Positions 1 to 64,000 of a stretch of DNA of 64,000 bases are shown here, piece by piece. The notes under the pieces are model-generated. The model was not told the origin of the DNA and made no database searches. It saw only the letters and a list, made by a program, of their open reading frames with translations. A program made the translations under genes and the position numbers. The DNA is from Escherichia coli (GTDB lineage: Bacteria; Pseudomonadota; Gammaproteobacteria; Enterobacterales; Enterobacteriaceae): assembly GCF_024223415.1 (NCBI RefSeq), contig NZ_CP100500.1. One strand, written 5' to 3'. Each line of letters starts with the position of its first letter. Positions within the stretch are counted from its first letter, which is position 1.

Positions 1-223
1 AGATTCAGCAACGGATACGGTTTCCCCAACTTGCCTACTTCCATACGTGTCCTCCTTACCAGAAATTTATCCTTAAGCTCCTCAATAACCATTTTCCTGC
101 TAACTAAATTCATGGTTAAGGTTGCATAATGATAGGCAACAAATGTATAACATTTTCTTTACCAAAAGAAATAAACAAAAGCGACCGACAAAAGCATCGG
201 ATTACGGCAGGAGACATAATGGC

Positions 224-1522
224 ATGGCTGAAAGTACTGTAACGGCAGACAGCAAACTGACAAGTAGTGATACACGTCGCCGCATTTGGGCGATTGTGGG
301 GGCCTCTTCAGGTAATCTGGTCGAGTGGTTCGATTTCTATGTCTACTCGTTCTGTTCACTCTACTTTGCCCACATCTTCTTCCCTTCCGGGAACACGACG
401 ACTCAACTACTACAAACAGCAGGTGTTTTTGCTGCGGGATTCCTGATGCGCCCAATAGGCGGTTGGCTATTTGGCCGCATAGCCGATAAACATGGTCGCA
501 AAAAATCGATGCTGCTATCGGTGTGTATGATGTGTTTCGGCTCACTGGTAATCGCCTGTTTGCCTGGTTATGAAACAATCGGTACGTGGGCTCCGGCATT
601 ATTGCTTCTCGCGCGTTTATTTCAGGGATTATCCGTTGGCGGAGAATATGGCACCAGCGCCACCTATATGAGTGAAGTTGCCGTTGAAGGGCGTAAAGGT
701 TTTTACGCATCATTTCAGTATGTGACGTTGATCGGCGGACAACTGCTAGCCCTACTGGTTGTCGTGGTTTTACAACACACCATGGAAGACGCTGCACTCA
801 GAGAGTGGGGATGGCGTATTCCTTTCGCGTTAGGAGCTGTGTTAGCTGTTGTGGCGTTGTGGTTACGTCGTCAGTTAGATGAAACTTCGCAACAAGAAAC
901 GCGCGCTTTAAAAGAAGCTGGATCTCTGAAAGGATTATGGCGCAATCGCCGTGCATTCATCATGGTTCTCGGTTTTACCGCTGCGGGCTCCCTTTGTTTC
1001 TATACCTTCACCACTTATATGCAGAAGTATCTGGTAAATACTGCGGGAATGCATGCCAACGTGGCGAGTGGCATTATGACTGCCGCATTGTTTGTATTCA
1101 TGCTTATTCAACCACTCATTGGCGCGCTGTCGGATAAGATTGGTCGCCGTACCTCAATGTTATGTTTCGGTTCGCTGGCAGCGATTTTTACCGTTCCTAT
1201 TCTCTCAGCATTGCAAAACGTTTCCTCGCCTTATGCCGCTTTTGGTCTGGTGATGTGTGCCCTGCTGATAGTGAGTTTTTATACATCAATCAGTGGAATA
1301 CTGAAGGCTGAGATGTTCCCGGCACAGGTTCGCGCATTAGGCGTTGGTCTGTCATATGCGGTCGCTAATGCTATATTTGGTGGTTCGGCGGAGTACGTAG
1401 CGTTGTCGCTGAAATCAATAGGAATGGAAACAGCCTTCTTCTGGTATGTGACCTTGATGGCCGTGGTGGCGTTTCTGGTTTCTTTGATGCTACATCGCAA
1501 AGGGAAGGGGATGCGTCTTTAG
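224..1522 (+). CDS. kgtP: alpha-ketoglutarate:H+ symporter (MFS)
   Basis: ORF 122..1522; translation from internal Met ([15 protein letters not shown]...) matches remembered K-12 KgtP, 432 aa; start taken at that Met. Confidence 0.92.
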
Positions 1523-1842
1523 TGACGGGTCAGTTGCCAGACGGTATAGCCGGTGCTTGCACCGGCGACATCCCAGGCCAAATCCTTCCAGCTCCAGCCG
1601 CTCCCTTCGGGGCGGCTATCCCAAAGCTCTTTTGACGCCCCCAAACTGACAGAGAACATCAATCCAAACATGGCACTGCGATCCCGGCTCATCCCCTGAT
1701 GCTGTGAATATTCATTTCCGGCGGCGGAAAGCATCGCCGAGGCGATAAAGTGTTGAGCTTTATCCTGCCCGCTCCAGCTATCGTTAGCCATATGGCTGCA
1801 TCCAGAAAGTAACAATAGCGAACAGACAAAAAGAATACGCAA
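1519..1842 (-). CDS. yfiM: DUF2279 lipoprotein YfiM
   Basis: ORF 1519..1863; lipobox LLLSGC; K-12 YfiM is 107 aa, consistent with a TTG start at 1842 ([15 protein letters not shown]...). Start uncertain. Confidence 0.75.
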
Positions 1843-1887
1843 AACGTGGCCTCCAAAAAACAAACCCCGTACAGGACGGGGTTGTGA

Positions 1888-3243
1888 TTACAGGATGCGG
1901 CTAATTAATCGGTCGATGCGGATACGGCGCAAACGGCGGATGAGTTTACGAACCTTCACCGGATAATCGGCAATACTTTGCAGATCGCGATAGTGCTTAA
2001 CGATGGTGGTATGCTCGCGGATCAGCTCCAGTTCTTTCTCTCGCTGTGGCGCAAGCTCCAGTTGCGGATCGTGGATCAAAATGGCGTTTTCCAGATCCAG
2101 ACGCCAGGCGCGCGGGTTCAGGTTATTACCGGTGATCAACATCCACTTATCATCAACCCACATCCCTTTCAGGTGATAGGTGTTGTCGTCATCTTTCCAT
2201 AACCGAACCACTAACTGGTCAGTATTGACGTAATACTGCAAACGGCTCAGGAAACGACGCAGATTGATCTCATAGAGATAAGGCAATGCGCCAATTATCT
2301 TGAAAGGTTCATCTTCCGGAATGTAGAAGTCGTTCGCGGTTTTATCACCAACAATAATTTCGACCTTTTTCCCTTCGCGCAGCAACTGGATAATATTGCG
2401 CACAAGGATTGCTGGCAGGTTGAAGTATGGCGTACAGATGGTTAGTTTCTGCTCGGCACAAGGCATAAGATGGAAAATGGTCTTGTTCAACAGACTCGAT
2501 TTCCCCAGCCCCACTAGCGGCGTTACGGAAAGCTGATCGTTGTCGGCATCGCCCTGGAAATGATAAGCGGCATCACGCAGCTCCTGGCGGAACAGACGAA
2601 TATCATTCTTGATTTCCGGGCTTTTTGGCCGATTAACATCATCCAGACGATTAACGCCGCGGCCATTCATAATATTCTGTGTAACCCATTCAAACATAAT
2701 GTCTGACATCTTACGGTTACGGATAAGATGATAACGGTCGTAGCGATATTTATCGTGCTGATGCAGGTAAACATCGTTCAGGCTGGCACCGCTATAAAGT
2801 ACGCTATCGTCGATGATAAAGCCTTTAAAGTGCAGAACGCCAAGGGCTTCACGGGTATTGATTGGAACGCCATAAACCGGAACATCTACGCCCGGATTTT
2901 CCTGCGCCATGCGGCAGTACCAGTCAGCGTTAGTGTTAGATGCCGCAGCGCCAATGCGTCCACGTTGTGCACGATGCCAGTCGACCAGCACCCGCACATC
3001 CAGTTCCGGACGCTGCCTTTTAGCTTCATACAACGCGTTCAGAATGCCTTTGCCACCGTCATCCTGTTCGAGATACAGGGCGACAATGCAAATGCGCTGC
3101 TTCGCGCTGGCTATTTTTTCCAGCAGCGTCTCCCGGAAGTCGGCGGGAGCGTAAAAGAAATCGACATCATCAACTGATTGAGAAATCTTGGGTAGTTGGG
3201 CAAGGTGTTGTTGATGTTTATTACGCTTAAATTTTGACAACAT
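1888..3243 (-). CDS. pssA: CDP-diacylglycerol--serine O-phosphatidyltransferase (phosphatidylserine synthase)
   Basis: 452-aa ORF; MLSKFKRNKHQQHLAQLPKISQ... matches remembered PssA (451 aa from second Met). Confidence 0.93.
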   Translation of the reverse strand: MLSKFKRNKHQQHLAQLPKISQSVDDVDFFYAPADFRETLLEKIASAKQRICIVALYLEQDDGGKGILNALYEAKRQRPELDVRVLVDWHRAQRGRIGAAASNTNADWYCRMAQENPGVDVPVYGVPINTREALGVLHFKGFIIDDSVLYSGASLNDVYLHQHDKYRYDRYHLIRNRKMSDIMFEWVTQNIMNGRGVNRLDDVNRPKSPEIKNDIRLFRQELRDAAYHFQGDADNDQLSVTPLVGLGKSSLLNKTIFHLMPCAEQKLTICTPYFNLPAILVRNIIQLLREGKKVEIIVGDKTANDFYIPEDEPFKIIGALPYLYEINLRRFLSRLQYYVNTDQLVVRLWKDDDNTYHLKGMWVDDKWMLITGNNLNPRAWRLDLENAILIHDPQLELAPQREKELELIREHTTIVKHYRDLQSIADYPVKVRKLIRRLRRIRIDRLISRIL

Positions 3244-3356
3244 CACAGTGCATTTCTTCTCTGTTCATTGAAGGGTCCTCTGTGCAATGCAGACGACATA
3301 AGCGGGCAATAATAACACCAGTCCCGATTAAGTGGTCAACATTTCCAGTACCTTAC

Positions 3357-6017
3357 TCATGATTCCTCGCGTTGGGCAAGATTTAGCGTAAGCCCAACGA
3401 TCCCCTCTTCGAGCTGGATATCAACGTTAAACCCGAGCTTGCGGGCCAGCGCCACCATGCCACGATTATTTGGCATCGTAATACCATTCAGACGTTGTAG
3501 TCCGTGATCTCGCGTATAGGTAATCAACTTTTCCATTAAGCGTCGACCTAAGCCTAACCCTTTGAGATCCGAGCGAACCAGCACGGCAAATTCGGCATCG
3601 ATGTTATCAGGGTCGGAGATCGCACGCGTGACGCCGAGGATCTCTTCCGTTTGATCAATACGTCGTACCGCTACAAACGCCATTTCCCGATCGTAGTCGA
3701 TCTGCGTCATGTTGGCTAAATCTTCATGGGTAAATTCGTTGATCTCGCTAAAGTAGCGGTAATAAAGATCTTCTTTGGTGACTCGCGAAATGAATTGCTG
3801 AAGTTGTGGCTCATCTTCTGGCAAAATCGGGCGGAACAAGCAGCGTTCACCGTTTTTCAATTCTACCCATTCTTCCAGCTGATGCGGATAAGGGCGCACT
3901 GCCAGCCGACTCTCGTTATCGCCTTCAAACGGCGCGATATCCAGCGTGACATCCAGCGCGTTAAATTCACTGCCAGAAGCCAGCAAAGGATGAATATCCA
4001 GACGCTGAATTTCCGGGCAATCGACAATCAAGTTGGAAACCTGCACCAGAAGCTGGCTCAAGCCTGCAACATCCAATGGGCGTAGCGCACTGCGCGCACG
4101 AATCTTTTTACTTTTGATCCCCTGAATAACCAGATAGCGGGCCAGGTTCATATTCAGCGGCGGCAGTGCGACGACGGCTTGATCTTCAGGACGCCACTCC
4201 ACACCGCCTTCACCCAGCATGATCAACGGCCCAAAAACCGGATCGTGCTCAACCACAACCCGCAACTCCTGAGCGCCAGCACGGTTAGCCATACTTTGCA
4301 CCAACAGGCCGTGGACCCGCGCCTGCGGCCAGGTCATTTTTACGCGATCGAAAATAGCGTTTGCCGCTTGCTGGACTTCATTGGCTGTACGCAGGTACAG
4401 CATGACGCCCTGAACTTCCGATTTATGTGGAATATCCGGCGAACGCAATTTCAGCGCCACCGGATAACCAATCTGTTCGGCAATATGCACCGCTTCGGTG
4501 CTATCACTGGCAATCCAGGTAGGGAGCGTGTTCATGCCATACGCTTGCAGGATGGGCTGAACTTCATGGGTATCGAGCGACGTAGCCCCTTCGGCAATCG
4601 CCTGTTGCAACAGAAGATGCGCTTTTGCGGTATTGGAAGTCAGATTGCTGGGCAACGCCGGCGTTTCGCGTAGTTGCTTCTGATTACGCCGGTACTCCAC
4701 CATATGCATAAAAGCAGTGATGGTTCCTTCCGGGGTACGGTAGGTCGGCAGCCCGGCTTCGCTGAATAAACGTCGTGCCTCTTGCGAGGAGTGCTCGCCG
4801 CACCAGTTCGTCAGCAGAGAAACATACTTGCTGCGGGGATGATGCTTTACCGCTTCAATTAATGCTTGCGCACTTTCTGTTGCGGGAGCAGCGGCGCTGG
4901 GCGAATGAATAACCATCAGCGCATCAAAATCCTGGCTATGGAGCAGAATGTCCAGCGTTTTGACATAATGCTCGCTGCTGGCGTCATCGCGCAGATCGAG
5001 CGGGTTAGAGATTGCCACATGTCCTGGCAGTGCATCGCGCAGTTTCTGGCAGGTTTCTTCGCTTAGTGTTGCCAGCTTGCCATTGCGTGACCATAAGGCA
5101 TCCAGCGCCAGCGCGGCAGGCGCAGCACCGTTGCTGATAATCATCAACCGGTCGCCACGCAGCGGGCGCATATGGCTAAGGGTTTCTACCGCCGAAAACA
5201 GTTCGTGGGTGTCCTGTACCCGCAACAAACCGGCACGCTGAATAGCCGCATCCCATGCCGGGTCCATTCCTGCCGTCGTGTTGAGCAGTCGCTGTGCCGC
5301 CGGGCTACGTCCGCTTTTAATCACCAGAATCGGTTTATTACGCGAGGCACTACGGGCCGCCGAAACAAAGCGTCGCGCGTCGCTTAACTGTTCGAGATAG
5401 AGCAGGATGGCGCTGGTTTTACTGTCGCGTGCCAGATAGTCAAGCAATTCATCAACGTCGATATCCAGGCTGTCGCCGAGCGCAATAAAGTAGGAAAAGC
5501 CCATCTCACGTTGTTGCGCCCAGTCGAGGATGGTGTTGGAGACGGCAGCCGATTGTGAAATAAACGCCAGCTTGCCGCGTTTAATAGGTACCGGCGAAAA
5601 GCTGGCATTCAGACCTTGCCAGGGAGCCAGTAAACCCAGACTGTTTGGTCCAAGCAGGCGCATGTTATGGCGCAGGGCGCAGGCGCGGAGATCTTCGTGT
5701 TGCGATGCCGGGGCGGAAAGAATAATGCAGGTTTTACAGCCTTTCTCGCCGAGCTCTTCCAGAAGAGCAAGATTACGGCTGGCATTGGTACATAAAACCG
5801 CAAGGTCGGGTGTAAAGGGCAAGCTGGCAATATCCGGCCAGGCCAACACACCCAACACCGCTTTCCAGGCTGGCGTCACCGGGAGTACCGGTCCGTTAAA
5901 GCCTCCCGCCAGCAGGTTACGCATCATCAGGTAACCTGCGCGATTGGGTTTCATCGACGCGCCAATTACCGCTATCGATTTTGGTCGCAGTAGTGCTTCC
6001 AGTCCTCGCTGACTCAT
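3357..6017 (-). CDS. patZ: protein lysine acetyltransferase (NDP-forming acyl-CoA synthetase-like + GNAT)
   Basis: 886-aa ORF; MSQRGLEALLRPKSIAVIGAS...; size and position between pssA and yfiP match PatZ/YfiQ. Confidence 0.9.
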   Translation of the reverse strand: MSQRGLEALLRPKSIAVIGASMKPNRAGYLMMRNLLAGGFNGPVLPVTPAWKAVLGVLAWPDIASLPFTPDLAVLCTNASRNLALLEELGEKGCKTCIILSAPASQHEDLRACALRHNMRLLGPNSLGLLAPWQGLNASFSPVPIKRGKLAFISQSAAVSNTILDWAQQREMGFSYFIALGDSLDIDVDELLDYLARDSKTSAILLYLEQLSDARRFVSAARSASRNKPILVIKSGRSPAAQRLLNTTAGMDPAWDAAIQRAGLLRVQDTHELFSAVETLSHMRPLRGDRLMIISNGAAPAALALDALWSRNGKLATLSEETCQKLRDALPGHVAISNPLDLRDDASSEHYVKTLDILLHSQDFDALMVIHSPSAAAPATESAQALIEAVKHHPRSKYVSLLTNWCGEHSSQEARRLFSEAGLPTYRTPEGTITAFMHMVEYRRNQKQLRETPALPSNLTSNTAKAHLLLQQAIAEGATSLDTHEVQPILQAYGMNTLPTWIASDSTEAVHIAEQIGYPVALKLRSPDIPHKSEVQGVMLYLRTANEVQQAANAIFDRVKMTWPQARVHGLLVQSMANRAGAQELRVVVEHDPVFGPLIMLGEGGVEWRPEDQAVVALPPLNMNLARYLVIQGIKSKKIRARSALRPLDVAGLSQLLVQVSNLIVDCPEIQRLDIHPLLASGSEFNALDVTLDIAPFEGDNESRLAVRPYPHQLEEWVELKNGERCLFRPILPEDEPQLQQFISRVTKEDLYYRYFSEINEFTHEDLANMTQIDYDREMAFVAVRRIDQTEEILGVTRAISDPDNIDAEFAVLVRSDLKGLGLGRRLMEKLITYTRDHGLQRLNGITMPNNRGMVALARKLGFNVDIQLEEGIVGLTLNLAQREES

Positions 6018-6048
6018 ACCGGTCTCCCGCAGAAGTGACCGAATGATT

Positions 6049-6747
6049 TTAAACGCTTTCTAACTGTTCTGCTGTGATGCTACCCAGATGTTGCGTTTTT
6101 CCTGCCAGATAGCGTGTTTTAAAGCGGGTAAAATGCTCGCCTAACCCTGCTGCCGCCCCGGTATCGCCGGCCATATCTAACAGTGCGATGGCTACCTCGG
6201 CAGTACAATATTGGCCTTCAGCCTGGGCTTCACGCAGGCGATAGGCAGAAAGCCGGGAAAGATCGACGGAAATGACGGGAAGATTATCCAGATACGGACT
6301 TTTACGAAACATCTTGCGAGCTTCCGGCCAGGTACCATCGAGCATGATAAACAGCGGTGGCTTACCGGAAGGCGGGGTGAAGATCACTTCCCGTTGCTCA
6401 TCAGCATACGAGGCTGGAAAGACCACCATTGGCTGATAATCCGGATTTTGTACCAGATCCAGCAAATCCTGCGAGGGTTCGGTACGCGACCATTGAAACG
6501 CAACGGTATCAGGTAAAATATCAGCAATCAGACGCCCGGTATTACTGGGCTTCATTGGCTCGGTGTCGAACATCAGCAAACAGAAGCGACTTTTTGCTTG
6601 TGCTGGGGTAATTGTCGAACAGAGACATAATTTCTCTGGCAAAAGACAGCGTTGGCAGCGACGAACGCGATTACCGCGGGCAAGAAAAGGACGTGTTGCG
6701 CGCGCAATACGCTCGGCGCGTAACTGGAGAACAGCGTTTTCGGTCAT
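6049..6747 (-). CDS. tapT: DTW-domain tRNA-uridine aminocarboxypropyltransferase
   Basis: ORF 6049..6798; internal start MTENAVLQLRAERIA... gives the ~232-aa YfiP/TapT; DTW motif region (FIMLDGTWPEARKM) present. Confidence 0.85.
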   Translation of the reverse strand: MTENAVLQLRAERIARATRPFLARGNRVRRCQRCLLPEKLCLCSTITPAQAKSRFCLLMFDTEPMKPSNTGRLIADILPDTVAFQWSRTEPSQDLLDLVQNPDYQPMVVFPASYADEQREVIFTPPSGKPPLFIMLDGTWPEARKMFRKSPYLDNLPVISVDLSRLSAYRLREAQAEGQYCTAEVAIALLDMAGDTGAAAGLGEHFTRFKTRYLAGKTQHLGSITAEQLESV

Positions 6748-6815
6748 AAGAGAGCGTCGAAAAAACGCCATTGTCGCAGAGGAGAATACGGGGCACAAGA
6801 TGCGCCCCGGTAAGA

Positions 6816-7235
6816 TTAAAGAGATTCGTTCAGCCAGCTATCGAACGGCGCTTTCGGTACTGCGCCATTAAGCATGTCGACAACCTGACCGTTTTTGAAA
6901 ATCATGATCGTCGGTATACTACGAATTCCAAAGCGACTGCTCAATTCACGTTCAGCTTCGGTATTCACTTTCACAAAGCGCACTTTACCGCTACGCTCTT
7001 GCGCGACATCTTCAAAAATTGGTGCGAAATTACGGCAGGGGCCGCACCACGGTGCCCAGAAGTCGATCACCACTGGTAGATCATCTTTCAGCAATTTGTC
7101 GAGCGTTTCACCGGTCGCATTAATCACCTCTCCGTCAAACAAGTCGTGACCGCAGCGTCCGCATTTTGCCGCATCTTCGATCCGATCGTCGGGAATGCGA
7201 TTGATGGCCTGACAATGGGTACAAACGGTATTCAT
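6816..7235 (-). CDS. trxC: thioredoxin 2
   Basis: 139 aa; N-terminal zinc-finger cysteines (CTHC...CGRC) plus WCGPC active site. Confidence 0.95.
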
Positions 7236-7441
7236 AACTAACCTCGGGATGAGTAAGGAGACTTATCGGCAACGACGCCGGTATGTTTCTAATATGTTAC
7301 ATATTATCGGGGACATTGTTCCAGACAACAATCTGTTTTATTCAATAGGTATGATAGTCGCAGGCTTTGGTACGAAATCATGGCGAACCGCGCGGACTTC
7401 GGGTAATCTGCGCGCTTCGCGCAGCGCTGGTGGAGAAAAGC

Positions 7442-8479
7442 ATGAACGATGAAATGAAAGGTAAAAGCGGCAAGGTCAAAGTGATGTATGTCCGCAGTGA
7501 TGATGATTCTGATAAACGTACCCACAACCCGCGTACCGGGAAAGGGGGCGGGCGTCCAGGAAAATCTCGTGCTGACGGTGGCCGTCGCCCCGCCCGCGAT
7601 GACAAACAGAGTCAGCCCCGTGACCGCAAGTGGGAAGAGTCGCCGTGGCGCACGGTTTCCCGCGCGCCGGGTGATGAAACGCCGGAAAAGGCCGATCACG
7701 GTGGCATCAGTGGTAAAAGTTTTATTGATCCAGAAGTTTTGCGTCGTCAGCGTGCGGAAGAAACCCGCGTCTACGGCGAAAATGCATGTCAGGCACTGTT
7801 CCAGAGCCGTCCGGAAGCGATTGTTCGCGCCTGGTTTATCCAGAGCGTAACGCCACGTTTTAAAGAAGCCTTGCGCTGGATGGCGGCAAACCGCAAAGCG
7901 TACCATGTGGTGGATGAAGCGGAATTGACAAAAGCGTCAGGCACGGAACATCACGGTGGCGTTTGCTTCCTGATCAAAAAGCGTAATGGCACAACCGTGC
8001 AGCAGTGGGTAAGCCAGGCAGGTGCGCAGGATTGCGTACTGGCACTGGAAAACGAATCTAACCCGCATAACCTGGGTGGCATGATGCGCAGCTGCGCGCA
8101 CTTCGGCGTGAAAGGCGTTGTGGTGCAGGATGCGGCACTGCTGGAGTCGGGTGCGGCTATCCGTACCGCAGAAGGCGGCGCAGAGCACGTTCAGCCGATT
8201 ACTGGCGACAACATTGTTAACGTGCTGGATGATTTCCGTCAGGCGGGTTACACCGTAGTGACAACTTCCAGCGAGCAGGGGAAACCGCTGTTCAAAACCA
8301 GCCTGCCAGCGAAAATGGTACTGGTGCTGGGTCAGGAATATGAAGGGTTACCGGATGCCGCACGCGATCCGAACGATCTGCGCGTGAAGATTGACGGTAC
8401 GGGCAACGTTGCCGGGCTGAATATCTCTGTCGCAACCGGCGTTTTGCTTGGTGAATGGTGGCGTCAGAATAAAGCCTGA
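7442..8479 (+). CDS. yfiF: SpoU/TrmH-family RNA methyltransferase
   Basis: ORF 7367..8479; start at [14 protein letters not shown]... gives 345 aa as in K-12 YfiF; basic low-complexity N-terminus then SpoU-like core. Confidence 0.88.
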
Positions 8480-8526
8480 TAAATCAGCCGGGTGGCAACT
8501 CTGCCATCCGGCATTTTCCCGCAAAT

Positions 8527-9216
8527 TTACTCACTCTCTGCCGGTAATACTGGCATCCAGTCAATCGGCGTCTCGCCATGTTGTTCCAGCCACTGATTTG
8601 CCAGCACAAAATGGTTGCAGCCAAAGAATCCACGATGCGCCGAAAGCGGCGACGGATGCGGTGCTTTCAGTACATGATGGCGTTGCTTATCTATAATCGC
8701 CCCTTTCTTTTGCGCATGAGATCCCCACAACAAAAACACCACGCCTTCGCGATGCTGGTTAATCAGGCTGATCACTTTATCGGTGAAGGTTTCCCAGCCG
8801 AGGCTGGCGTGGGAATGCGCCTGACCTGCGCGTACCGTCAACACAGTATTGAGTAGCAGAACGCCCTGACGCGCCCAGCTTTCAAGATAACCATGATTAG
8901 GGCGGGTGAAGCCCGGAATAGTATTTTCGAGCTCTTTATACATATTCAGCAGTGACGGAGGAGTGGCGATTCCGGGGCGAACGGAAAATGCCAGCCCATG
9001 CGCCTGTCCCGGTCCGTGATAAGGATCCTGGCCGAGAATCACCACTTTAACGTCACCCAACTCGGTAAAGCGGAACGCGTTAAAGACATCTTTTTGTGGT
9101 GGATAGATAGTGACGCCGGACTGCCGCTCGCTGGCGACGGTCTGAAGGGTATTAAGAAAATAGGGTTGCTGCTTCTCTTCAGCCAGCACGTCATGCCAGG
9201 TTAATTTGTTAGCCAT
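8527..9216 (-). CDS. ung: uracil-DNA glycosylase
   Basis: 229 aa; [20 protein letters not shown]...; motifs GQDPYH and HPSPLS. Confidence 0.96.
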
Positions 9217-9520
9217 CTCGCTCTCCTGCGAATCTTCAATCCGCCTAGCTTAACTGCTTCTTTCTACAGAACAAAATCATGCTCATTTTTTAGACTTAAA
9301 CGAGTGCAAAAAAATGTAAATTGGTAAAATTTCACACCCGCATAAGTTGATGTAAAACAATAAAATCCATTTACGACCACAATCGATGTGTGGTTTCTAT
9401 TGATTTAAATCAAAGAATCAAGGGTGTTTGAGGAGTATATATACACTCAAGCAACAATGGTTTTACCAATTGGCCGCGACAGGCTGAACAAATCAAATAA
9501 TTTTGCCGGGGAGGCATCAC

Positions 9521-9904
9521 ATGATTACAGGTATCCAGATTACTAAAGCCGCTAACGACGATCTGCTGAACTCTTTCTGGCTGCTGGACAGCGAAAAAGG
9601 CGAAGCGCGTTGCATCGTTGCAAAAGCAGGTTATGCAGAAGATGAAGTGGTTGCAGTAAGCAAACTGGGTGACATTGAATACCGTGAAGTTCCAGTAGAA
9701 GTGAAACCAGAAGTTCGCGTTGAAGGTGGTCAACACCTGAACGTAAACGTTCTGCGTCGTGAAACTCTGGAAGATGCAGTTAAGCATCCGGAAAAATATC
9801 CGCAGCTGACCATCCGTGTATCCGGATATGCAGTTCGCTTTAACTCTCTGACTCCGGAACAGCAGCGCGACGTTATTGCTCGTACCTTTACTGAAAGCCT
9901 GTAA
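9521..9904 (+). CDS. grcA: stress-induced alternate pyruvate formate-lyase subunit (glycyl-radical cofactor)
   Basis: ORF 9503..9904; [20 protein letters not shown]... to ...[29 protein letters not shown] matches GrcA (127 aa). Confidence 0.95.
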
Positions 9905-9926
9905 GGCTTAAGTAGCAAGTTACTAA

Positions 9927-9957
9927 GCGGAAGAGGGCGACTTCTTCCGCTTTTTTT
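9927..9957. terminator. bidirectional rho-independent terminator between grcA and eamB
   Basis: GC-rich inverted repeat (gcggaagag / cttcttccgc) followed by a T run; seen directly in sequence. Confidence 0.7.
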
Positions 9958-9959
9958 CG

Positions 9960-10547
9960 TTAATAGAAAATGCGTACCGCGCAATAGACCAGCAACAGTG
10001 CAAGCACGATATTCAACTGGCGACCATACTGGCGAAACAATCGCTGAAACAGATGCCCCGCCAGCGCCCAGCACACATTGCCAAACGTCCCAATCATCGC
10101 CAGCAAAACGCTGACGCCAACTACCCAGCTTAACGCCTGTGTTTGCGGCAGAACAAATGTCGACAGTGCCGTAACACCGTACAAAATGATTTTGACGTTC
10201 ACAAACTGCAAAGCAAAGCTGGCCCAAAAACTGATTGGTTTTGTCTGAAGCCCGTCTTCCTTTGTTGGACTGGTAGCGATTTTCCACGCCAGCCAGACAA
10301 TATATGCCGCCCCCGCCCAACTCAACAGATGCACAGCTGCCGGGTCGATAACAGCCAGTGAAAACGAAATGCCCGCACACAGCAACATGACGATTAAAAA
10401 TCCCAGACTCATCCCTGCCAGCACGCGGGTACTCTGATGAAATCCGTGCGTTGTGGCTGAGCTAAGGGCGAGAATATTGTTCGGTCCTGGCGTCATGGCG
10501 GTAATCAGGGTGTAAGTCCAAAAAGCACTTAAAAGGGTCGGTGTCAC
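9960..10547 (-). CDS. eamB: cysteine/O-acetylserine exporter (LysE/RhtB family)
   Basis: 195 aa multi-TM protein; MTPTLLSAFWTYTLITAMTPGPNNILALSS... matches EamB/YfiK. Confidence 0.9.
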   Translation of the reverse strand: MTPTLLSAFWTYTLITAMTPGPNNILALSSATTHGFHQSTRVLAGMSLGFLIVMLLCAGISFSLAVIDPAAVHLLSWAGAAYIVWLAWKIATSPTKEDGLQTKPISFWASFALQFVNVKIILYGVTALSTFVLPQTQALSWVVGVSVLLAMIGTFGNVCWALAGHLFQRLFRQYGRQLNIVLALLLVYCAVRIFY

Positions 10548-10649
10548 TTGTTATCTCCTCTGTTTTGGTAGACAGTACCCGACACGGAATATTTAAAAAA
10601 ATGAATGTTTTTACATTCTAAATTCGATATTTTCGATAGGTTTGGGGTT

Positions 10650-11531
10650 ATGGATCTGCGCCGTTTTATTACGCTTAAAACCGTGGTGGAAGAAGGTTCC
10701 TTTTTGCGAGCTTCGCAAAAATTGTGCTGCACACAATCGACGGTGACTTTTCATATTCAGCAGCTTGAGCAGGAGTTCTCAGTCCAGTTATTTGAGAAAA
10801 TTGGTCGACGAATGTGCCTTACCCGCGAAGGGAAAAAGCTGCTGCCGTACATTTATGAACTCACCAGAGTGATGGATACCCTTCGTGAGGCTGCCAAAAA
10901 GGAGTCGGATCCGGACGGGGAACTACGCGTTGTTTCGGGCGAAACGTTGCTCTCTTACCGAATGCCGCAGGTGTTGCAGCGTTTTCGGCAACGCGCCCCA
11001 AAAGTGCGTTTATCGTTGCAGTCTCTGAACTGTTACGTGATCCGTGATGCGCTATTGAATGATGAGGCCGATGTCGGGGTTTTTTATCGCGTAGGGAATG
11101 ATGATGCCCTGAACCGACGAGAATTGGGTGAGCAATCGCTGGTGCTGGTAGCTTCACCGCAAATTGCAGATGTCGATTTTACTGAGCCGGGAAGACATAA
11201 CGCCTGTAGCTTTATTATCAACGAACCGCAATGTGTATTCCGGCAGATATTTGAGAGCACGCTGCGCCAGCGGCGGATCACGGTGGAAAATACCATTGAG
11301 CTGTTAAGCATTGAAAGTATCAAACGTTGTGTCGCGGCGAATATCGGTGTCAGTTACTTGCCCCGCTTTGCGGTGGAAAAAGAGCTTGAGAGCGGAGAAT
11401 TAATTGAATTGCCTTTTGGCGAACACTCGCAGACCATTACGGCAATGTGCGCTTACCATGCCGGAAAAGCGGTTAGCCCGGCGATGCACACTTTTATTCA
11501 GTGTGTTGAAGATTGTTTTTTGCCGGGATAA
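10650..11531 (+). CDS. yfiE: LysR-family transcriptional regulator
   Basis: ORF 10605..11531; start MDLRRFITLKTVVEEGSFLRASQKL... (LysR HTH) gives ~293 aa; divergent from eamB. Confidence 0.88.
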   Translation: MDLRRFITLKTVVEEGSFLRASQKLCCTQSTVTFHIQQLEQEFSVQLFEKIGRRMCLTREGKKLLPYIYELTRVMDTLREAAKKESDPDGELRVVSGETLLSYRMPQVLQRFRQRAPKVRLSLQSLNCYVIRDALLNDEADVGVFYRVGNDDALNRRELGEQSLVLVASPQIADVDFTEPGRHNACSFIINEPQCVFRQIFESTLRQRRITVENTIELLSIESIKRCVAANIGVSYLPRFAVEKELESGELIELPFGEHSQTITAMCAYHAGKAVSPAMHTFIQCVEDCFLPG

Positions 11532-11535
11532 AAAT

Positions 11536-11559
11536 AATGCCGGGCTTAAACCCGGCATT
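11536..11559. terminator. hairpin terminator between yfiE and srmB
   Basis: Inverted repeat aatgccggg...cccggcatt with a T-rich flank on the srmB strand. Confidence 0.55.
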
Positions 11560-11563
11560 GAGA

Positions 11564-12898
11564 TTACTCTTCTGTCGTTTGCGGTGGCACGCCCGTTCCG
11601 CTTGGTTTACGGCGCTTACCAATATTTTTGGTATCGCGATGGCGTTTTTTCACCCGCGGCTTCTCTTTCTCTTTAGCTTTTTTCTTCTCGGCGCGTTTTG
11701 CCAGTACTTTCTTCGATGGCTTGCCGGTCTGCTTCTCGCTTGGTGCACGCGTTTTCGGGCGTAACTCATCAATTACGCGAGCTTTAATTGGCTCTTCAAT
11801 ATAGCGACCAACTTTGCCCAGCAGCAGATGGTCATGGGCTTCTACCAGCGAAATTGCGGTGCCTTTACGACCGGCGCGCGCGGTACGTCCGATACGGTGC
11901 AAATAAGTATCGCCACTGCGCGGCATATCGAAGTTAAAGACGTGGCTGACGTCAGGAATGTCGATACCGCGCGCAGCAACATCGGTTGCAACCAGTACGT
12001 TTACGCGACCTTCGGTCAAACGCTTGATCGCTTCGTTACGCTTGCCTTGTACCATCTCACCTTCGAGATAGCAGTTGTTGATGCCCGCTTCGCGCAGCCA
12101 GTTTGCCAGCTCATGCACACGTTCACGCTTACGCACAAACACAATTGAGCGGGTCGCTTCCGGCTGTTTTAACAGATGCACCAGCAACGCGGTTTTATGC
12201 TCAAGATCATCGGCGCGGTAATACCACTGATGAATTTTTTTGCGCTCACGGGTGGACGGATTGGCAGAAACTTCCACCGGATCTTCCAGCAGACGCTCGG
12301 CAAAGTCCTGAATCGCATCGCCTTCCAGAGTTGCCGAAAAGAGCAGGGTCTGTTTACGCCAGCGCGTTTCGCCAGCAATATGTTCGATATCCTGAGCGAA
12401 GCCCATATCCAGCATACGGTCTGCTTCGTCGAGGATCAGCGTTTCAACCGCGCGGCAATCGAAGTTCTCTTCTTTTATGTATTGCAGCAGACGTCCGGTC
12501 GTGGCGACCACGATGTCCTGATTTTCGCTGAACACTTCCGCGTGGTTCATATAGGCTACGCCGCCGGTGATGGTGGCGATATCCAGATGCGTATGTTTCG
12601 CCAGTTCGCGGGCATGATCGGCCACCTGCATCGCCAGCTCGCGAGTTGGGGTGAGGATCAAAATACGCGGCGGACCGGATTTCTTACGCGGGAAATCGAG
12701 CAGGTGCTGCAACGCTGGCAGCAGATACGCCGCCGTTTTACCGGTGCCTGTCGGCGCAGAACCGAGTACATCACGGCCATCGAGCGCAGGCGGAATGGCG
12801 GCAGCCTGAATGGCGGTCGGGCGAGTGAAACCTTTATCCTGGAGGGCTTCCAGCAGGCTTTCGTCGAGTTCAAGTTCGGAAAAAGTCGTTACAGTCAT
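11564..12898 (-). CDS. srmB: DEAD-box ATP-dependent RNA helicase
   Basis: 444 aa; Q motif, Walker A (SAPTGTGKT), DEAD ([12 protein letters not shown]), basic C-terminal tail. Confidence 0.95.
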
Positions 12899-13029
12899 GT
12901 TCTACCTCTGTGTGGGGCGCTGATTATAGACGTTACGGCTGCAATCTTCATCTGTTTGTATGGATATCGCTTCTCGGGTATTGTTCTCACCCGGTGCTAT
13001 CGCCGTTTTTCCTGCAAGGTTTTATTTTC

Positions 13030-15383
<2,354 letters not shown>

Positions 15384-15781
15384 TTAATTTACTAAACATG
15401 GTTTGGTCAGCATAGCATCATGTTGTGCGAATAAACACCTGCTATTTTAATATTTGTTACAGTGGCTAAACACGCTGACGCAGGGCGGCGAGAAAAAGAG
15501 AAGTTACTGGCTGGTGGAGGATTAGGTGGTGAAATAAAAAGGCCGTTGGGTTACTCTTCAGGCAGTTAAATGGGCATTTCTACACAGATAATGCGATGTT
15601 CAGATTCTGTAGACTTATAATGATAGATAATGATCCGTCTACAGCATGACAAACAAAAACAGATGCGTTACGGAACTTTACAAAAACGAGACACTCTAAC
15701 CCTTTGCTTGCTCAAATTGCAGCTAATGGAGTGGCGTTTCGATAGCGCGTGGAAATTTGGTTTGGGGAGACTTTACCTCGG

Positions 15782-16357
15782 ATGAGCGAGCAGTTAACGG
15801 ACCAGGTCCTGGTTGAACGGGTCCAGAAGGGAGATCAGAAAGCCTTTAACTTACTGGTAGTGCGCTATCAGCATAAAGTGGCGAGTCTGGTTTCCCGCTA
15901 TGTGCCGTCGGGTGATGTTCCCGATGTGGTACAAGAAGCTTTTATTAAAGCCTATCGTGCGCTGGATTCGTTCCGGGGAGATAGCGCTTTTTATACATGG
16001 CTGTATCGGATTGCTGTAAATACAGCGAAAAATTACCTGGTTGCTCAGGGGCGTCGTCCACCTTCCAGTGATGTGGATGCCATTGAAGCTGAAAACTTCG
16101 AAAGTGGCGGCGCGTTGAAAGAAATTTCGAACCCTGAGAACTTAATGTTGTCAGAAGAACTGAGACAGATAGTTTTCCGAACTATTGAGTCCCTCCCGGA
16201 AGATTTACGCATGGCAATAACCTTGCGGGAGCTGGATGGCCTGAGCTATGAAGAGATAGCCGCTATCATGGATTGTCCGGTAGGTACGGTGCGTTCACGT
16301 ATCTTCCGAGCGAGGGAAGCTATTGATAACAAAGTTCAACCGCTTATCAGGCGTTGA
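15782..16357 (+). CDS. rpoE: RNA polymerase sigma-E (ECF sigma-24)
   Basis: ORF 15749..16357; start MSEQLTDQVLVERVQKGDQKAFNLLV... gives 191 aa. Confidence 0.96.
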   Translation: MSEQLTDQVLVERVQKGDQKAFNLLVVRYQHKVASLVSRYVPSGDVPDVVQEAFIKAYRALDSFRGDSAFYTWLYRIAVNTAKNYLVAQGRRPPSSDVDAIEAENFESGGALKEISNPENLMLSEELRQIVFRTIESLPEDLRMAITLRELDGLSYEEIAAIMDCPVGTVRSRIFRAREAIDNKVQPLIRR

Positions 16358-16389
16358 CGATAGCGGGATACTGGATAAGGGTATTAGGC

Positions 16390-17040
16390 ATGCAGAAAGA
16401 ACAACTTTCCGCTTTAATGGATGGCGAAACGCTGGATAGTGAGCTGCTTAACGAACTGGCTCATAACCCAGAAATGCAGAAAACCTGGGAAAGCTATCAC
16501 TTAATCCGTGACTCAATGCGGGGTGATACTCCCGAGGTGCTCCATTTCGATATCTCTTCACGCGTGATGGCCGCCATTGAAGAAGAGCCAGTACGTCAAC
16601 CGGCGACATTGATCCCGGAAGCCCAGCCTGCGCCGCATCAATGGCAGAAAATGCCATTCTGGCAGAAAGTACGTCCGTGGGCGGCACAGCTTACCCAAAT
16701 GGGCGTAGCCGCATGCGTATCGCTTGCAGTTATCGTTGGCGTCCAGCACTATAATGGACAATCTGAAACGTCCCAGCAGCCCGAAACGCCGGTATTTAAT
16801 ACACTGCCGATGATGGGTAAAGCCAGCCCGGTTAGCCTGGGAGTACCTTCTGAAGCGACCGCAAATAATGGTCAACAGCAGCAGGTACAGGAGCAGCGTC
16901 GTCGCATTAATGCAATGTTGCAGGATTACGAACTGCAACGCCGACTCCACTCTGAACAGCTTCAGTTTGAGCAGGCGCAAACCCAGCAAGCCGCTGTACA
17001 GGTGCCAGGAATTCAAACTTTAGGAACGCAATCGCAGTAA
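16390..17040 (+). CDS. rseA: anti-sigma-E factor RseA
   Basis: ORF 16354..17040; start MQKEQLSALMDGETLDSELL... gives 216 aa; single TM and Q-rich periplasmic domain. Confidence 0.95.
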   Translation: MQKEQLSALMDGETLDSELLNELAHNPEMQKTWESYHLIRDSMRGDTPEVLHFDISSRVMAAIEEEPVRQPATLIPEAQPAPHQWQKMPFWQKVRPWAAQLTQMGVAACVSLAVIVGVQHYNGQSETSQQPETPVFNTLPMMGKASPVSLGVPSEATANNGQQQQVQEQRRRINAMLQDYELQRRLHSEQLQFEQAQTQQAAVQVPGIQTLGTQSQ

Positions 17041-17996
17041 TGAAGCAACTTTGGTTTGCCATGTCATTAGTGACAGGTAGCCTGTTATTCTCTGCTAACG
17101 CCTCGGCCACTCCCGCGTCCGGGGCGTTATTACAGCAGATGAACCTGGCCAGTCAGTCACTGAATTACGAGCTGTCATTCATCAGCATCAATAAACAGGG
17201 TGTTGAGTCTCTGCGTTATCGACATGCACGCCTCGATAACCGTCCTCTTGCACAATTGTTGCAAATGGATGGCCCGCGCCGGGAAGTGGTACAGCGCGGC
17301 AATGAAATCAGCTATTTTGAACCGGGACTTGAACCGTTCACGCTTAATGGCGATTACATTGTTGATTCTCTGCCATCGCTCATTTATACCGATTTCAAAC
17401 GCCTTTCTCCTTACTACGACTTTATCTCCGTCGGGCGCACGCGTATTGCTGATCGTCTTTGCGAAGTCATTCGCGTGGTTGCCCGAGATGGTACACGCTA
17501 CAGCTACATCGTGTGGATGGACACCGAATCGAAATTACCGATGCGGGTTGATCTTCTTGATCGCGATGGTGAAACGCTGGAACAATTTCGCGTGATTGCT
17601 TTTAACGTCAATCAGGATATCAGCAGCAGTATGCAGACGCTGGCGAAGGCAAATTTGCCGCCGTTGCTTTCTGTTCCTGTAGGTGAAAAAGCTAAATTCA
17701 GCTGGACGCCAACCTGGTTGCCACAGGGTTTTAGCGAAGTTTCCAGTAGTCGACGTCCGCTACCGACGATGGACAACATGCCTATCGAATCACGTCTCTA
17801 TTCCGACGGATTATTCAGCTTCTCGGTAAACGTTAACCGCGCTACGCCATCGAGCACCGATCAGATGTTGCGCACCGGACGCAGAACCGTCAGTACAAGC
17901 GTACGTGATAACGCCGAAATCACCATTGTCGGTGAACTGCCGCCGCAAACGGCGAAACGCATTGCCGAGAATATTAAGTTCGGGGCAGCGCAATGA
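17040..17996 (+). CDS. rseB: sigma-E regulatory protein RseB
   Basis: 318 aa with signal peptide; MKQLWFAMSLVTGSLLFSANASA... Confidence 0.95.
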   Translation: MKQLWFAMSLVTGSLLFSANASATPASGALLQQMNLASQSLNYELSFISINKQGVESLRYRHARLDNRPLAQLLQMDGPRREVVQRGNEISYFEPGLEPFTLNGDYIVDSLPSLIYTDFKRLSPYYDFISVGRTRIADRLCEVIRVVARDGTRYSYIVWMDTESKLPMRVDLLDRDGETLEQFRVIAFNVNQDISSSMQTLAKANLPPLLSVPVGEKAKFSWTPTWLPQGFSEVSSSRRPLPTMDNMPIESRLYSDGLFSFSVNVNRATPSSTDQMLRTGRRTVSTSVRDNAEITIVGELPPQTAKRIAENIKFGAAQ

Positions 17997-18472
17997 TCAA
18001 AGAGTGGGCTACCGTCGTCTCCTGGCAAAACGGGCAGGCGCTGGTCAGTTGTGATGTTAAAGCCTCATGCAGCAGCTGCGCTTCACGCGCCGGTTGCGGT
18101 AGCCGCGTGTTGAATAAACTTGGCCCGCAAACCACGCATACCATTGTCGTACCCTGTGATGAGCCGTTAGTGCCGGGGCAAAAAGTGGAATTGGGGATCG
18201 CCGAAGGCAGCCTGCTTAGCTCCGCATTACTGGTTTATATGTCGCCGCTGGTGGGATTATTCCTCATCGCTTCGCTATTTCAGCTACTCTTTGCTTCTGA
18301 CGTCGCAGCATTATGTGGTGCGGTCCTCGGCGGTATTGGCGGGTTCCTGATTGCGCGTGGCTACTCGCGTAAGTTTGCTGCCCGGGCAGAATGGCAACCG
18401 ATCATCTTAAGCGTGGCATTGCCGCCTGGCCTTGTGCGATTTGAAACATCTTCGGAAGACGCGAGCCAGTGA
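17993..18472 (+). CDS. rseC: sigma-E regulatory protein RseC
   Basis: 159 aa; MIKEWATVVSWQNGQALVSCDVKASCSSCASRAGCG... Confidence 0.93.
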   Translation: MIKEWATVVSWQNGQALVSCDVKASCSSCASRAGCGSRVLNKLGPQTTHTIVVPCDEPLVPGQKVELGIAEGSLLSSALLVYMSPLVGLFLIASLFQLLFASDVAALCGAVLGGIGGFLIARGYSRKFAARAEWQPIILSVALPPGLVRFETSSEDASQ

Positions 18473-18669
18473 TTTCACTGGCTTTGTTGCATTTTGCATA
18501 ACAAATGCGAGGACGTTTCCAGATACCACAATCCATACGGTATGAACATTTCCTCGCCTCAATGTTGTAGTGTAGAATGCGGCGTTTCTATTAATACAGA
18601 CGTTAAGCTCAGAACAGCGACTTCTAAAAGCCTGGTTAACCGGGCATTAAGGCACAATAATCATACTTT

Positions 18670-20469
<1,800 letters not shown>

Positions 20470-20484
20470 CCCTTAGGAGTTGGC

Positions 20485-21459
20485 ATGGCGAATATGTTTG
20501 CCCTGATTCTGGTGATTGCCACACTGGTGACGGGCATTTTATGGTGCGTGGATAAATTCTTTTTCGCACCTAAACGGCGGGAACGTCAGGCAGCGGCGCA
20601 GGCGGCTGCCGGTGACTCACTGGATAAAGCAACGTTGAAAAAGGTTGCGCCGAAGCCTGGCTGGCTGGAAACCGGTGCTTCTGTTTTTCCGGTACTGGCT
20701 ATCGTATTGATTGTGCGTTCGTTTATTTATGAACCGTTCCAGATCCCGTCAGGTTCGATGATGCCGACTCTGTTAATCGGTGATTTTATTCTGGTAGAGA
20801 AGTTTGCTTATGGCATTAAAGATCCTATCTACCAGAAAACGCTGATCGAAACCGGTCATCCGAAACGCGGCGATATCGTGGTCTTTAAATATCCGGAAGA
20901 TCCAAAGCTTGATTACATCAAGCGCGCGGTGGGTTTACCGGGCGATAAAGTCACTTACGATCCGGTCTCAAAAGAGCTGACGATTCAACCGGGATGCAGT
21001 TCCGGCCAGGCGTGTGAAAACGCGCTGCCGGTCACCTACTCAAACGTGGAACCGAGCGATTTCGTTCAGACCTTCTCACGCCGTAATGGTGGGGAAGCGA
21101 CCAGCGGATTCTTTGAAGTGCCGAAAAACGAAACCAAAGAAAATGGAATTCGTCTTTCCGAGCGTAAAGAGACACTGGGTGATGTGACGCACCGCATTCT
21201 GACAGTGCCGATTGCGCAGGATCAGGTGGGGATGTATTACCAGCAGCCAGGGCAACAACTGGCAACCTGGATTGTTCCGCCGGGACAATACTTCATGATG
21301 GGCGACAACCGCGACAACAGCGCGGACAGCCGTTACTGGGGTTTTGTGCCTGAAGCGAATCTGGTCGGTCGGGCAACGGCTATCTGGATGAGCTTCGATA
21401 AGCAAGAAGGCGAATGGCCGACAGGTGTGCGCTTAAGTCGCATTGGCGGCATCCATTAA
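20485..21459 (+). CDS. lepB: signal peptidase I
   Basis: 324 aa; MANMFALILVIATLVTGILW...; catalytic Ser motif region (GSMMPTL). Confidence 0.96.
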   Translation: MANMFALILVIATLVTGILWCVDKFFFAPKRRERQAAAQAAAGDSLDKATLKKVAPKPGWLETGASVFPVLAIVLIVRSFIYEPFQIPSGSMMPTLLIGDFILVEKFAYGIKDPIYQKTLIETGHPKRGDIVVFKYPEDPKLDYIKRAVGLPGDKVTYDPVSKELTIQPGCSSGQACENALPVTYSNVEPSDFVQTFSRRNGGEATSGFFEVPKNETKENGIRLSERKETLGDVTHRILTVPIAQDQVGMYYQQPGQQLATWIVPPGQYFMMGDNRDNSADSRYWGFVPEANLVGRATAIWMSFDKQEGEWPTGVRLSRIGGIH

Positions 21460-21472
21460 TAGCCATCTTCGT

Positions 21473-21510
21473 TCACGTTGTCGCCGTTATGGCGACAACG
21501 TGAATTATTT
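21473..21510 (+). terminator. long perfect hairpin downstream of lepB (terminator / rnc leader structure)
   Basis: ~13-bp perfect inverted repeat (cacgttgtcgcc ... ggcgacaacgtg) then AT-rich tract; the lepB-rnc intergenic region is known to carry regulatory structure. Confidence 0.5.
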
Positions 21511-21700
21511 ATGAGATAAATCTCCCGTGGCTAACGACATCCCCCGTCGTTGTGTATAGAATATTCCCCCGAAGTTTAAGGTTGGCACCTCCAGGTTGCC
21601 ACGGCACACGAAACAGCGTTGGTCCCCATATACCGCTAAACTGAAACTGCAGCGAAGCAGTTAGCAGAGCCATGTATATCAGGTCTGTTTCGTGTGCTGA

Positions 21701-23313
<1,613 letters not shown>

Positions 23314-23324
23314 GAGTAACTCCG

Positions 23325-24053
23325 ATGGAAGGCTGGCAGCGCGCATTTGTCCTGCATAGTCGCCCGTGGAGCGAAACCAGCCTGATGCTGGACGTCTTCA
23401 CGGAGGAATCGGGGCGCGTGCGTCTGGTTGCCAAAGGCGCACGCTCTAAACGCTCTACCCTGAAAGGTGCATTACAGCCTTTCACCCCTCTCTTGCTACG
23501 TTTTGGCGGGCGTGGCGAAGTCAAAACGCTGCGCAGTGCTGAAGCCGTCTCGCTGGCGCTGCCATTAAGCGGTATCACGCTTTACAGCGGTCTGTACATC
23601 AACGAACTTCTCTCCCGCGTACTGGAATACGAGACGCGCTTCTCTGAACTCTTTTTCGATTACTTGCACTGCATTCAGTCTCTTGCAGGGGGCACTGGTA
23701 CGCCAGAACCCGCGCTGCGCCGCTTTGAACTGGCACTGCTCGGGCATCTGGGTTATGGCGTCAATTTTACCCATTGTGCGGGTAGCGGCGAGCCGGTAGA
23801 TGACACCATGACGTATCGTTATCGCGAAGAAAAAGGGTTTATCGCAAGCGTCGTTATCGACAATAAAACGTTCACCGGAAGGCAGTTAAAAGCGTTAAAC
23901 GCACGGGAATTTCCTGACGCAGACACACTGCGCGCCGCGAAACGCTTTACCCGCATGGCGCTTAAGCCGTATCTTGGCGGTAAACCTTTAAAGAGCAGGG
24001 AACTGTTCCGGCAATTTATGCCTAAGCGAACGGTGAAAACACATTATGAATGA
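23325..24053 (+). CDS. recO: DNA repair protein RecO
   Basis: 242 aa; [40 protein letters not shown]... Confidence 0.95.
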
Positions 24054-24064
24054 TGAGGATTGTC

Positions 24065-24796
24065 ATGGCTGAATTACTGTTAGGCGTCAACATTGACCAT
24101 ATCGCTACGCTGCGCAACGCGCGCGGTACCGCTTACCCGGATCCGGTGCAGGCCGCGTTTATTGCCGAGCAGGCGGGGGCGGACGGCATTACCGTGCATT
24201 TACGTGAAGATCGCCGCCACATTACTGACCGCGATGTGCGCATCCTGCGTCAGACGCTGGATACCCGCATGAATCTGGAGATGGCGGTGACCGAAGAGAT
24301 GCTGGCGATCGCGGTTGAGACGAAGCCGCATTTTTGCTGCCTGGTACCAGAAAAGCGTCAGGAAGTAACAACCGAAGGCGGCCTGGACGTTGCAGGGCAG
24401 CGTGACAAAATGCGCGATGCCTGCAAACGTCTGGCGGATGCCGGGATTCAGGTTTCTCTGTTTATCGACGCCGATGAAGAGCAGATCAAAGCTGCGGCAG
24501 AGGTTGGCGCACCGTTTATCGAGATCCACACCGGTTGCTATGCTGATGCCAAAACTGACGCCGAACAGGCGCAAGAGCTGGCGCGTATCGCCAAAGCCGC
24601 GACCTTTGCCGCTAGTCTCGGTTTGAAAGTTAACGCTGGACACGGTCTGACCTATCACAACGTAAAAGCCATTGCCGCCATCCCTGAGATGCACGAACTG
24701 AATATCGGTCATGCCATTATTGGTCGTGCAGTGATGACCGGACTGAAAGATGCGGTGGCAGAAATGAAGCGCCTGATGCTGGAAGCGCGTGGCTAA
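24065..24796 (+). CDS. pdxJ: pyridoxine 5'-phosphate synthase
   Basis: ORF 24050..24796; start [21 protein letters not shown]... gives 243 aa. Confidence 0.95.
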
Positions 24797-25176
24797 TGGC
24801 AATATTAGGTTTAGGCACGGATATCGTAGAGATCGCTCGCATAGAAGCAGTGATCGCCCGATCCGGTGAGCGCCTGGCACGCCGCGTATTAAGCGATAAC
24901 GAATGGGAAATTTGGAAAACGCACCACCAGCCGGTGCGTTTTCTGGCGAAACGCTTTGCCGTAAAAGAAGCCGCAGCAAAAGCGTTTGGCACCGGGATCC
25001 GCAATGGTCTGGCGTTTAATCAGTTTGAAGTATTTAACGATGAGCTTGGTAAGCCACGGCTGCGACTGTGGGGCGAGGCATTAAAACTGGCGGAAAAGCT
25101 GGGCGTTGCAAATATGCATGTGACGCTGGCCGATGAGCGCCACTATGCTTGCGCCACGGTAATTATTGAAAGTTAA
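24796..25176 (+). CDS. acpS: holo-[acyl-carrier-protein] synthase
   Basis: 126 aa; [32 protein letters not shown]... Confidence 0.96.
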
Positions 25177-25202
25177 AAATAATACCGTTCTCTTTAAAAA
25201 GT

Positions 25203-25240
25203 AAAACCCCCGAACTGGTAAGGAACGGGGGTTTTACTTT
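25203..25240. terminator. acpS terminator hairpin (probably also terminates the antisense sRNA OhsC)
   Basis: 10-bp stem aaaacccccg/cgggggtttt with 13-nt loop; T tracts on both strands. Confidence 0.7.
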
Positions 25241-25290
25241 GTAACTTTAATTTAGTGCAGCACGCACCCTCAACAACAGCGATTATGGAT
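25205..25290 (-). ncRNA. ohsC: OhsC-like antitoxin sRNA of the shoB/ohsC type I TA locus (boundaries approximate)
   Basis: A 24-nt segment at 25254..25277 is, on the minus strand, complementary to 25502..25525 in the shoB 5' leader; the two mismatches both become G.U wobble pairs. Placement matches remembered literature that OhsC is divergent from shoB with short complementarity. Ends not determined. Confidence 0.5.
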
Positions 25291-25596
25291 CAGGGTAGTT
25301 ATCTTTTACAAGCAACTTGCAATCTTTATCATAAAAACTCGAGCCTTTACGAAGAAAGCGATATTGATGGCAAGATTAACGTGACCGCCAATTCGTAAGT
25401 ACATTAAAATTGGTTTCGTTATTGGCGATTTTGCTGTGCTTTACACCATGCCACAGAATTCCCCCATTGAAACGAGTGGTGTCGTCAAAGCTCTGGTGTG
25501 GAGTGCAGCATGCACCCTCAATAACTCGCACGTTCAGTTTTGGGGAGATGTAAGGGCTAATCTGAACGGCTGCATTCCTTGTTTAAGGAAAAACGA

Positions 25597-25677
25597 ATGA
25601 CTGATTGCCGATACCTTATTAAACGGGCCATTAAAATCATCATTGCTGTTTTACAGCTGATCCTTCTGTTCTTATAA
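25597..25677 (+). CDS. shoB: type I toxin ShoB (26-aa hydrophobic peptide)
   Basis: Short ORF not in the six-frame track: ATG 25597, translation MTDCRYLIKRAIKIIIAVLQLILLFL, stop 25675..25677. Matches remembered ShoB and its K-12 position between acpS and yfhL. Confidence 0.85.
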   Translation: MTDCRYLIKRAIKIIIAVLQLILLFL

Positions 25678-25871
25678 CACAAGGAAACGTACTTAAGGTG
25701 CGTCCGGTGAACCAGTCGAACGCACCTTTAATAACTATAAATAAGTGTCTGGGCAGATACTATATAAATTAACTTAGTGAATGTTTGTGCTAATAATCAT
25801 CAATTAAATAAATATAATAGCGTTAAGGTTTCCCTATAAAATAATTAATACTCTACTTCAGGAGCAGAATA

Positions 25872-26141
<270 letters not shown>

Positions 26142-26340
26142 TTACCGTTAAATCATTTTAAAATCAGTAAGTTGTATCGAGTTTGTATGCTTTACTGTCA
26201 TTAACTTACTGTATGTTGATCCAGTGTATTTAACCTTGATAAACTCAGTCCAGCAACACAAAACCGCAACACATTGCATTTTGTCCCGTAGAAAAGACTT
26301 GTATGTGTGAGCTTGTTTTCTGCGCCTACGCAGATAAGGA

Positions 26341-27744
26341 TTGAGAATGCCGCGCACTGTAACACATAATCCGGATAGCCCCAATAATGACGATGTTTTA
26401 GCCGCTTCTGAAAAATGGGACGCCTGTAAACCCCCCTATACCAGCGCACACATGAAAATCTGTGTTGCTGCCGCCAAAATCATCCTCGCTGCTTCCGGCG
26501 TGGCTCGCCGTTCCAAATACGAAAAAGAGAACTATCTCCGTATCGATTTCAGCAAAGCCGGTAAGGTTACATTTTACGCCGAGTTTCCAAAAAAGATGGG
26601 CCTCAAAGGTAAAAAGCTCGGCGAGTGGCCGGAGCTCGCTATCCAGCTGGCGCGCGAAAAAGCACTAGGTATGGCTGACGGTGGACTGCGGGCAGAGTCC
26701 GTACATGCAGCGCTGGAAATGTACCGGGATGACCTCAAAGCCAAAGTAGCCCGTCAGAAGCTGAGCCCGGACAGTTTCACAACCTATGGGGTGCGTATCG
26801 ACCGGATTAAATCAACGTTCGGCGAGCGCGAGGTGTTCAGCGACGTAACATACAGTCGGCTGGTGGAAGTGCTGGACGAGTGGATCGCCACTCGCTCGAA
26901 CAATAACGCCCTGGAGTTGTTTGCCGAGCTCCGTCGGTTCTGGAAGTTCTGCGCACCTACTCTTTGCAACGGCCGCAATGTTGCCGCCAGTCTGCCAGAT
27001 GATTATGTTTCCTCCCGCGTACAGAAACCCACCCCCACACGGCTTTTTACCGATATTGAGTCAATCGCCCGGCTCTGGCTCAATGTTGCCGCCTGCACCT
27101 CTGTACACCAGAAGAATGCTGTTCGCTTCATGATCATCACCGGAGTTCGTCCGATTAATGTCCATAACCTGCGCTGGGACTACGTTCACGAGGAGGTTGG
27201 TGAAATTGTTTATCCGGAAGGGGTTATCGGCATGCGAGGGGCTATGAAAACACAAAAGGCTTTCCGCCTGCCGATAACGCCTGAGATCCGGCGGATTATC
27301 GACGAGCAGAAAGCCTGGCGTGATTCAGTTCCTGAGTGCAACAGGGATTATGTATTTTTGCAGCCACGTGATCCAATGCAGCCATTTTCAAAACGATCAC
27401 TGGATAAGCTGGTGAAAACATACAGCCCGGACGGGGCTGTAAAAGGAATAAAACATGATGGGACTGTTAAAGGGAAAGACGGTGCATTTAATACGATGTG
27501 CCGTAAATTCCTTAAGAGCAATGTTATTGCCTTGATGAAGGAAAGAGGCTATTCCCGATCAGACCGAAGGGAAATCAGCCTCCTTTGCCTTCACCACTCC
27601 AGCAAGTCAGATGACCCGATGGCAGAACATTACGACTTTTCTGATGAGATTTTACAGGAAGAGATTGCGTTAAAGCGCGAAGCTTTCGAGGCTCACGAGC
27701 GGAGCATACTTGCGCAGGTGGCATTGCTACGGCGGCGAGGTTAA
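26341..27744 (+). CDS. prophage site-specific recombinase (divergent tyrosine integrase); true start may be internal
   Basis: 467-aa ORF at prophage edge next to an AlpA-like excisionase; C-terminal part shows integrase-like elements (ITGVRP..., ...LHHSSKSDDPMAEHY with candidate catalytic Tyr). Family call by eye only. Confidence 0.6.
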   Translation: MRMPRTVTHNPDSPNNDDVLAASEKWDACKPPYTSAHMKICVAAAKIILAASGVARRSKYEKENYLRIDFSKAGKVTFYAEFPKKMGLKGKKLGEWPELAIQLAREKALGMADGGLRAESVHAALEMYRDDLKAKVARQKLSPDSFTTYGVRIDRIKSTFGEREVFSDVTYSRLVEVLDEWIATRSNNNALELFAELRRFWKFCAPTLCNGRNVAASLPDDYVSSRVQKPTPTRLFTDIESIARLWLNVAACTSVHQKNAVRFMIITGVRPINVHNLRWDYVHEEVGEIVYPEGVIGMRGAMKTQKAFRLPITPEIRRIIDEQKAWRDSVPECNRDYVFLQPRDPMQPFSKRSLDKLVKTYSPDGAVKGIKHDGTVKGKDGAFNTMCRKFLKSNVIALMKERGYSRSDRREISLLCLHHSSKSDDPMAEHYDFSDEILQEEIALKREAFEAHERSILAQVALLRRRG

Positions 27745-27941
27745 TACCGGCTGCGACACTTTTGAATAAAAGCGTCGACATTGCGGCGCTCATAACGAAC
27801 TACTTTTGCACTGAAACGAATTGGTGCCAGGATAGCCCGATGACGATGCTTAATATTCCACTCACATAGCGTTTTCTGTGTAATACCTAACTTTTGGCAT
27901 ACTTCATCCGGGGTGAGTAAATCGTCGGGTTTCTCGCTCAT
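27741..27941 (-). CDS. AlpA/Xis-like excisionase / transcriptional regulator
   Basis: ORF 27741..28139; real start at internal Met (MSEKPDDLLTPDEVCQKLGITQKTLCEWN...), 66 aa; AlpA-type HTH; adjacent to the integrase. Confidence 0.7.
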   Translation of the reverse strand: MSEKPDDLLTPDEVCQKLGITQKTLCEWNIKHRHRAILAPIRFSAKVVRYERRNVDAFIQKCRSRY

Positions 27942-29332
27942 GCTATACCTCTCTTTTTCATGGCATCGAGCAGGATGTCCTGCACTGTTCGTTTTGAGTT
28001 GCGCCGCTCTATCACCATTTCGTCCATAGTGTCGGCGGCGATAATGTGGTGAATGAACACCGGGCGGTTGTGTCCGGCCTGAATCTGCCGGGTTGGCCCG
28101 ATGCGTTCGATAATTTGTTGGTACTGCTCCAGATTCCACCAGTGCGAGAAAAACACCAGTATGTTTCCGCCGTCCTGCATGTTCAGGCCGTGGCCCGCGC
28201 TGGCTGGGTGTGCAAAGAGAACAGGAATCTTTCCGGAATTCCAGTCGCGCAGTGTCTGTGGATCCTGGTCGAGGTGACGACCGCGAGGGAATGCTTTAAG
28301 CAAGCGTTCAAGATCGTGTTTCCAGTGATAAGCAACCAGCACAGGTGCGCCAGCTGCTTCGGTCAGTATGCTGTCCAGCGCTTGTAGTTTGGTGTCATGC
28401 AGTTCTGACCAACTTCCGGTGTCGTCTGTGTATACTGCGCCACTGGCGATTTGCAGACATTTCAGTGTCTTTGCCGCGGCGTTCGGTGCTTCGATGCCTT
28501 CGCCATTCAGCTCGAGGAACATTTCCTTTTCCATTTCACGATACTGCTGACGGGCCTTCGGCGGCATATCCACGCGGATTACGTTATGGATGGGGTCTTT
28601 GATATCGAACCAGTCGGCCGCATCCAGCGAGAGGGTCACATCGGCTAATGCTCGCTGTATTTCACCCTGTGAGTGAGCAAAAGGCTCCAGTTTAGTCCAG
28701 CTCTGTCCCGGAAACTGTATCGAGTTGAACCAGCGTGAGGTAAACGCACCGTAAGTGCGCCCGAGACGTTGCCCCTGGTCCACAAACCACGATTGTCCCC
28801 ACAAATCTACCAGGCCGTTCGGTGCTGGCGTACCGGTGAGATTTATCCAGCGCCGGACATACTTATGCGCCACTTTGCCCAGCGCCGCTGCGCGCTTACC
28901 ACCACCTCGCAGCCGGAAGGATTTTAGCCGGGTGCTTTCATCCGGAATGACAGTAACGAACGGCCATCGTTCTCCCAATTCCTCAACCAGCCAGACAAGG
29001 TTATCGTAGTTGATGGTGAACACGCTTGCGTTGCTGTTCGCCAGCGCTGCAGAGCGCGCTTTGGCGTTACCAACAATCGGCTGCACCTCAATATTACGCA
29101 GATGCCCCCATTTCAGCGCTTCATCCGGCCATGTGTTTGCTGCAACACGTAGCGGCGCGAGGACCAGCGCGGGGCGTGTTTCTGCCCCTGCCATAAAGAG
29201 ATCTTCCAGCGTAGTGAGCGTTGCCACGGTTTTACCCATCCCCATCCCTGCCCAGATGTTGCCGCGCAGGGTTTCGGTTTCGTGGTTGATGATGAGGTCC
29301 TGGTAAGGGCGAGGCGTGAAAATTTGTCCCAT
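27938..29332 (-). CDS. SNF2/DEAD-like superfamily-2 helicase (phage replication/recombination)
   Basis: 464 aa; Walker A (GMGMGKT), DExx-like box (IPDEST), helicase C-terminal region. Confidence 0.7.
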   Translation of the reverse strand: MGQIFTPRPYQDLIINHETETLRGNIWAGMGMGKTVATLTTLEDLFMAGAETRPALVLAPLRVAANTWPDEALKWGHLRNIEVQPIVGNAKARSAALANSNASVFTINYDNLVWLVEELGERWPFVTVIPDESTRLKSFRLRGGGKRAAALGKVAHKYVRRWINLTGTPAPNGLVDLWGQSWFVDQGQRLGRTYGAFTSRWFNSIQFPGQSWTKLEPFAHSQGEIQRALADVTLSLDAADWFDIKDPIHNVIRVDMPPKARQQYREMEKEMFLELNGEGIEAPNAAAKTLKCLQIASGAVYTDDTGSWSELHDTKLQALDSILTEAAGAPVLVAYHWKHDLERLLKAFPRGRHLDQDPQTLRDWNSGKIPVLFAHPASAGHGLNMQDGGNILVFFSHWWNLEQYQQIIERIGPTRQIQAGHNRPVFIHHIIAADTMDEMVIERRNSKRTVQDILLDAMKKRGIA

Positions 29333-29376
29333 AGTATTTTAGCCAGTAGGGCGCGGGATAATCCCGCGCAAGAATG

Positions 29377-30099
29377 TCAGATTAGATCGGCGTAATAGGT
29401 GAAGTTGCCAAACTGCGGATGCCTCCAGCGCTTGCGGTTACCTTTCGGCGGTGTCGATTCGTTTAACAGCTTTTGAGCTGCTTGTTCGATCGCCGGAAGG
29501 TTAACGAGCAATCCCCGAACACCGGTGTCTGAACGTACCGGTATCCTGGCGAAGCCGATCAATTTCCGGCATGTTGAATCAGATAAACCTGTTTTCCATG
29601 CTGCTTTGCTGACGGGGACATATTCACCTTCAACATGAGATAAATTCGCTGGTGCGGCTGGTTGAGAATAGCCAGTTGCATCAAGACAGGCTTTCATTGT
29701 TGCTTCTGCTACGACGCGAGCAAGCTGGACGATGCCGTCGTTGATCGTAATGCTTGGCGCGGGCGCTGCTGATATTTGAACCTGCTCTTTTTCCCTTTCA
29801 AGTTCTTGCCAGCGGTCAACGATTTGTGCAGTGAATTCAGGACAGAGTTGAGCGACTACAACAATGCTATCGCGTCTGCCTTGTTCTCCTTCAAAGTTAT
29901 ATACTTCATCTTTGACTGTGTGGCCTAAGTTATTGATTCTTTCGATAAACGCCGTTGGCGGTTTTCGTATGATATCGCGCTCGACCAGTCTTTCGATGCT
30001 ACGTTTGACGTCACCCGGACGGCTACCTACCAGATCGGCAATCTCCTTATGGGTCATTGAAAGTTGCTTGGTATCGTTTATCAGTGTTAGAGTATTCAT
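29377..30099 (-). CDS. Rha-family phage regulatory protein
   Basis: 240 aa; N-terminus MNTLTLINDTKQLSMTHKEIADLVGSRPGDVKRSIERLV... typical of Rha. Confidence 0.65.
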   Translation of the reverse strand: MNTLTLINDTKQLSMTHKEIADLVGSRPGDVKRSIERLVERDIIRKPPTAFIERINNLGHTVKDEVYNFEGEQGRRDSIVVVAQLCPEFTAQIVDRWQELEREKEQVQISAAPAPSITINDGIVQLARVVAEATMKACLDATGYSQPAAPANLSHVEGEYVPVSKAAWKTGLSDSTCRKLIGFARIPVRSDTGVRGLLVNLPAIEQAAQKLLNESTPPKGNRKRWRHPQFGNFTYYADLI

Positions 30100-30158
30100 G
30101 CTGTATTCTCCATTCAGTTAAAGACGCGCTGATAGTTACCGCTACCAGTGCGTTTTGT

Positions 30159-30416
30159 TTATTCATCCCACGGCTTGTTTGCAGCCTCCCTTGCGGCCTG
30201 CTGCGCAAAATAAATCAATTCAAAAGCTAACTGTTCTCCTTTTTCCAGCGAACTGAGAAGCCTTGCTGTTTCCAGCATGTCCGCGATATACCCGAAAATA
30301 TCTGCCTGATGTAACTGCGTGATCTTGATAGCCATAGCGTTAACCTCGATGGAACCACTGCGGTCCATTTTAGTAAACCACCGTGGTTTATTGATGTCAA
30401 CACCACCGTGGTGCAT
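30159..30416 (-). CDS. hypothetical phage protein (85 aa)
   Basis: ORF only; divergent from the Arc-like gene across a ~30-bp gap. Confidence 0.4.
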   Translation of the reverse strand: MHHGGVDINKPRWFTKMDRSGSIEVNAMAIKITQLHQADIFGYIADMLETARLLSSLEKGEQLAFELIYFAQQAAREAANKPWDE

Positions 30417-30448
30417 ACTTTGAGAATCGAGTTTATGAGGTAGTTACT

Positions 30449-30763
30449 ATGAGTCGTGAAGATGCGCAGATGAAGATCCGTTTACCTGCGGAACTGAAAG
30501 AATTATTGGAGAATGCAGCCCGTGCTAACGGTCGTTCGTTGAATGCAGAGGTGCTTCAACGCTTAAGATCTTCATTTCCTGCAATAAATAAGCTGGAAAG
30601 CCAGAATACTCATGCGTTTTTATATCTACGACAAGCTGAAGGTATGGGGCTTGGACGCGAAGCTGAATCTTTGCTTAATGAGTGGGGCAAAAATATTGAA
30701 AAAAACACAGAACTCTTAGAAAGACTGCATGAACTCGTAGAAAATCGTTTGGGGAAAAAATAA
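30449..30763 (+). CDS. Arc/MetJ-family ribbon-helix-helix DNA-binding protein
   Basis: 104 aa; N-terminal KIRLPAELKELLENAARANGRSLNAEVLQRL matches the Arc-like RHH pattern. Confidence 0.65.
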   Translation: MSREDAQMKIRLPAELKELLENAARANGRSLNAEVLQRLRSSFPAINKLESQNTHAFLYLRQAEGMGLGREAESLLNEWGKNIEKNTELLERLHELVENRLGKK

Positions 30764-30918
30764 TGTACCGTAACGAAATTGTTACTTAAGGTCTTTAGCT
30801 AGCCTGAATAATATTTCTGCATTTACTGAACGCATATTTTTCTTTGCTGTTTTCTTTAACTCCTCCGCTAATGCGCGGGGGATCCGTAATTTAAACTGTA
30901 AGTGCTCATCTGATTTTT

Positions 30919-31188
30919 TCACAATATCCCCTCCAGATTTTTGCTATCCAGCACCACCACGGTAAAGCCCAGTTTTCGCAGACGTTCATGTTCGCGCAAC
31001 TGGTCAGGTCGTGGTGGTTTGCCTGGCGCTTTGCATTCGACAAAGACGATGCGACCGCCGGGTAGCAGGACAATGCGATCCGGTACCGAGCGGCGACCGG
31101 GAGATACGAACTTAAAGGCCACACCGCCAGCTTTTTTCACTTCAGCGACGAGGTGCTTTTCGATAAGGCTTTCACGTTCACAGGCCAT
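30919..31188 (-). CDS. VRR-NUC domain nuclease
   Basis: 89 aa; HLVAEVKKAGG...RIVLLPGGRIVFVECKAPGKPPRPDQ...KLGFTVVVLD matches the VRR-NUC PD-(D/E)xK pattern. Confidence 0.65.
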   Translation of the reverse strand: MACERESLIEKHLVAEVKKAGGVAFKFVSPGRRSVPDRIVLLPGGRIVFVECKAPGKPPRPDQLREHERLRKLGFTVVVLDSKNLEGIL

Positions 31189-31399
31189 CGTCTGCCACCT
31201 TACGTTTTTCGCGTATGTTCTGCATCAGGCAAAAATCAGATCTGCGCTCACTCCATTCCTGATTGAGCGCGTTACGTGACTGGCGGTTGGCTTTGGCCCA
31301 GACCTTTGCTGCCCGATCGTACGCGCCGGACTGCTCAAGGCACAAAGCCTCCCGTGCAGTCTGGTAATAAAGTGGACTGTCCCGGTATTTAAATGACAT
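31178..31399 (-). CDS. hypothetical small phage protein (73 aa)
   Basis: ORF in operon context; overlaps VRR-NUC gene start. Confidence 0.4.
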   Translation of the reverse strand: MSFKYRDSPLYYQTAREALCLEQSGAYDRAAKVWAKANRQSRNALNQEWSERRSDFCLMQNIREKRKVADDGL

Positions 31400-31410
31400 A
31401 TATTTCGATT

Positions 31411-31898
31411 CCTGTAAAAAGCCCCTGACAGTGCAGGGGCGGGATTGATTTGAATTAACGAGGTAAGGCTGGTGGAATGTATTTGCCGATGCGGTCTTCT
31501 ATCGTTGGCAGAATACACATGCTGTCGTTAAAGCGATCGTGCAGTTTGTAGACCAGTTTCGAATCAGCCATTTCAAGCGCTGGCATTAACTGAGTCTGCC
31601 AGATTTCGTTGATGCGCCGGAAGTTATGACAGATCGCACGAAGATTATTAATGAACATTTCCTTCTCTGCGTCAGTGACTTCTGTTTGTGTTTTCTGAAT
31701 ACGCTTTGTGCTGCCGTTCCGGTAAAAGCGTTCCTGCGCAGCGACAGCCTCATCCACAGTCGGATAACAGCCAACGTATACGTTTTTCTCGCCGTCCCAT
31801 GCATAAGCCCGGTACGGATTGTATTTGCTCCGGTGATGGTAAATCATCTTCGGCAGACATTCCCTGTGCGGCGCCAGTATCGTGGAGGACTGCGGAAC
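31411..31898. repeat. ~490-bp direct repeat, copy A (3' part of BRO-N gene + its terminator)
   Basis: Near-identical to 35504..35990 at DNA and protein level (C-terminal 147 aa plus downstream hairpin gcccctgacagtgcaggggc). Confidence 0.85.
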
Positions 31899-32231
31899 GG
31901 CGGTATCTTTCTCGATAAGGTCAAGCACCCAGCGACGAAATTCTTTGGCTACCGGAGTCGTTGCGAATATTGCTACCAGGTGGGCACCGCGCAGGGAGAA
32001 AACTCGCACATCTTTTTCACGTAAGCTATTGTTTATTCCGTTGAACCTCATTTTGAGGTTGATTGACATACCCGGGGTAAACTCATCTGCGTTGCGGTTG
32101 TATATCTGGGTGATTTTATCGCCGCGCGAATACCCCAGCGCAGTAGCCAGCGTTGCGGCGGTGAACCACTGCCTGCCGTTGTGTTCGGTAGTTTCGAGAA
32201 CGTGAGATTTGAATACGAGTTGGGTACTCAT
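31455..32231 (-). CDS. BRO-N domain antirepressor-like protein with C-terminal AP2-like DNA-binding module
   Basis: ORF 31455..32393; probable start at Met55 (MSTQLVFKSHVLETTEHNGRQWFTAATLATALGY..., BRO-N-like). C-terminal ~147 aa (YRAYAWDGEKNVYVGCYPTVDEAVAAQERF, AP2-like) is nearly identical to the C-terminus of ORF 35547..36311. Confidence 0.65.
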   Translation of the reverse strand: MSTQLVFKSHVLETTEHNGRQWFTAATLATALGYSRGDKITQIYNRNADEFTPGMSINLKMRFNGINNSLREKDVRVFSLRGAHLVAIFATTPVAKEFRRWVLDLIEKDTAVPQSSTILAPHRECLPKMIYHHRSKYNPYRAYAWDGEKNVYVGCYPTVDEAVAAQERFYRNGSTKRIQKTQTEVTDAEKEMFINNLRAICHNFRRINEIWQTQLMPALEMADSKLVYKLHDRFNDSMCILPTIEDRIGKYIPPALPR

Positions 32232-32498
32232 AGTTTTATGTCCTTTGCAATATTTTGAATTCACCCCTTTTGAGAGGGCGGTCAGGCGCTCAAAACCGTG
32301 CAAAGTCGGCGGGCGTATTTCCCTTACGGGTATTGTATTAGCCTCACGCCCGACCATTGAATTCTCAATATCGTGGACATAAAAAATCCGCATGTCTGTC
32401 GGGTGCGGTTTCCGCTTTGCAAGGTGTTTTGAGCACCATGACGCGGAATATAGCCCCGTTAACGCGACATTGTCAAACTGAAGAATTTTACGGATAGC

Positions 32499-32540
32499 AA
32501 AAACCCCCGAACTGGTGAGGAACAGGGGTTTTTACTTTAC
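32499..32540. terminator. hairpin terminator downstream of the TIR-like gene; ~40-nt near-identical copy of the host acpS terminator
   Basis: aaaacccccgaactggtgaggaacaggggtttt versus 25203..25235 aaaacccccgaactggtaaggaacgggggtttt; stem and loop both conserved. Confidence 0.6.
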
Positions 32541-32613
32541 TACTGATTTCGCGGTACGCTGATCTCAAACAGACGAGATTATCACCAGACTTGTAAAGTA
32601 AGCAATGGGCGGA

Positions 32614-33357
32614 TTAAGATGAAGCGTTCGCTATCTGAGCGTCGCTGAATGTGAAACCCGCCTGTTTAAGACGCTGGATTAAGCGGGGTACTGTCTCCCG
32701 AACATGGTCATTAAAGTTGAGATAAAGAATACCGGCGGCATCAGAAGGCTGCTCAAGGTGTTGTTTCTGCAGGATGACCACGTTACTGCGACCGAGTGAA
32801 GATAACAGCATCCCCATTTCTAAAACTACGTTTTGGCGTGCCCTGGGCTGGGCTGCTTCCTGGCCGTCTCTTTTGGCGTATCCCACATCATCGGGAGTGA
32901 GGAGAACAATGCCGAAACGCGTCGCTGTCCGTCCCTGACCAATTTCACGTTCAAGCTCTTCAATTATCGTAAGCCCGGTCCCACCGGTATTCTGCAAAAT
33001 AAAATGGTCAGGTAATCCAAGCTTATGAAGAATAAGTTCAAGCTGCTCTTTTGCTACATGATCGTGACCGTGAACGATGAAAATCTTTTTTGCTGGTTCT
33101 TGCATCATGACTGGAGCGTTACCCAGGTGTTCATTAATAATGGCTTCAACCTCAGGTTTTGCCGCTTGTGAACCCTGAATCAAAATCGTTCCGGTGTGGT
33201 AAAGCGTTATGATGGCACCATTACTTAAACGATAACAATCATGACCGGTTTTGTTTTCTTCTCCGGTAACATCAAATCCGGATTCGACTAAAAATTGACG
33301 AAAAGTATCGACAGCGTATGGGTATTTGAGTGCCATTTCATTGAGTTCCTGCATCAT
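32614..33357 (-). CDS. TIR-like domain protein (resembles the 'predicted nucleotide-binding protein containing TIR-like domain' family) with ~80-aa N-terminal domain of unknown function; candidate defence/abortive-infection effector
   Basis: 247 aa. C-terminal region has KIFIVHGHDH...GIVLLTPDD...QPRARQNVVLEMGMLLSSLGRSNVVIL, which I recognise as the signature of bacterial TIR-like (CAP12/Pycsar-effector-type) domains. From memory, not HMM-verified. Confidence 0.5.
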   Translation of the reverse strand: MMQELNEMALKYPYAVDTFRQFLVESGFDVTGEENKTGHDCYRLSNGAIITLYHTGTILIQGSQAAKPEVEAIINEHLGNAPVMMQEPAKKIFIVHGHDHVAKEQLELILHKLGLPDHFILQNTGGTGLTIIEELEREIGQGRTATRFGIVLLTPDDVGYAKRDGQEAAQPRARQNVVLEMGMLLSSLGRSNVVILQKQHLEQPSDAAGILYLNFNDHVRETVPRLIQRLKQAGFTFSDAQIANASS

Positions 33358-33410
33358 TGTGTTCCTGTAAAGTAAGCAATAGTTAACAAAGTTGCAACGA
33401 CAACGATCAC

Positions 33411-35477
33411 CTAATCTTTTCTGTAACGGTACGCCTCGAATCCTCCGGCGTTTAGTGGAATGCTCGTGGCCCAGTCAGGAACGGTTGCCAGTAACTGGCT
33501 GAGATGTTCTGCTGAGTAATCGGGTGAGTCAGGGGCCTCACTTATAATTTCATCGTGTACCGTCAGCACAATGCTGTAACCGGCATCTTCGATAAGCGGC
33601 ATGTTTCCGGCCAGAACGTCGCGGGCGGCCGCCTGGGTGACGTTCTCCACCAGCTTTCCGCCGTAGGTTTTGAGTCGTTGCCATTTACGCGAATAAGAGT
33701 TAACACCCATATAGGTGATATCCCCTTTTTCGATAACCGGAGACGGGTAGCATACAGCGCGTCCGGATGGTAGCTGTATGCGCAGCCACGCGCCATCGCG
33801 GCGGATTTTAAGATAACCGCAATACAATGTTTTTTGCGGTGTGGCGATTGCAGTGCGGACGGTGCGCTCCAGTTCGTACCAGAAATCGCAGGTCGCCGGG
33901 TGCGCCCTGCGCCACAGGCGCTTGAGCGAGTCACATGCGATGAATACACGCTCGGACAGGCCAAAGGTCGACTTACGTTTAACCGATTCGTCGTACCAGC
34001 TTTTCGCCTCGCGGATAACATCGCGGGGAATGTTTGGCAGTGCGGCGTTCGCCAGCTCGTCGAGATCGAGACCGTAAACCAGAGCAAAAGTGATGAAAGC
34101 CGATACACCACCTCCATAACCCAGACCGAGTTCCATGACTTTACCGATCTGACGCATGTGTTTATCAACATCATCTGGTGCAATATCGAAAGCTTTTGCA
34201 TACGCCAGTTTATATAAGTCCGGACCCGTTCCGGCGTCGTACTCTCTGAATGCATTCAGTTTCCATTCTTCTCCCGCCAGCCATGCCAGCATACGGCCTT
34301 CAATGTTCGACAAGTCACTTACCACCAGTTTTTTGCCTGTTGGCGCGATAATGCAGCCACGTAACGCTGAACTGGTTAGTTCCATGATATTGTCAAACAG
34401 CAGGTCTGCACATCCGGCTTTCAGTGCTTCGATGCCTTCGTCTATTTGTTCCTGTTTTAGTGAAGGGCGGGGAAGGTTCTGGGGCTGGAATAGCCGTCCG
34501 GCCCAACGACCGGTACGTGACGCCCCGCAGAACTGTAGCGTACCGCGTAAGCGCCCGTCGTGGCTTACGCCTTTCATCAGTGCCTTGTATTTACTGGTGC
34601 TGGTAGTACTGGCCTGCAGGCGGATAGCCAGCAGTTCTTTCACGGCAGATGGTAAATTGGGGTCGGCAATACGACGTTCCAGAGTACTGCGTTGCATGTC
34701 TGGTAGCTCCACACCGTAGGATTCAACAATGTGCTTAATCAACGCGTCCCGTTGTGTGGCTGCCTGCACTTCGCCATCAGTCATTTCCTGTGTACGCTTT
34801 GCCAGGCGCTTTTGCTCCTGGTCTACCGCTTCGATCGCAGCGCGCGCGAGTTGAATGTCCATGCAGACGCCCCGGTCGTTGATCTGCTGATCACGATGCC
34901 AGAGTGCCAGTTCTGTCCCCTGATAATTCCACTTCGGCAGACGTTTATAGACTTCGCGCATTGCCTCGATATCCAGTCCGGCGTAAGCAACAAAGCGCCG
35001 CCATTCTTCCGGGTGGGTTTTGCTGGTGGCCCGGCGCAGTTTGCTGTTTTTCGGGCGTGGTTTGCACAGTAGCTGAATTAGTGACTTGCCTTCTTTATCC
35101 TTCGCTTTGTCCTGCGGGACGCCCAGCACTTCGCAAAGAGCGCCCAGCGCCCCCGGAAGACCATGCGCCAGCGCCTGCACCATTGTGTCGCGCCAGCGTT
35201 CAGTAGCTGGTGACATGTCTGGCATACAATGACGAAGTATCGTGCGGTCAAAGTGCGAATTGTGCGCCCAAACCTCCACATCCGGGTTTTTGAGTGCGAG
35301 ACGTAATTCCGGGGGGATTTTTTCGCCTGCGGTCAGGTCCCACACCTGCACGGGATCGTTATTGATGGCCCAGGCAAAAAGCATAATTTCAGCGCCTTCT
35401 GCATATGCGTGGGTACCGTTTTTTATCGGTATTTCAGAGAAGGTTTCAAGATCGAGCCAGAGAATGTTTGCAGGCAA
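33411..35477 (-). CDS. family A DNA polymerase with 3'-5' exonuclease domain (phage-type)
   Basis: 688 aa; Exo I motif (LDLETFS), exo motif YAGLDI, polymerase motif B-like ([16 protein letters not shown]), motif C (TVHDEII). Confidence 0.8.
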
Positions 35478-35503
35478 AACAGGACCCTCCGTAAATTAAA
35501 CGG

Positions 35504-35990
35504 CTACAAAAAGCCCCTGACAGTGCAGGGGCGGGATTGATTTGAATTAACGAGGTAAGGCTGGTGGAATGTATCTGCCGATGCGGTCTTCTATGGTCGG
35601 CAGAATGCACATGCTGTCGCTGAAGCGGTCATGCAACTGGTAAACCAGTTTAGAATCCATTTTTTCGAGAGCAGGCATTAACTGCGCCCGCCAGATTTCG
35701 TTGATGCGCCGGAAGTTATGACAGACGGCGCGGAGATTGTTGATGAACATTTCCTTCTCTGCGTCAGTGACTTCTGTCTGTGTTTTCTGAATACGCTTTG
35801 TGCTGCCATTCCGATAGAAGCGTTCCTGAGCAGCAACAGCCTCATCCACGGTTGGATAGCACCCTACGTAAACGCTCTTCTCTCCGTTCCATGCGTAGGC
35901 TCTGTACGGGTTGTATTTGCTCCGGTGATGGTAAACCATCTTCGGCAGACACTCCCTGTGTGGCGCCAGTATCGTGGAGGATTGCTGGTG
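35504..35990. repeat. ~490-bp direct repeat, copy B (3' part of AntA-type gene + its terminator)
   Basis: See copy A. Confidence 0.85.
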
Positions 35991-36311
35991 CAGTTTGCGT
36001 TCGCACTCGATGAAGTATCGGCGGATCTGGCGGCCTTTTTCGTTGCGCTCCACCATCGCCAGTTCTTTGGCCGTGTCGAGGGTGAGGTGGTAGTCCTTAC
36101 AAAGAACATTTTTACGCTTTCCAGTTTTGGAAAACGTTACGATATAATCCTGATTTTCAACGAATTCATAGTCTGCAATTCGTGATGTAATCCACGCTGC
36201 AAACACTTTCCCTACCCCAAGGAATGCGTGCAGATCGCGAGCATTGCAGAGCAGGGTGGTTTCGTTGGCGATAGCGCCGTTGAAAACGGGGATGAGTTGA
36301 GTTGCCATCAC
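35547..36311 (-). CDS. AntA-type antirepressor-like protein with C-terminal AP2-like module (paralogue of 31455..32231)
   Basis: 254 aa; distinct N-terminal domain (NARDLHAFLGVGKVFAAWITSRI...) fused to the same ~147-aa C-terminal module as the BRO-N protein. Confidence 0.65.
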   Translation of the reverse strand: MMATQLIPVFNGAIANETTLLCNARDLHAFLGVGKVFAAWITSRIADYEFVENQDYIVTFSKTGKRKNVLCKDYHLTLDTAKELAMVERNEKGRQIRRYFIECERKLHQQSSTILAPHRECLPKMVYHHRSKYNPYRAYAWNGEKSVYVGCYPTVDEAVAAQERFYRNGSTKRIQKTQTEVTDAEKEMFINNLRAVCHNFRRINEIWRAQLMPALEKMDSKLVYQLHDRFSDSMCILPTIEDRIGRYIPPALPR

Positions 36312-36691
36312 AGTTACCTCTAACGGTGAAATTCACCGCCACCACTGAGTTGCAAATCTCATATGGGTGGCGAACTGACGAGGTTTGCAATACCGGCGTT
36401 AGAGGAAACCGGCGCGCCGAAGCGCCCCCGCCAGCCCGCCATAATGCGAACGTGGCAAAGCTTGCGACAATAAAAAAGACGCTGGCGCGTCTGGTGTCGC
36501 CCCTAACAATTCCGGGTTGCAAATCCCGATCTCCATTTGGGAGATTCGGTGAGCATAAACCGGAAGGGGGCGATGAGTCAATATCGGGGTAGCAGGGCGA
36601 CTGGGTGCTAACCAGAACAATACAGGTAGCTCCGGGCATATTCCCCTTTGCAAAAACACCCGGCGTTTAACCGGGCGTCTGTGAAGCAGGA

Positions 36692-37240
36692 TTAAATCAG
36701 TGCTTCAGCATCAGCACCTTCGCTGATATCGTCGAAATCGTCAGCGCTTGCCACTCCGCCGCCAGCGAATGCATCGCCGTCTCGCAGGAACTGGACTCCG
36801 CCGAGTGAGGCATTAATGCGTTTACCGAAATTATTGTCCTGTGCCCAGATATCGATAACGGCGTTTACATAGCACCCTGCATAGGGACGTCCATCAGCCT
36901 GAGTAAGTGGCGAACGATCGCGATCAAGAACAGCCGGGCGCGCTTTGTTAGCAGCATTCAGGAAGAAATTACCGGGGAAACCTTCATACTCTGCTTTTTC
37001 ATCGCCGTCATGCAGGCACAGATTGAGTTTCTTCTCCAGTTGGTTATAAACAGCCTCCCACTTCTCTCCCCATTTTTCCTTTGCGACCTGCTTCATTGCT
37101 TTACGGATTTCTTCCAGTTGTGGGTGTTCGGGAGACATTAAAAATACAGCGGAGAAACGCGGATCGCCTTCGCCGTTTACAGTTTTAGCTTCAAACAGCG
37201 CAGGAAAAGCCAGACGAACATTGTTCAGCTTCAGTTTCAT
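36692..37240 (-). CDS. phage single-stranded DNA-binding protein (DUF2815-like)
   Basis: 182 aa; MKLKLNNVRLAFPALFEAKTVNGEGDPRFSAVF... pattern typical of phage SSB of this family; acidic C-terminal tail. Confidence 0.6.
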   Translation of the reverse strand: MKLKLNNVRLAFPALFEAKTVNGEGDPRFSAVFLMSPEHPQLEEIRKAMKQVAKEKWGEKWEAVYNQLEKKLNLCLHDGDEKAEYEGFPGNFFLNAANKARPAVLDRDRSPLTQADGRPYAGCYVNAVIDIWAQDNNFGKRINASLGGVQFLRDGDAFAGGGVASADDFDDISEGADAEALI

Positions 37241-37255
37241 TATATGTCTCCTTAA

Positions 37256-38560
37256 TCAGATGAGGTCAGCGGCGAGCGCGTCGTCGGACACGTCATCGAA
37301 ATCATTTACAGGGTTAATATTGAGTGCGGGGCGCGGATCTGAATCAGGAACGACGGTGGGTTTACCGTCCGCTCGTGTTATCAGGGCCTCGACTTTTGGC
37401 CAGCGGCGCGGACTGGCTTTTTTGATGAGTTTTTCTGCTTTGGCAGGGCTAATCAGTTTAAAGTCGAAAACTTCTTCAGTTTTATACCTGAACTGATCCT
37501 TCAGAAGAGCTCGAGCTGCTTCCTCATCACTCCAGGTCCGGTTACCTTGTTTTCCTGTTACCAGTTTAAACCCCGGTACCGTATGCCCGGCATGGAGTTC
37601 ATTGTGAACCCGGTCACGTAGCGCTTTGCAAAAAGACTCAATCAGGTCAACATGGCTGTAAATGTCTGCCAGTTGTTCAGCGGTCAGTAGTGGTACACGC
37701 TTAACGGCATCTGCGAGTTGCTCGCCAACGGGTCTGCTCAGGTCAACGAAGTCGTCCGCAACGGCGTTAAGTCTGGCCTGTGCTTCTGCTGAACACAGCC
37801 CACCTTTTGCTTTACAGAAGAGGCACTGTTTCTCGCCTGGTGTGAAGTTTTCAGGTGGCAGGGTTTCGACGCCTTCGCAATCGGCGATGTTGAACATCAC
37901 GATCACACTGGCGGCAGCTTCCTGCGCCCGTTTGCCGAATGCCTGCAGTTCCTCCACCGTCAGGGACCACTCTGAAACGTGGTTAATCCGCGGCTGGTGG
38001 ATGAACAGGCGCACCGTCTCGAAGTCGTACAGAAGGCTGAACTGCTCGAGCACGCCCAGGGCATACAGCTGCAACTGCTCGTTCTGCTCAGCGTCGACAC
38101 GCACTCCCTTACCGTATTTCAGGTCGTGGATCTGCAGTTCGTTACCCGCGATGATTATGCAGTCGGCAGTTCCGAAAGAGTCTTCCACACCGACGATGTG
38201 GGAGAAGTCTACGCGTTGCTCAACCAGCAGCGTGTTGCCCTGTGCCAGTGACCAGACTGTATCAACATACCGGCCAACGGCTTCGACCATTTCCTCATCC
38301 ACCTGTGGGCCAGATGTATCATCAGGATTTGCGCGAAGGGGGTATGAGCCGAGAAACATAGAAACATTGCATCCGGCGTAGTGTTCCGGGTGACTTTGCC
38401 TGTTTCGCAGGACTTTTTCTGCAAGCGCGTGCGCCGCAGTACCTTCAACAGCAAAGGATGTTTCTTTGTCAGGCTGAGTGGACTCCAGCGCCAGACTGCC
38501 GCTACAACGCATCCATCTGTGGGCGGCTGATGGAGATAATTTTGCATGAACCTCGGGCAT
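37256..38560 (-). CDS. PD-(D/E)xK exonuclease, Cas4/RecB-like (DUF2800-like)
   Basis: 434 aa; nuclease motif (IHDLKYGKG), N-terminal Cys plus C-terminal CxxC cluster ([11 protein letters not shown]) suggests an Fe-S nuclease. Confidence 0.6.
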
Positions 38561-38562
38561 AA

Positions 38563-39486
38563 TTAACCCTCCAGCGCTTTTTCAGCAAGGGCTATCACGT
38601 CTGCGAGTTTATCGTCAGCGACTTCACCGAGTTTTCTGGCTCCCTGTTTTTCCAGAATGGCAATAGCTTCTGCCCGGTAACCGCCTTTTGCAAGCTGGAG
38701 GATCAACCCTTCGGCCTGTTTACGCAGTGCAGCAAAATCGGTCTGTTCGCCAGTATCTTCCACGGCATCACCACCAGTTTCGGTACCGCTTTTTGCTGCG
38801 TCTCTGCGTGCAAATTCTTCCTGCAGCTGAAGGTACTCAACACGGTTGATCTCGATATGGCCTTTTTTCAGCATCTCGTTCAACTTGCGTAAGGTGTGGA
38901 GTTCACTGGCTGCTGTGCCGGATACATTTTTGACGTAAAACGGCCCCGTGCGTTCTCCATCTTTGTTACTGGCCTTTTTCGGCTTAACTTCATCACGCCC
39001 ATCTGCAGGTGCATCAAGTAGCTGCTCGGCAAAAGCACGTCGCTCGCCGATAGTTGGCAGGTCGTCCCAGAACTTAAGAATGTTGCGGGACAGGTCCAGA
39101 AGAGCGGGTTTATGCAGTGCCCTGGCTCGTTTGACGCACTGCAATGTGCTGTCGAGAGCATCAATCTGAACTACTCGTTTATCACCTTCAGCATCACGGT
39201 AAGCAACAGCTCGTTGCAGCATGTCTTCAGTAACAGGGGTAGCTGACGGGTAGAAACCAGCCAGTGCGATAACGTCGCTGAACTCCAGATCATCCAGTGT
39301 CATTACCGCTTTATTTTCAGTTTCATCTGCTGTTTCGGTTGCTGTATCCCGACATTCCTGTACTTGTGAAATGGCGTCAGGATGCATAACAATACCTGAT
39401 GCCATTGTGCGGATAAGACGTTCAAGCAGCACATTATGTTGCGCCAGAAGTTGGTTATTAAGTTCGAGACTGGTTTCTAAGCTCAT
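38563..39486 (-). CDS. hypothetical phage early protein (307 aa)
   Basis: ORF in the leftward early operon; no motif recognised. Confidence 0.45.
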
Positions 39487-39665
39487 ACTGTGGTCCTCGC
39501 TACAAGGAGAATGAAAGTGATGATCAGGCCAAGTGCAGTGGCAACGACCAGACCTGTCATCAAATCGAAGTGTTTACGGCGATAACGGAGAACATCGCGC
39601 CCCGTCAGTCGATGGATGTGTTCAGGTTTCATCGGTTGTATTCCTTTTTTCATATCGGGGAGCAC
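39483..39665 (-). CDS. small membrane protein (60 aa)
   Basis: Single predicted TM helix (LMTGLVVATALGLIITFILLVA); overlaps the stop of the upstream gene. Confidence 0.4.
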   Translation of the reverse strand: MLPDMKKGIQPMKPEHIHRLTGRDVLRYRRKHFDLMTGLVVATALGLIITFILLVARTTV

Positions 39666-39748
39666 GCTGTTGCGAGTGCGCTTTCAGACATAAAAAAGCC
39701 CGTCACTTGCGGCGGGCAAAGACTACACACAGCAATTACATGGATGAT

Positions 39749-39943
39749 TCAGTTGGTATTGTGCGTACGTGGTACCACGAGGTTGAAGCGGACACGCCAG
39801 TGCGTTGCAATGGTATGCAGGAAAGCACCACATCTAGGGCAGTGCTCATAACATTCGTTGATTTGGTATCGTTTTGGCTTTGGTGTCTGAAGTTGTGTTT
39901 GGCAAGCAGGGCATTCACCTTTGAGCGGTTTATACGTTTTCAC
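39749..39943 (-). CDS. zinc-ribbon protein (64 aa)
   Basis: Two CxxC pairs (CPACQ...CPRCG). Confidence 0.45.
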   Translation of the reverse strand: MKTYKPLKGECPACQTQLQTPKPKRYQINECYEHCPRCGAFLHTIATHWRVRFNLVVPRTHNTN

Positions 39944-40266
39944 GCCGTTTCCTCATTCAGTTCACTTTGGTGGTTCGGCGGCTTCGACTTGTATCAGTAG
40001 ACAGTGCTTCGCCGCACCCCAAAGGGAACTTACTGACCCGTATTGCCGACATCCTGTCCCGCCACGGTCCCGACGCATGGTTTAGAGTCGCGCCGTTCGA
40101 CTTGATGAGGGATAAATTACTATGTTTATTGTATTACGTAAACCACAAATATGGTATTTATGGTTGCAAAAATACCATATTATTGATATTTAAGTTAATT
40201 TAGTTGGTAGACAATCGGGGCGGGCGGTATGGCGGGAGGGCTTTTTCGCCCTCTTTCTGGATGGGA

Positions 40267-40890
40267 TTATCTTTTGCGGCGGTAAATACGATGTTCAATC
40301 ATGACCCCTACGATCTGTAAGGGGACATCTGCACTTCGTAGCACGGGATAGTCGGGATTCAGGGGGACCAGTTCAAAATCATCAACGCCGATACCCAACG
40401 GGCGGTATTTTTTGAAAGTGGCCTCATACCCGTTGTTCTTTGCAACGACGAATTCGCCAGGCATGGGGCATAAATCCGGGTCAATTATTACAATATCGCC
40501 TTCCTTAAACTCCGGTTGCATACTGTCACCATCTATCCGCAGGGCGAAGCAGGACTCAGGTACGTCGGAATCCGCGAGAACGTATTCCATATTTCCATCC
40601 ATGTCCGTAGCGTCTTTTGCTTCCGTTAGCGCACCGGCCTGTACGTAACTGAGGATCGGGATGCGGCGGGTACTTATTTCCGCCAGGGGCATTATATTCC
40701 TGCCATTTAAAAGCCAGTCGGGACTGCATTTCAGTGCCTTTGAAAGCTCTATGATGTTGCGGGGCTTCCGGGTCTTTCCGCTTTCAATAGTCTCAATGGA
40801 TTGCTGGCTGACCCCCGCGATTGCTGCAACTTCTGTTTGTGTCATCCCGAGTTCTGTACGGCGTGCTTTAAAGCGTTCTGCAAGTGACAT
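40267..40890 (-). CDS. CI-like prophage repressor (XRE HTH + S24 LexA-like peptidase domain)
   Basis: ORF 40267..40956; start at Met23 (MSLAERFKARRTELGMTQTEVAAIAGVSQQSI...) preceded by AGGGGG RBS; S24 motifs (GDSM...) in C-terminal half; divergent from cro. Confidence 0.85.
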   Translation of the reverse strand: MSLAERFKARRTELGMTQTEVAAIAGVSQQSIETIESGKTRKPRNIIELSKALKCSPDWLLNGRNIMPLAEISTRRIPILSYVQAGALTEAKDATDMDGNMEYVLADSDVPESCFALRIDGDSMQPEFKEGDIVIIDPDLCPMPGEFVVAKNNGYEATFKKYRPLGIGVDDFELVPLNPDYPVLRSADVPLQIVGVMIEHRIYRRKR

Positions 40891-40949
40891 GGTGTACCCC
40901 CTGATTCCTGATTTTTTGCTCTCCCTTATTAATACAATTTTTGTTGTAG

Positions 40950-40978
40950 TTGACAAACATCATTTATTGTCGCTAAAT
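40950..40978 (+). promoter_or_regulatory. PR-like promoter for cro (TTGACA-17 bp-CTAAAT) within the cI/cro operator region
   Basis: Consensus -35 TTGACA with 17-bp spacer and a -10-like hexamer ~30 bp upstream of the cro ATG; flanking short inverted repeats (tacaattt / aaattgta) may be operators. Confidence 0.5.
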
Positions 40979-41006
40979 ACCACATAAATTGTAGGAGACA
41001 ATAATC

Positions 41007-41216
41007 ATGACACTTGCTACCCGAGTAAAAAACCAGCGTAAGGCTCTTGGCCTGACGCAGGTTATGCTGGCAGAACGCACAGGGATTAGCCAGCAGGCCA
41101 TTAACCGCATTGAAAGCGGCCTTATATCCCGTCCCCGTTATCTGCTGGAAATAGCTGTTGCCCTGAACTGCGACCCTAACTGGCTGTTGCATGGTACTCC
41201 CGCGGATAAGACGTAA
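41007..41216 (+). CDS. Cro-like HTH regulator
   Basis: 69 aa; HTH (LGLTQVMLAERTGISQQAINRIESG); divergent from the CI-like gene. Confidence 0.8.
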   Translation: MTLATRVKNQRKALGLTQVMLAERTGISQQAINRIESGLISRPRYLLEIAVALNCDPNWLLHGTPADKT

Positions 41217-41219
41217 CTT

Positions 41220-43364
41220 ATGGCCCAGATCAATCTCTCATACGGCCGGGAACTGGTAGACAACCTTCCTGTGCCCTGTACTGATGCCGATTTTAACCGG
41301 ACATTTAAGCGTGTTAAAAAGTGGGCTCGTGCTATCGGCGCAACCAAACAGGATACAAAAAGCCAGCTTAACGCCAAAAAAGCGCGTCTGCCCTACATCT
41401 GGCACGCAATGAAGGACGTCACCAAAGGTCGTAACGCTGCTAATGCGGGCAACCGTGATGTGCTCTTCATGGATATGGACGGCTGTAACGCGCCTGCATG
41501 GGGCGCTTTACGCGATGCGCTGGCCTGTTTCTCATGTTTCACCTATTCAACGCCAAGTCATCTGCACCCCACTGCAAACGGGGAACATCGCTGGCGTATC
41601 TGCCTGGAGCTGAGTCGCCAGGTCACGCCCGAAGAGTACAAGCGTCTTGGCCTTGCGGTTGAAAACTGGCTGATGGATTGTATCAGCCTGCTGGACGATT
41701 ACACCGTCAAGTGGGACCACAGCGTTTACAACCCGGACCATATGGTTTTTGCCCCTGATGAAAAGGCCATCTTTGAACGTTTTACCGGGGAACCTGTTGA
41801 CGTTGATATCCTGTTGGCCAGCGCACCGGAAGTTACCATCCCTGAAAAAGCATCTTCCACAGACCGCGATGATTTGTCACGCGCTGTCGAACTGAACGGC
41901 ATCAGTCAGGAAACTTTTGACGACCTGCGCGAAGTGATGTGGCATCCGGCTGTACTGGCAGACGCTGAGCCGGGTTGCGGTAAATACCATAGCTGGGCGG
42001 CGATGGGAAATCGTCTGGCATGGTTTAAGGGAACCGACTGGGAAGACGCAGCCCGTCAGCTTTGGGTCGACTGGTCGATAGCGGGTGGTGGCGATGGCAT
42101 CAGCGCTGAACATAAATGGGACAGTAACCAGCTTACCGCCGAACGAACCGGTTACCAGGCCATTTTCGCCCATGCGCAGAAAGCAGGGGTCGCTAACCCC
42201 GCGACCGACCGTATGCGCGGTTTTGTCGCCGGTGCGAATGACTTCGACGAGTTGCCACCGGAAAAACCGGAGCTGCCAAAGTCCAGACCGCACACAGGCG
42301 GCTACGGTAAGCCGGGAAAGTTCATCATTGAAGGGATGGTGCCGCACGGGGTGACCATGCTCTATGGAGCTTCGTCATCGTTCAAATCCTATGGCGTTAT
42401 CTCCATGCTCTGCCGTGTGGCGACGAAAACTCATCGCTGGGGCGGGCGTAACCTCAAAGGTGGCGCTGTTCTGTATGTTGCCGCTGAGGGTGGCAGCTCC
42501 GTTATGCCGCGTGTCGGCGCATGGGCGGATAAGTACAATGACGGTAAGCCACTGGATTTGTTCTACACCCTGCCACTGGCGGTTGATCTCTCTGTCCCCG
42601 CAAACGTCACAAAGATGGTAAACGAGATTAAGCGCATAGCGTACCACACCGGCGAACCTGTCCGGCTTGTGGCCGTCGACACGCTGTCGCAGTCCATGAT
42701 GCAGGGCGAGGAAAACAGCGCCAGTGATGTGGCAAAATTCATGGCGGGCGCAACCAGGGTGTTCACCGAAACGGGCGCAGCGGTGATTATCGTTCACCAC
42801 AGCGGCAAAGACAGCAGTAAGGGGATGCGTGGCTCTTCTGCTGCCTTTGCTAACGCCGATGCGGTCATTCGCGTGGAACGCATCGGCGACGCGGTGAACC
42901 TGATTAACGAGAAACAGCGTACCGGTCCGGTACAGCCGACCCGCGGTTACATGGTACCGACAGTGCAGCTTCCTGACGACGTTATCGCGGCTAACGAAAC
43001 GTACGATGATGAGTATACCAGCACTGAAGGGGAAGTATATGACCCTGTAAGGCTTACCACCGAGCGCGTGTTTGAAGATGCACCAATGGCGGAGATCACC
43101 CCACTGCTGGTGGATAAGGGCGACGGGAATACCAAAGGCAGCAGCGATGAATCCTGGGTATGGGAAAAGCTGGAGGCCTCCGGCGGCAGCATCAACCGTT
43201 CTGCGCTTCGCGAGTTATGGAAGGATGAAACCGATAAAAGTACCGGTCAGTTACGTGCGGTTCTGGGGCGCATGAAAGAGAAGTATTACATCGTTGAGCG
43301 CGACGGCGTAATCAGGGATCCGCTATGCAATGGCGTACCACCTGGAGGGGATGAAATTGCTTAA
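41220..43364 (+). CDS. replication primase-helicase (N-terminal primase-like region + RecA/DnaB-like P-loop ATPase)
   Basis: 714 aa; Walker A-like (YGASSSFKSYG), RecA-like core (VLYVAAEGGSS...VIIVHHSGKD); immediately followed by an iteron-rich region. Confidence 0.7.
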   Translation: MAQINLSYGRELVDNLPVPCTDADFNRTFKRVKKWARAIGATKQDTKSQLNAKKARLPYIWHAMKDVTKGRNAANAGNRDVLFMDMDGCNAPAWGALRDALACFSCFTYSTPSHLHPTANGEHRWRICLELSRQVTPEEYKRLGLAVENWLMDCISLLDDYTVKWDHSVYNPDHMVFAPDEKAIFERFTGEPVDVDILLASAPEVTIPEKASSTDRDDLSRAVELNGISQETFDDLREVMWHPAVLADAEPGCGKYHSWAAMGNRLAWFKGTDWEDAARQLWVDWSIAGGGDGISAEHKWDSNQLTAERTGYQAIFAHAQKAGVANPATDRMRGFVAGANDFDELPPEKPELPKSRPHTGGYGKPGKFIIEGMVPHGVTMLYGASSSFKSYGVISMLCRVATKTHRWGGRNLKGGAVLYVAAEGGSSVMPRVGAWADKYNDGKPLDLFYTLPLAVDLSVPANVTKMVNEIKRIAYHTGEPVRLVAVDTLSQSMMQGEENSASDVAKFMAGATRVFTETGAAVIIVHHSGKDSSKGMRGSSAAFANADAVIRVERIGDAVNLINEKQRTGPVQPTRGYMVPTVQLPDDVIAANETYDDEYTSTEGEVYDPVRLTTERVFEDAPMAEITPLLVDKGDGNTKGSSDESWVWEKLEASGGSINRSALRELWKDETDKSTGQLRAVLGRMKEKYYIVERDGVIRDPLCNGVPPGGDEIA

Positions 43365-43369
43365 TTTTA

Positions 43370-43660
43370 CCAATTTGCAGAAAGCTACAAATTTGCATAA
43401 AAATGCAAAAATAAAATATATGCAATTTATTTGCATAAATAGTCAGCGCAACAAAAATTTTAAGCAGCAAGCGCAACACGATGCGCAACAGCGCAACAAA
43501 AAATGTTGCGCCGCTGATTTTAAAGGCTTTTTTAACCGCAACAAGAGCAACACGACGGCTAGCGTAGTGGCGCAACACAATACCCCTCTCCCCCCTTTAG
43601 GGGGGAGGGGTTTGTTGCGCCCGAGCCGTTGCGGTTTTTATTCATTTAAATGCATATGCA
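43370..43660. repeat. putative replication origin: AT-rich tract with TTTGCAT/ATGCAA repeats, GCGCAACA iterons (direct and inverted), and a GC-rich hairpin
   Basis: At least 6 copies of gcgcaaca or its complement within ~180 bp, preceded by an AT-rich block and followed by hairpin cccctctcccccc-ttta-ggggggagggg. Seen directly. Confidence 0.55.
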
Positions 43661-44386
43661 ATGCTGGTGAATGATAAGGGGGTGCAGATGCTGACAGCAA
43701 TCAACAACGAAAAAATTGTCATCGCAAGGGACGCGCAGAAACCGGGAATTTTCGCCTGCCCGGAATGTGGTGAAGTTGTCACCCTGCGGAAAGGTTCGGT
43801 GAAAGTTCACCATTTCGCCCATCGCAGCACCACATCCTGCGGTTACGGGAAAGGCGAATCTGAGTTGCACATGGATTTGAAAATGCAGGTCTATGACGCG
43901 TTGAACGCGCATCGTGAGGTGGAATATGTTGCGATGGAGGTCGCAGTCGGTGATGTTCGTCCCGATGTGCTGGCGATTATTCGGGGTCAGAAGGTTGCTT
44001 TTGAGATTCAGGTTAGTTCGCTGAGTATTGAAGACCTCTATCGCCGCACGGTTGCGTACGCAGCTCAGGACATTGCGATGATCTGGATCCTGCACTGGCC
44101 TGAAGGTACTGCACTGGACCGGCTTTATCACCCTGCATCATGGGAGCGATGGTTACATACTTGCGGAATGGCAACTCTGTACTTCTGGGCGGGCGATGGC
44201 TGGGTCAGGCCAGTGCGTCTGGGAAACCGACAACATGGATTACAAAGAGCACCTCGTGCCCATCTGGTTGATGATTTCGAACCAAAGCGAACAGGCGGGT
44301 GGATTAAAGGTGATTTTCTGATACCTGCTCGCTTTATCTGGAATCGTGTGCGACGGCAAAAACGTAGAGGTCAGAGCTATGCGTAA
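43661..44386 (+). CDS. CoiA-like / PD-(D/E)xK-type nuclease family protein
   Basis: 241 aa; CPECG zinc ribbon, HHFAH, and DVRPDVLAI...AFEIQVSS resembling competence protein CoiA-like nucleases. Confidence 0.5.
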   Translation: MLVNDKGVQMLTAINNEKIVIARDAQKPGIFACPECGEVVTLRKGSVKVHHFAHRSTTSCGYGKGESELHMDLKMQVYDALNAHREVEYVAMEVAVGDVRPDVLAIIRGQKVAFEIQVSSLSIEDLYRRTVAYAAQDIAMIWILHWPEGTALDRLYHPASWERWLHTCGMATLYFWAGDGWVRPVRLGNRQHGLQRAPRAHLVDDFEPKRTGGWIKGDFLIPARFIWNRVRRQKRRGQSYA

Positions 44387-44813
44387 TATTCAACAGGTTT
44401 TAGAGCGCTGGGGTGGCTGGGCTGCCAATAGCAACACCACAGTGAGCTGGGCTCCAATAGCGGCGGGATTTAAAGGGCTGGTAGTCAGCAGCCTGCCTGG
44501 CAGGCTGAGTTGCTGCGACGACGATGGCCTGATTATCGATGCTTGCGTCTGTCGGCTGCAGCAGGTCCGTAAGCCTGAGGAACTGGACGTCATTATGCTG
44601 TACTACGTCTACGGGTTAAGCAAACGTGAGATAGGACGGCGGCGTCGATGTTCTGAAGGATTTATCCGCCAGCAGTTGCAGGTAGCTGAGGGATTCATTG
44701 AGGGGTGTCTCTGCATGCTGGGTGTGAGCCTTCAGATGGATCCTGAGGTCGAAATTCAAAGGGATGAAAAAAGTATTAGTGCGCTACGCAAAAACTGCGC
44801 TACGCTGGTATGA
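44379..44813 (+). CDS. late-gene antiterminator Q (phage 21/82-type)
   Basis: ORF 44346..44813; probable start MRNIQQVLERWGGWAANSN...; position directly upstream of the lysis cassette. Confidence 0.7.
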   Translation: MRNIQQVLERWGGWAANSNTTVSWAPIAAGFKGLVVSSLPGRLSCCDDDGLIIDACVCRLQQVRKPEELDVIMLYYVYGLSKREIGRRRRCSEGFIRQQLQVAEGFIEGCLCMLGVSLQMDPEVEIQRDEKSISALRKNCATLV

Positions 44814-44940
44814 GTTGAATTTCTGACCTCAACGAAGAGCTCCAAATTATTGGGGGTTTTTTGTACGCACAACAGGTAATAGTATTGAACCCGCAGACCT
44901 CGCGGAACTGGTGAAAGGTGCCGCGCAGTGCTCTTATCGT

Positions 44941-45070
44941 TGTGGTGAAGCTCAATGGCGAGCTAGCAGATAGGCGACAGTGAAAATACTAGTCATGTAT
45001 CTGACCGCCGCGCGTACTGCAATCGGCAGCGCACCGATGGAAGCCGGTTCGATTCCGGCCGCCACAACCC
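44941..45070 (+). other. tRNA-like element (canonical 3' half; 5' acceptor/D-arm match separated by ~58-nt insert) - probable degenerate phage tRNA or tRNA 3' fragment
   Basis: T-arm GCCGG-TTCGATT-CCGGC, anticodon-arm-like ATCGG-CAGCGCA-CCGAT, acceptor 3' strand CGCCACA complementary to TGTGGTG at 44941; does not fold as a canonical 76-nt tRNA. Confidence 0.3.
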
Positions 45071-45187
45071 AAACTGAGCCGTAGCCACTGGCTGTCCTGA
45101 ACTCCTCAGTGATAGTTACGCTGCGGCCTTCTTTTTCCCCTTCCTAATACAAGAACTACGCAATCCGTTACTGGCGGAGGCGTTGCT

Positions 45188-45403
45188 ATGAAATCAATGG
45201 ACAAAATCTCAACTGGCATTGCCTACGGAACATCCGCTGGTAGTGCGGGATACTGGTTTTTACAGTGGTTGGATCAGGTCAGTCCGTCACAGTGGGCTGC
45301 TATTGGTGTGCTGGGGAGTCTGGCACTGGGCTTTCTGACTTATCTGACGAATCTGTACTTCAAGATAAAAGAGGACCGTCGCAAGGCGGCGCGGGGAGAG
45401 TAA
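45188..45403 (+). CDS. holin (phage 21 S / EssD-like, class II)
   Basis: 71 aa; [45 protein letters not shown]... matches remembered DLP12 EssD/S21. Confidence 0.9.
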
Positions 45404-45407
45404 TTCA

Positions 45408-46343
45408 ATGGAACATAATAATGAAAAATCCAGAGAGCACTCTGGAAACAGCAAACATTATTCCATTGCTCATTCATTCGGCGGCTTTCGTGATGTAGTC
45501 GGACAGGGTGCTGAGAGAGAACAGGAGAGTAATACAATGACTCAAAACCATGAACTGGTTGTTAAAGGAACCCGAAATTTTGAGAATAAAATTGCGGTGA
45601 TTTTAACCCTGCGTGACAAAAAGCGTTTTGCCTGTGAGATATTTGACTTACACATCAACCTTGAACGACAGGAAGGCGCCACTCTGGAGTTTTATGAGTC
45701 AGAGGCAATAAAACGGGCAAAGACATTGTTCCGGGATGTTGCTGCAGGGTTATGTGAAGGGGACGAGCTGTCGCCGGAAAAGCGCCCCATAATTTTACAG
45801 GCGCACAATGTGTGGATAACCTACAAAGGAAAGCTACCGGGAAGAATTACTGGTTCTCTGAAGATGCCGCCGTCAACACTGCGGTCAGAAAAAGAGGCGT
45901 CTTGTCTGCAGTCTGAGTACTCCATTACGGTTAAAAGTGCCGGAGAGGAAGGAAATAAACGTTATTTTATTGCGTCTGCACCTGATAAAGATCAGGAATG
46001 GGAGTGTAACCGGCCATCCTTTGTTGTATACGGAGATGGCGGGAAAATAACCATCTCAGAAAATGGGAAATTAACACCGCCATCGCACCAGCATAGTGAG
46101 GCGCTCATTGAATTTGCCATTGATTACCTGAAGAACAATAAAAAGCAGGGGCTGATGAAGCGCATTGGTCGTTGCATGGGATATCTGCAGGTAGCAGCTG
46201 AGATTGAAATGATGGCCAGTGGTGCTGACAATGATGCAGTTGTGCTGGAGGCTCTTCTGCGTGATTTTGATAATACGCCCTTTAAGAAAGCACCTGTTGA
46301 CTGGATGCAGCCGGGGATGACTTATCTGAAAGGGCGTATATAA
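45408..46343 (+). CDS. hypothetical protein inserted between holin and endolysin (moron A; alternative start 45537)
   Basis: 311-aa ORF with RBS, starting 4 nt after holin stop; no recognisable motif; N-terminal 43 aa low complexity, so Met44 (MTQNHELVV..., RBS GGAGAG) may be the real start. Confidence 0.5.
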   Translation: MEHNNEKSREHSGNSKHYSIAHSFGGFRDVVGQGAEREQESNTMTQNHELVVKGTRNFENKIAVILTLRDKKRFACEIFDLHINLERQEGATLEFYESEAIKRAKTLFRDVAAGLCEGDELSPEKRPIILQAHNVWITYKGKLPGRITGSLKMPPSTLRSEKEASCLQSEYSITVKSAGEEGNKRYFIASAPDKDQEWECNRPSFVVYGDGGKITISENGKLTPPSHQHSEALIEFAIDYLKNNKKQGLMKRIGRCMGYLQVAAEIEMMASGADNDAVVLEALLRDFDNTPFKKAPVDWMQPGMTYLKGRI

Positions 46344-46352
46344 GGTGGCTCG

Positions 46353-46667
46353 TTATCTGTTGCTGGATAATCGACTGAAGATGCGTTCTTTTTGTGTTTT
46401 TGCGTAATGATTGTCCCACTCACAATCAAGGTAGCTTAATTCTTCATTCAACCAGTTATTTATATTGGTCTTAATACGCATAAGCATGGGCTGTGTTAAT
46501 GCTCTGGCGATAATGCCGAGAGTCACAGGTGTGAGATGTCCATACGGCTCAGCCTGAATGGATTTTACTGCATCGTGTTCTTGTGGGAGGAGTAAGAGGC
46601 ACTCTGATTTTACCCGCTCATTTATGGCTTGCAGGCATAAATCATAATTATGTTGATCGTTATGCAT
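46353..46667 (-). CDS. hypothetical protein (moron B, 104 aa), convergent with moron A
   Basis: ORF only; lies inside the lysis cassette on the opposite strand. Confidence 0.45.
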   Translation of the reverse strand: MHNDQHNYDLCLQAINERVKSECLLLLPQEHDAVKSIQAEPYGHLTPVTLGIIARALTQPMLMRIKTNINNWLNEELSYLDCEWDNHYAKTQKERIFSRLSSNR

Positions 46668-46795
46668 GGTTAATCCTCTACTGAAATTGTCAGATATATT
46701 TCAGCCATCAGGAAAAACGCCAGTGTCCTACCGCTGGCGGGCTGAAGATTTAACATATCCAGGGATTCGGAACCGATAAATCCTGATAAATATCC

Positions 46796-47329
46796 ATGAA
46801 CACCAAAATCAAATATGGCCTGTCGGCTGCCGTTCTGGCACTGATTGCCGTCGGTGCGCCTGCGCCTGATATTCTCGACCAGTTTCTGGATGAAAAAGAA
46901 GGTAACCACACAACGGCATACCGCGATGGTTCCGGTATATGGACCATCTGTCGTGGTGCCACAATGGTGGATGGTAAGCCCGTCATACCGGGAATGAAGC
47001 TGTCGAAGGAAAAATGCGTTCAGGTTAATGCCATTGAGCGTGATAGGGCGCTGGCATGGGTGGAGCGCAATATTAAAGTACCTCTGACCGAAGCACAGAA
47101 AGCGGGTATTGCGTCATTCTGTCCCTATAACATTGGCCCCGGTAAGTGTTTCCCGTCGACGTTTTATAAGCGGCTTAATGCCGGTGATCGTAAAGGTGCC
47201 TGTGAGTCGATTCGCTGGTGGATTAAGGACGGTGGGCGTGATTGCCGCACACGTTCAAATAACTGCTACGGACAGGTTATTCGTCGTGACCAGGAAGCAG
47301 CACTTGTGTGCTGGGATATCGACAGATGA
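46796..47329 (+). CDS. SAR endolysin (phage 21 R-type lysozyme)
   Basis: 177 aa; N-terminal signal-anchor-release helix (GLSAAVLALIAVGAPA); lysozyme core (TICRGAT...). Confidence 0.85.
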   Translation: MNTKIKYGLSAAVLALIAVGAPAPDILDQFLDEKEGNHTTAYRDGSGIWTICRGATMVDGKPVIPGMKLSKEKCVQVNAIERDRALAWVERNIKVPLTEAQKAGIASFCPYNIGPGKCFPSTFYKRLNAGDRKGACESIRWWIKDGGRDCRTRSNNCYGQVIRRDQEAALVCWDIDR

Positions 47330-47421
47330 GCAGAATATTTTGCTGAAAAATGACGTTGGCCAACGCGGACGGATAACACGATATTCGACATAAATGAATT
47401 TAAATAGTGAATAAAAGCAGA

Positions 47422-47458
47422 AACCCCGATTGTTGGTCGCAATCGGGGTTTTGTGTTT
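47422..47458 (+). terminator. rho-independent terminator inside the R-Rz insert
   Basis: 11-bp stem aaccccgattg/caatcggggtt followed by TTTTGTGTTTCT. Confidence 0.7.
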
Positions 47459-47644
47459 CTGGCAGTAAGTTATGGGAGGCTGCCTTGATTAATTTTAGCG
47501 GAGGAGACTGGATTGTGGAAGCTCTGAAATTGCTCGAAAGAAGTCCGGTTCTGAGAAGAATGTTTTATATAGCTCTTATAGTTATCGGAGCATTCGCCGT
47601 TGCGAAATCACTTCCGGGAATAGCTGAAATCATAAAGGCGCTGA

Positions 47645-47818
47645 ATGCATAAAGAATACCTGGCTGAGGCTGACAAACAGGTCTCTGAATTGAAAGCTCC
47701 GGTAACCGATGACATCAGCGGAGCGGTGGCTTTTGCCATTAAGTGGGTGGCAGTCGGCGTTGCTATATCACCGGTACTGTATGGGCTGGCAAAGCTGGTT
47801 ATTGCGTTGAAATCATAA
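47645..47818 (+). CDS. small hydrophobic peptide (57 aa) carried on the R-Rz insert
   Basis: ATG 47645 to TAA 47818, MHKEYLAEADKQVSELKAPVTDDISGAVAFAIKWVAVGVAISPVLYGLAKLVIALKS, one TM helix; not in the ORF track. A second possible peptide MFYIALIVIGAFAVAKSLPGIAEIIKALNA (47560..47652) directly precedes it. Confidence 0.35.
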   Translation: MHKEYLAEADKQVSELKAPVTDDISGAVAFAIKWVAVGVAISPVLYGLAKLVIALKS

Positions 47819-47881
47819 CTGTTACGGCCAGGTTATTCGTCGTGACCAGGAAAGTGCATTAGCCTGTTGGGGGATAGATCA

Positions 47882-48349
47882 GTGAGCAGAGTCGCCGCGA
47901 TTATTTATGCTCTGGTTATCTGCATCATCGTCTGCCTGTCGTGGGCGGTCAATCATTACCGTGATAACGCCATCGCCTACAAAGAACAGCGTGATAAAAA
48001 AGTCAGTGAGCTGAAGCAGGCGACCGCCACCATTACTGACATGCAGCAACGCCAGCGTGCTGCTGATGTACTCGATGCTAAATACACGAAGGAGTTGGCT
48101 GATGCGAAAGCTGAAAATGATGCTCTTCGGCGCAAGCTTGATAATGGTGGTCGGGTGCTCGTCAAAGGAAAATGCTCTGTGCCATCCTCAGCCGAAACCT
48201 CCAGCGCCTCCGGCATGGGCAATGATGCCACCGTCGAACTCTCTCCAGTTGCTGGACGAAACGTTCTCGGTATCCGGGACGGAATCATCAGAGACCAGAC
48301 AGCACTGAGAACGCTTCAGGAATATATCAGGACGCAATGCCTTCGATGA
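47882..48349 (+). CDS. i-spanin Rz
   Basis: ORF 47867..48349; lambda Rz-like sequence ([33 protein letters not shown]...) beginning at a GTG aligned with lambda Rz Met1. Confidence 0.85.
48102..48308 (+). CDS. o-spanin Rz1 (lipoprotein, nested in +1 frame of Rz)
   Basis: ORF 48057..48308; start [21 protein letters not shown] with lipobox VVGC; proline-rich mature part ([16 protein letters not shown]). Confidence 0.8.
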
Positions 48350-48521
48350 TAGCGATAATTTTACTGATCATCCTTCACATCTGGCTCTGTAGACAGGGTG
48401 GTGATCACTTCTGGAGTGAATCCAGATTAAACATCTCATTGCTGATGCTTGAAGTTGAGCATCTGGCGCGCGGTAAGGGGCTGCGTTGAAATAAGAGCCA
48501 GTCATTAAAAATACCTGGATT

Positions 48522-48548
48522 TAGCCTCGCATTCGCGGGGCTTTTTAT
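48522..48548 (+). terminator. hairpin + T-run after Rz/Rz1
   Basis: agcctcgc-att-cgcggggct followed by TTTTTATT. Confidence 0.55.
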
Positions 48549-48550
48549 TG

Positions 48551-48776
48551 CCATTACAAAAGCCACTCCCTACAGAGTGGCTTTGATAATGGCTTATACC
48601 CTACACGGGATAACTTAACTGATATCCCTTTTAACGGATAAAGGTATTCAAGCCTGACACATCATGCGCTGTATCGTCGCCGTATTCCCGTATTAACAGA
48701 GACCGTAGCCCGACGGGGAACTCCTTCTGCGAGAGTGTGCGGGAATAATCAAAAACGATGCACACCGGGTTTTTAC
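48551..48776. repeat. ~225-bp direct repeat, left copy (DR-L)
   Basis: Near-identical to 50338..50562 (a few mismatches); weaker similarity continues ~70 bp further in both copies. Confidence 0.85.
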
Positions 48777-48899
48777 CGCGCTAATGATTCGCGGGTTTGT
48801 CCCTCATGCTCGCCAGTCCTGTGCGAGGGTGGAAGAAACAGGGCATGTATTCAGGAGCGTGCGACCGTGGTCGCACGGTATCTTTGTCAGGAGGTTTTG

Positions 48900-49760
48900 A
48901 TGAAAGAGTTGCAAAAAATTAATTCAATAATGGAAAGGTTAAGTGCTCTTGAGCGTAAGCTGGACGATTGTGGAAAGCTGTGTGTTGAAAAGCAAAATGA
49001 GCTTTACCGGGAATTTTTTACAATCGTAAGTGAGCTGATGCCAATTGTTAATAACTGCCTGATGACATCCAGATTTTTTAATGTCGATGCTACTACATCC
49101 AGAAAATTTTCTGTGAAAATTCAAGAAAGAGTTTCTGGTAGTGTGACAAGAGAGATGGCTGAACAGTTGGTGGCAATGAGCAATAAAACAAAAAGAAAAA
49201 AGGCATTGCTTGTAACAGCAAATCAGCTTTCAGGGCGCGTTGACTTTCAGGTCAGACAGGGTGGGCGTGTACTGGTAAATGATGCGTTCGTTGGACGTAG
49301 CTTTAGTCCTTACTCGATAAAATATGATGTTGATGCAGATGATCAGGATATCAGCATTTCCTGGAAATCTGAGACAGCAGGGATTGTATTAACAGCAGAG
49401 TTGTTGAGTGATGATAAAAATGATGTCCAGCATCATTTGGACGAAAAGAATCATATTTCTGAAATTTGTATGAAGCCACGCAGCGGAATGACTTTATTGT
49501 CACGCACTCTTGCTGCTGGCTTTTCTGCACCGGAAAAACGTGTGCTTCTGGTAGTGCCTGAAGATGCAGATATTCGACCACTGAATGGCTGTGATGTTAT
49601 TAGTGCAAAAACATTGCATACCCGCGTCATTCCTGTACCGGATGTGGTCATTATTGATGATGTTGAGAAATGCAAGTCTGTTTCCTCAACTGCCACAATC
49701 AAGCGAATTTTACGTTGTAGCACGTCGGCTGTTGTATTCCGGAAGCAGTTACATAACTAA
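48900..49760 (+). CDS. hypothetical protein (286 aa), first gene of AT-rich cassette
   Basis: ORF 48735..49760; probable start Met56 MKELQKINSIMERLSALERKLDD... with AGGAGG RBS; coiled-coil-like N-terminus; AT-rich codon usage unlike surrounding phage genes. Confidence 0.55.
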   Translation: MKELQKINSIMERLSALERKLDDCGKLCVEKQNELYREFFTIVSELMPIVNNCLMTSRFFNVDATTSRKFSVKIQERVSGSVTREMAEQLVAMSNKTKRKKALLVTANQLSGRVDFQVRQGGRVLVNDAFVGRSFSPYSIKYDVDADDQDISISWKSETAGIVLTAELLSDDKNDVQHHLDEKNHISEICMKPRSGMTLLSRTLAAGFSAPEKRVLLVVPEDADIRPLNGCDVISAKTLHTRVIPVPDVVIIDDVEKCKSVSSTATIKRILRCSTSAVVFRKQLHN

Positions 49761-49886
49761 CCAGTTTTGTTTTGCAGAACATCCTCAACTAAAAGCTTAT
49801 AGAAAGAGAGCCTGAGATATTTTTTCTGTCTCTCGTAGTTGTTTGTTTTTTTTTTCGAACAGGCTTACAACTTACAGGATATAAAC

Positions 49887-50336
49887 ATGCAAGAAGAAGC
49901 AAATAAAATTCTTGTTGATTTATTGAAGAAGGCCAGCGATGGAATTGATTCCGCCATTGCATTCAGTCAGGCTCAGATTCCGGATGTTGTTCATCAGTTG
50001 CTGGTATGGAATATGGTTGATAGCCTGATTAAAACATTAATAGCCATTTCAACAATCCCTCTGGTTTTCTGGTTTATGAAGAAGCAGTGCCAAAGAGTTG
50101 AGACAGGTAAAATCGGTGATGAAGGATATTCATGGGAGAAGGGAAATCCCAAATACAGGCCGACAATGGTTTGGGATAGCAAAGGTGATATTAATCTTCT
50201 TATCGTGCCATTGGTTGGAGTTTTGACTATGTGGGGGATTTTTATTATTTGTGCAGTAACCAATATGACATGGTTAAAAATCTGGCTGGCACCTAAGTTA
50301 TATCTAATCGAATACGCAGCATCACTAATTAAATAG
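49887..50336 (+). CDS. hypothetical membrane protein (149 aa, two predicted TM helices), second gene of AT-rich cassette
   Basis: ORF 49839..50336; start MQEEANKILVDLLKK...; hydrophobic segments LIKTLIAISTIPLVFWFM and LLIVPLVGVLTMWGIFIICAV. Confidence 0.55.
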   Translation: MQEEANKILVDLLKKASDGIDSAIAFSQAQIPDVVHQLLVWNMVDSLIKTLIAISTIPLVFWFMKKQCQRVETGKIGDEGYSWEKGNPKYRPTMVWDSKGDINLLIVPLVGVLTMWGIFIICAVTNMTWLKIWLAPKLYLIEYAASLIK

Positions 50337-50337
50337 T

Positions 50338-50562
50338 CCATTACAAAAGCCATTCGCTACAGAGTGGCTTTGATAATGGTTTATACCCTGTACGGGATAA
50401 CTTAACTGATATCCCTTTTAACGGATAAAGGTATTCAAGCCTGACACATCATGCGCTGTATCGTCGCCGTATTCCCGTATTAACAGAGACCGTAGCCCGA
50501 CGGGGAACTCCTTCTGCGCGAGTGTGCGGGAATAATCAAAAACGATGCACACCGGGTTTTAC
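50338..50562. repeat. ~225-bp direct repeat, right copy (DR-R)
   Basis: See DR-L. Confidence 0.85.
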
Positions 50563-50631
50563 TGTGCTGACAGACGCAGGGTTACTCTCATAGTCGCTTT
50601 TCCGGTGCGATGGTGGAAGAAACCGGGATGT

Positions 50632-50826
50632 TTATTCATCATCTATTTGGATTGATGTATATGCTCTCTTTTCTGACGTTAGTCTCCGACGGCAGGCTTC
50701 AATGACCCAGGCTGAGAAATTCCCGGACCCTTTTTGCTCAAGAGCGATGTTAATTTGTTCAATCATTTGGTTAGGAAAGCGGATGTTGCGGGTTGTTGTT
50801 CTGCGGGTTTTGTTCTTCGTTGACAT
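50632..50826 (-). CDS. YlcI/YnfO-family small prophage protein
   Basis: 64 aa; MSTKNKTRRTTTRNIRFPNQMIEQINIALEQKGSGNFSAWVIEACRRRLTSEKRAY... near-identical to remembered DLP12 YlcI. Confidence 0.8.
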   Translation of the reverse strand: MSTKNKTRRTTTRNIRFPNQMIEQINIALEQKGSGNFSAWVIEACRRRLTSEKRAYTSIQIDDE

Positions 50827-51023
50827 GAGGTTGCCCCGTATTCAGTGTCGCTGATTTGTATTGTCTGAAGTTGTTTTTACGTTAAGTTGATGCAGATCAA
50901 TTAATACGATACCTGCGTCATAATTTATTATTTGACGTGGTTTGATGGCGTAGATGCACGTTGTGACATGTAGATGATAATTATTATCATTTTGCGGGTC
51001 CTTTCCGGCATGTGGACCGTTAC

Positions 51024-51036
51024 GGGGCGTCGACCT
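51024..51036. other. cosN-like cohesive-end site
   Basis: ACGGGGCGTCGACCTCGCGGTTTTTCGCTATTTATGA is near-identical to the lambda left end GGGCGGCGACCTCGCGGGTTTTCGCTATTTATGA, ~220 bp upstream of the Nu1-like gene. Confidence 0.7.
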
Positions 51037-51252
51037 CGCGGTTTTTCGCTATTTATGAGATTTTTTGAGGGGGTGGTTGTTGTTTAATTGTTTGGTATAT
51101 CTAATTGATAAGTAAGGTGAAAATAAAATAAATACAACAACCTTACGATGTGCTTTGATGTCATTAATGTGAAAAAATTAAATGATATCAAATGGTTTTG
51201 TAAAAACACATGGTTGTTGTATCGCTTTTTATCGATGACTTATGGAGAGGAG

Positions 51253-51759
51253 ATGGCCTTTTTATTGAATAAAAGTGATATGGCCTCCTCCATCGGTATC
51301 TCTGTTCAGGCATTTGATAAATGGGGTGTTCCTCCTGTCGAGCGTCGGGGGAGGGAAGTTTTTTATGACGTTAAAACTGTACTGGAGATAGATCGCGAGC
51401 GGCGACAACACAATCATAGAACACCTGATGACGGGGGCGATCTGGAGGAAAGGCTGCTTCGGGCCAGAGCTGAACTGACAGAAGAACAGGCCGTAGCTCA
51501 AAAACTTAAAAATCAGGTAACCGAAGGTAAGCTCATCGATTCAGACTTCTGCGTTTTCGCCCTCAGCAAGCTGGCGATGGCATTGTCCAGTACGCTTGAT
51601 TCTATTCCGTTATCCATGCAGCGACAGTTCCCGGATTTAACGCCACGTCATCTTGACCATCTGAAAACCCTTATTGCGAAGGGCGCAAATCAGTGTGCGC
51701 GGGCAGGGGATAAATTACCGGATTTGCTGGATGAATATATCAGAGCAACAACTGAATAA
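51253..51759 (+). CDS. terminase small subunit (lambda Nu1-like)
   Basis: ORF 51148..51759; start MAFLLNKSDMASSIGISVQAFDKWG... (RBS GGAGAGGAG) aligns with lambda Nu1 N-terminus; C-terminal ...FPDLTPRHLDHLK... Nu1-like. Confidence 0.85.
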   Translation: MAFLLNKSDMASSIGISVQAFDKWGVPPVERRGREVFYDVKTVLEIDRERRQHNHRTPDDGGDLEERLLRARAELTEEQAVAQKLKNQVTEGKLIDSDFCVFALSKLAMALSSTLDSIPLSMQRQFPDLTPRHLDHLKTLIAKGANQCARAGDKLPDLLDEYIRATTE

Positions 51760-53659
51760 TCTGATGGCTGCCGTTTCGGTTGCGCTGCAGCCTCTGGTCA
51801 GGGTTGTACCGATGACGGCAGTTGAATGGGCTGATCAAAATTATTATCTGCCGAAAGAATCCTCATACGGTGACGGCGAATGGAAAACGCTGCCGTTCCA
51901 GATCGCCATCATGAACAGTATGGGGAATGATCAGGTCCGCACTGTTAATCTGATTAAATCTGCCCGTATTGGTTATACAAAGATGTTGCTGGGGGTGGTC
52001 GGGTATTTTATTGAGCATAAATCCCGAAACAGTCTGCTTTTTCAGCCCACGGATTCTGCCGCTGAAGATTTTATGAAGTCTCACGTGGAGACGACGATTA
52101 GGGACGTGCCATGCCTGAAAGACCTTTCCCCATGGCTGGGTCGTAAACATCGTGATAATACCCTCACGCTGAAACGCTTTTCATCGGGCGTCGGTTTCTG
52201 GTGCCTGGGCGGCGCTGCCGCCAAAAACTACCGTGAAAAATCCGTGGACGTGGTCTGCTATGACGAACTCTCATCGTTTGAACCTGATGTTGAAAAAGAG
52301 GGCTCGCCAACCCTGCTGGGGGATAAGCGTATTGAGGGCTCTGTATGGCCAAAATCCATTCGCGGCTCGACGCCTAAAATCAAAGGCTCCTGCCAGATCG
52401 AAAAAGCCGCTAACGAGTCGGCACATTTCATGCGTTTTTATGTGCCCTGTCCGCACTGTGGGGAGGAGCAGTATCTGAAATTTGGTGATGATGCCTCGGC
52501 TTTCGGTCTTAAGTGGGAGAAGAATAAGCCAGAAAGTGTTTTCTACCTTTGTGAGCATCATGGCTGTGTGATCCATCAGTCTGAGCTTGACCAGAGTAAC
52601 GGGCGGTGGATCTGTGAAAACACGGGGATGTGGACCCGTGACGGTCTGACGTTTTTCAGCGCCCGGGGTGATGAAATTCCGCCGCCGCGCTCCATCACTT
52701 TCCATATCTGGACGGCGTACAGTCCGTTCACCACCTGGGTACAGATAGTCTATGACTGGCTGGATGCACTGAAAGATCCCAACGGCCTGAAAACCTTTGT
52801 GAACACCACGCTGGGCGAGACCTGGGAAGAGGCCGTGGGCGAAAAACTCGATCACCAGGTACTGATGGATAAGGTTGTGCGTTACACGGCGGCGGTGCCT
52901 GCCCGGGTGGTTTATCTGACGGCGGGCATTGACTCGCAGCGAAACCGTTTTGAGATGTATGTCTGGGGATGGGCTCCGGGAGAGGAAGCCTTTCTGGTGG
53001 ATAAAATCATCATTATGGGACGTCCCGATGAGGAAGAGACGCTGTTACGTGTGGATGCGGCGATCAACAAAAAATACTGCCATGCAGACGGAACCGAAAT
53101 GACCATTTCCCGTGTCTGCTGGGACATCGGGGGGATCGATGGCGAAATCGTTTATCAGAGGTCAAAAAAACACGGTGTTTTCCGGGTGCTGCCGGTAAAA
53201 GGCGCATCTGTCTATGGCAAGCCGGTGATCACCATGCCAAAAACCCGCAATCAGCGGGGCGTGTATCTGTGTGAAGTGGGGACGGACACCGCAAAAGAAA
53301 TTCTCTATGCCCGTATGAAAGCCGCTCCCACGCCTGCGGATGAATCCACGTCGTATGCCATCCGTTTTCCTGATGATCCGGAGATTTTTTCGCAGACAGA
53401 GGCGCAGCAACTGGTCGCGGAAGAGCTTGTGGAGAAGTGGGAAAAAGGAAAGATGCGTCTGCTGTGGGATAACAAAAAGCGGCGTAACGAAGCGCTGGAC
53501 TGCCTGGTGTATGCCTACGCGGCATTACGTGTGTCCGTGCAACGCTGGCAGCTTGATCTGGCTGTACTGGCAAAATCCCGGGAAGAAGAGACGACCCGGC
53601 CAACCCTTAAAGAACTGGCAGCGAAGCTGTCCGGAGGAGTGAATGGTTACAGTCGCTGA
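51731..53659 (+). CDS. terminase large subunit (lambda gpA-like)
   Basis: ORF 51674..53659; start MNISEQQLNNL...; long colinear similarity to lambda A (TAVEWADQNYYLPKES..., FHIWTAYSPFTTWVQIV...). Confidence 0.92.
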   Translation: MNISEQQLNNLMAAVSVALQPLVRVVPMTAVEWADQNYYLPKESSYGDGEWKTLPFQIAIMNSMGNDQVRTVNLIKSARIGYTKMLLGVVGYFIEHKSRNSLLFQPTDSAAEDFMKSHVETTIRDVPCLKDLSPWLGRKHRDNTLTLKRFSSGVGFWCLGGAAAKNYREKSVDVVCYDELSSFEPDVEKEGSPTLLGDKRIEGSVWPKSIRGSTPKIKGSCQIEKAANESAHFMRFYVPCPHCGEEQYLKFGDDASAFGLKWEKNKPESVFYLCEHHGCVIHQSELDQSNGRWICENTGMWTRDGLTFFSARGDEIPPPRSITFHIWTAYSPFTTWVQIVYDWLDALKDPNGLKTFVNTTLGETWEEAVGEKLDHQVLMDKVVRYTAAVPARVVYLTAGIDSQRNRFEMYVWGWAPGEEAFLVDKIIIMGRPDEEETLLRVDAAINKKYCHADGTEMTISRVCWDIGGIDGEIVYQRSKKHGVFRVLPVKGASVYGKPVITMPKTRNQRGVYLCEVGTDTAKEILYARMKAAPTPADESTSYAIRFPDDPEIFSQTEAQQLVAEELVEKWEKGKMRLLWDNKKRRNEALDCLVYAYAALRVSVQRWQLDLAVLAKSREEETTRPTLKELAAKLSGGVNGYSR

Positions 53660-53849
53660 ACTGCAGGCGCTGCGTCAGGCGCGCCTTGATTTATTAACCG
53701 GTAAACGGGTGGTGTCTGTCCAGAAAGATGGTCGCAGAATTGAATATACGGCGGCTTCTCTGGATGAGCTTAACCGGGCGATCAATGATGCGGAGTCGGT
53801 ACTGGGGACAACCCGACGTCGCCGTCGTCCGCTGGGAGTGAGGTTATGA
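53643..53849 (+). CDS. head-tail joining protein (lambda gpW-like)
   Basis: 68 aa; ...LLTGKRVVSVQKDGRRIEYTAASL... matches lambda W. Confidence 0.88.
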   Translation: MVTVAELQALRQARLDLLTGKRVVSVQKDGRRIEYTAASLDELNRAINDAESVLGTTRRRRRPLGVRL

Positions 53850-55438
53850 AAAGAACGCCTGTCCTGATTGATGTGAACGGCGTTCCGCTTCGTGAGAGTC
53901 TCAGCTACAACGGGGGCGGCGCAGGATTTGGCGGGCAAATGGCGGAGTGGTTGCCACCGGCGCAGAGTGTCGATGCGGCCCTGCTGCCCGCGTTGCGTCT
54001 GGGGAATGCCCGGGCAGATGATCTGGTGCGCAATAACGGAATAGCGGCTAATGCGGTGGCCCTGCATAAGGATCACATAGTCGGGCATATGTTTCTGATC
54101 AGCTACCGTCCGAACTGGCGCTGGCTGGGGATGCGGGAGACCGCAGCAAAAAGCTTTGTCGATGAGGTGGAGGCGGCCTGGTCGGAATACGCCGAAGGGA
54201 TGTCTGGCGAGATCGACGTGGAAGGAAAACGCACGTTCACGGAATTTATCCGTGAAGGTGTGGGCGTTCATGCGTTTAACGGCGAAATCTTTGTGCAGCC
54301 GGTCTGGGATACGGAAACCACGCAGTTATTCCGTACGCGTTTTAAAGCCGTGAGTCCGAAACGGGTGGACACGCCTGGACACGGTATGGGGAACCGCTTT
54401 CTGCGGGCCGGGGTGGAGGTCGATCGGCATGGACGGGCCGTTGCGTACCATATCTGTGAGGATGATTTTCCGCTCTCTGGTAGTGGACGATGGGAACGGA
54501 TCCCGCGTGAACTTCCCACCGGGCGTCCGGCCATGCTGCATATTTTCGAGCCGGTTGAGGACGGGCAGACCCGTGGGGCTAATCAGTTTTACAGCGTCAT
54601 GGAACGGCTGAAAATGCTCGATTCCCTGCAGGCAACACAGCTTCAGTCAGCCATAGTGAAGGCGATGTATGCAGCGACGATTGAAAGTGAACTTGATACC
54701 GAAAAGGCCTTTGAATATATCGCCGGTGCGCCGGAGGGGCAGAAGGATAATCCGCTTATTAATATTCTGGAGAAGTTCTCCAGCTGGTATGACACGAATA
54801 ACGTGACACTGGGCGGTGTCAAAATTCCGCACCTTTTCCCCGGTGATGATCTGAAACTACAGACTGCGCAGGATTCAGACAATGGATTTTCTGCGCTTGA
54901 ACAGGCGCTGCTGCGGTATATCGCCGCCGGTCTTGGCGTTTCCTACGAACAGTTGTCCCGTGATTACTCGAAGGTCAGTTATTCAAGTGCCCGCGCCTCC
55001 GCCAATGAGTCGTGGCGCTATTTTATGGGGCGGCGAAAATTTATTGCGGCCCGGCTGGCCACGCAGATGTTTTCCTGCTGGCTGGAAGAGGCTCTTCTGC
55101 GGGGGATTATTCGTCCGCCACGGGCGCGTTTTGATTTTTATCAGGCGCGTTCATCCTGGTCACGGGCAGAGTGGATTGGAGCCGGAAGAATGGCCATTGA
55201 CGGGCTCAAGGAGGTCCAGGAATCGGTGATGCGCATTGAGGCCGGACTGAGCACGTATGAGAAAGAGCTGGCGCTGATGGGTGAGGATTATCAGGACATT
55301 TTCCGCCAGCAGGTCAGGGAATCTGCAGAGCGGGAAAAAGCCGGACTCTCACGTCCGGTGTGGATAGCGCAGGCGTATCAGCAGCAGATAGCGGCGAGTC
55401 GCAGGCCGGAAGAGGAGACAACACCACGTGAGACGTAA
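53846..55438 (+). CDS. portal protein (lambda gpB-like)
   Basis: 530 aa; extensive similarity to lambda B (GANQFYSVMERLKMLDSLQATQLQSAIVKAMYAATIESELDT...). Confidence 0.92.
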   Translation: MKRTPVLIDVNGVPLRESLSYNGGGAGFGGQMAEWLPPAQSVDAALLPALRLGNARADDLVRNNGIAANAVALHKDHIVGHMFLISYRPNWRWLGMRETAAKSFVDEVEAAWSEYAEGMSGEIDVEGKRTFTEFIREGVGVHAFNGEIFVQPVWDTETTQLFRTRFKAVSPKRVDTPGHGMGNRFLRAGVEVDRHGRAVAYHICEDDFPLSGSGRWERIPRELPTGRPAMLHIFEPVEDGQTRGANQFYSVMERLKMLDSLQATQLQSAIVKAMYAATIESELDTEKAFEYIAGAPEGQKDNPLINILEKFSSWYDTNNVTLGGVKIPHLFPGDDLKLQTAQDSDNGFSALEQALLRYIAAGLGVSYEQLSRDYSKVSYSSARASANESWRYFMGRRKFIAARLATQMFSCWLEEALLRGIIRPPRARFDFYQARSSWSRAEWIGAGRMAIDGLKEVQESVMRIEAGLSTYEKELALMGEDYQDIFRQQVRESAEREKAGLSRPVWIAQAYQQQIAASRRPEEETTPRET

Positions 55439-56933
55439 TCTTTCACACATTATTGCCGCAGCATTCAATGAACCGCTGCTTCTGGAGCCCGCCTATGCGC
55501 GGGTTTTCTTTTGCGCGCTCGGGCGCGAGATGGGGGCAGCAAGTCTTTCGGTACCACAACAGCAGGTACAGCTTGATGCTCCCGGAATGCTGGCTGAAAC
55601 GGACGAGTACATGGCCGGAGGTAAACGACCGGCCCGTGTTTACCGGGTGGTGAACGGTATTGCTGTACTGCCGGTGACCGGCATGCTGGTGCACCGGCTG
55701 GGTGGTATGCGGCCATTTTCCGGAATGACAGGCTATGACGGCATTGTCGCCTGTCTTCAGCAGGCAATGGCGGACACCGCTGTCCGGGGCGTACTGCTGG
55801 ACATTGACAGTCCGGGCGGGCAGGTCGCAGGCGCGTTTGACTGCGCTGACATGATTTACCGCCTCCGTCAGCAGAAGCCGGTCTGGGCACTGTGCAATGA
55901 CACGGCCTGTTCTGCAGCCATGCTGCTGGCGTCGGCCTGCTCCCGACGGCTGGTTACCCAGACATCCCGTATCGGCTCCATTGGCGTGATGATGAGCCAT
56001 CTCAGCTATGCCGGTCATCTGGCGCAGGCCGGTGTGGATATCACGCTGATTTATGCCGGGGCGCACAAGGTGGATGGCAATCAGTTTGAAGCCTTACCGG
56101 AAGAGGTGCGTCAGGACATGCAGCAGCGCATTGATGCGGCACACCGGATGTTTGCCGAAAAAGTGGCGATGTATACCGGGCTGTCTGTGGATGTGGTCAC
56201 GGGAACAGAGGCCGCCGTTTTTGAAGGTCAGTCCGGCATTGAGGCCGGGCTGGCGGATGAATTAGTCAATGCGTCGGATGCCATCAGTGTGATGACCACG
56301 GCGCTGTACACACATGATACAGGAGGCACTATGCCGCAATTAACTGCAACGGAAGCCGCCGCGCAGGAGAACCAGCGAGTGATGGGGATCCTGACGAGTA
56401 AGGAAGCGAAAGGACGTGAACAGCTTGCCACGATGCTGGCGGGACAACAGGGCATGAGCGTTGAACAGGCCCGGGAGATCCTGGCCGCGGCGGCACCACA
56501 GCAGCCGGTGGCATCCGCGCAGAGTGAAGCCGATCGCATTATGGCGTGTGAAGAGGCGAAAGGTCGTGAACAACTGGCGGCAACGCTGGCGGCGATGCCG
56601 GAGATGACGGTGGAAAAAGCCCGCCCGATCCTGGCAGCTTCACCGCAGGCGGATGCCGGACCATCACTCCGTGATCAGATCATGGCCCTGGATGAGGCAA
56701 AAGGGGCTGAGGCGCAGGCTGAACAGCTGGCTGCCTGCCCGGGAATGACCGTGGAGAACGCCCGGGCTGTGCTGGCTGCGGGATCAGGTAAGGCAGAACC
56801 GGTCTCTGCATCCACAACCGCCATGTTTGAACATTTCATGGCGAACCATTCACCGGCAGCGGTACAGGGTGGCGTGCCACAGACGTCAGCAGACGGTGAT
56901 GCGGACGTGAAAATGCTCATGGCCATGCCATGA
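55428..56933 (+). CDS. head maturation protease / minor capsid protein C (S49 ClpP-like) with nested scaffold region
   Basis: 501 aa, GTG start; S49 peptidase core (DIDSPGGQVAG...); repeated EAKGREQLA segments in the C-terminal scaffold-like part; lambda C/Nu3 position. Confidence 0.85.
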   Translation: MRRNLSHIIAAAFNEPLLLEPAYARVFFCALGREMGAASLSVPQQQVQLDAPGMLAETDEYMAGGKRPARVYRVVNGIAVLPVTGMLVHRLGGMRPFSGMTGYDGIVACLQQAMADTAVRGVLLDIDSPGGQVAGAFDCADMIYRLRQQKPVWALCNDTACSAAMLLASACSRRLVTQTSRIGSIGVMMSHLSYAGHLAQAGVDITLIYAGAHKVDGNQFEALPEEVRQDMQQRIDAAHRMFAEKVAMYTGLSVDVVTGTEAAVFEGQSGIEAGLADELVNASDAISVMTTALYTHDTGGTMPQLTATEAAAQENQRVMGILTSKEAKGREQLATMLAGQQGMSVEQAREILAAAAPQQPVASAQSEADRIMACEEAKGREQLAATLAAMPEMTVEKARPILAASPQADAGPSLRDQIMALDEAKGAEAQAEQLAACPGMTVENARAVLAAGSGKAEPVSASTTAMFEHFMANHSPAAVQGGVPQTSADGDADVKMLMAMP

Positions 56934-56969
56934 AGCCAGTGCTGACCATCAATAGGAGGTTTTTACAAT

Positions 56970-57317
56970 ATGGTAACGAAAACCATCACTGAACAGCGTG
57001 CGGAAGTACGTATTTTTGCCGGTAATGATCCGGCTCATACCGCCACAGGCAGCAGCGGGATTTCCTCGCCAACACCGGCACTGACGCCCCTGATGCTGGA
57101 TGAAGCCACCGGGAAACTGGTGGTCTGGGACGGACAGAAAGCCGGTAGTGCGGTTGGCATACTGGTACTGCCGCTTGAAGGCACAGAGACGGTGCTGACG
57201 TATTACAAGTCGGGAACCTTTGCGACGGAGGCAATCCGCTGGCCTGACAGTGTGGATGAACACAAAAAGGCCAACGCCTTTGCCGGTAGTGCCCTGAGTC
57301 ACGCGGCGCTGCCGTAA
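56970..57317 (+). CDS. head decoration protein (lambda gpD-like)
   Basis: 115 aa; similar to lambda D. Confidence 0.88.
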   Translation: MVTKTITEQRAEVRIFAGNDPAHTATGSSGISSPTPALTPLMLDEATGKLVVWDGQKAGSAVGILVLPLEGTETVLTYYKSGTFATEAIRWPDSVDEHKKANAFAGSALSHAALP

Positions 57318-57374
57318 CACGTTATCAGGCCACCGCGGTGGCCTGACTGATTTCTGAATGAAAGGAACTGATTT

Positions 57375-58403
57375 ATGGGATTGTTTACGACCCGCCAGTT
57401 ACTCGGTTATACCGAACAAAAAGTGAAATTTCGTGCGCTGTTTCTGGAGCTGTTTTTCCGTCGTACGGTGAATTTCCATACCGAAGAGGTGATGCTGGAC
57501 AAAATTACCGGAAAAACGCCGGTGGCGGCCTATGTCTCCCCGGTTGTTGAAGGAAAAGTGCTGCGTCATCGTGGTGGTGAAACCCGCGTGTTGCGTCCGG
57601 GCTACGTCAAGCCGAAACACGAATTTAATTCCCGGCAGGCGGTTGAGCGCCTTCCTGGTGAAGATCCGGCTCAACTGAACGATCCGGCTTACCGCCGTCT
57701 GCGTATCATTACCGATAACCTCAAACAGGAAGAGCACGCGATTGTCCAGGTGGAAGAAATGCAGGCGGTAAATGCCGTGCTGTATGGCAAATACACCATG
57801 GAAGGAGACCAGTTCGAGAAAATTGAGGTCGATTTTGGCAGGTCGACGAAGAATAACATTACGCAGGCCAGTGGTAAAAAATGGTCTGAGCACGATCGTG
57901 ACACGTTCGATCCTGCGCATGATATTGACCTCTACTGCGACCAGGCCAGCGGCCTTGTGAATATTGCCATTATGGACGGTACCGTCTGGCGTCTGCTGAA
58001 TGGTTTTAAGCTGTTCCGCGAAAAACTGGATACCCGTCGCGGTTCAAATTCGCAACTCGAAACGGCAGTGAAAGACCTGGGGGCGGTGGTGTCTTTCAAA
58101 GGGTATTACGGTGATCTGGCCATTGTGGTGGCGAAAACGTCTTATGTGGCAGAGGACGGTACCGAAAAACGTTATCTGCCAGACGGCACGCTGGTCCTGG
58201 GGAATACTGCTGCAGATGGGATCCGTTGTTACGGTGCCATTCAGGATGCACAGGCGTTGTCTGAAGGAGTGGTGGCCTCTTCCCGTTATCCGAAACACTG
58301 GCTGACGGTGGGGGATCCCGCCCGTGAATTTACCATGACGCAGTCCGCGCCGCTGATGGTGTTGCCGGACCCGGATGAGTTTGTGGTGGTACAGGTGAAA
58401 TAA
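57375..58403 (+). CDS. major capsid protein (lambda gpE-like)
   Basis: 342 aa; colinear with lambda E (...PGYVKPKHEFN...EEMQAVNAVLYGKYTMEGD...TRRGSNSQLETAVKDLG...). Confidence 0.93.
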   Translation: MGLFTTRQLLGYTEQKVKFRALFLELFFRRTVNFHTEEVMLDKITGKTPVAAYVSPVVEGKVLRHRGGETRVLRPGYVKPKHEFNSRQAVERLPGEDPAQLNDPAYRRLRIITDNLKQEEHAIVQVEEMQAVNAVLYGKYTMEGDQFEKIEVDFGRSTKNNITQASGKKWSEHDRDTFDPAHDIDLYCDQASGLVNIAIMDGTVWRLLNGFKLFREKLDTRRGSNSQLETAVKDLGAVVSFKGYYGDLAIVVAKTSYVAEDGTEKRYLPDGTLVLGNTAADGIRCYGAIQDAQALSEGVVASSRYPKHWLTVGDPAREFTMTQSAPLMVLPDPDEFVVVQVK

Positions 58404-58454
58404 TCCGTGAGCGGGGGCGAAATGCCCCCGTGTCTTTTTTCACAGGGGGCTGAT

Positions 58455-58817
58455 ATGGCAACGAAAGAGCAAAATCTGAAACGGCTTGATGAACTGGCCC
58501 TGATTCTGGGGCGTGAGCCGGATATATCCGGGAGTGCCGCAGAGATAGCGCAGCGGGTGGCGGAATGGGAAGAGGAAGCAGAGGACAAAAACCAGGAGAG
58601 TGATGAGAACGAAAGGCATTTGATGACGTATAGCCACTCCACTGGCGGGGATGAAATGAGCACTGTTCGTGTACTCAAAACCCTGCATGTGGCGGGAAAA
58701 CATCCGCATGATGACAGTGATATGGAGATTGTTGTTACAGGTATGACTGTCAGAGTTGATCCAGTGAATGTTGCGGAACTTGTCCTGGAGGGGCTTGTTA
58801 CAGATGAAAGTTATTAA
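58455..58817 (+). CDS. DNA packaging protein FI-like
   Basis: ORF 58407..58817; probable start MATKEQNLKRLDELA...; position between E and FII. Confidence 0.75.
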   Translation: MATKEQNLKRLDELALILGREPDISGSAAEIAQRVAEWEEEAEDKNQESDENERHLMTYSHSTGGDEMSTVRVLKTLHVAGKHPHDDSDMEIVVTGMTVRVDPVNVAELVLEGLVTDESY

Positions 58818-59166
58818 TATCAGGGATAACGGTTTTGATACAGCCATTGCCCGGGCTGATGAAACGATACGCGGGCATATGGGAACGTCAGCCACCATTA
58901 CATCCGGTGAGCAGCCCGGCGCAGTAATACGTGGTGTTTTTGATGACCCTGAAAATATCAGCTATGCCGGACAGGGCGTGCGCGTTGAAGGCTCCAGCCC
59001 GTCCCTGTTTGTCCGGACTGATGATGTGCGGCAACTGCGGCGTGGAGACACGCTGACCATCGGTGAGGAAAACTTCTGGATAGACCGGGTTTCGCCGGAT
59101 GATGGCGGAAGCTGTCATCTCTGGCTTGGGCGGGGCGTACCGCCTGCCGTTAATCGTCGCCGCTGA
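58804..59166 (+). CDS. head-tail connector FII-like
   Basis: ORF 58768..59166; start MKVINIRDNGFDTAIARADETIRGHMGTSATITSGEQPGAVIRGVFDDPENISYAGQGVRVEG... near-identical to lambda FII. Confidence 0.9.
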   Translation: MKVINIRDNGFDTAIARADETIRGHMGTSATITSGEQPGAVIRGVFDDPENISYAGQGVRVEGSSPSLFVRTDDVRQLRRGDTLTIGEENFWIDRVSPDDGGSCHLWLGRGVPPAVNRRR

Positions 59167-59177
59167 AAGGGGGATGT

Positions 59178-59753
59178 ATGGCCATACAGGGTCTTGAGCA
59201 GGCCGTTGAAAACCTCAGCCGTATCAGCAGAACGGCGGTGCCTGGTGCCGCCGCAATGGCCATTAACCGCGTGGCCACAACGGCGATTAATCAGTCTTCG
59301 TCTCAGGTCGCCCGTGAAACCCGGGTGCCGAGAAAACTTGTTAAAGAGCGATCCAGACTGAAACGGGCTACGGTCAGAAATCCGAACGCAAAAATTATCG
59401 TTAACCGCGGCGATCTTCCTGTGATTAAGCTGGGGATCAGGATGCTGGGACGTCGCCCGAACAGCATACTCAAAGCCGGTCAGCATCGTTATCAGCGGGC
59501 ATTCATCCAGCGACTGAATAATGGGCGCTGGCATGTTATGCAACGTCTGCCAGAAGCCAGGTATGCGAAGGGCAATGACGATAAGGGAAGGAAAAAGCGT
59601 AATCGTCTTCCCATTCAGGTGGTGAAAATTCCGATGTCGGCCCCACTGAAACAGGCTTTTGATGAGAACGTTAACCGTATCCGACGCGAACGTCTGCCAA
59701 AAGAACTGAGCTATGCGCTGAAACAACAACTGAGGATTGTGATAAAGCGATGA
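59178..59753 (+). CDS. minor tail protein Z-like
   Basis: 191 aa; lambda gpZ position and similarity. Confidence 0.85.
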   Translation: MAIQGLEQAVENLSRISRTAVPGAAAMAINRVATTAINQSSSQVARETRVPRKLVKERSRLKRATVRNPNAKIIVNRGDLPVIKLGIRMLGRRPNSILKAGQHRYQRAFIQRLNNGRWHVMQRLPEARYAKGNDDKGRKKRNRLPIQVVKIPMSAPLKQAFDENVNRIRRERLPKELSYALKQQLRIVIKR

Positions 59754-60145
59754 AAAATACTGATATCCGTACAGCCGTACTGGATGCACTGGAGAAGCAT
59801 GACACCGGGGCGACGTTTTTTGATGGTCGCCCCGCTGTTTTTGATGAGGCGGATTTTCCGGCAGTTGCCGTTTATCTCACCGGCGCTGAATACACGGGCG
59901 AAGAGCTGGACAGCGATACCTGGCAGGCGGAGCTGCATATTGAAGTTTTCCTGCCTGCTCAGGTGCCGGATTCAGAGCTGGATTCGTGGATGGAGTCCCG
60001 GATTTATCCGGTGATGAGCGATATCCCGGCACTGTCAGATTTGATCACCAGTATGGTGGCCAGTGGCTATGACTACCGGCGCGACGATGATGCGGGCCTG
60101 TGGAGTTCAGCCGATCTGACTTATGTCATTACCTATGAAATGTGA
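59750..60145 (+). CDS. tail terminator protein U-like
   Basis: 131 aa; lambda gpU position and similarity. Confidence 0.85.
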
Positions 60146-60152
60146 GGACGAT

Positions 60153-60905
60153 ATGCCAACACCAAATCCTCTGGCACCGGTGAAAGGGGCCGGGACCACA
60201 CTGTGGGTTTATAAGGGGAACGGTGACCCTTATGCGAATCCGCTTTCAGACAATGACTGGTCGCGTCTGGCTAAAGTTAAAGACCTGACGCCCGGCGAAC
60301 TGACCGCTGAGTCCTATGACGACAGTTATCTCGATGATGAAGATGCGGACTGGGCCGCGACCGGACAGGGGCAGAAATCCGCCGGAGATACCAGCTTCAC
60401 GCTGGCGTGGATGCCCGGAGAGCAGGGGCAGCAGGCGCTGCTGGCGTGGTTTAATGAAGGTGATACCCGTGCCTATAAAATCCGCTTCCCGAACGGCACG
60501 GTCGATGTGTTCCGCGGCTGGGTCAGCAGCATCGGTAAGGCGGTGACAGCGAAGGAAGTGATCACCCGCACGGTGAAAGTCACTAACGTGGGTAAACCTT
60601 CTGTAGCGGAAGAACGCAGCAAAATTACGCCGGTCAGTGCGATTAAGGTGACGCCGACATCCGGTACGGTGGCAAAAGGGAAAACAACCACCCTGACGGT
60701 TTCTTTTGAGCCGGAAAGTGCAACCGACAAGACGTTCAGAGCGGTTTCCGCCGATCCGTCGAAAGCCACCATTAGTGTGAAAGATATGACAATTACGGTA
60801 AACGGCGTGGCGACAGGTAAGGTGCAGATCCCTGTGGTGAGCGGAAATGGTCAGTTCGCCGCAGTGGCTGAAGTCACCGTTACTGAAGCGGGCGCTGCAG
60901 GGTAA
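60153..60905 (+). CDS. major tail tube protein V-like with C-terminal Ig-like domain
   Basis: ORF 60123..60905; probable start [20 protein letters not shown]...; C-terminal Big_2-like region. Confidence 0.88.
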
Positions 60906-60918
60906 ACGGAGGTAATAC

Positions 60919-61341
60919 ATGTTTCTGAAAACAGAACAATTTGAATATAACGGTGTGTCTGTCACGCTTTCCGAATTGTCTGCGCTGCAGCGTATCGAGC
61001 ATCTTGCCCTCCTGAAACGGCGTGCAGAACAGGCAGAATCCAGCGGCAACCTGCAGGTAAGCGTGGAAGATCTCGTCAGAACCGGCGCGTTTCTGGTGGC
61101 GATGTCCCTGTGGCATAACCATCCACAGAAAACGCAGATGCCGTCCATGAATGAAGCCGTTAAACAGATTGAGCAGGAAGTGCTTACCACCTGGCCCACG
61201 CAGGCAATTTCTCATGCTCAAAACGTGGTGTACCGGCTGTCCGGAATGTATGAGTTTGTGGTGAATAATGCCCCTGAACAGACAGAGGACGCCGGGCCCG
61301 CAGAGCCTGTTTCTGCGGGAAAGTGTTCGACGGTGAGCTGA
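60919..61341 (+). CDS. tail assembly chaperone G-like
   Basis: 140 aa; MFLKTEQFEYNGVSVTLSELSALQRIEHLALLKRRAE...; ends just after the slippery site. Confidence 0.88.
   Translation: MFLKTEQFEYNGVSVTLSELSALQRIEHLALLKRRAEQAESSGNLQVSVEDLVRTGAFLVAMSLWHNHPQKTQMPSMNEAVKQIEQEVLTTWPTQAISHAQNVVYRLSGMYEFVVNNAPEQTEDAGPAEPVSAGKCSTVS
61317..61323 (+). promoter_or_regulatory. programmed -1 ribosomal frameshift slippery heptamer G GGA AAG (G to G-T)
   Basis: GGGAAAG in the G reading frame (...SAGK), identical to the lambda G/GT slippery sequence; the -1 frame continues as the T ORF. Confidence 0.8.
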
Positions 61342-61757
61342 GTTTTGCCCTGAAACTGGCGCGCGAGATGGGGCGACCCGACTGGCGCGCCATGCTTGCC
61401 GGGATGTCATCCACGGAGTATGCCGACTGGCACCGCTTTTACAGTACCCATTATTTTCATGATGTTCTGCTGGATATGCACTTTTCCGGGCTGACGTACA
61501 CCGTGCTCAGCCTGTTTTTCAGCGATCCGGATATGCATCCGCTGGATTTCAGTCTGCTGAACCGGCGCGAGGCTGACGAAGAGCCTGAAGATGATGTGCT
61601 GATGCAGAAAGCGGCAGGGCTTGCCGGAGGCGTCCGCTTTGGCCCGGACGGGAATGAAGTTATCCCTGCATCCCCGGATGTGGCGGACATGACGGAGGAT
61701 GACGTAATGCTGATGACAGTATCAGAAGGGATCGCAGGAGGAGTCCGGTATGGCTGA
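61323..61757 (+). CDS. tail assembly protein T region (expressed as G-T fusion by -1 frameshift)
   Basis: 144-aa ORF in the -1 frame overlapping the G 3' end; lambda gpT position. Confidence 0.8.
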   Translation: MFDGELSFALKLAREMGRPDWRAMLAGMSSTEYADWHRFYSTHYFHDVLLDMHFSGLTYTVLSLFFSDPDMHPLDFSLLNRREADEEPEDDVLMQKAAGLAGGVRFGPDGNEVIPASPDVADMTEDDVMLMTVSEGIAGGVRYG

Positions 61758-64000
61758 ACCGGTAGGCGATCTGGTCGTTGATTTAAGTCTGGATGCGGCC
61801 AGGTTTGACGAGCAGATGGCCAGAGTCAGGCGTCATTTTTCCGGTACGGAAAGTGATGCGAAAAAAACAGCGGCAGTCGTTGAACAGTCAATGAACCGGC
61901 AGGCGCTGGCTGCACAGAAAGCGGGGATTTCCGTCGGACAGTATAAAGCCGCCATGCGTATGCTGCCTGCACAGTTCACCGACGTGGCCACACAGCTTGC
62001 AGGCGGGCAGAGTCCGTGGCTGATCCTGCTGCAACAGGGTGGTCAGGTGAAGGACTCCTTCGGCGGGATGATCCCCATGTTCAGGGGGCTTGCCGGTGCG
62101 ATCACCCTGCCGATGGTCGGGGCCACCTCGCTGGCGGTGGCGACCGGTGCGCTGGCGTATGCCTGGTATCAGGGCAACTCAACCCTGTCCGATTTCAACA
62201 AAACGCTGGTCCTTTCCGGCAATCAGGCGGGACTGACGGCAGATCGTATGCTGGTCCTGTCCAGAGCCGGGCAGGCGGCAGGGCTGACGTTTAACCAGAC
62301 CAGCGAGTCACTCAGCGCACTGGTTAAGGCGGGGGTAAGCGGTGAGGCTCAGATTGCGTCCATCAGCCAGAGTGTGGCGCGTTTCTCCTCTGCATCCGGC
62401 GTGGAGGTGGACAAGGTCGCTGAAGCCTTCGGGAAGCTGACCACAGACCCGACGTCGGGGCTGACGGCGATGGCGCGCCAGTTCCATAACGTGACGGCGG
62501 AGCAGATTGCGTATGTTGCTCAGTTGCAGCGTTCCGGCGATGAGGCAGGGGCATTGCAGGCGGCGAACGAGGCCGCAACGAAAGGGTTTGATGACCAGAC
62601 CCGCCGCCTGAAAGAGAACATGGGCACGCTGGAGACCTGGGCAGACAGGACAGCGCGGGCATTCAAATCCATGTGGGATGCGGTGCTGGATATTGGTCGC
62701 CCGGACACTGCCCGGGAAATGCTGGAGAAAGCAGAAAAGGCTTTTGATGAGGCGGACAAAAAATGGCAGTGGTATCAGAGCCGGAGCCACCGGCGCGGTA
62801 AAGCCTCAGCATTTCTTGCCAATCTCCGGGGAGCATGGGAGGACAGAGCGAATGCGCAACTTGGGCTTTCAGCCGCCACGTTGCAGGCCGATCTTGAAAA
62901 GGCCAGAGAGATGGCAGCAAAGGACTGGGCCGACTCTGAGGCATCACGGCTGAAATATACCGAAGAGGCGCAGAAGGCTTACGAACGCCTGCAGACGCCG
63001 CTGGAGAAATATACCGCCCGTCAGGAAGAACTGAACAAGGCACTGAAAGACGGAAAAATCCTGCAGGCAGATTACAACACGCTGATGGCGGCGGCGAAAA
63101 AGGATTATGAAGCGACGCTGAAAAAGCCGAAACAGTCCGGCGTGAAGGTGTCTGCGGGCGATCGTCAGGAAGACAGTGCTCATGCCGCCCTGCTGACGCT
63201 TCAGGCAGAACTCCGGACGCTGGAGAAGCATGCCGGAGCAAATGAGAAAATCAGCCAGCAGCGCCGGGATTTGTGGAAGGCGGAGAGTCAGTTCGCGGTA
63301 CTGGAGGAGGCGGCGCAACGTCGCCAGCTGTCTGCACAGGAGAAATCCCTGCTGGCGCATAAAGATGAGACGCTGGAGTACAAACGCCAGCTGGCTGCAC
63401 TTGGCGACAAGGTTACGTATCAGGAGCGCCTGAACGCGCTGGCGCAGCAGGCGGATAAATTCGCACAGCAGCAACGGGCAAAACGGGCCGCCATTGATGC
63501 GAAAAGCCGGGGGCTGACTGACCGGCAGACAGAACGGGAAGCCACGGAACAGCGCCTGAAGGAACAGTATGGCGATAATCCGCTGGCGCTGAATAACGTC
63601 ATGTCAGAGCAGAAAAAGACCTGGGCGGCTGAAGACCAGCTTCGCGGGAACTGGATGGCAGGCCTGAAGTCCGGCTGGAGTGAGTGGGAAGAGAGCGCCA
63701 CGGACAGTATGTCGCAGGTAAAAAGTGCAGCCACGCAGACCTTTGATGGAATTGCACAGAATATGGCGGCGATGCTGACCGGCAGTGAGCAGAACTGGCG
63801 CAGCTTCACCCGTTCCGTGCTGTCCATGATGACAGAAATTCTGCTTAAGCAGGCAATGGTGGGGATTGTCGGGAGTATCGGCAGCGTCATTGGCGGTGCT
63901 GCCGGTGGTGGCGCATCAGTGTCAGGCGGTACAGCCATTCAGGCTGCTGCGGCAAAATTCCATTTTGCGACCGGAGGATTTACGGGAACCGGCGGCAAAT
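61750..64000 (+). CDS. tail tape-measure protein H-like (partial, continues beyond window)
   Basis: Open frame from ATG 61750 to window end (absent from ORF track because there is no stop); MAEPVGDLVVDLSLDAARFDEQMARV..., coiled-coil-rich, Gly-rich near the end. Confidence 0.85.
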   Translation, partial: MAEPVGDLVVDLSLDAARFDEQMARVRRHFSGTESDAKKTAAVVEQSMNRQALAAQKAGISVGQYKAAMRMLPAQFTDVATQLAGGQSPWLILLQQGGQVKDSFGGMIPMFRGLAGAITLPMVGATSLAVATGALAYAWYQGNSTLSDFNKTLVLSGNQAGLTADRMLVLSRAGQAAGLTFNQTSESLSALVKAGVSGEAQIASISQSVARFSSASGVEVDKVAEAFGKLTTDPTSGLTAMARQFHNVTAEQIAYVAQLQRSGDEAGALQAANEAATKGFDDQTRRLKENMGTLETWADRTARAFKSMWDAVLDIGRPDTAREMLEKAEKAFDEADKKWQWYQSRSHRRGKASAFLANLRGAWEDRANAQLGLSAATLQADLEKAREMAAKDWADSEASRLKYTEEAQKAYERLQTPLEKYTARQEELNKALKDGKILQADYNTLMAAAKKDYEATLKKPKQSGVKVSAGDRQEDSAHAALLTLQAELRTLEKHAGANEKISQQRRDLWKAESQFAVLEEAAQRRQLSAQEKSLLAHKDETLEYKRQLAALGDKVTYQERLNALAQQADKFAQQQRAKRAAIDAKSRGLTDRQTEREATEQRLKEQYGDNPLALNNVMSEQKKTWAAEDQLRGNWMAGLKSGWSEWEESATDSMSQVKSAATQTFDGIAQNMAAMLTGSEQNWRSFTRSVLSMMTEILLKQAMVGIVGSIGSVIGGAAGGGASVSGGTAIQAAAAKFHFATGGFTGTGGK

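Follow-up and report, generated by a model that had tools for sequence, protein, structure and literature searches.

Comparative sequence evidence for a conserved accessory pair, a long YdfR variant and a convergent small gene, beside the lysis genes of Escherichia coli and Salmonella prophages

Introduction

The Qin prophage of Escherichia coli K-12 carries its lysis genes in the order essQ-ydfR-rrrQ-rzpQ, where ydfR starts 4 nt past the stop codon of essQ and overlaps rrrQ. The order S-ydfR-R (holin, YdfR, endolysin) is also found in several sequenced phages, and a gene of the DUF1327 family between S and R is thus the ordinary layout for Qin-type cassettes. DUF1327/YdfR genes reside in prophage lysis cassettes that include those of Stx phages and of the O104:H4 outbreak lineage, and their role is uncharacterised. 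The sole functional lead is a 2026 report in which YdfR of K-12 was recovered in a two-hybrid screen and bound the catalytic half of RNase E (PMC13232886). Residues 1-72 of YdfR were enough to give a two-hybrid signal against Rne 1-597; purification of the full-length protein carried along both Rne 1-598 and DNase-resistant nucleic acid, RNA (PMC13232886). Overproduction of the short K-12 YdfR caused no growth defect and changed few transcripts (PMC13232886). The same report cites a genome-wide screen, Paradis-Bleau 2014, as having placed ydfR among the envelope-integrity mutants (cited in PMC13232886).

Here we analysed a 64,000-nt stretch of E. coli DNA (NZ_CP100500.1; hereafter the window), in which two convergent genes lie between the holin and endolysin genes of a prophage. 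A first-pass annotation, made from the sequence alone, had regarded these genes as an insertion into a cassette where S should be followed directly by R. Our comparisons indicate instead that the two genes are a conserved accessory pair and not an unusual insertion. What is new here is a long YdfR sub-type with a conserved C-terminal domain (CTD), a dedicated convergent partner gene kept between E. coli and Salmonella (ORF104), and the deletion origin of at least some of the cassettes without ORF104.

Results

The window contains a lambdoid prophage whose morphogenesis genes are all present, and the surrounding DNA is E. coli chromosome. The lepA-rnc-era segment of the window is 100% identical to that of several strains. 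The features of the lysis region are listed in Table 1. The cassette is of the phage-21 pinholin/SAR-endolysin type: it has a class II holin with possible dual starts (Met1 and Met4 of MKSMDK...), an endolysin with a SAR segment and an E-D-T motif, and an Rz spanin. The holin matches the PHROG holin families phrog_9876 and phrog_20, its homologues carry PF04971, and the copy in strain EC332 is annotated by PGAP as 'class II holin family protein'. The endolysin has a hydrophobic N-terminus and the motif E35-x8-D44-x5-T50; its SAR segment reaches a maximal Kyte-Doolittle 19-residue score of 1.87, at residue 9, and the maximum for the holin is 1.59. A distance of 1,392 nt separates the holin stop from the endolysin start, and R is followed by about 540 nt of additional sequence before Rz. 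The positions of the two intervening genes, the 4-nt gap past the holin stop, the convergent orientation and the span of about 1.4 kb were all given correctly in the first-pass annotation. Its view of both as accessory genes of unknown function is supported. The ydfR-long/ORF104 segment has a G+C content of 41-47% as compared to 51-52% in S, R and Rz.

Table 1. Features of the lysis region in the window.
Feature	Position	Strand	Remarks
Antiterminator Q	44346-44813	+	phrog_79 anti-termination protein Q-like, 2e-45
Class II (phage-21/S21-type) pinholin, 71 aa	45188-45403	+	stop TAA 45401-45403
Apparent insertion scar with flanking repeats	45395-45539	+	16-nt direct repeat at 45395-45410 and 45524-45539
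311-codon ORF	45408-46343	+	ATG 4 nt past holin stop
ydfR-long, 268 aa (probable start)	45537-46343	+	alternative start 45408, giving 311 aa
DUF1327 N-domain	45537-45755	+	part of ydfR-long
Variable disordered linker	45756-45998	+	part of ydfR-long
Conserved C-terminal domain (CTD), ~115 aa	45999-46340	+	part of ydfR-long
ORF104 (104 codons)	46353-46667	-	convergent to large gene; 9 nt separate the two stops
ORF104-sense hairpin CGCCAG(N10)CTGGCG then TTTTT	46713-46739 (hairpin proper 46718-46739)	-	~50 nt upstream of ORF104 start; probable leader element
SAR-type endolysin R, 177 aa	46796-47329	+	phrog_7 endolysin; PF00959 in homologues
Rz-like spanin, lysis cassette end	47867-48349	+	phrog_13 Rz-like spanin, 1.6e-71

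We examined both proteins for known families. ORF104 had no Pfam or NCBIfam domain match, and the large protein belongs to the YdfR/DUF1327 family. Pfam DUF1327 (PF07041) matches it with an i-Evalue of 8.3e-28 over residues 44-143 in the numbering of the 311-aa ORF, or 1-100 in that of the 268-aa protein, and the N-terminal part of the protein is 55% identical to residues 1-74 of K-12 YdfR. Both proteins match PHROG families. A blastn search of 5,426 complete E. coli genomes found DNA of the DUF1327 N-domain in 4,334 of them (about 80%) at 8,515 places, with the position relative to S and R checked in the loci read only. The location of ydfR between S and R is ancestral, with tight coupling to its neighbours in K-12. 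Since ydfR is a standard resident of this space, the large gene is a variant of this resident rather than a novel insertion, and the expectation that R should come immediately after S does not apply to this cassette family.

The start site of the large gene was examined by comparison with its homologues. The ORF of 311 codons proposed in the first-pass annotation does exist, but the conserved start lies 43 codons further downstream. All of the 213 homologues retrieved begin at the methionine corresponding to residue 44 of the 311-aa ORF (MTQN.ELVVKG...), and this start is shared across homologue lengths of 103, 176, 268, 287, 296 and 325-333 aa. PGAP likewise places the start in EC332, which matches the queried region at 96.7% identity, at the equivalent of position 45537. 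The true start of the large gene is therefore probably at 45537. Alignment with six other cassettes showed that the holin stop and the conserved start are separated in the window by a 129-nt in-frame insertion of exactly 43 codons, which creates the upstream ATG and the N-terminal extension. The insertion is flanked by a 16-nt direct repeat, GGAGAGTAAT(T/A)CAATG, which is the holin-stop/RBS/ATG sequence. Among the 5,426 complete E. coli genomes, its spacer was found in two only, EC332 and B771; IMG/VR added one contig, L023. The translated insertion contains 'IAHSFGGF', and the same stretch occurs inside a 385-aa YdfR-family protein encoded at locus L067; the insertion thus resembles a product of recombination between ydfR alleles, and it looks like the scar of such an event. 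As the ATGs at 45408 and 45537 have an identical ribosome-binding site and spacing, a 311-aa isoform is possible, although the comparative data point to 268 aa and disfavour the longer reading as the true product.

Structure prediction and synteny comparison, both of which the first-pass annotation had suggested, were performed for the two genes. The AF2 model of the large protein, built from a 42-sequence alignment, shows two folded domains joined by a linker. The N-domain (residues 1-73) consists of three strands and a long helix, with mean pLDDT values of about 71-90 for blocks of 10 residues. Residues 74-154, the linker, have pLDDT values below 50. The CTD (residues ~155-268) has three short strands and four helices, and its block means are mostly ~80-94 and fall below 70 at the last residues. 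In the alignment, the linker is hypervariable with lineage-specific coiled-coil inserts, and the CTD contains the invariant motifs H..., GR.M..LQ.AAEIE and PP.K...W..PG..YL. YdfR of K-12 is a small single-domain protein of about 100 aa; with its 268 aa, linker and CTD, the window protein represents a long sub-type. Neither the large protein nor ORF104 has a transmembrane segment as judged by their maximal Kyte-Doolittle 19-residue scores of 0.87 and 1.16, and the large protein is predicted to be soluble and cytoplasmic.

We explored the possibility, raised in the first-pass annotation, that the two ORFs may be decayed pseudogenes. The dN/dS ratio was 0.18-0.43 for the CTD (six alleles). For ORF104 it was 0.24-0.37 in its own frame, compared to ~0.5-2.1 in shifted frames. 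Four ORF104 alleles, which share 80-90% DNA identity, have kept the same length, and the differences among them concentrate at third codon positions. Since the ratios are well below 1 for both, the two ORFs are real genes under purifying selection. PGAP often tags long ydfR genes as 'pseudogene, missing C-terminus'. We reject this reading because the ORFs are intact: the one in strain 55989 has 268 codons and that of ST131 has 297.

ORF104 encodes a protein that matches phrog_1853, a family with the annotated function 'unknown', and a profile search with it recovered 41 protein clusters in E. coli and Salmonella enterica. Its AF2 model is a soluble five-helix fold (pLDDT 88, pTM 0.81). The ORF104 start codon is preceded by a hairpin, CGCCAGTG-loop-CACTGGCG, and then by a conserved Shine-Dalgarno region. 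The regions upstream of ORF104 homologues from E. coli, Salmonella and contig L019 share this hairpin; in the alignment, 98.8% of the cells are paired and there is one mismatch. The four one-sided changes, out of five changes, all produce G.U in the ORF104 sense, a suggestive strand argument that is statistically not significant. In the E. coli alleles the hairpin is followed by a U-run, as in a terminator, and this run is missing in Salmonella and L019. Given its absence there and the fact that no co-directional gene lies before these copies, a leader element is likelier than a terminator for antisense transcripts, and the hairpin is probably part of the ORF104 leader. The opposite orientation of ORF104, its private conserved leader and its low G+C content (41%) would fit a moron. 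Against this, the scans detected no sigma-70 promoter above threshold for ORF104 and no terminator-like site either between the two stops or after ORF104. They did detect a terminator-like site at 44840-44855, in a scan where the overall number of terminators was not above the shuffled expectation. Rfam covariance models yielded nothing at the gathering score in 44700-47900, and sub-threshold matches appeared only at permissive settings.

The association between the two genes was examined at 54 ORF104 loci, 46 on IMG/VR contigs and eight others. The first-pass annotation had raised the possibility that the convergent genes form a pair, and they do behave as one. The ORF104 homologue is convergent to and abuts a gene for the CTD at all 54 loci, those of Salmonella included; the last codons of the two genes are 13-35 nt apart or overlap, and at none of these loci was an ORF104 homologue seen in any other context. 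Some of the partner genes lack DUF1327 and encode proteins of 213-217 aa with a coiled-coil N-terminus followed by the CTD. It is therefore the CTD that is the invariant neighbour of ORF104. In Salmonella prophages and at L019, the large protein is 28-34% identical to that of the window (E ~1e-24 to 8e-26 for Salmonella) and the small protein 43-45% identical (E ~7e-28 to 7e-34). The pair is located there between Q/HicAB and the holin gene, that is, upstream of the holin and not between S and R.

Two lines of observation bear on the history of the pair. The cassettes of E2863 and O55:H7 lack ORF104 except for its last codons, after which the sequence is joined at a GATAA microhomology. As this scar shows, these forms arose from ORF104-containing ones by a deletion of ~416 nt, and in this lineage the gene was lost, not newly inserted. 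The alleles of the two genes have also been reassorted: L067 combines a CTD of 82% identity with an ORF104 of 48%, and L013 a CTD of 59% with an ORF104 of 84%, and there is no clear co-evolution of the CTD with ORF104. ORF104 is identical in nucleotide sequence among the window, EC332, 55989 and SCU-116. In related IMG/VR contigs, the N-domain is 50-68% and the holin 76-94% identical at the protein level. The conservation of the CTD-ORF104 block as compared to the divergence of the N-domain and the holin places the mosaic joint within the large gene, close to where its domains meet, and matches that begin at query position 511 support such a joint.

In the same 5,426 E. coli genomes, DNA of the CTD was present in 786 (14.5%; 969 places) and that of ORF104 in 94 (1.7%; 131 places), and the CTD is thus usually found without ORF104, by a factor of about eight. 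A tblastn search of 50,697 phage records found the N-domain in 100 and ORF104 in four. The latter were two records of Stx2-converting phage 86 and two Stx2a phages of strain 12E129; both phage 86 records encode an ORF104 protein of 100% identity, and the identical module is present in phage 86. A scan of species-representative genomes with a CTD profile gave a single locus. Its yield was probably limited by the use of one peptide pattern, and the taxonomic breadth of the pair therefore rests on the other searches. By its Foldseek matches, the YdfR/DUF1327 family is restricted to Enterobacterales prophages. The first-pass annotation had allowed that both ORFs could turn out to be widespread, conserved lysis-cassette components with a known function; they are widespread and conserved, but a known function did not emerge.

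We searched for functional relatives of the two proteins. PADLOC models matched neither protein to a defence family at E values up to 1, and thus lend no support to the suggestion that the genes are candidates for defence. Pfam and NCBIfam contained no toxin or antitoxin domain matching either protein, DUF1327 being the sole match. Profile searches against PDB sequences gave nothing better than E = 0.08, and a Foldseek search against AFDB50 returned only the query's own family. The fold searches gave no functional analogue. For the CTD, these searches found no known relatives outside its own family. The literature on Stx2 phage 86, on lysis-cassette genes and on the ORF104 protein accession contained nothing on these genes.

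Discussion

We propose, with somewhat less than even confidence, that the large gene encodes a late-expressed accessory factor whose CTD is modulated by the small protein. Given where it lies and how it is oriented, the large gene would be transcribed from the same Q-dependent late promoter as the lysis genes, in a transcript that would read through S, ydfR-long, the antisense strand of ORF104, R and Rz. The DUF1327 N-domain may target RNase E or RNA, as its 55% identity to K-12 YdfR over the interacting segment suggests, and the flexible, hypervariable linker would tether it to the conserved CTD. ORF104, predicted to be a small helical protein, would be expressed independently from behind a conserved leader of its own, and it may modulate or antagonise either the CTD or the mRNA encoding it. 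With a convergent arrangement and no terminator found between the stops, late read-through from pR' would hinder ORF104 transcription while yielding mRNA of the large gene. Late in infection, the balance between the two proteins could thereby move in favour of the active large protein. The module does not belong to the core lysis machinery; most likely it tunes host RNA metabolism or another cytoplasmic process of the late phase.

Several observations weigh against this proposal, namely the reassortment of alleles, the existence of CTD genes without ORF104, the failure of the scan to find an ORF104 promoter, the few transcripts changed by overproduction of K-12 YdfR (PMC13232886) and the lack of a fold analogue. 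Since the CTD gene occurs mostly without ORF104 and ORF104 has been deleted in some lineages, any role of ORF104 must be dispensable. A more specific version of the proposal, which we consider quite unlikely, would make YdfR-long/ORF104 a late switch on RNase E. DUF1327 would dock on the catalytic half of the enzyme, the CTD would deliver an activity or cargo such as RNA, and ORF104 would be a dedicated antagonist silenced by Q-dependent read-through, such that the decay of host or phage mRNA would be reprogrammed just before lysis.

The alternative that survives best, although we find it rather doubtful, is that ORF104 is an independent moron expressed in the lysogen, for instance for exclusion or host modulation, and that its adjacency to the CTD gene results from common descent and a shared insertion hot-spot. 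It would account for the orientation of ORF104 against the late operon, which is also that of bor/iss in related prophages, for its conserved leader and G+C content of 41%, for the reassortment of its alleles relative to those of the CTD and for its deletion in at least one lineage. It does not readily account for an adjacency that holds at 54 of 54 loci with stops that abut or overlap. This adjacency is kept in Salmonella and L019 despite the different placement relative to S and R and a protein identity of 28-45%, and the ORF104 homologue was never seen in another context.

It is also conceivable, but unlikely, that both proteins regulate the timing of lysis, for example by modulating the pinholin or the SAR endolysin. 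The E. coli genes are embedded between S and R, K-12 ydfR is translationally coupled to both of them, and the large gene is always beside lysis genes, distant relatives included. These observations are offset by the Salmonella pair, which lies outside S-R, and by the existence of cassettes without any ydfR, of which K-12 DLP12 essD-rrrD is presumably one. Both proteins are predicted to be soluble, with no transmembrane or signal segment, whereas the known antiholins and SAR regulators act at the membrane. The listing of ydfR among envelope-integrity mutants (Paradis-Bleau 2014, as cited in PMC13232886) would fit a role in lysis; the lack of a growth effect on overproduction of the short YdfR (PMC13232886) would not.

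A toxin-antitoxin, abortive-infection or other anti-phage defence system, which includes the toxin/regulator pair suggested in the first-pass annotation, appears improbable. The genes do form a two-gene module with one small partner in an accessory region of a prophage, and the Salmonella pair is found beside HicAB and RelB/ParE modules. Searches for defence, toxin and antitoxin families were negative, however, and the pair is arranged convergently instead of being co-transcribed. In the loci read, the putative 'toxin' gene stays intact where ORF104 is missing; it is also about eight-fold more common than ORF104 (786 versus 94 genomes), which argues against an obligatory toxin/antidote pair, and its short K-12 counterpart was overproduced without a growth defect (PMC13232886). 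In addition, the large gene is under late-promoter control and would hence not be expressed in the lysogen that needs protection. The remaining reading, that the genes are decaying, non-functional remnants, as the pseudogene labels on many long ydfR genes and the recombination scar at the 5' end of the window copy might suggest, is highly improbable and largely refuted by the selection analysis, with intact ORFs behind the labels and an identical module in the Stx2-converting phage 86 record.

If the RNase E link holds, it would represent a new route by which temperate phages manipulate host RNA decay. Even without that link, the analysis corrects an annotation in which intact long ydfR genes are marked as pseudogenes by PGAP. 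The pair offers a concrete and cheap experimental handle that can be combined with the YdfR-RNase E report.

The comparison with described systems places the locus as follows. It resembles the Qin cassette of K-12 in that the N-terminal 74 residues of the large protein are homologous to YdfR (P76160) and the gene has the same position between holin and lysozyme. While K-12 YdfR is a single domain of 103 aa, the window protein of 268 aa adds an 80-residue linker and a CTD of 115 aa. While K-12 ydfR overlaps R, the window gene is followed by a convergent gene and is separated from S by the 129-nt scar. With the phage-21-type cassette (S21, R21, Rz/Rz1) the locus shares the families, order and late-operon orientation of holin, endolysin and spanin genes; it differs in the two extra genes between S and R and in the ~540 nt between R and Rz. 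Like lambda bor and iss, ORF104 is a small gene that runs against the late operon, and it combines a low G+C content with an upstream region of its own. In contrast to them, it lacks both a lipoprotein signal and a membrane segment and is tied invariably to one neighbouring gene, and, when compared to an autonomous moron unit, its promoter-terminator pair could not be defined. Phage modulators of RNase E include Srd of T4, Dip of phiKZ and gp0.7 of T7. The YdfR family is not known to resemble any of these three in sequence or fold. If the reported binding holds, YdfR would join them as a phage protein directed at RNase E.

Annotation and neighbours of ydfR genes

Intact long ydfR genes of 268 and 297 codons were labelled 'YdfR family protein, incomplete, missing C-terminus' by PGAP in two related loci, L003 and L016, and in other RefSeq records, and the conserved C-terminal domain was left unannotated. 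The 'incomplete' label on intact genes looks like a systematic annotation artefact.

In E. coli B771 (locus L007), the same holin as in the window and the 129-nt in-frame insertion that follows it are succeeded by a short ydfR of 114 aa, the 3' end of which is overlapped by a convergent 90-aa ORF. This ORF differs from and is unrelated to ORF104, the 104-aa gene convergent with the long ydfR of the window; small convergent genes of a second type therefore occur at the ydfR position. In two distant relatives (L019 and L021), a DUF4406 gene lies upstream of the long ydfR homologue and overlaps it; it may be a further conserved neighbour of such homologues.

Features of the window and of related loci
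Feature	Location	Strand	Match
C4 antisense RNA and isrK, adjacent	window 36363-36545	-	Rfam, both above gathering score
241-aa ORF, immediately upstream of Q	window 43661-44386	+	
3' fragment resembling tRNA or tmRNA, between Q and holin	window 45012-45070	+	tmRNA in Rfam, short of gathering score (E = 1.8e-5)
Additional sequence between R and Rz	window 47330-47866		
Perfect strong hairpin	window 47420-47452		
341-aa ORF, right behind Rz	window 48735-49760	+	phrog_2571 (function unknown, 1e-163)
Long ydfR	L003 2378-3184		
Long ydfR	L016 1951-2844		
Holin, insertion, short ydfR, convergent 90-aa ORF	L007 3134-3716		
DUF4406 gene	L021 3139-3504		
DUF4406 gene	L019 1089-1487		

Other features of the window

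C4 antisense RNA paired with isrK presumably denotes a prophage immunity or antirepressor region. The ORF preceding Q carries a CxxC...H motif close to its N-terminus and was without a PHROG match, and the 341-aa ORF is another conserved uncharacterised late-region gene. ARAGORN reported no gene at the tRNA- or tmRNA-like fragment. Since tRNA genes occupy the Q-holin position in related cassettes, the fragment may be what is left of a tRNA or of an ssrA-type sequence.

The hairpin between R and Rz scored as a terminator on both strands. Two small ORFs are also contained in this interval, one of 81 aa without a PHROG match and one of 57 aa assigned to phrog_1115, a family of unknown function. 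Small ORFs are annotated at the same place in strain 55989. While R and Rz overlap in strain EC332, they are separated by about 540 nt in the window.

Follow-up and report, generated by a model that had tools for sequence, protein, structure and literature searches.

A probable mosaic, moron-like cassette of two small membrane-protein genes in the R-Rz junction of a phage-21/Stx-type lysis cassette

In the stretch of Escherichia coli DNA analysed here (64 kb, hereafter the window), the endolysin gene R and the spanin gene Rz of a phage lysis cassette are held apart by an insert, and a second copy of the R 3' end stands directly before Rz. How did this DNA come to lie between two lysis genes, does it encode proteins, and what might such proteins do? 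The initial annotation saw in it the footprint of a recombination between two phage lineages that had trapped a small membrane-peptide module. We consider it reasonably probable that the insert is a mosaic, moron-like accessory cassette in the R-Rz junction of a phage-21/Stx-type lysis cassette, a grade that applies to the mosaic structure, the origin, the late-operon expression and the lysis role taken together. The features are collected in Table 1.

Table 1. Features of the lysis region and the insert, in window coordinates
Feature	Position	Strand	Remarks
Holin S, phage-21/EssD type, 71 aa	45189..45403	+	start of lysis cassette; 86% identical to EssD over 71 aa
Endolysin R, phage lysozyme, 177 aa	46796..47329	+	Pfam PF00959 Phage_lysozyme, E 7e-24; phrog_7
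Repeat copy 1	47259..47334	+	last 67 nt of R including the T of TGA, then the 9 nt ATGAGCAGA
Post-R spacer, non-coding, 34% GC	47335..47419	+	alignments with relatives
Hairpin, 19-bp stem and U-run	47420..47462	both	scores as intrinsic terminator each way
ORF A, 55 aa, TTG start	47485..47652	+	GGGAGG 5' of start
ORF B, 57 aa, ATG start	47645..47818	+	phrog_1115
Repeat copy 2	47815..47890	+	R 3'-end relic, untranslated; carries native SD-like GGGGGA and Rz GTG
i-spanin Rz, 155 aa, GTG start	47882..48349	+	Pfam PF03245 Phage_lysis, E 8e-29; phrog_13, E 3e-72
o-spanin Rz1	48102..48308	+	embedded in +1 frame of Rz; assigned by sequence reading
50-aa ORF	48337..48489	+	phrog_11822, E 9e-38; overlaps Rz end

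Holin S, R, Rz and Rz1 are all intact. The EssD match of the holin was to the protein of E. coli S1-IND-01-B (tblastn), and the homologue of the holin in locus L007 carries PF04971. An MKSM dual-start motif at its N-terminus and its place in the S21/EssD family mark it as a class II holin of the kind found in phage-21/Stx-type lysis cassettes. By hydropathy, the N-terminus of R contains a weakly hydrophobic, uncharged, Gly/Ala-rich, SAR-like segment of 18 residues (YGLSAAVLALIAVGAPAP). Rz1 has the arrangement of an embedded spanin, with the lipobox VVGC and an AGGAG 7 nt 5' of its ATG. The 50-aa ORF at the end of Rz has a hydrophobic segment in its N-terminal part; it is also found in relatives that lack the insert, and it is annotated in two loci (L019 and L020, the latter from S1-IND-01-B).

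When the R-Rz junction was compared with those of relatives, empty sites were found in S1-IND-01-B, phage PhiR47_1 and the Qin prophage of K-12, where R and Rz are contiguous and the Rz GTG overlaps the R TGA. In locus L020 of S1-IND-01-B, positions 1325-3135 match window positions 45524-47334 and positions 3060-4087 match 47815-48842 at 98.7% identity. Relative to these empty sites, the insert is a clean 480 bp (47335-47814), lying as extra DNA between genes that are otherwise adjacent, as morons do. Its GC content also deviates, being 44.8% (41.1% in ORF A) vs 51.5% in R and 52.4% in Rz. The same comparison bears on Rz, which is intact and was correctly described as beginning with GTG. The idea that Rz had been given a new start there was dropped, since a GTG overlapping the R stop (GTGA) is already the native Rz start of the PhiR47_1/mEp460 allele in the empty-site relatives.

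The duplication of the R 3' end together with the first Rz codons is real, and takes the form of a 76-nt direct repeat with a spacing of 556 bp. The ungapped identity of the two copies is lower than the ~85% first estimated, at 59/76 (78%), and it is bipartite: 36/38 positions agree in the first half (95%) and 23/38 in the second (61%). Both copies contain a 24-nt exact core, CAGGTTATTCGTCGTGACCAGGAA, at 47273-47296 and 47829-47852, and the identity drops directly 3' of it. The core occurs exactly twice in the window, against an expectation of 0 even with 3 mismatches allowed (100 dinucleotide-preserving shuffles). Copy 1 ends the intact R gene, as had been claimed; the copy closes with the 9 nt ATGAGCAGA, which include the R stop and are identical to the opening 9 nt of a lambda/PhiR47-type Rz. 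The left junction, (A/G)T(A/G)AGCAGA|ATATTTT, is common to all insert-bearing relatives and phages compared. Copy 2 is a piece of R frame without a start codon after the stop at 47808-47810 (frame read from the sequence), and it shares 4 nt with the 3' end of ORF B, the TAA stop included. Aligned with the true R/Rz junctions of phages Chlobot, Evi, PhiR47_1 and mEp460, it shows 94-95% identity, which identifies it as the R end and Rz start native to the PhiR47_1/mEp460 allele. In its 3' half, copy 2 agrees with the S1-IND/PhiR47 allele, and copy 1, in its own 3' half, with the R end of the insert-bearing E. coli E7-1N7. Thus the view that copy 2 stems from a different R allele, and that the locus records recombination between phage lineages, was supported.

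Parts of the insert are widespread. Matches were found in 2,171 of 5,426 complete E. coli genomes (~40%) and in 317 phage records, H-19B among them; the full arrangement was seen in 0/5,426. The post-R spacer with the terminator, as well as ORF B, recur at ~80-84% identity in E. coli genomes and Stx-type phages, and ORF B lies between R and Rz in all 80 of the IMG/VR loci surveyed. The picture of a chance module trapped by recombination must accordingly be revised: the recombination stands, but Stx-type lambdoid lysis cassettes commonly contain the spacer, the terminator and ORF B as a conserved component. It had been allowed that the insert might prove to be common conserved sequence with a known function, and of this the commonness was found, but not the function. 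The R 3' relic, in contrast, is rare. None of the 80 IMG/VR ORF B loci contains it, a scan of IMG/VR for the ORF B/relic junction GAAATCRTRAMTGTTAYGGNCAGGT gave 0 hits, and it was seen in the lineage of the window and in E7-1N7 only. E7-1N7 has the same junction of ORF B stop and relic, with the relic more decayed, and the role of the relic as a landing pad, described below, rests on these two lineages.

The origin of the cassette follows from this comparison, and for the order of events we infer the following scenario. Its starting point is the contiguous R and Rz of the empty-site relatives. In an older event, the stop of ORF B may have been joined illegitimately to position -67 of an R gene at a microhomology of 4-9 nt, and a relic of the R 3' end would have remained on the 3' side of the cassette. 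Because such a relic would keep its homology to every R gene of the type, homologous crossovers in CAGGTTATTCGTCGTGACCAGGAA could have brought the cassette from a donor with the order R-cassette-relic into an R-Rz phage that lacked it. Past the core, copy 1 would then represent the cassette-linked allele and copy 2 the Rz-linked allele; crossovers within the 24-nt core would explain why the copies agree so closely up to the core and so poorly after it. The relic of an essential neighbour gene would thus serve as a homology pad, by which homologous recombination moves the cassette and leaves R and Rz undamaged. With its relatives common in Stx-type phages, the cassette is probably better seen as a recombination fossil than as a novelty, and it offers a legible example of cassette movement between lambdoid phages.

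The strong terminator reported inside the insert was confirmed, as the hairpin at 47420-47452 has a dG of -24.1 kcal/mol (z -5.4). In 8 homologues, 97% of its pair cells are kept, with one compensatory pair. The first ~55 nt of the spacer before it are nearly invariant among Stx-type phages, and the spacer matches no Rfam family. A search of Rfam over 44000-50000 at E <= 1 found no known sRNA (AgvB, AsxR, Esr41, STnc100 and Sok gave no match), the sole matches being a sub-threshold terminator look-alike and a tRNA-like fragment. A known Stx-phage sRNA in the spacer was also rejected on position, since AsxR and AgvB sit 3' of stx (PMC4104026) and PasA and PasC sit between the esterase and holin genes (bioRxiv 10.64898/2026.05.13.724894), both away from the post-R position.

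Two ORFs encoding small hydrophobic proteins of the single-pass membrane type follow the terminator; one or two had been reported, and their sizes are 55 and 57 aa rather than 57 and ~30 aa. In ORF A, a second in-frame start is possible at GTG 47515, behind GGAGGAG, which would give 45 aa. The predicted shape of its product is an N-terminal amphipathic helix, a proline kink and a long hydrophobic helix, and the AlphaFold2 model (pLDDT 80; helices 8-19 and 21-54) gives a helix-kink-helix only. ORF A belongs to no family in Pfam, PHROG or NCBIfam, and PGAP leaves it unannotated in complete genomes. An exhaustive profile search against 1.84 billion representatives returned 17 hits only, mostly of 39-88 aa, none of them tied to a named family. 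Homologues with 56-60% amino acid identity are flanked by R and Rz genes that have diverged much further, to 53% identity in R and 28% in Rz. Codons 5-12 of ORF A form a nucleotide-invariant stretch. ORF A also recurs inside a baseplate module, far from R and Rz, in prophages of pig ETEC/STEC.

The ATG of ORF B overlaps the stop of ORF A (ATGCATAA), and this stop/start overlap is conserved (ATGNATAA/G). The product of ORF B consists of an acidic N-terminal tail, one hydrophobic helix and a KS end. Its residues 11-57 match the phrog_1115 profile (E 1.1e-26). The part that belongs to this family is the core, which begins at residue ~15, and the N-terminal ~15 aa are lineage-specific. Ninety homologues of ORF B were found in E. 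coli and Salmonella, each of them named 'hypothetical'. Every PHROG hit of the small ORFs is labelled 'unknown function', and neither Pfam (E <= 0.1) nor NCBIfam nor PADLOC gave a match for any of them. Full-text literature searches on ORFs between R and Rz yielded nothing relevant. Among E. coli, Salmonella and the phage contigs of IMG/VR, the two ORFs have protein homologues with identities as low as 46-60%. Judged by their codons, both ORFs are real genes under purifying selection, because their dN/dS lies at 0.05-0.26 (0.10-0.26 for ORF A and 0.05-0.24 for ORF B) in pairs whose synonymous divergence reaches up to saturation.

Between 46300 and 48800, promoter-like hits were found on the minus strand only, and the plus strand has no promoter-like site between the terminator and ORF A. 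Likewise, no plus-strand sigma-70-like promoter was found 5' of the ORFs in the window or in loci L005, L021, L024 and L002. Therefore, the likeliest route of expression would be transcription within the late operon, reading through intrinsic terminators. Late transcription in lambdoid phages is Q-antiterminated, and thus the terminator would not necessarily silence Rz. Since Rz keeps its native SD-like GGGGGA and GTG, it would stay expressed without translational coupling to R.

Flanking direct repeats and an insertion between them could also be expected of a transposable element, the 76-bp repeat being its target-site duplication. We rejected this model, which is scarcely conceivable here: neither terminal inverted repeats nor a transposase nor a short identical target-site duplication, as in IS elements and MITEs, was found, and the flanking copies are different alleles with 61% identity in their 3' halves, although target duplications begin identical. 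Moreover, 76 bp far exceeds the known target-site duplications of transposable elements. It is highly improbable, too, that the ORFs are chance frames in an inert scar, junk DNA trapped between two R ends. In favour of this, the R 3' ends on the two sides of the insert are diverged duplicates, of which the relic is not translated; the low dN/dS already contradicts such a reading, and the distant homologues and the conserved stop/start overlap speak against it as well.

Two further explanations concern what the genes do. They may be lysogenic-conversion morons, that is, inner-membrane proteins made from the repressed prophage, for example for superinfection exclusion as with HK97 gp15, and without a role in lysis. 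The type of protein and the low GC of the cassette fit this, as does the ORF A cassette in a tail/baseplate operon, a kind of site also occupied by the moron HK97 gp15, which encodes a small exclusion protein of the inner membrane (PMC3594210). We hold this to be unlikely, since the ORFs have no plus-strand sigma-70-like promoter in any of the five loci above, the terminator lies 5' and not 3' of the genes, unlike in an independent transcription unit, ORF B sits in the R-Rz gap in all 80 loci surveyed, ORF A keeps its position across very divergent R and Rz genes, and PADLOC gave no match. A type I toxin-antitoxin-like arrangement would have a minus-strand RNA of ~75 nt, driven by a promoter inside the ORF A 5' end, ending at the hairpin and complementary to the ORF A ribosome-binding site, silence a membrane-damaging peptide until late transcription overwhelms the RNA. 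The one promoter-like site near ORF A, TCCACA-16-TAAAAT from 47519 to 47492, does indeed read on the minus strand. Its conservation extends to L005, L021 and L024, and the stretch on which it lies is synonymously invariant, in that 8/8 amino acid-invariant codons are nucleotide-invariant vs 5/19 elsewhere (p = 6e-4). In the window and in L005, the hairpin is also scored as a terminator on the minus strand, the predicted RNA is single-stranded at its 5' end before it forms the hairpin and a U-run, and the L115/L022 lineage misses the -10 hexamer and the minus-strand U-run together. An analogous minus-strand site is present in the 5' end of a 60-aa ORF B variant, and the model would account for the terminator always travelling 5' of the first small ORF. 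Nevertheless, consensus promoter matches do not exceed the chance level overall (2 against 4.2 expected), the internal SD GGAGGAG and GTG start account for the invariance about equally well, and a toxin promoter would have no room after the terminator. With no Rfam antitoxin family matched, and one common ORF B variant in which both the -10 and the hairpin are weakened, so that conservation is imperfect, we regard this arrangement as very unlikely.

Coming back to the accessory cassette in the late operon, the proteins of ORF A and ORF B would enter the inner membrane at a late stage of infection, alongside the pinholin S, the putative SAR endolysin R and Rz/Rz1. That they modulate the timing or efficiency of lysis is a tentative suggestion, which we put somewhat below an even chance; linkage of ORF A to lysis genes is not obligatory, as its cassettes are also found between baseplate genes. 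In a wider reading, which strikes us as distinctly unlikely, ORF A, the 'IRWW' ORFs directly 5' of H-19B-type Rz and possibly ORF B would form one 'pre-spanin' superfamily that tunes pinholin/SAR-endolysin/spanin lysis, and whose consensus would run N-F-S-x-G-x-W-I-V-x-A-L ... TM ... (I/V)RWW. Its members would move as self-contained cassettes of a terminator and an antisense promoter located in the first codons, would be silenced in the lysogen by cis-antisense RNA, and might use a dual start (55/45 aa) like holin/antiholin pairs. Lysis timing governs phage yield and toxin release. A modulating effect of the proteins on pinholin/SAR-endolysin lysis, if there is one, would make them relevant to Stx release. 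At any rate, very common small membrane-protein genes in the lysis cassettes of Stx-type prophages, a class of which parts are present in the ~40% of complete genomes above, appear to have been overlooked.

Compared with known systems, the cassette resembles the lambdoid morons (Juhala et al. 2000; HK97 gp15, lambda bor/lom) as defined by Juhala and Hendrix and reviewed in PMC3594210: it is extra DNA between genes adjacent in relatives, has a GC content below that of its neighbours, encodes small membrane proteins and spreads horizontally across unrelated contexts (the R-Rz gap and the baseplate operon). Unlike morons, it has no coding-strand promoter of its own that a consensus scan, which can miss weak promoters, would find, its terminator is placed 5' rather than 3' of the genes, it is flanked by a 76-bp target duplication, and its expression is probably late instead of from the repressed prophage.

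Small membrane proteins encoded beside the endolysin are also known from other phages. P2 LysA is one, its gene lying between endolysin K and the spanin genes LysB/C. Others are P1 LydD, a pinholin in the lyz operon (PMC9025707), and Mu gp25, the releasin of SAR endolysins (PMC9239132). These proteins modulate holin function or SAR-endolysin release, and by analogy the cassette may work alike. The window proteins differ from them in having no sequence relationship, and from the four hydrophobic helices of LysA in having one; neither ORF matched the Mu-type releasin family DUF2730 in Pfam at E <= 0.1.

Another parallel is given by the arrays of small ORFs between R and Rz in Stx phages, namely H-19B, Stx2a phages such as Stx2_14040, CP-933V-like phages, PhiR5/PhiR12 and vB_EcoS-569R3, which hold phrog_1115, 4906, 6632, 4493 and 3246. 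The window shares with them the left junction, the post-R spacer and the terminator (80-84% identity), an ORF B in phrog_1115, and small TM ORFs chained by overlapping stop and start codons. In contrast to these arrays, ORF A replaces, or precedes, the usual first ORF, the N-terminus of ORF B is new, and where the Stx phages have a 43-aa ORF and an H-19B-type Rz, the array of the window is followed by the R-3' relic and a lambda/PhiR47-type Rz.

The 3' end of the endolysin gene R occurs twice in the window, as a 76-nt direct repeat at 47259-47334 (copy 1) and 47815-47890 (copy 2) with a spacing of 556 bp. Alignment of the copies confirmed the duplicated R 3' end around an insert that the initial annotation had proposed, but the claimed identity of approximately 85% was too high, since 59 of 76 positions (78%) agreed. 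The identity was bipartite (36/38 in the first half and 23/38 in the second), with the break directly 3' of an exact 24-nt core. The window contains exactly two occurrences of this core, which was absent from 100 dinucleotide-preserving shuffles, with up to 3 mismatches allowed. Copy 2, a relic before the spanin gene Rz, was 94-95% identical to the true R/Rz junction of Chlobot, Evi, PhiR47_1, and mEp460, in agreement with its proposed origin from a different R allele. In its 3' half (GCAGCACTTGTGTGCTGGGATATCGACAGATGAGCAGA), copy 1 instead carries the allele at the R end of insert-bearing phages, e.g. E7-1N7. The divergence of copy 2 from copy 1 is thus allelic and not a sign of decay.

Escherichia coli S1-IND-01-B (L020) and phage PhiR47_1 carry the same flanking genes with R and Rz contiguous; R and Rz are contiguous in K-12 Qin too. 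Positions 1325-3135 of L020 aligned to 45524-47334 of the window, and positions 3060-4087 aligned to 47815-48842 (98.7%). Since the two alignments overlap by the 76 nt of the duplicated segment, the window equals an empty-site phage that has gained a clean insertion of 480 bp (47335-47814) and a duplication of 76 bp. Furthermore, the Rz GTG start already overlaps the R stop in the empty-site phages (CAGTGAGCAGAG), so it is native to the allele and the claimed restart of Rz with GTG did not hold. In the R frame of the relic, the stop at 47808-47810 is not followed by any start codon, so that the relic is untranslated; because of this, Rz must be initiated at its own GGGGGA-N7-GTG and is uncoupled from the termination of R.

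The window belongs to the E. coli chromosome; its positions 1-6000, with patZ-pssA-kgtP, matched several strains at 100%, and it contains a lambdoid prophage with a lysis cassette of the phage-21/Stx type.

Features of the lysis region
Feature	Position	Strand	Remarks
Holin S	45189-45403		86% identity to EssD; MKSM dual start
311-aa ORF	45408-46343		Residues 44-143 DUF1327/YdfR-like; C-terminal half matches phrog_1085
104-aa ORF	46353-46667	minus	phrog_1853, function not assigned
Endolysin R	46796-47329		Phage_lysozyme; SAR-like segment at N-terminus
Hairpin	in insert, between spacer and ORF A		19-bp stem, U-runs both sides; dG -24.1 kcal/mol, z -5.4
ORF A	47485-47652		55 aa
ORF B	47645-47818		57 aa; ATG overlaps ORF A stop
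Rz	47882-48349		
Rz1	48102-48308		Embedded in Rz
50-aa ORF	48337-48489		Overlaps Rz end; phrog_11822 (function not assigned); hydrophobic segment N-terminal

The 311-aa ORF resembles a fused or extended member of the YdfR family, and its true start is probably the Met at 45537. The 104-aa ORF splits the S-R operon between the holin/YdfR genes and R; S1-IND-01-B has this segment at 100% identity, and L002, L007, and L008 contain similar ORFs on the minus strand. The 50-aa ORF, kept in the empty-site relatives, is a second unstudied small membrane protein of the lysis cassette. Just 5' of the holin gene, 45012-45070 resembles a tRNA/tmRNA 3' half, with a T-arm (GGTTCGATTCC) and an acceptor end. 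It gave a partial Rfam tmRNA match (E 3e-5), and ARAGORN called zero tRNAs in the window. Because PhiR47_1 carries four tRNA genes at the corresponding position, this fragment is probably a tRNA remnant.

Between the copies lie an AT-rich spacer, a hairpin, ORF A, and ORF B. A terminator and one or two small hydrophobic peptides had been proposed there; the terminator was found, and so were two small ORFs, with sizes of 55 and 57 aa in place of 57 and ~30 aa. Among 5,426 complete E. coli genomes, 2,171 shared the post-R spacer and hairpin at 80-84% identity, as did 317 phage records, H-19B and many Stx1/Stx2 phages among them; the insert is thus common in this phage type. Every relative examined by alignment had the left junction (A/G)T(A/G)AGCAGA joined to ATATTTT, which shows that the original insertion took place immediately 3' of codon 3 in a lambda-type Rz (MSR...). 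The window matched Stx-type phages up to the hairpin, the 569R3/STEC1589 type over the next ~35 nt, the ORF A cassette at 47465-47651 (88%), and the ORF B core from ~47671, and the first ~15 residues of ORF B were junction-specific. The cassette itself is thus mosaic. Complete E. coli genomes carry the ORF A cassette without annotation, and most records that match it are prophages of pig ETEC/STEC; it lay between baseplate genes in both records examined (L005 and L006). At L005 1932-2344 (E. coli O139:H1 W13-16) and in L106-L113, the same hairpin and ORF A homologue, then an overlapping 54-aa TM ORF, lie among baseplate genes of pig ETEC/STEC prophages, with no RefSeq annotation at all. The insert is an accessory cassette of mosaic composition and belongs to a widespread, uncharacterised kind.

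ORF A and ORF B are both genes, with dN/dS of 0.10-0.26 and 0.05-0.24, respectively (Nei-Gojobori, including pairs with saturated synonymous sites). ORF B belongs to phrog_1115 (E 1e-26), and its 90 homologues in E. coli and Salmonella are all named 'hypothetical'. In 80/80 IMG/VR loci, ORF B is flanked by R and a Rz of the H-19B type, with a 43-aa TM ORF next to it on the Rz side. ORF A homologues (56-60% identity) were found between R and Rz genes that have diverged to 53% and 28% identity, respectively. The gene order is S-R-36-aa TM ORF-terminator-ORF A-41-aa 'IRWW' ORF-Rz in L115 and L022, whereas Salmonella L021 has Ant-ORF A-Rz. An exhaustive profile search returned only 17 representatives, most of 39-88 aa, with the consensus MNFSxG(D/E)WIV(E/K)ALxLxExSxVLRRM(F/Y)Y and, C-terminal to it, a hydrophobic helix. 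AlphaFold2 gave ORF A a helix at 8-19, a Pro21 kink, and a helix at 21-54 (pLDDT 80). Two Arg precede the hydrophobic stretch of ORF A, and ORF B is acidic in its N-tail and basic at its C-end; opposite topologies are possible. Some family members (P0105 and P0119) end in (I/V)RWW, as do the small ORFs directly 5' of H-19B-type Rz genes. Such TM ORFs (phrog_6632 and relatives) were seen at L017 1659-1796, L018 1095-1175, L004 2219-2317, and L115 1667-1792, in the same position and with a conserved TGGTGGTGA(A/T)ATGAAC stop/start overlap, in phages whose R and Rz are very divergent. In the Stx2a phage Stx2_14040 (L016 2659-2797), the R-Rz 'IRWW' ORF has an in-frame TAG and the upstream hairpin is weakened, suggesting that the module is decaying in this lineage.

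The R-3' relic was found in 0/80 IMG/VR ORF B loci and, outside the window lineage, only in E. coli E7-1N7. E7-1N7 shares the R position at which the stop of ORF B is joined (GAAATCATGAATGTTACGG vs GAAATCATAACTGTTACGG), with a relic that has decayed further and is fused to a small 'IRWW' ORF and a different Rz type. At least 15 contigs from draft genomes and metagenomes, all near-identical, represent the window lineage, which is missing from the 5,426 complete E. coli genomes. The join between ORF B (...CGTTGAAATCATAA) and R (...CGTTCAAATAAC) falls at a short microhomology. Most economically, one illegitimate join would have produced ORF B-relic-Rz, and the relic would have kept homology to every R gene of its type. 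Crossovers in the 24-nt core could then have put the cassette on a PhiR47/S1-IND-like backbone or, equivalently, swapped everything downstream. Such crossovers would account for the reciprocal pattern, in which copy 1 would consist of a backbone 5' half and a cassette-linked 3' half, and copy 2 of a cassette-linked 5' half and a backbone 3' half. A transposon insertion was ruled out, since inverted repeats are absent and the copies are allelic. The recombination history of the cassette is unusually legible. The initial annotation was confirmed in its observation as a whole and partly in its interpretation: the allelic relic and the recombination between phage lineages stand, whereas the Rz restart and the trapping of a module do not, the insert being a widespread accessory cassette.

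An intrinsic terminator precedes the first small ORF in every context examined, with unrelated sequence in L115, and no plus-strand promoter-like site was found between terminator and ORF in these contexts. In lambdoid late transcription, Q-modified polymerase passes through intrinsic terminators; ORF A, ORF B, and Rz/Rz1 should therefore be expressed late. Within ORF A, 47496-47519 (codons 5-12, 24 nt, AGCGGAGGAGACTGGATTGTGGAA) is invariant in all homologues, and synonymous sites elsewhere vary freely. Amino-acid-invariant codons were also nucleotide-invariant in 8/8 cases in this stretch vs 5/19 elsewhere (p = 6e-4). The stretch would fit an internal SD (GGAGGAG) with a GTG start at 47515, the site at which the homologues P0099, P0109, and P0119 begin, and ORF A would then have a dual start (55/45 aa). 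By consensus matches, it would also fit a promoter on the minus strand (TCCACA-16-TAAAAT) that points at the hairpin, itself scored as a terminator on the minus strand too. Such a promoter would drive an RNA of ~75 nt with complementarity to the ribosome-binding site of ORF A and would account for the terminator always accompanying the cassette; the ORF B analogue is imperfectly conserved.

Pfam, NCBIfam, PADLOC, and PHROGs gave no function assignment for the two ORFs, and literature searches found no study of them. Since the endolysin-spanin position persists across very divergent lysis genes and the 'IRWW' relatives have a stop/start overlap with Rz, we speculated, as a tentative best guess, that the ORFs act in the lysis pathway. 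The ORF A copies in the baseplate operon speak for a role in prophage benefit or exclusion, for which HK97 gp15 is a precedent (PMC3594210), and we considered this role unlikely. As to the lysis role, accessory lysis proteins, e.g. P2 LysA, P1 LydD, and Mu releasin, would be the analogues; ORF A and ORF B have no homology to them and lack DUF2730.

What the first reader, a model, noticed from the sequence alone, without database searches (positions are those of the whole stretch)
48551..50562. AT-rich two-gene cassette (soluble protein + small membrane protein) flanked by ~225-bp direct repeats between Rz and cos
Two near-identical ~225-bp direct repeats bracket a ~1.55-kb segment markedly more AT-rich than the neighbouring phage genes. 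It encodes a 286-aa soluble protein with coiled-coil-like N-terminus and a 149-aa protein with two TM helices, co-oriented with good RBSs. This is the classic moron position (where lambda has bor/lom). A cytoplasmic component plus a small membrane protein is the architecture of several abortive-infection/exclusion systems (RexAB-like in layout only; no similarity seen). The repeats suggest acquisition by recombination and could mediate excision.
Basis: partly seen in the sequence, partly recalled or inferred. Interest (0 to 1): 0.75.

Follow-up and report, generated by a model that had tools for sequence, protein, structure and literature searches.

The report
Two late-operon cargo genes between duplicated spacers
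Two uncharacterised accessory genes sit between the lysis genes and the packaging site of a lambda-like E. coli prophage, flanked by two copies of an ordinary conserved spacer that phage-to-phage recombination brought together; nothing shows they form a defence system.

Summary
Two 223-nt direct repeats (48551-48773 and 50338-50560; 6 mismatches, 97%) bracket the most AT-rich stretch of the window (39.5% GC). That stretch encodes a 286-aa soluble protein (A) and a 149-aa protein with two hydrophobic segments (B), between Rz and cos.

The repeat (R) is a conserved non-coding spacer of the lysis-cos interval. It occurs in about 3,560 of 5,426 complete E. coli genomes, normally as one copy, with recurrent mosaic breakpoints. 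A is natively found downstream of R and B upstream of R, so joining the two modules gave R-A-B-R. An empty-site genome has one R.

A and B are not an obligate pair. A occurs alone (L148). B occurs alone in P22-like, Sf6 and O55:H7 early-left operons, after Rz1 in Pantoea, and in lytic phages such as phi92. A is an orphan (PHROG 2571). B belongs to a large family of unknown function (PHROG 3054). Neither matches Pfam, NCBIfam, PADLOC or solved structures. No own promoter was found, and three or four terminator-like hairpins lie upstream, so expression is probably late and Q-dependent.

Verdict: an ordinary mosaic moron locus with unknown cargo. A real defence-family hit (PDC-S35, TIR-like) lies elsewhere in the window.

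The parts
47885..48349 (+). Rz spanin gene (Rz1 embedded in the +1 frame), the last lysis gene upstream of the locus
   Evidence: PHROG 13 Rz-like spanin, E 2.9e-71; the embedded lipoprotein-like ORF appears in the ORF list
48523..48550 (+). Intrinsic-terminator-like hairpin plus T-run after Rz and the 50-aa ORF; the left repeat starts at the next base
   Evidence: Terminator scan; identical in the empty-site genome XB2
48551..48773 (.). Left copy of spacer module R (223 nt)
   Evidence: 100% identical to the single R of IMG/VR locus L049 but only 91.7% identical to the partial R upstream of A in L003/L004
48551..48592 (+). Hairpin 1 of R (left copy): CCATTA..AAAGCCACTC-loop-GAGTGGCTTT..TAATGG
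   Evidence: 98% of cells paired vs 34-51% in slid controls; 3 pairs changed on both sides between two alleles; one-sided changes are C->U opposite G, tolerated only in + strand RNA
48774..48899 (+). 'Left-tail' allele of the spacer's 3' extension, including a GC-rich hairpin at 48858-48877 and the RBS of gene A; the native upstream context of A
   Evidence: 100% identical to the sequence upstream of A in L003/L004. The same tail, without A, runs into cos in lambda-type phages. Hairpin found by the terminator scan
48900..49760 (+). Gene A: 286-aa soluble orphan protein (helical hairpin, beta domain, small alpha/beta domain)
   Evidence: PHROG 2571, unknown function, E 6.7e-164; 15 clusters, nearly all E. 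coli; one full-length 50% cluster among 1.84 billion representatives; AF2 mean pLDDT 60.6
49761..49886 (+). A-B intergenic region (34% GC, T-rich); its last 40 nt travel with B in the B-only derivative
   Evidence: L025 keeps intergenic positions 87-126 directly in front of B
49887..50336 (+). Gene B: 149-aa protein with two hydrophobic segments and conserved N- and C-terminal helices
   Evidence: PHROG 3054, unknown function, E 6.2e-61; 490 clusters across Enterobacterales; 178 phage records including Sf6 gp34 and phi92 gp220; hydropathy; alignment A3
50338..50560 (.). Right copy of spacer module R, the resident copy of the Rz-cos interval; it starts one base after B's stop codon
   Evidence: B is followed immediately by R in every late-region context examined (L001, L003, L004, L025, L150, L151)
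50561..50631 (.). 'Right-tail' allele of the spacer, linked to ylcI
   Evidence: 98.6% identical to the tail in empty-site XB2 and in TUM1886
50632..50826 (-). YlcI/YnfO-family small gene on the opposite strand
   Evidence: NCBIfam NF041551, 37.7 bits against a cutoff of 30; PHROG 949
51025..51036 (+). cosN-like 12-mer GGGCGTCGACCT, one mismatch from the lambda cohesive end
   Evidence: Read; the lambda cos sequence is from my own knowledge; homologous cos regions follow R in loci L051/L061/L085/L114
51253..51759 (+). Terminase small subunit, where the structural genes begin
   Evidence: PHROG 57 and 1790, E about 5e-57

Best explanation
This is a mosaic joint in the lysis-cos interval of a lambdoid prophage that carries two independent accessory ('moron') genes.

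The ~223-nt repeat R, with its ~70-nt tail, is the conserved non-coding spacer that normally lies once between the late-region cargo genes and cos. Gene A's native place is just downstream of R plus the left tail. Gene B, which in most phages is an early-left-operon gene, was placed just upstream of an R. Recombination between phages carrying these arrangements produced R-A-B-R. In this window a further homologous crossover at the R/left-tail boundary put a full-length R in front.

The shared R copies act as portable homology arms. They let the cassette move between lambdoid backbones, and they can delete it, leaving one R.

Both genes lie on the late strand, behind three or four terminator-like hairpins, with no promoter found. 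They are therefore most likely transcribed only by Q-antiterminated polymerase during lytic growth (inferred).

B is most likely an inner-membrane protein acting at the cell envelope during the lytic cycle. My best specific guess, at about 30%, is that it blocks secondary infection in the manner of T4 Imm. A is a soluble orphan protein of unknown role that does not need B.

Shown: the anatomy, the distribution, and the separability of A and B. Inferred: the expression timing. Guessed: the biochemical function.
For: Repeats and composition.

Empty site: XB2 has the Rz terminator, one R, the right tail and ylcI.

R is a general module. It matches in 3,559 of 5,426 genomes and 499 phage records. 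There is one match in each of the 80 listed IMG/VR loci. Breakpoints recur at positions 1/87/115 and 222/292/325. R plus the left tail abuts cos in lambda-type phages. R positions 115-222 are present in reference lambda between bor and lambdap78.

Fine mosaicism. R-left is 100% identical to L049 but 91.7% to L003/L004, while the left tail is 100% identical to L003/L004 and 96.8% to L049. B is 100% identical to TUM1886 but 89% to L003.

Separability. A alone: R-left tail-A-cos-Nu1 in L148. Decayed remnants of A's 5' end: L049 and L060. B alone: Salmonella P22-likes next to sieB, Sf6 gp34 after ral, O55:H7 after ral, Pantoea overlapping the end of Rz1, E. coli DG342-2, and lytic phages of E. coli, Vibrio and Pseudomonas. 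The A+B cassette is in 27 of 5,426 genomes; matches to B alone occur in roughly 100 more.

Expression. No promoter-like site lies upstream of A, and terminator-like hairpins are at 48523, 48858 and 48864. Hairpin 1 of R is conserved and its substitutions fit + strand RNA.
Against: No expression data exist, and a weak or non-sigma-70 promoter cannot be excluded by a consensus scan. In all 27 E. coli genomes with an intact, closely related A, B is adjacent, so a functional interaction remains possible. The order of the recombination events is not resolved. The envelope or exclusion role for B rests only on predicted membrane location, on the transcription units it occupies, and on its presence in lytic phages. 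B's topology (N-terminus out, loop in) is inferred from charge bias alone. The structure models are of low confidence (pLDDT about 60).
Confidence: 0.7

Rival explanations
1. A and B form a two-component abortive-infection or superinfection-exclusion system, a cytoplasmic sensor plus a membrane effector in a RexAB-like layout, that protects the lysogen.
For: The genes are co-oriented and adjacent, and the pairing is kept in 27 complete E. coli genomes across several phage backbones and phage-plasmids. B is a membrane protein. In P22-like phages B sits beside sieB and ral in a region rich in exclusion and anti-defence genes.
Against: A occurs without B and B without A in hundreds of clusters, including lytic phages that have no lysogen to protect. 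There are no hits to PADLOC, Pfam or NCBIfam. No promoter was found and terminators lie just upstream, so lysogenic expression is unlikely. A has 15 clusters against 490 for B.
Confidence: 0.1
2. B is a lysis-timing or lysis-regulating membrane protein (antiholin-like or spanin-associated), and the cassette is an extension of the lysis module.
For: Here, in DG342-2 and in Pantoea prophages, B lies directly after Rz/Rz1. In Pantoea its start overlaps the end of the Rz1-type gene. It is small and has two hydrophobic segments.
Against: In most contexts B is an early gene far from the lysis cassette: after N/ral in Sf6, O55:H7 and P22-likes, and among early or DNA-metabolism genes in phi92 and Vibrio phages. 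It matches no Pfam holin family, and its C-terminus is amphipathic rather than highly charged.
Confidence: 0.15
3. The repeat R is itself the functional unit, either an sRNA or structured RNA of the late transcript or a small protein gene, and its duplication doubles that function.
For: R is strongly conserved as non-coding DNA across diverged phages. The + strand of 48510-48900 folds much better than shuffles (z = -5.2), whereas the minus strand of the right copy does not (z = -0.8). Hairpin 1 keeps its pairing through changes on both sides. Some annotators call a minus-strand ORF of 44-83 aa here.
Against: No Rfam family matches at E <= 0.1. Known prophage sRNAs map to the pR' moron site, not here. 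Variable sites in the core show no three-base periodicity (80/89/96). The minus-strand ORF is truncated in this window and the + strand ORF is frame-shifted between the two tail alleles. The compensatory changes amount to a single allelic switch. The core is too invariant to test for covariation. The + strand z-score includes three obvious terminator-like hairpins.
Confidence: 0.15
4. The cassette is a mobile element whose direct repeats are recombination sites (att-like or target-site duplications) used for excision and insertion.
For: Direct repeats flank a compositionally foreign insert, and an exact 'empty site' with one repeat exists.
Against: No integrase, transposase or other recombinase lies in or next to the cassette. 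At 223 nt the repeats are far longer than target duplications. R occurs singly in thousands of genomes without the cassette. The left boundary differs between hosts: full R, R from position 116, R from position 72, or no R.
Confidence: 0.03

Closest known systems
Lambdoid 'morons' of the late operon (lambda bor and lom, HK97 examples; concept of Juhala et al. 2000, cited in PMC4104026)
   Same: Extra genes present or absent between conserved neighbours, with lower GC than the flanks, placed between Rz and cos where lambda has bor, and followed by a hairpin.
   Different: bor lies on the opposite strand and has its own expression in the lysogen (from my own knowledge). A and B are on the late strand with no promoter found. 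The proteins are unrelated to Bor or Lom.
Boundary or linker sequences of lambdoid and P22-like phages (annotated as 'bsq' in the Sf6 record NC_005344)
   Same: Short conserved non-coding stretches at module junctions that recur in otherwise different phages and mark mosaic breakpoints. One such feature (bsq4) lies right after the B homolog, gene 34, in Sf6.
   Different: R is longer (about 223-295 nt), is itself composite, and here is present twice in direct orientation. I did not test whether R is homologous to the Sf6 boundary sequences.
Sf6 gp34 / CUS-3 / phi92 gp220 family (PHROG 3054)
   Same: B is a full-length member (E 6.2e-61). It shares the invariant N-terminal helix motif and the C-terminal WLKIWxAPKLxLxEY motif.
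   Different: Most members sit in early operons; here B is in the late operon. No member has a known function.
RexAB of lambda
   Same: Only the layout: a soluble protein gene followed by a small membrane protein gene in a prophage.
   Different: No sequence similarity was detected. The genes are not obligately paired. They lie in the late operon rather than the immunity region, and there is no evidence of lysogenic expression.
Inner-membrane superinfection-exclusion proteins (P22 SieA, T4 Imm)
   Same: Small phage-encoded membrane proteins. Imm is made early by a lytic phage, much as B homologs are placed in phi92 and Vibrio phages.
   Different: No homology: hhalign probability 0.2% against SieA, and no Pfam Imm or SieB match. 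The functional analogy is a hypothesis only.

Membership tests
Moron (late-operon accessory gene of lambdoid phages) | Present or absent between conserved flanking genes in related phages | tested here: met
   Empty site in XB2. The cassette is in 27 of 5,426 genomes while the flanks are in thousands.
Moron (late-operon accessory gene of lambdoid phages) | Nucleotide composition distinct from neighbouring phage genes | tested here: met
   39.5% GC against about 50%; the lowest of all 1,460-bp stretches in the window.
Moron (late-operon accessory gene of lambdoid phages) | Own promoter and terminator allowing expression from the prophage | tested here: inconclusive
   No sigma-70-like site upstream of A. 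A hairpin follows B (hairpin 1 of R). Consensus scan only.
PHROG 3054 (Sf6 gp34-like membrane proteins) | Full-length match to the family profile | tested here: met
   E 6.2e-61, residues 1-149 on profile positions 1-137 of 137; conserved termini in alignment A3.
PHROG 2571 | Full-length match to the family profile | tested here: met
   E 6.7e-164, residues 1-286 on profile positions 1-291 of 291.
Known anti-phage defence systems (PADLOC-DB v2, including Rex-type, Abi and candidate PDC systems) | Significant match of either protein to a defence-system model | tested here: not met
   0 families at E <= 1 for A, B, YlcI and the minus-strand ORF in R.
RexAB-like two-component exclusion | The two genes always occur together | tested here: not met
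   A alone in L148. B alone in many phages.
RexAB-like two-component exclusion | Expressed in the lysogen and excludes superinfecting phage | not testable with these tools
   Needs expression data and plating assays. The context (late strand, terminators upstream) argues against it.
SieA / Imm / SieB exclusion proteins | Sequence or profile homology | tested here: not met
   hhalign against P22 SieA: probability 0.2%. Pfam scan of B gave no Imm_superinfect or SieB hit.
Holins | Match to a holin family, or position as the only membrane protein of the lysis cassette | tested here: not met
   No Pfam holin hit. Related loci already have separate holins.
Mobile element with terminal repeats (IS, MITE, integrative cassette) | An encoded or adjacent recombinase, and repeats specific to the element | tested here: not met
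   No recombinase ORF. R occurs alone in 3,559 genomes.
Curated RNA families (Rfam 15) | Match reaching significance or the gathering score | tested here: not met
   The best matches have E 0.86-0.93 and score far below the gathering thresholds.

The most novel reading that the evidence does not exclude
B's family (PHROG 3054; Sf6 gp34, phi92 gp220) is a widespread, still uncharacterised inner-membrane effector made during lytic growth by both temperate and virulent phages. It might be a new class of superinfection-exclusion or envelope-remodelling protein. A would be a lineage-specific cytoplasmic partner that modulates it in E. coli phages.
Probability: 0.12. Interest if true: 0.6.

Novelty: new member of a known kind. 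Interest (0 to 1): 0.3.

Why it matters
For this locus the result is mostly deflationary. It shows how repeat-flanked, AT-rich two-gene cassettes in lambdoid prophages can arise from ordinary mosaic recombination around a shared spacer, so this layout should not by itself be read as a defence system or a mobile element.

Two things remain of modest value. First, B belongs to a large phage membrane-protein family with no Pfam entry and no known function. It is conserved from P22-like prophages to lytic phi92-like, Vibrio and Pseudomonas phages, which makes it a reasonable target for a functional screen. Second, the spacer R, with its conserved + strand hairpin, is a useful landmark for cargo sites next to cos in E. 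coli prophages.

Tried and rejected
- Family searches for A and B (Pfam, NCBIfam, PADLOC) gave no hits. Profiles against PDB sequences also gave none.
- The AF2 models are of low confidence (pLDDT 60.6 and 62.0).
- Foldseek against AFDB50 found only uncharacterised small beta-domain relatives of A residues ~99-170. BFVD gave nothing for B.
- A possible link between A's beta domain and the YdfR-like domain of the 311-aa ORF upstream was rejected: BLASTP found no alignment.
- The C-terminal 'KPRSGMT ... VVIIDD' stretch of A looks superficially like Walker A and B motifs, but it lacks the lysine and has no fold-search support, so I do not claim an NTPase.
- R as a known sRNA was rejected: no Rfam match, and the literature places prophage anti-sRNAs and Pas sRNAs near pR'.
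- R as coding sequence was rejected: no codon periodicity and the ORFs are not conserved between alleles.
- The 'Rha family regulator' annotation over R in some records is only a 20-nt overlap with the 3' end of an upstream cargo gene.
- The in-frame 55-codon extension upstream of A (from the GTG at 48735) was rejected as the true start. All homologs start at the ATG at 48900, which has a strong RBS.
- The window holds no second B- or A-like gene.
- One literature search (YlcI/lambdoid) gave nothing relevant.
- I did not use the third word-index protein search or the metagenome and genome scans, because they would mostly have returned more unnamed homologs.
Full report
**1. Observation.**
The repeat finder reports a two-copy direct repeat of 223 nt at 48551-48773 and 50338-50560, with start-to-start spacing 1787. 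The copies differ at 6 positions, which is 97.3% identity. Weaker similarity (about 80%) continues for some 70 nt after each copy.

Between the copies lie two co-oriented ORFs. A is 48900-49760 (286 aa, AGGAGG RBS). B is 49887-50336 (149 aa). GC content is 40.7% for A, 34.1% for the intergenic region and 38.7% for B, against 49.5% for the lysis genes and 51.8% for the terminase genes. The 1,460-bp insert is the most AT-rich stretch of that size in the whole 64-kb window. B has two hydrophobic segments and A has none.

The surrounding genes are as follows:
- A Q-like antiterminator at 44346-44813.
- An endolysin at 46796-47329.
- Rz at 47885-48349, followed by a 50-aa ORF.
- A terminator at 48523-48550.
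- On the far side, a minus-strand YlcI/YnfO gene at 50632-50826.
- A lambda-like cosN at 51025-51036.
- The terminase small subunit from 51253.

**2. What the repeat is.**
R is not specific to this cassette. The right copy plus its tail matches in 3,559 of 5,426 complete E. coli genomes and in 499 phage records. These include lambda-type, HK97, HK620 and Stx phages. Reference lambda carries R positions 115-222 at 46868-46974, between bor and lambdap78.

An invariant 20-mer from the R core pulled out 120 IMG/VR loci, and each of the 80 listed has one match. Across the 120 loci R shows recurrent breakpoints, at positions 1, 87 and 115 on the left and at 222, about 292 and about 325 on the right. 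R is therefore itself a mosaic of sub-modules. Its 3' extension comes in two alleles:
- The 'left tail' (48774-48877 here) runs straight into cosQ/cosN in lambda-type phages.
- The 'right tail' (50561-50631) is linked to ylcI.

E. coli XB2 shows the empty arrangement: Rz terminator, one R, right tail, ylcI.

**3. Does R encode anything?**
- Rfam gives nothing better than E 0.86.
- The published prophage anti-sRNAs and Pas sRNAs map to the moron site downstream of pR', not to this interval.
- Variable sites in 37 unique core sequences show no three-base periodicity (80/89/96 by phase).
- The ORFs that gene callers sometimes place here are truncated or frame-shifted between alleles.

One element does look selected: the hairpin at the 5' end of R (48551-48592 and 50338-50379). 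In 32 distinct copies, 98% of cells pair, against 34-51% when partners are slid. Two structural alleles differ by changes on both sides at three pairs. All frequent one-sided changes are C to U opposite G, which keeps pairing only in + strand RNA. The two alleles represent essentially one evolutionary switch, so this is suggestive rather than proof. I read the hairpin as a terminator-like or stabilising element for whatever cargo lies upstream on the late strand. The rest of the core is too invariant to test.

**4. How R-A-B-R arose.**
A and B each have their own relation to R.
- A is always preceded by the left tail. This holds in phage-plasmid pCAVP367-48 and chromosome SUISSE (R from position 116, left tail, A, B, R). 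It also holds in L150 and L151.
- In L148 a diverged A (80% aa, 85% nt) stands alone: R(72-223), left tail, A, 40 nt, cos, Nu1.
- L049 and L060 keep only a decayed 5' remnant of A behind the same tail.
- B is followed, one base after its stop codon, by R position 1 in every late-region context.
- TUM1886 has A-B-R with no left R at all.

The two R copies are therefore the constant regions of different parental arrangements brought together by recombination. They are not scars of an insertion mechanism.

The window itself is a further recombinant. R-left is 100% identical to L049's R but 91.7% to the partial R of L003/L004. The adjoining left tail is 100% identical to L003/L004 and 96.8% to L049. 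B and everything to its right match TUM1886 at 98.6-100%, while B is only about 89% identical to L003's. No complete E. coli genome in the collection covers the whole query. The five best places all start at the repeat and cover 86-87%, and in TUM1886, the one I examined, the left R is absent. The full-length duplication is therefore at least uncommon.

**5. Are A and B a system?**
The evidence says they are separable.

A is nearly an orphan. It has 15 clusters in the 5.8-billion-protein index, almost all from E. coli. Among 1.84 billion representatives there is one full-length 50%-identity cluster plus fragments. Its only family is PHROG 2571, of unknown function. Its middle beta domain recurs as a stand-alone or differently fused module in other late-region prophage genes (P0144, P0145), which is typical module shuffling.

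B has 490 clusters across Escherichia, Salmonella, Citrobacter, Cronobacter, Pantoea and others. It also has homologs in 178 phage records. Without A, B sits in these places:
- In the early-left operon next to sieB in P22-like Salmonella prophages.
- After ral in Sf6 (gene 34) and in an O55:H7 prophage.
- Overlapping the end of the Rz1-type gene in Pantoea prophages.
- Among early or DNA-metabolism genes in lytic phi92, Vibrio and Pseudomonas phages.

In E. coli, 27 of 5,426 genomes carry A+B, and roughly 100 more match only B. DG342-2 looks like an A-B cassette from which A was deleted.

**6. Function.**
Neither protein matches Pfam, NCBIfam, PADLOC or any PDB sequence. The structure models are weak and the fold searches were uninformative. 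B is not related to P22 SieA.

What can be said comes from context.
- A and B lie on the late strand, downstream of Rz. Three or four terminator-like hairpins precede A's RBS: the Rz terminator, hairpin 1 of R, a weaker GGGATA...TATCCC-TTTT hairpin seen in the fold, and the GC-rich hairpin at 48858-48877.
- There is no sigma-70-like promoter in between.
- The most economical reading is expression only from Q-modified polymerase, that is, during lytic growth.
- Every other home of B is also a lytic-cycle transcription unit: pL operons, or the early regions of virulent phages.

B's conserved parts are its N-terminal helix and its C-terminal amphipathic helix (WLKIWLAPKLYLIEY). The N-terminus is acidic and the loop after the first hydrophobic segment is K/R-rich across the family. 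That suggests termini out and loop in, but this rests on charge bias alone.

I therefore propose that B is an inner-membrane protein acting at the envelope during lytic development. Blocking secondary infection is the leading specific guess (about 30%). Lysis timing is the main alternative (about 15%). A's role is unknown. These functional statements are hypotheses.

**7. Comparison and verdict.**
In kind this is a late-operon moron locus, at the site where lambda carries bor, embedded in the conserved linker sequences that underlie lambdoid mosaicism. It resembles RexAB only in layout. It fails the tests for a defence system, a holin, a mobile element and a known RNA. The cargo proteins are members of existing but uncharacterised PHROG families.

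I rate it a new member of a known kind, with interest 0.3. The residual interest lies in B's large, unnamed, cross-lifestyle family.

**8. Elsewhere in the window.**
A genuine defence-family hit lies far from the finding. The 247-aa ORF at 32614-33357 (minus strand) matches PADLOC candidate PDC-S35 at E 8.9e-107 and Pfam CAP12/Pycsar TIR at E 1e-30.

Noticed in passing
window 32614-33357 (-): This 247-aa ORF is a full-length match to the PADLOC candidate defence protein PDC-S35 (E 8.9e-107). It has a CAP12/Pycsar-type TIR domain (Pfam PF10137, E 1e-30). It is a better candidate for a prophage-encoded defence gene than the cassette under review.
   Followed up: partly
window 31416-31715 and 35508-35807: A 300-nt direct repeat at 90% identity. 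It is the shared 3' end of two paralogous antirepressor-like genes (31455-32393 and 35547-36311, both minus strand). Together they bracket the PDC-S35 gene and a 688-aa DNA-polymerase-like ORF (33411-35477). This is another repeat-bracketed cargo block.
   Followed up: partly
window 47259-47334 and 47815-47890: A 76-nt direct repeat at 78% identity. The 3' end of the endolysin gene is duplicated just before Rz. Two small ORFs lie in between: 47407-47652 (81 aa, no family) and 47645-47818 (57 aa, PHROG 1115). It follows the same 'duplicated junction around inserted genes' logic as the main finding.
   Followed up: partly
window 45408-46343 (+): A 311-aa ORF between pR' and the endolysin that combines PHROG modules 406/2091/2735 (YdfR-like N-terminal part) with 1085/36381/26186. 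The same C-terminal modules are fused to the beta domain of protein A in P0145. Late-region accessory proteins therefore appear to shuffle domains.
   Followed up: partly
window 48858-48877 (+): A perfect GC-rich hairpin (CGTGCGACC-GT-GGTCGCACG) followed by a T-rich tract, 22 nt before gene A's ATG. It belongs to the 'left-tail' spacer allele, which in lambda-type phages lies about 80 nt before cosN. It may be a terminator guarding the cos/terminase boundary.
   Followed up: partly
window 48735-48899 (+): The reading frame of gene A is open for 55 codons upstream, from a GTG at 48735. The stretch is cysteine-rich and overlaps R and the left tail. Homologs all start at the ATG at 48900, so this is probably not translated.
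   Followed up: partly
window 43661-44386 (+): A 241-aa ORF just upstream of the Q-like gene. It has a weak N-terminal hit to PADLOC DruB (E 9e-6, about 45 residues only), a zinc-ribbon-like CPEC motif, and no NCBIfam match.
   Followed up: no
window 48337-48489 (+): A 50-aa hydrophobic ORF overlapping the end of Rz (PHROG 11822, unknown function). It is conserved and annotated as hypothetical in XB2 and other prophages, and could be an unrecognised lysis-cassette component.
   Followed up: no
L003 (pCAVP367-48), L151 (CP055678), and several 46-62-kb records: The A-B cassette is common on ~46-50-kb plasmid records (pCAVP367-48 is linear) that carry lambdoid lysis and head genes. These look like phage-plasmids and may be its main reservoir.
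   Followed up: partly

What the first reader, a model, noticed from the sequence alone, without database searches (positions are those of the whole stretch)
51024..51036. cos site one mismatch from lambda cosN: accessory cassettes sit just inside the packaged right end
GGGCGTCGACCT versus lambda GGGCGGCGACCT, followed by conserved lambda-like flanking sequence. This orients the prophage map: the DR-flanked cassette and ylcI-like gene lie between Rz and cos and would be the last DNA packaged, a tolerant position for cargo.
Basis: partly seen in the sequence, partly recalled or inferred. Interest (0 to 1): 0.25.

Follow-up and report, generated by a model that had tools for sequence, protein, structure and literature searches.

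The report
Prophage cos site, N15/Monarch packaging type
This is the DNA-packaging cut site (cos) of a lambda-like prophage in an E. coli chromosome; it carries a rare one-base variant of the lambda sticky end and an N15/Monarch-type rather than lambda-type recognition site, which makes it an ordinary member of a well-studied class.

Summary
GGGCGTCGACCT lies at 51025-51036 (the finding's start is one base early) and is the only match within one mismatch of lambda cosN in the window. The 12-mer alone could be chance (24 of 100 shuffles). Its context is not: GGGTCCT (cosQ) lies 22 bp upstream, about 410 bp to the left is lambda's right end, the I2 spacer is conserved, and intact terS, terL, portal and head genes follow.

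Lambda similarity stops about 30 bp right of cosN. The recognition site cosB holds three GGTTGTTGT repeats in the lambda R3(+)/R2(-)/R1(+) layout. R3 matches phage N15's R3 at 11 of 12 bases. The TerS N-terminus, which by alignment includes the stretch opposite lambda Nu1's recognition helix, is near-identical to N15 gp1. This is the "Monarch-type" complex cosB described by Feiss and colleagues.

The G6T allele is rare: about 14 of 5,426 complete E. coli genomes and no deposited phage. It nevertheless occurs with four different cosB classes, so it is probably tolerated; cutting was not tested.

A repeat-flanked two-gene cassette and a ylcI-like gene do lie between Rz and cos, a stretch whose content varies widely among relatives. 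The same cassette sits there in the isolated phage PhiR46_1.

The parts
47867..48349 (+). Rz-like spanin gene, the last lysis gene (the ORF as listed; the true start may be further downstream)
   Evidence: Pfam PF03245 Phage_lysis, E 9e-29
48523..48542 (+). Terminator-like stem-loop after the lysis cassette, immediately before repeat copy 1
   Evidence: 8-pair stem with 6 GC pairs and a T-run; a consensus match only
48551..48843 (+). Direct repeat, copy 1 (223-nt core at 97% to copy 2, then a weaker 41-nt extension)
   Evidence: the repeat finder families D1 and D2
48900..49760 (+). Cassette ORF1, 286 aa, function unknown
   Evidence: phrog_2571, E 6.7e-164. No Pfam, NCBIfam or PADLOC match. 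100% identical protein in phage PhiR46_1
49887..50336 (+). Cassette ORF2, 149 aa, with hydrophobic stretches suggesting a membrane protein, function unknown
   Evidence: phrog_3054, E 6.2e-61; translation
50338..50627 (+). Direct repeat, copy 2
   Evidence: the repeat finder families D1 and D2. The single-copy equivalent lies upstream of ylcI in phages Turner, PhiR11_1 and mEp332
50632..50826 (-). ylcI/ynfO-like gene, 64 aa
   Evidence: Pfam DUF3950, E 1.7e-20; NCBIfam YlcI_YnfO_N; phrog_949
50996..51002 (+). cosQ (GGGTCCT), the packaging-termination signal, 22 bp from the top-strand nick
   Evidence: Exact match to the 7-bp block conserved at this position in all relatives; I identify it with lambda cosQ from my own recall. 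Spacing is 23 bp in 165 of 177 related sites and 22 bp in 7
51025..51036 (+). cosN cohesive-end sequence GGGCGTCGACCT. Predicted nicks lie between 51024/51025 (top strand) and 51036/51037 (bottom strand). G6T creates a SalI site at 51029-51034
   Evidence: The nick positions are inferred from lambda
51042..51074 (+). I2 spacer (bp 18-50). The critical bp 30-35 read TATGAG, against TATGAA in lambda and N15
   Evidence: Alignments; role of I2 from PMC4856287
51073..51086 (+). R3, the proposed critical TerS binding site (core GGTTGTTGT at 51075-51083, bp 51-59)
   Evidence: Repeat I7. Matches N15 R3 at 11 of 12 bases, shifted by +1 bp. Invariant in 9 distinct sequences of this class
51098..51110 (-). 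Candidate IHF site I1 between R3 and R2 (TATCAATTAGATA, one mismatch to WATCAANNNNTTR)
   Evidence: 4 sites with at most one mismatch in cosB, 0.7 expected. Its TTGATAA core is conserved across the class. Consensus match only
51134..51142 (-). R2, the inverted copy of the R core (ACAACAACC on the + strand, bp 110-118)
   Evidence: Repeats I1 and I7; invariant in the class
51212..51220 (+). R1, the third copy of the R core (bp 188-196)
51253..51759 (+). terS (Nu1 family), 168 aa. N-terminal DNA-binding domain of N15 type; C-terminal half 91% identical to PhiR12-type phages
   Evidence: PF07471, E 1e-20; tblastn; alignment with N15 gp1
51731..53659 (+). terL (gpA family), 642 aa, intact, overlapping terS by 29 bp
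   Evidence: GpA_ATPase E 9.6e-55 and GpA_nuclease E 2.9e-70; translation
53643..55438 (+). gpW-like head-tail adaptor gene (53643-53849) and lambda-family portal gene (53846-55438). The intact head and proximal tail module continues to at least 61341

Best explanation
This is the cos site of a lambda-like prophage in an E. coli chromosome. It has lambda's subsite order: cosQ, cosN, I2, then a three-part cosB (R3, a candidate IHF site, inverted R2, R1), followed by terS and terL.

Proposed mechanism, by analogy with lambda and N15:
1. After induction and rolling-circle replication, dimers of the TerS winged-helix domain bind the GGTTGTTGT repeats.
2. IHF bending between R3 and R2 lets one dimer dock on both repeats.
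3. This anchors TerL, which makes staggered nicks at 51024/51025 (top strand) and 51036/51037 (bottom strand). The result is a 12-nt 5' overhang, GGGCGTCGACCT.
4. The cosB-bearing end (terS side) is threaded into the prohead first.
5. Packaging ends at the next cos, where cosQ is needed. The Rz-cassette-ylcI-cosQ segment therefore enters last.

Packaging specificity is of the N15/Monarch class, not lambda's. The G-to-T change at bp 6 is a rare natural allele that probably does little to cutting. The Rz-cos interval is a cargo (moron) slot, here holding a repeat-flanked two-gene cassette of unknown function.

Shown here: the sequence anatomy, the homologies, and the population distribution of the allele. 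Inferred: binding, nick positions, packaging polarity, and neutrality of T6.
For: - Anatomy. cosQ-N22-cosN is unique in the window. There is 93.6% identity to lambda over 50615-51065. GGTTGTTGT occurs four times in the window, three of them within 146 bp in +/-/+ orientation at bp 51, 110 and 188.
- Conservation. All three repeats are invariant in 9 distinct sequences of this cosB class while the spacers vary.
- Specificity. N15 R3 is GAGGTTGTTGTT at bp 48-59, and scrambling bp 54-59 cut yield about 100-fold (PMC4669245; N15 sequence). The window has GTGGTTGTTGTT at bp 49-60. TerS residues 1-45 are about 85% identical to N15 gp1, with GISVQAFDKWGV identical. [quoted passage not shown]
- Integrity. 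terS, terL, W, portal, protease, D, E, FI, FII, Z, U, V and G homologues are intact and in lambda order.
- Tolerance of T6. It is present in about 14 of 5,426 complete E. coli genomes and 3 IMG/VR contigs. It occurs with four cosB classes and several left flanks. Bp 6 is also A in one locus, while bp 1-5 never vary in 65 distinct contexts.
- Cargo slot. Interval length and content vary among relatives. The same cassette lies between Rz and cos in the isolated phage PhiR46_1.
Against: - No virion-end data exist for this element.
- T6 is rare, and none of 50,697 deposited phage genomes carries it in a matching context.
- The cosQ-to-nick spacing is 22 bp instead of the usual 23.
- R3 sits 1 bp further from cosN than in N15.
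- The prophage runs off the window at 64000, so its completeness is unknown.
- The IHF sites are consensus matches with one mismatch each.
- I could not obtain the Monarch sequence for a direct comparison.
Confidence: 0.8

Rival explanations
1. This is a decaying, non-functional cos remnant of a cryptic prophage, like those of DLP12 or Qin in K-12. On this view the bp-6 change and the 1-bp deletion between cosQ and cosN are inactivating lesions.
For: - T6 lies in the functionally sensitive left half of cosN.
- It is rare, and no isolated phage carries it.
- The 22-bp cosQ spacing is unusual, seen in 7 of 177 sites.
- The rest of the prophage beyond 64000 is unseen.
Against: - Every cos subsite and all packaging and head genes in view are intact.
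- The identical cos sequence recurs in an independent IMG/VR contig, L006.
- T6 is found with four different cosB/TerS modules and several flanks, which is hard to reconcile with a dead-end lesion.
- The 22-bp spacing occurs in three other lineages.
- Bp 6 also varies to A.
Confidence: 0.12
2. This is the cos site of a phage-inducible chromosomal island (PICI) or another satellite that borrows a helper's terminase, not the cos of a self-sufficient prophage.
For: The same cosB class (all three repeats) occurs without a terS gene next to PICI rpp genes in L008, L017, L039, L114, L116 and L131.
Against: Here cos is followed directly by full-length terS, terL, portal and the complete head module. 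It is preceded by Q, lysis and immunity genes of a lambdoid prophage. There is no paired inverted cos in the window.
Confidence: 0.03
3. The match is a chance resemblance, or the T at bp 6 is a sequencing or assembly error in an ordinary lambda cosN.
For: The 12-mer alone is expected 0.29 times per window by chance.
Against: The flanks exclude chance. T6 is seen in independent assemblies: 3 IMG/VR contigs and about 14 complete E. coli genomes, often at several sites per genome.
Confidence: 0.02

Closest known systems
Bacteriophage lambda cos (cosQ-cosN-I2-cosB with R3, I1, R2, R1; Nu1 and A terminase)
   Same: Same subsite order and orientation. cosQ GGGTCCT is identical and 11 of 12 cohesive-end bases match. 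I2 is conserved to about bp 41. About 410 bp left of cosN is 94% identical. There are three R repeats in +/-/+ orientation, then Nu1-family terS and gpA-family terL that overlap by 29 bp.
   Different: The R sequence is GGTTGTTGT, not CGTTTCCGTTCTTC. The TerS N-terminal domain is unrelated in its recognition residues (37% identity overall). R2-R1 spacing is longer (78 bp against about 52 bp). Other differences: G6T in cosN, 22-bp rather than 23-bp cosQ spacing, and G18T.
Phage N15 cos and gp1 (simple cosB: a single R3 plus a remote rR2)
   Same: The R3 sequence matches at 11 of 12 bases at nearly the same distance from cosN. The TerS N-terminus including GISVQAFDKWGV is identical or near-identical. 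The same packaging specificity is therefore predicted.
   Different: N15 has only R3, with no IHF site, R2 or R1 and an rR2 inside gene 1. The window has three repeats upstream of terS and no copy inside terS. N15 cosN differs from lambda at bp 9 and 12 (GGGCGGCGTCCG), the window at bp 6. TerS is only 48% identical overall.
Monarch-group prophages (Feiss et al. 2015: N15-type R3 and recognition helix with a complex three-part cosB)
   Same: [quoted passage not shown]
   Different: A direct comparison with the Monarch sequence was not possible because the primary paper, PMC4461450, is not held. The T6 allele is not mentioned in the papers I could read.
cos2 of E. coli PICIs (EcCICFT073 family, Fillol-Salom 2018 and 2019)
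   Same: Some PICI variants (L008, identical to E. coli AR_0085; also L114 and L116) carry a second cos whose cosB has the same three GGTTGTTGT repeats as the window. In L008 it also has the same T6 cosN.
   Different: Those sites lack terS and terL, lie inverted 0.5-0.9 kb from an rpp-linked cos1, and belong to satellites. The window's site heads a full terminase and head operon.

Membership tests
Lambda-like cos site (sensu Feiss: 12-base 5' cohesive ends related to lambda's, with cosQ, cosN and cosB subsites) | cosN: a 12-bp sequence closely related to GGGCGGCGACCT, with conserved CG dinucleotides at both nick positions | tested here: met
   11 of 12 bases match. ACG|GGG and CCT|CGCGG are retained.
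Lambda-like cos site (sensu Feiss: 12-base 5' cohesive ends related to lambda's, with cosQ, cosN and cosB subsites) | cosQ: the 7-bp GGGTCCT about 23 bp upstream of the top-strand nick | tested here: met
   GGGTCCT at 50996-51002. Spacing is 22 bp, within the natural range of 22-24.
Lambda-like cos site (sensu Feiss: 12-base 5' cohesive ends related to lambda's, with cosQ, cosN and cosB subsites) | A conserved AT-rich I2 segment (bp 18-50) between cosN and R3 | tested here: met
   TTTTTCGCTATTTATGAGATTTTTT. Bp 30-35 match the critical block at 5 of 6 bases.
Lambda-like cos site (sensu Feiss: 12-base 5' cohesive ends related to lambda's, with cosQ, cosN and cosB subsites) | A TerS binding site (R3) about 48-65 bp from bp 1, adjacent to Nu1-family terS and gpA-family terL | tested here: met
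   R3 core at bp 51-59. PF07471, PF05876 and PF20454 hits.
Lambda-like cos site (sensu Feiss: 12-base 5' cohesive ends related to lambda's, with cosQ, cosN and cosB subsites) | Terminase actually nicks here, giving 12-nt 5' cohesive virion ends | not testable with these tools
   Needs virion DNA end mapping.
Lambda packaging specificity (cosB-lambda with Nu1-lambda) | R sequences of the CGTTTCCGTTCTTC type and the Nu1 recognition helix of lambda | tested here: not met
   Similarity to lambda ends near bp 41. The R core is GGTTGTTGT, and the TerS N-terminus differs.
N15/Monarch packaging specificity | R3 closely matching N15 GAGGTTGTTGTT (bp 48-59), with bp 54-59 GTTGTT the most important | tested here: met
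   GTGGTTGTTGTT at bp 49-60, 11 of 12 with a +1 bp shift.
N15/Monarch packaging specificity | A TerS recognition helix identical to that of N15 gp1 | tested here: met
   GISVQAFDKWGV is identical. Residues 1-45 are about 85% identical. Helix boundaries are taken by alignment to lambda Nu1, not from a structure.
N15/Monarch packaging specificity | Packaged by N15-specific terminase but not by lambda or 21 terminase | not testable with these tools
   Needs helper-packaging assays like those in PMC4669245.
Monarch-type complex cosB (as opposed to the N15 simple cosB) | Three R sequences with R2 inverted relative to R3 and R1, and no rR2 inside terS | tested here: met
   Cores at 51075 (+), 51134 (-) and 51212 (+), with no copy in 51253-51759.
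Monarch-type complex cosB (as opposed to the N15 simple cosB) | [quoted passage not shown] | tested here: inconclusive
   TATCAATTAGATA at 51098-51110 (minus strand) has one mismatch to the consensus and a core conserved in the class. No binding data.
Monarch-type complex cosB (as opposed to the N15 simple cosB) | Sequence identity to the Monarch prophage cos itself | not tested
   The Monarch sequence and the primary paper were not available.

The most novel reading that the evidence does not exclude
Two linked readings go beyond 'an ordinary cos'.

(1) The conserved cosQ-cosN-I2 core acts as a recombination joint. The T6 allele travels with a right-end module and has been joined to at least four cosB/TerS specificity modules. 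It is also shared between co-resident prophages and PICIs. In E. coli AR_0085, the prophage cos and both cos sites of a PICI carry T6. If so, cosN alleles spread horizontally within a cell's set of lambda-like elements, and functional constraint on the cohesive end covers bp 1-5 rather than bp 1-6.

(2) The window's three-repeat N15/Monarch cosB is reused, without terS, as the second cos ('cos2') of some PICIs. Other variants of the same PICI carry other genuine phage cosB classes at that position. This suggests cos2 is a swappable, Rpp-independent handle matched to one helper class. Prophages like this one would then be direct helpers. That would bear on the published open question of why some PICIs have two cos sites.
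Probability: 0.3. Interest if true: 0.45.

Novelty: new member of a known kind. Interest (0 to 1): 0.17.

Why it matters
For the window itself, this fixes the prophage map. It separates the late and lysis arm from the head arm, predicts the virion ends, and predicts that lambda or phage 21 terminase will not package this phage while an N15-type terminase will.

It adds one documented natural exception at bp 6 to the rule that the left half of the lambda-type cohesive end is invariant. The change also creates a SalI site, which offers a simple assay for joined ends.

It confirms that the Rz-cos interval is a cargo slot, here holding a two-gene cassette of unknown function that a viable phage also carries.

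None of this changes how cos sites are understood. The wider interest lies only in the side observations on cosN allele sharing and on PICI cos2 sites.

Tried and rejected
- **Literature search for the 12-mer.** A full-text search for GGGCGTCGACCT found 0 papers.
- **T6 in deposited phages.** A 69-bp blastn found nothing closer than PhiR5_1, which has G6. A 55-mer megablast centred on T6 found no match in 50,697 phage records.
- **T6 across species.** A scan of 100,044 species-representative genomes with a 19-mer gave only 13 hits. All were in high-GC non-enteric genomes (Cellulomonas, Myxococcales, Micromonospora and others), which I take as chance matches of a GC-rich word. It showed nothing about cos.
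- **Cassette function.** Pfam, NCBIfam and PADLOC gave nothing for ORF1 or ORF2. Only PHROG families of unknown function matched. I ran no further search on them, since they are peripheral to the cos finding.
- **Papers not held.** Feiss et al. 2015, Virology (PMC4461450, which describes Monarch), and Wieczorek and Feiss 2001 (PMC1461673, cosQ) were unavailable. I did not look up Xu and Feiss 1991 (cosN mutants). I therefore could not check whether G6T was ever made in the lab.
- **Readings rejected.** A lambda-specificity cos is ruled out because the cosB and TerS domain differ. A PICI cos is ruled out because terS, terL and head genes follow. Chance or sequencing error is ruled out by the flanks and by independent assemblies. 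A cryptic remnant is kept as a minor rival.
- **tRNA scan.** A scan for an att-linked tRNA found none in the window. I did not pin down attL.

Full report

GGGCGTCGACCT lies at window 51025-51036 on the + strand. The finding's start, 51024, is one base early. It is the only site in the window within one mismatch of lambda's GGGCGGCGACCT.

The 12-mer alone proves little. About 0.29 such matches are expected per window, and 24 of 100 shuffles produce one. The context settles it:
- The composite GGGTCCT-N22-GGGCGKCGACCTCGCGG occurs once and in no shuffle.
- Window 50615-51065 aligns to lambda's right end, cosN and the first ~29 bases of the left end at 93.6% identity.
- The host backbone is E. 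coli: lepA-lepB-era-recO-pdxJ at about 99% identity.

**2. Anatomy of the site**

Numbering takes 51025 as bp 1.
- **cosQ.** GGGTCCT lies at 50996-51002, 22 bp from the predicted top-strand nick. The usual spacing is 23 bp (165 of 177 related sites). A 22-bp spacing occurs in this sequence, in its twin L006, and in three other lineages.
- **I2.** The spacer (bp 18-50) is conserved, including 5 of 6 bases of the block (bp 30-35) shown to be critical in lambda (PMC4856287).
- **End of lambda similarity.** Similarity stops near bp 41.
- **cosB.** From there the region holds three copies of GGTTGTTGT: 51075-51083 (+), 51134-51142 (-) and 51212-51220 (+). These are three of only four copies in the 64 kb. 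They repeat lambda's R3(+)/R2(-)/R1(+) layout.
- **IHF candidate.** An IHF-consensus match with one mismatch lies between R3 and R2, at 51098-51110 on the minus strand. Four such matches occur in cosB against 0.7 expected.
- **Terminase genes.** terS starts at 51253 (Nu1 family, E 1e-20). terL starts at 51731 (gpA ATPase and nuclease domains) and overlaps terS by 29 bp.
- **Downstream genes.** Homologues of W, portal, protease, D, E, FI, FII, Z, U, V and G follow, intact and in lambda order.

In nine distinct sequences of this cosB class, all three repeats are invariant while the spacers differ. That is the pattern expected of binding sites.

**3. Which packaging specificity?**

Feiss et al. 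(PMC4669245) place N15's critical R3 at bp 48-59, GAGGTTGTTGTT. Scrambling bp 54-59 lowered yield about 100-fold. The N15 sequence confirms this. The window has GTGGTTGTTGTT at bp 49-60, which is 11 of 12 identical and shifted by one base. The same paper says changes of one or two bp in this distance are tolerated in lambda.

The TerS N-terminus is near-identical to N15 gp1:
- window: MAFLLNKSDMASSIGISVQAFDKWGVPPVERRGREVFYDV
- N15: MAVLLNKSDMASSLGISVQAFDKWGVQPVEKRGREVFFDV

GISVQAFDKWGV is identical. By alignment it lies opposite the recognition-helix region of lambda Nu1. The rest of the protein is diverged, at 48% identity overall. The C-terminal half, which binds TerL, is instead 91% identical to PhiR12-type phages.

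The same papers describe a "Monarch" group of prophages. [quoted passage not shown] The window matches each of those descriptors. I could not compare it with the Monarch sequence itself.

I therefore classify this as a lambda-like cos of N15/Monarch specificity. It is not a lambda-specificity cos. This cosB-plus-terS type is common, occurring in 256 of 5,426 complete E. coli genomes, for example in Qin-like prophages.

**4. The bp-6 variant**

*How rare it is.*
- Two 55-mers centred on T6, which only T6 sequences can seed in megablast, hit 6 and 13 complete E. coli genomes, about 14 in total. Many are from poultry, and there are often 2-5 sites per genome.
- No deposited phage genome has it, and no searchable paper contains the 12-mer.

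*Why it is probably tolerated.*
- T6 is joined to four cosB classes: lambda type (TUM1886, L001); N15/Monarch type (window, L006, L007, L008 cos2); a CATGTCCGG type with yet another TerS N-domain (AR_0085 prophage, L170); and the rpp-linked PICI type (L008 cos1).
- It also occurs with a different right half, GGGCGTCAGGCG (L134). One locus has A at bp 6 (L139).
- Across 65 distinct contexts, bp 1-5 never vary, apart from one frame-shifted and one spurious match (L136, L146). Bp 6 varies at low frequency. Bp 7-10 and 12 vary freely, for example GGGCGGAAGGCG in the isolated phage PhiR46_1.

Feiss et al. state that the left half is under selection and the right half is not. These data suggest the boundary lies between bp 5 and bp 6. 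My reading is that T6 is a tolerated allele carried on a ylcI-cosQ right-end module that has recombined, within the conserved cosN-I2 core, onto different cosB/terS modules. This is inference. Cutting efficiency was not and cannot be tested here.

**5. The cargo claim**

Between Rz (ends 48349) and cosN lie, in order:
- a small ORF (48337-48489, which overlaps the end of Rz) and a terminator-like hairpin (48523-48542);
- a direct repeat of about 290 bp (48551-48843 and 50338-50627, core 97% identical). It brackets ORF1 (48900-49760, phrog_2571) and ORF2 (49887-50336, phrog_3054, with hydrophobic stretches suggesting a membrane protein). Both are on the late-operon strand;
- a minus-strand ylcI/ynfO-like gene (50632-50826, DUF3950).

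No defence-system or other functional family matched the cassette.

The Rz-to-cos interval differs widely among relatives:

| Element | Interval | Content |
|---|---|---|
| PhiR5_1 | about 0.37 kb | none annotated |
| CAU16175 | 0.5 kb | one hypothetical gene |
| Turner, PhiR11_1 | 1.1 kb | bor and small ORFs |
| lambda (DE3) | 2.1 kb | bor, p78, p79 |
| PhiR46_1 | 2.4 kb | the same cassette |
| 2013C-4282 | 2.6 kb | cspI, ymcF, ynfN, gnsB, ylcI |
| This window and TUM1886 | 2.7 kb | the cassette and ylcI |

PhiR46_1 is an isolated, plaque-forming phage. It carries the same repeat-flanked cassette at 95% DNA identity, with ORF1 100% identical as protein. So the position does tolerate this cargo.

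The claim that this stretch is packaged last follows from the polarity of lambda-type packaging: the cosB end enters first and termination occurs at cosQ-cosN. That polarity was not measured here.

**6. Mechanism and rivals**

The most likely mechanism is the lambda/N15 one set out under Best explanation. I put confidence at about 0.8 that this is the working-type cos of the prophage with N15/Monarch specificity.

- **Main rival (about 0.12):** the site is crippled. The grounds are that T6 lies in the sensitive half, the cosQ spacing is 22 bp, and the tail end of the prophage is unseen.
- **PICI cos:** excluded by the adjacent terminase and head operon.
- **Chance or sequencing error:** excluded by the flanks and by independent assemblies.

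**7. Novelty**

This is a new member of a known kind. Everything about the architecture has been described by the Feiss laboratory. The bp-6 allele appears undocumented in the literature I could search, but it is a minor polymorphism. Interest is low, about 0.17.

**8. Side observations outside the window**

The sample of cos sites was collected with cosN and I2 patterns. In it, each phage-type cosB class occurs in two states:
- alone and followed by terS, as in a phage or prophage;
- without terS, inverted 0.5-0.9 kb from a second cos that is followed by a small winged-helix gene.

In CFT073 the second arrangement is the published EcCICFT073 cos1-rpp-cos2. The CFT073 cos2 has a CATGTCCGG-type cosB. 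The variant in L008, which is 100% identical to E. coli AR_0085, has the window's three-repeat N15/Monarch cosB instead. Both of its cos sites carry T6, as does a resident prophage of another cosB class in the same genome.

[quoted passage not shown] These data suggest that cos2 is a swappable copy of a genuine helper-class cosB. This was only partly followed up and is offered as a lead.

Noticed in passing
L008 9535-10305; L169 (CFT073) 1556-2306; also L017, L019, L027, L035, L038-L040, L087, L091, L101, L112, L114, L116, L117, L131: Many contigs carry two lambda-like cos sites in inverted orientation, 0.5-0.9 kb apart, with their cosB sides facing each other. One cos is followed by a small winged-helix gene (rpp-like or terS-like). 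The other has a cosB class that elsewhere precedes terS in phages (N15/Monarch, CATGTCCGG, CATGTCGG or CAGATCCG types) but here has no terS. In CFT073 this is the published EcCICFT073 cos1/cos2. The cos2 cosB class differs between PICI variants, which suggests a swappable handle specific to one helper class.
   Followed up: partly
E. coli AR_0085: L170 3524 (prophage cos) and NZ_CP029741.1 3797676-3798556 (PICI identical to L008); also strains Ch1, GF4, PKF4, PKF11, 135 and B771: The rare T6 cosN allele tends to occur at several sites in the same genome (up to 5), in elements with different cosB classes. Examples are a prophage and both cos sites of a PICI. Many of these strains come from poultry or birds. 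This suggests cosN alleles are exchanged among co-resident lambda-like elements.
   Followed up: partly
L133 (phage PhiR46_1) 6293-6304; 12 IMG/VR loci such as L135, L137 and L142-L145: There is a second common natural cohesive-end variant, GGGCGGAAGGCG. It has five changes, all in bp 7-12, with lambda-type cosQ, I2 and cosB. L150 has GGGCGGCAGGCG, L134 has GGGCGTCAGGCG, and L139 has GGGCGACGACCT.
   Followed up: partly
window 32614-33357 (-): A 247-aa protein with a CAP12/Pycsar-effector TIR domain (PF10137, E 5.6e-31) sits in the prophage's early-left region. It has weak, sub-threshold hits to CBASS Cap12 models. It may be a prophage-borne defence or NADase gene.
   Followed up: no
window 27938-39486 (-): The early-left operon is unusual for a lambdoid prophage. 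It includes an SNF2-family helicase (27938-29332), a family A DNA polymerase (33411-35477), a DUF2800/PD-(D/E)XK nuclease (37256-38560), and AntA and Bro-N domain proteins. A CI-like S24 repressor lies at 40267-40956 (-).
   Followed up: no
window 26341-27744 (+): An integrase-family ORF (weak Pfam hit, E 7.8e-7, TTG start) lies at the chromosome-prophage border, on the strand opposite to the early-left genes. Window 18000-27000 is contiguous at 99% or more in some E. coli strains (for example A16), so related elements occupy the same site. attL was not located, and there is no tRNA in the window.
   Followed up: no
window 48551-48843 and 50338-50627: The ~290-bp direct repeat bracketing the cassette corresponds to a segment that is single-copy upstream of ylcI in phages Turner, PhiR11_1 and mEp332. 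It starts right after a terminator-like hairpin (48523-48542). In TUM1886 the same cassette lacks the left repeat copy. Homologous recombination between phages sharing this segment, rather than transposition, looks like the likely origin.
   Followed up: partly
window 50791-50799: A fourth GGTTGTTGT copy lies 234 bp left of cosN, inside the ylcI-like ORF. It is also present in lambda at the homologous position, so it is probably coincidental.
   Followed up: no
window 51023-51038: The terminator scan flags cosN plus the I2 T-run as terminator-like (CGGGGCGTCGACCTCG followed by CGGTTTTTCG). I read this as a by-product of a short GC-rich inverted repeat next to the T-rich start of I2.
   Followed up: no
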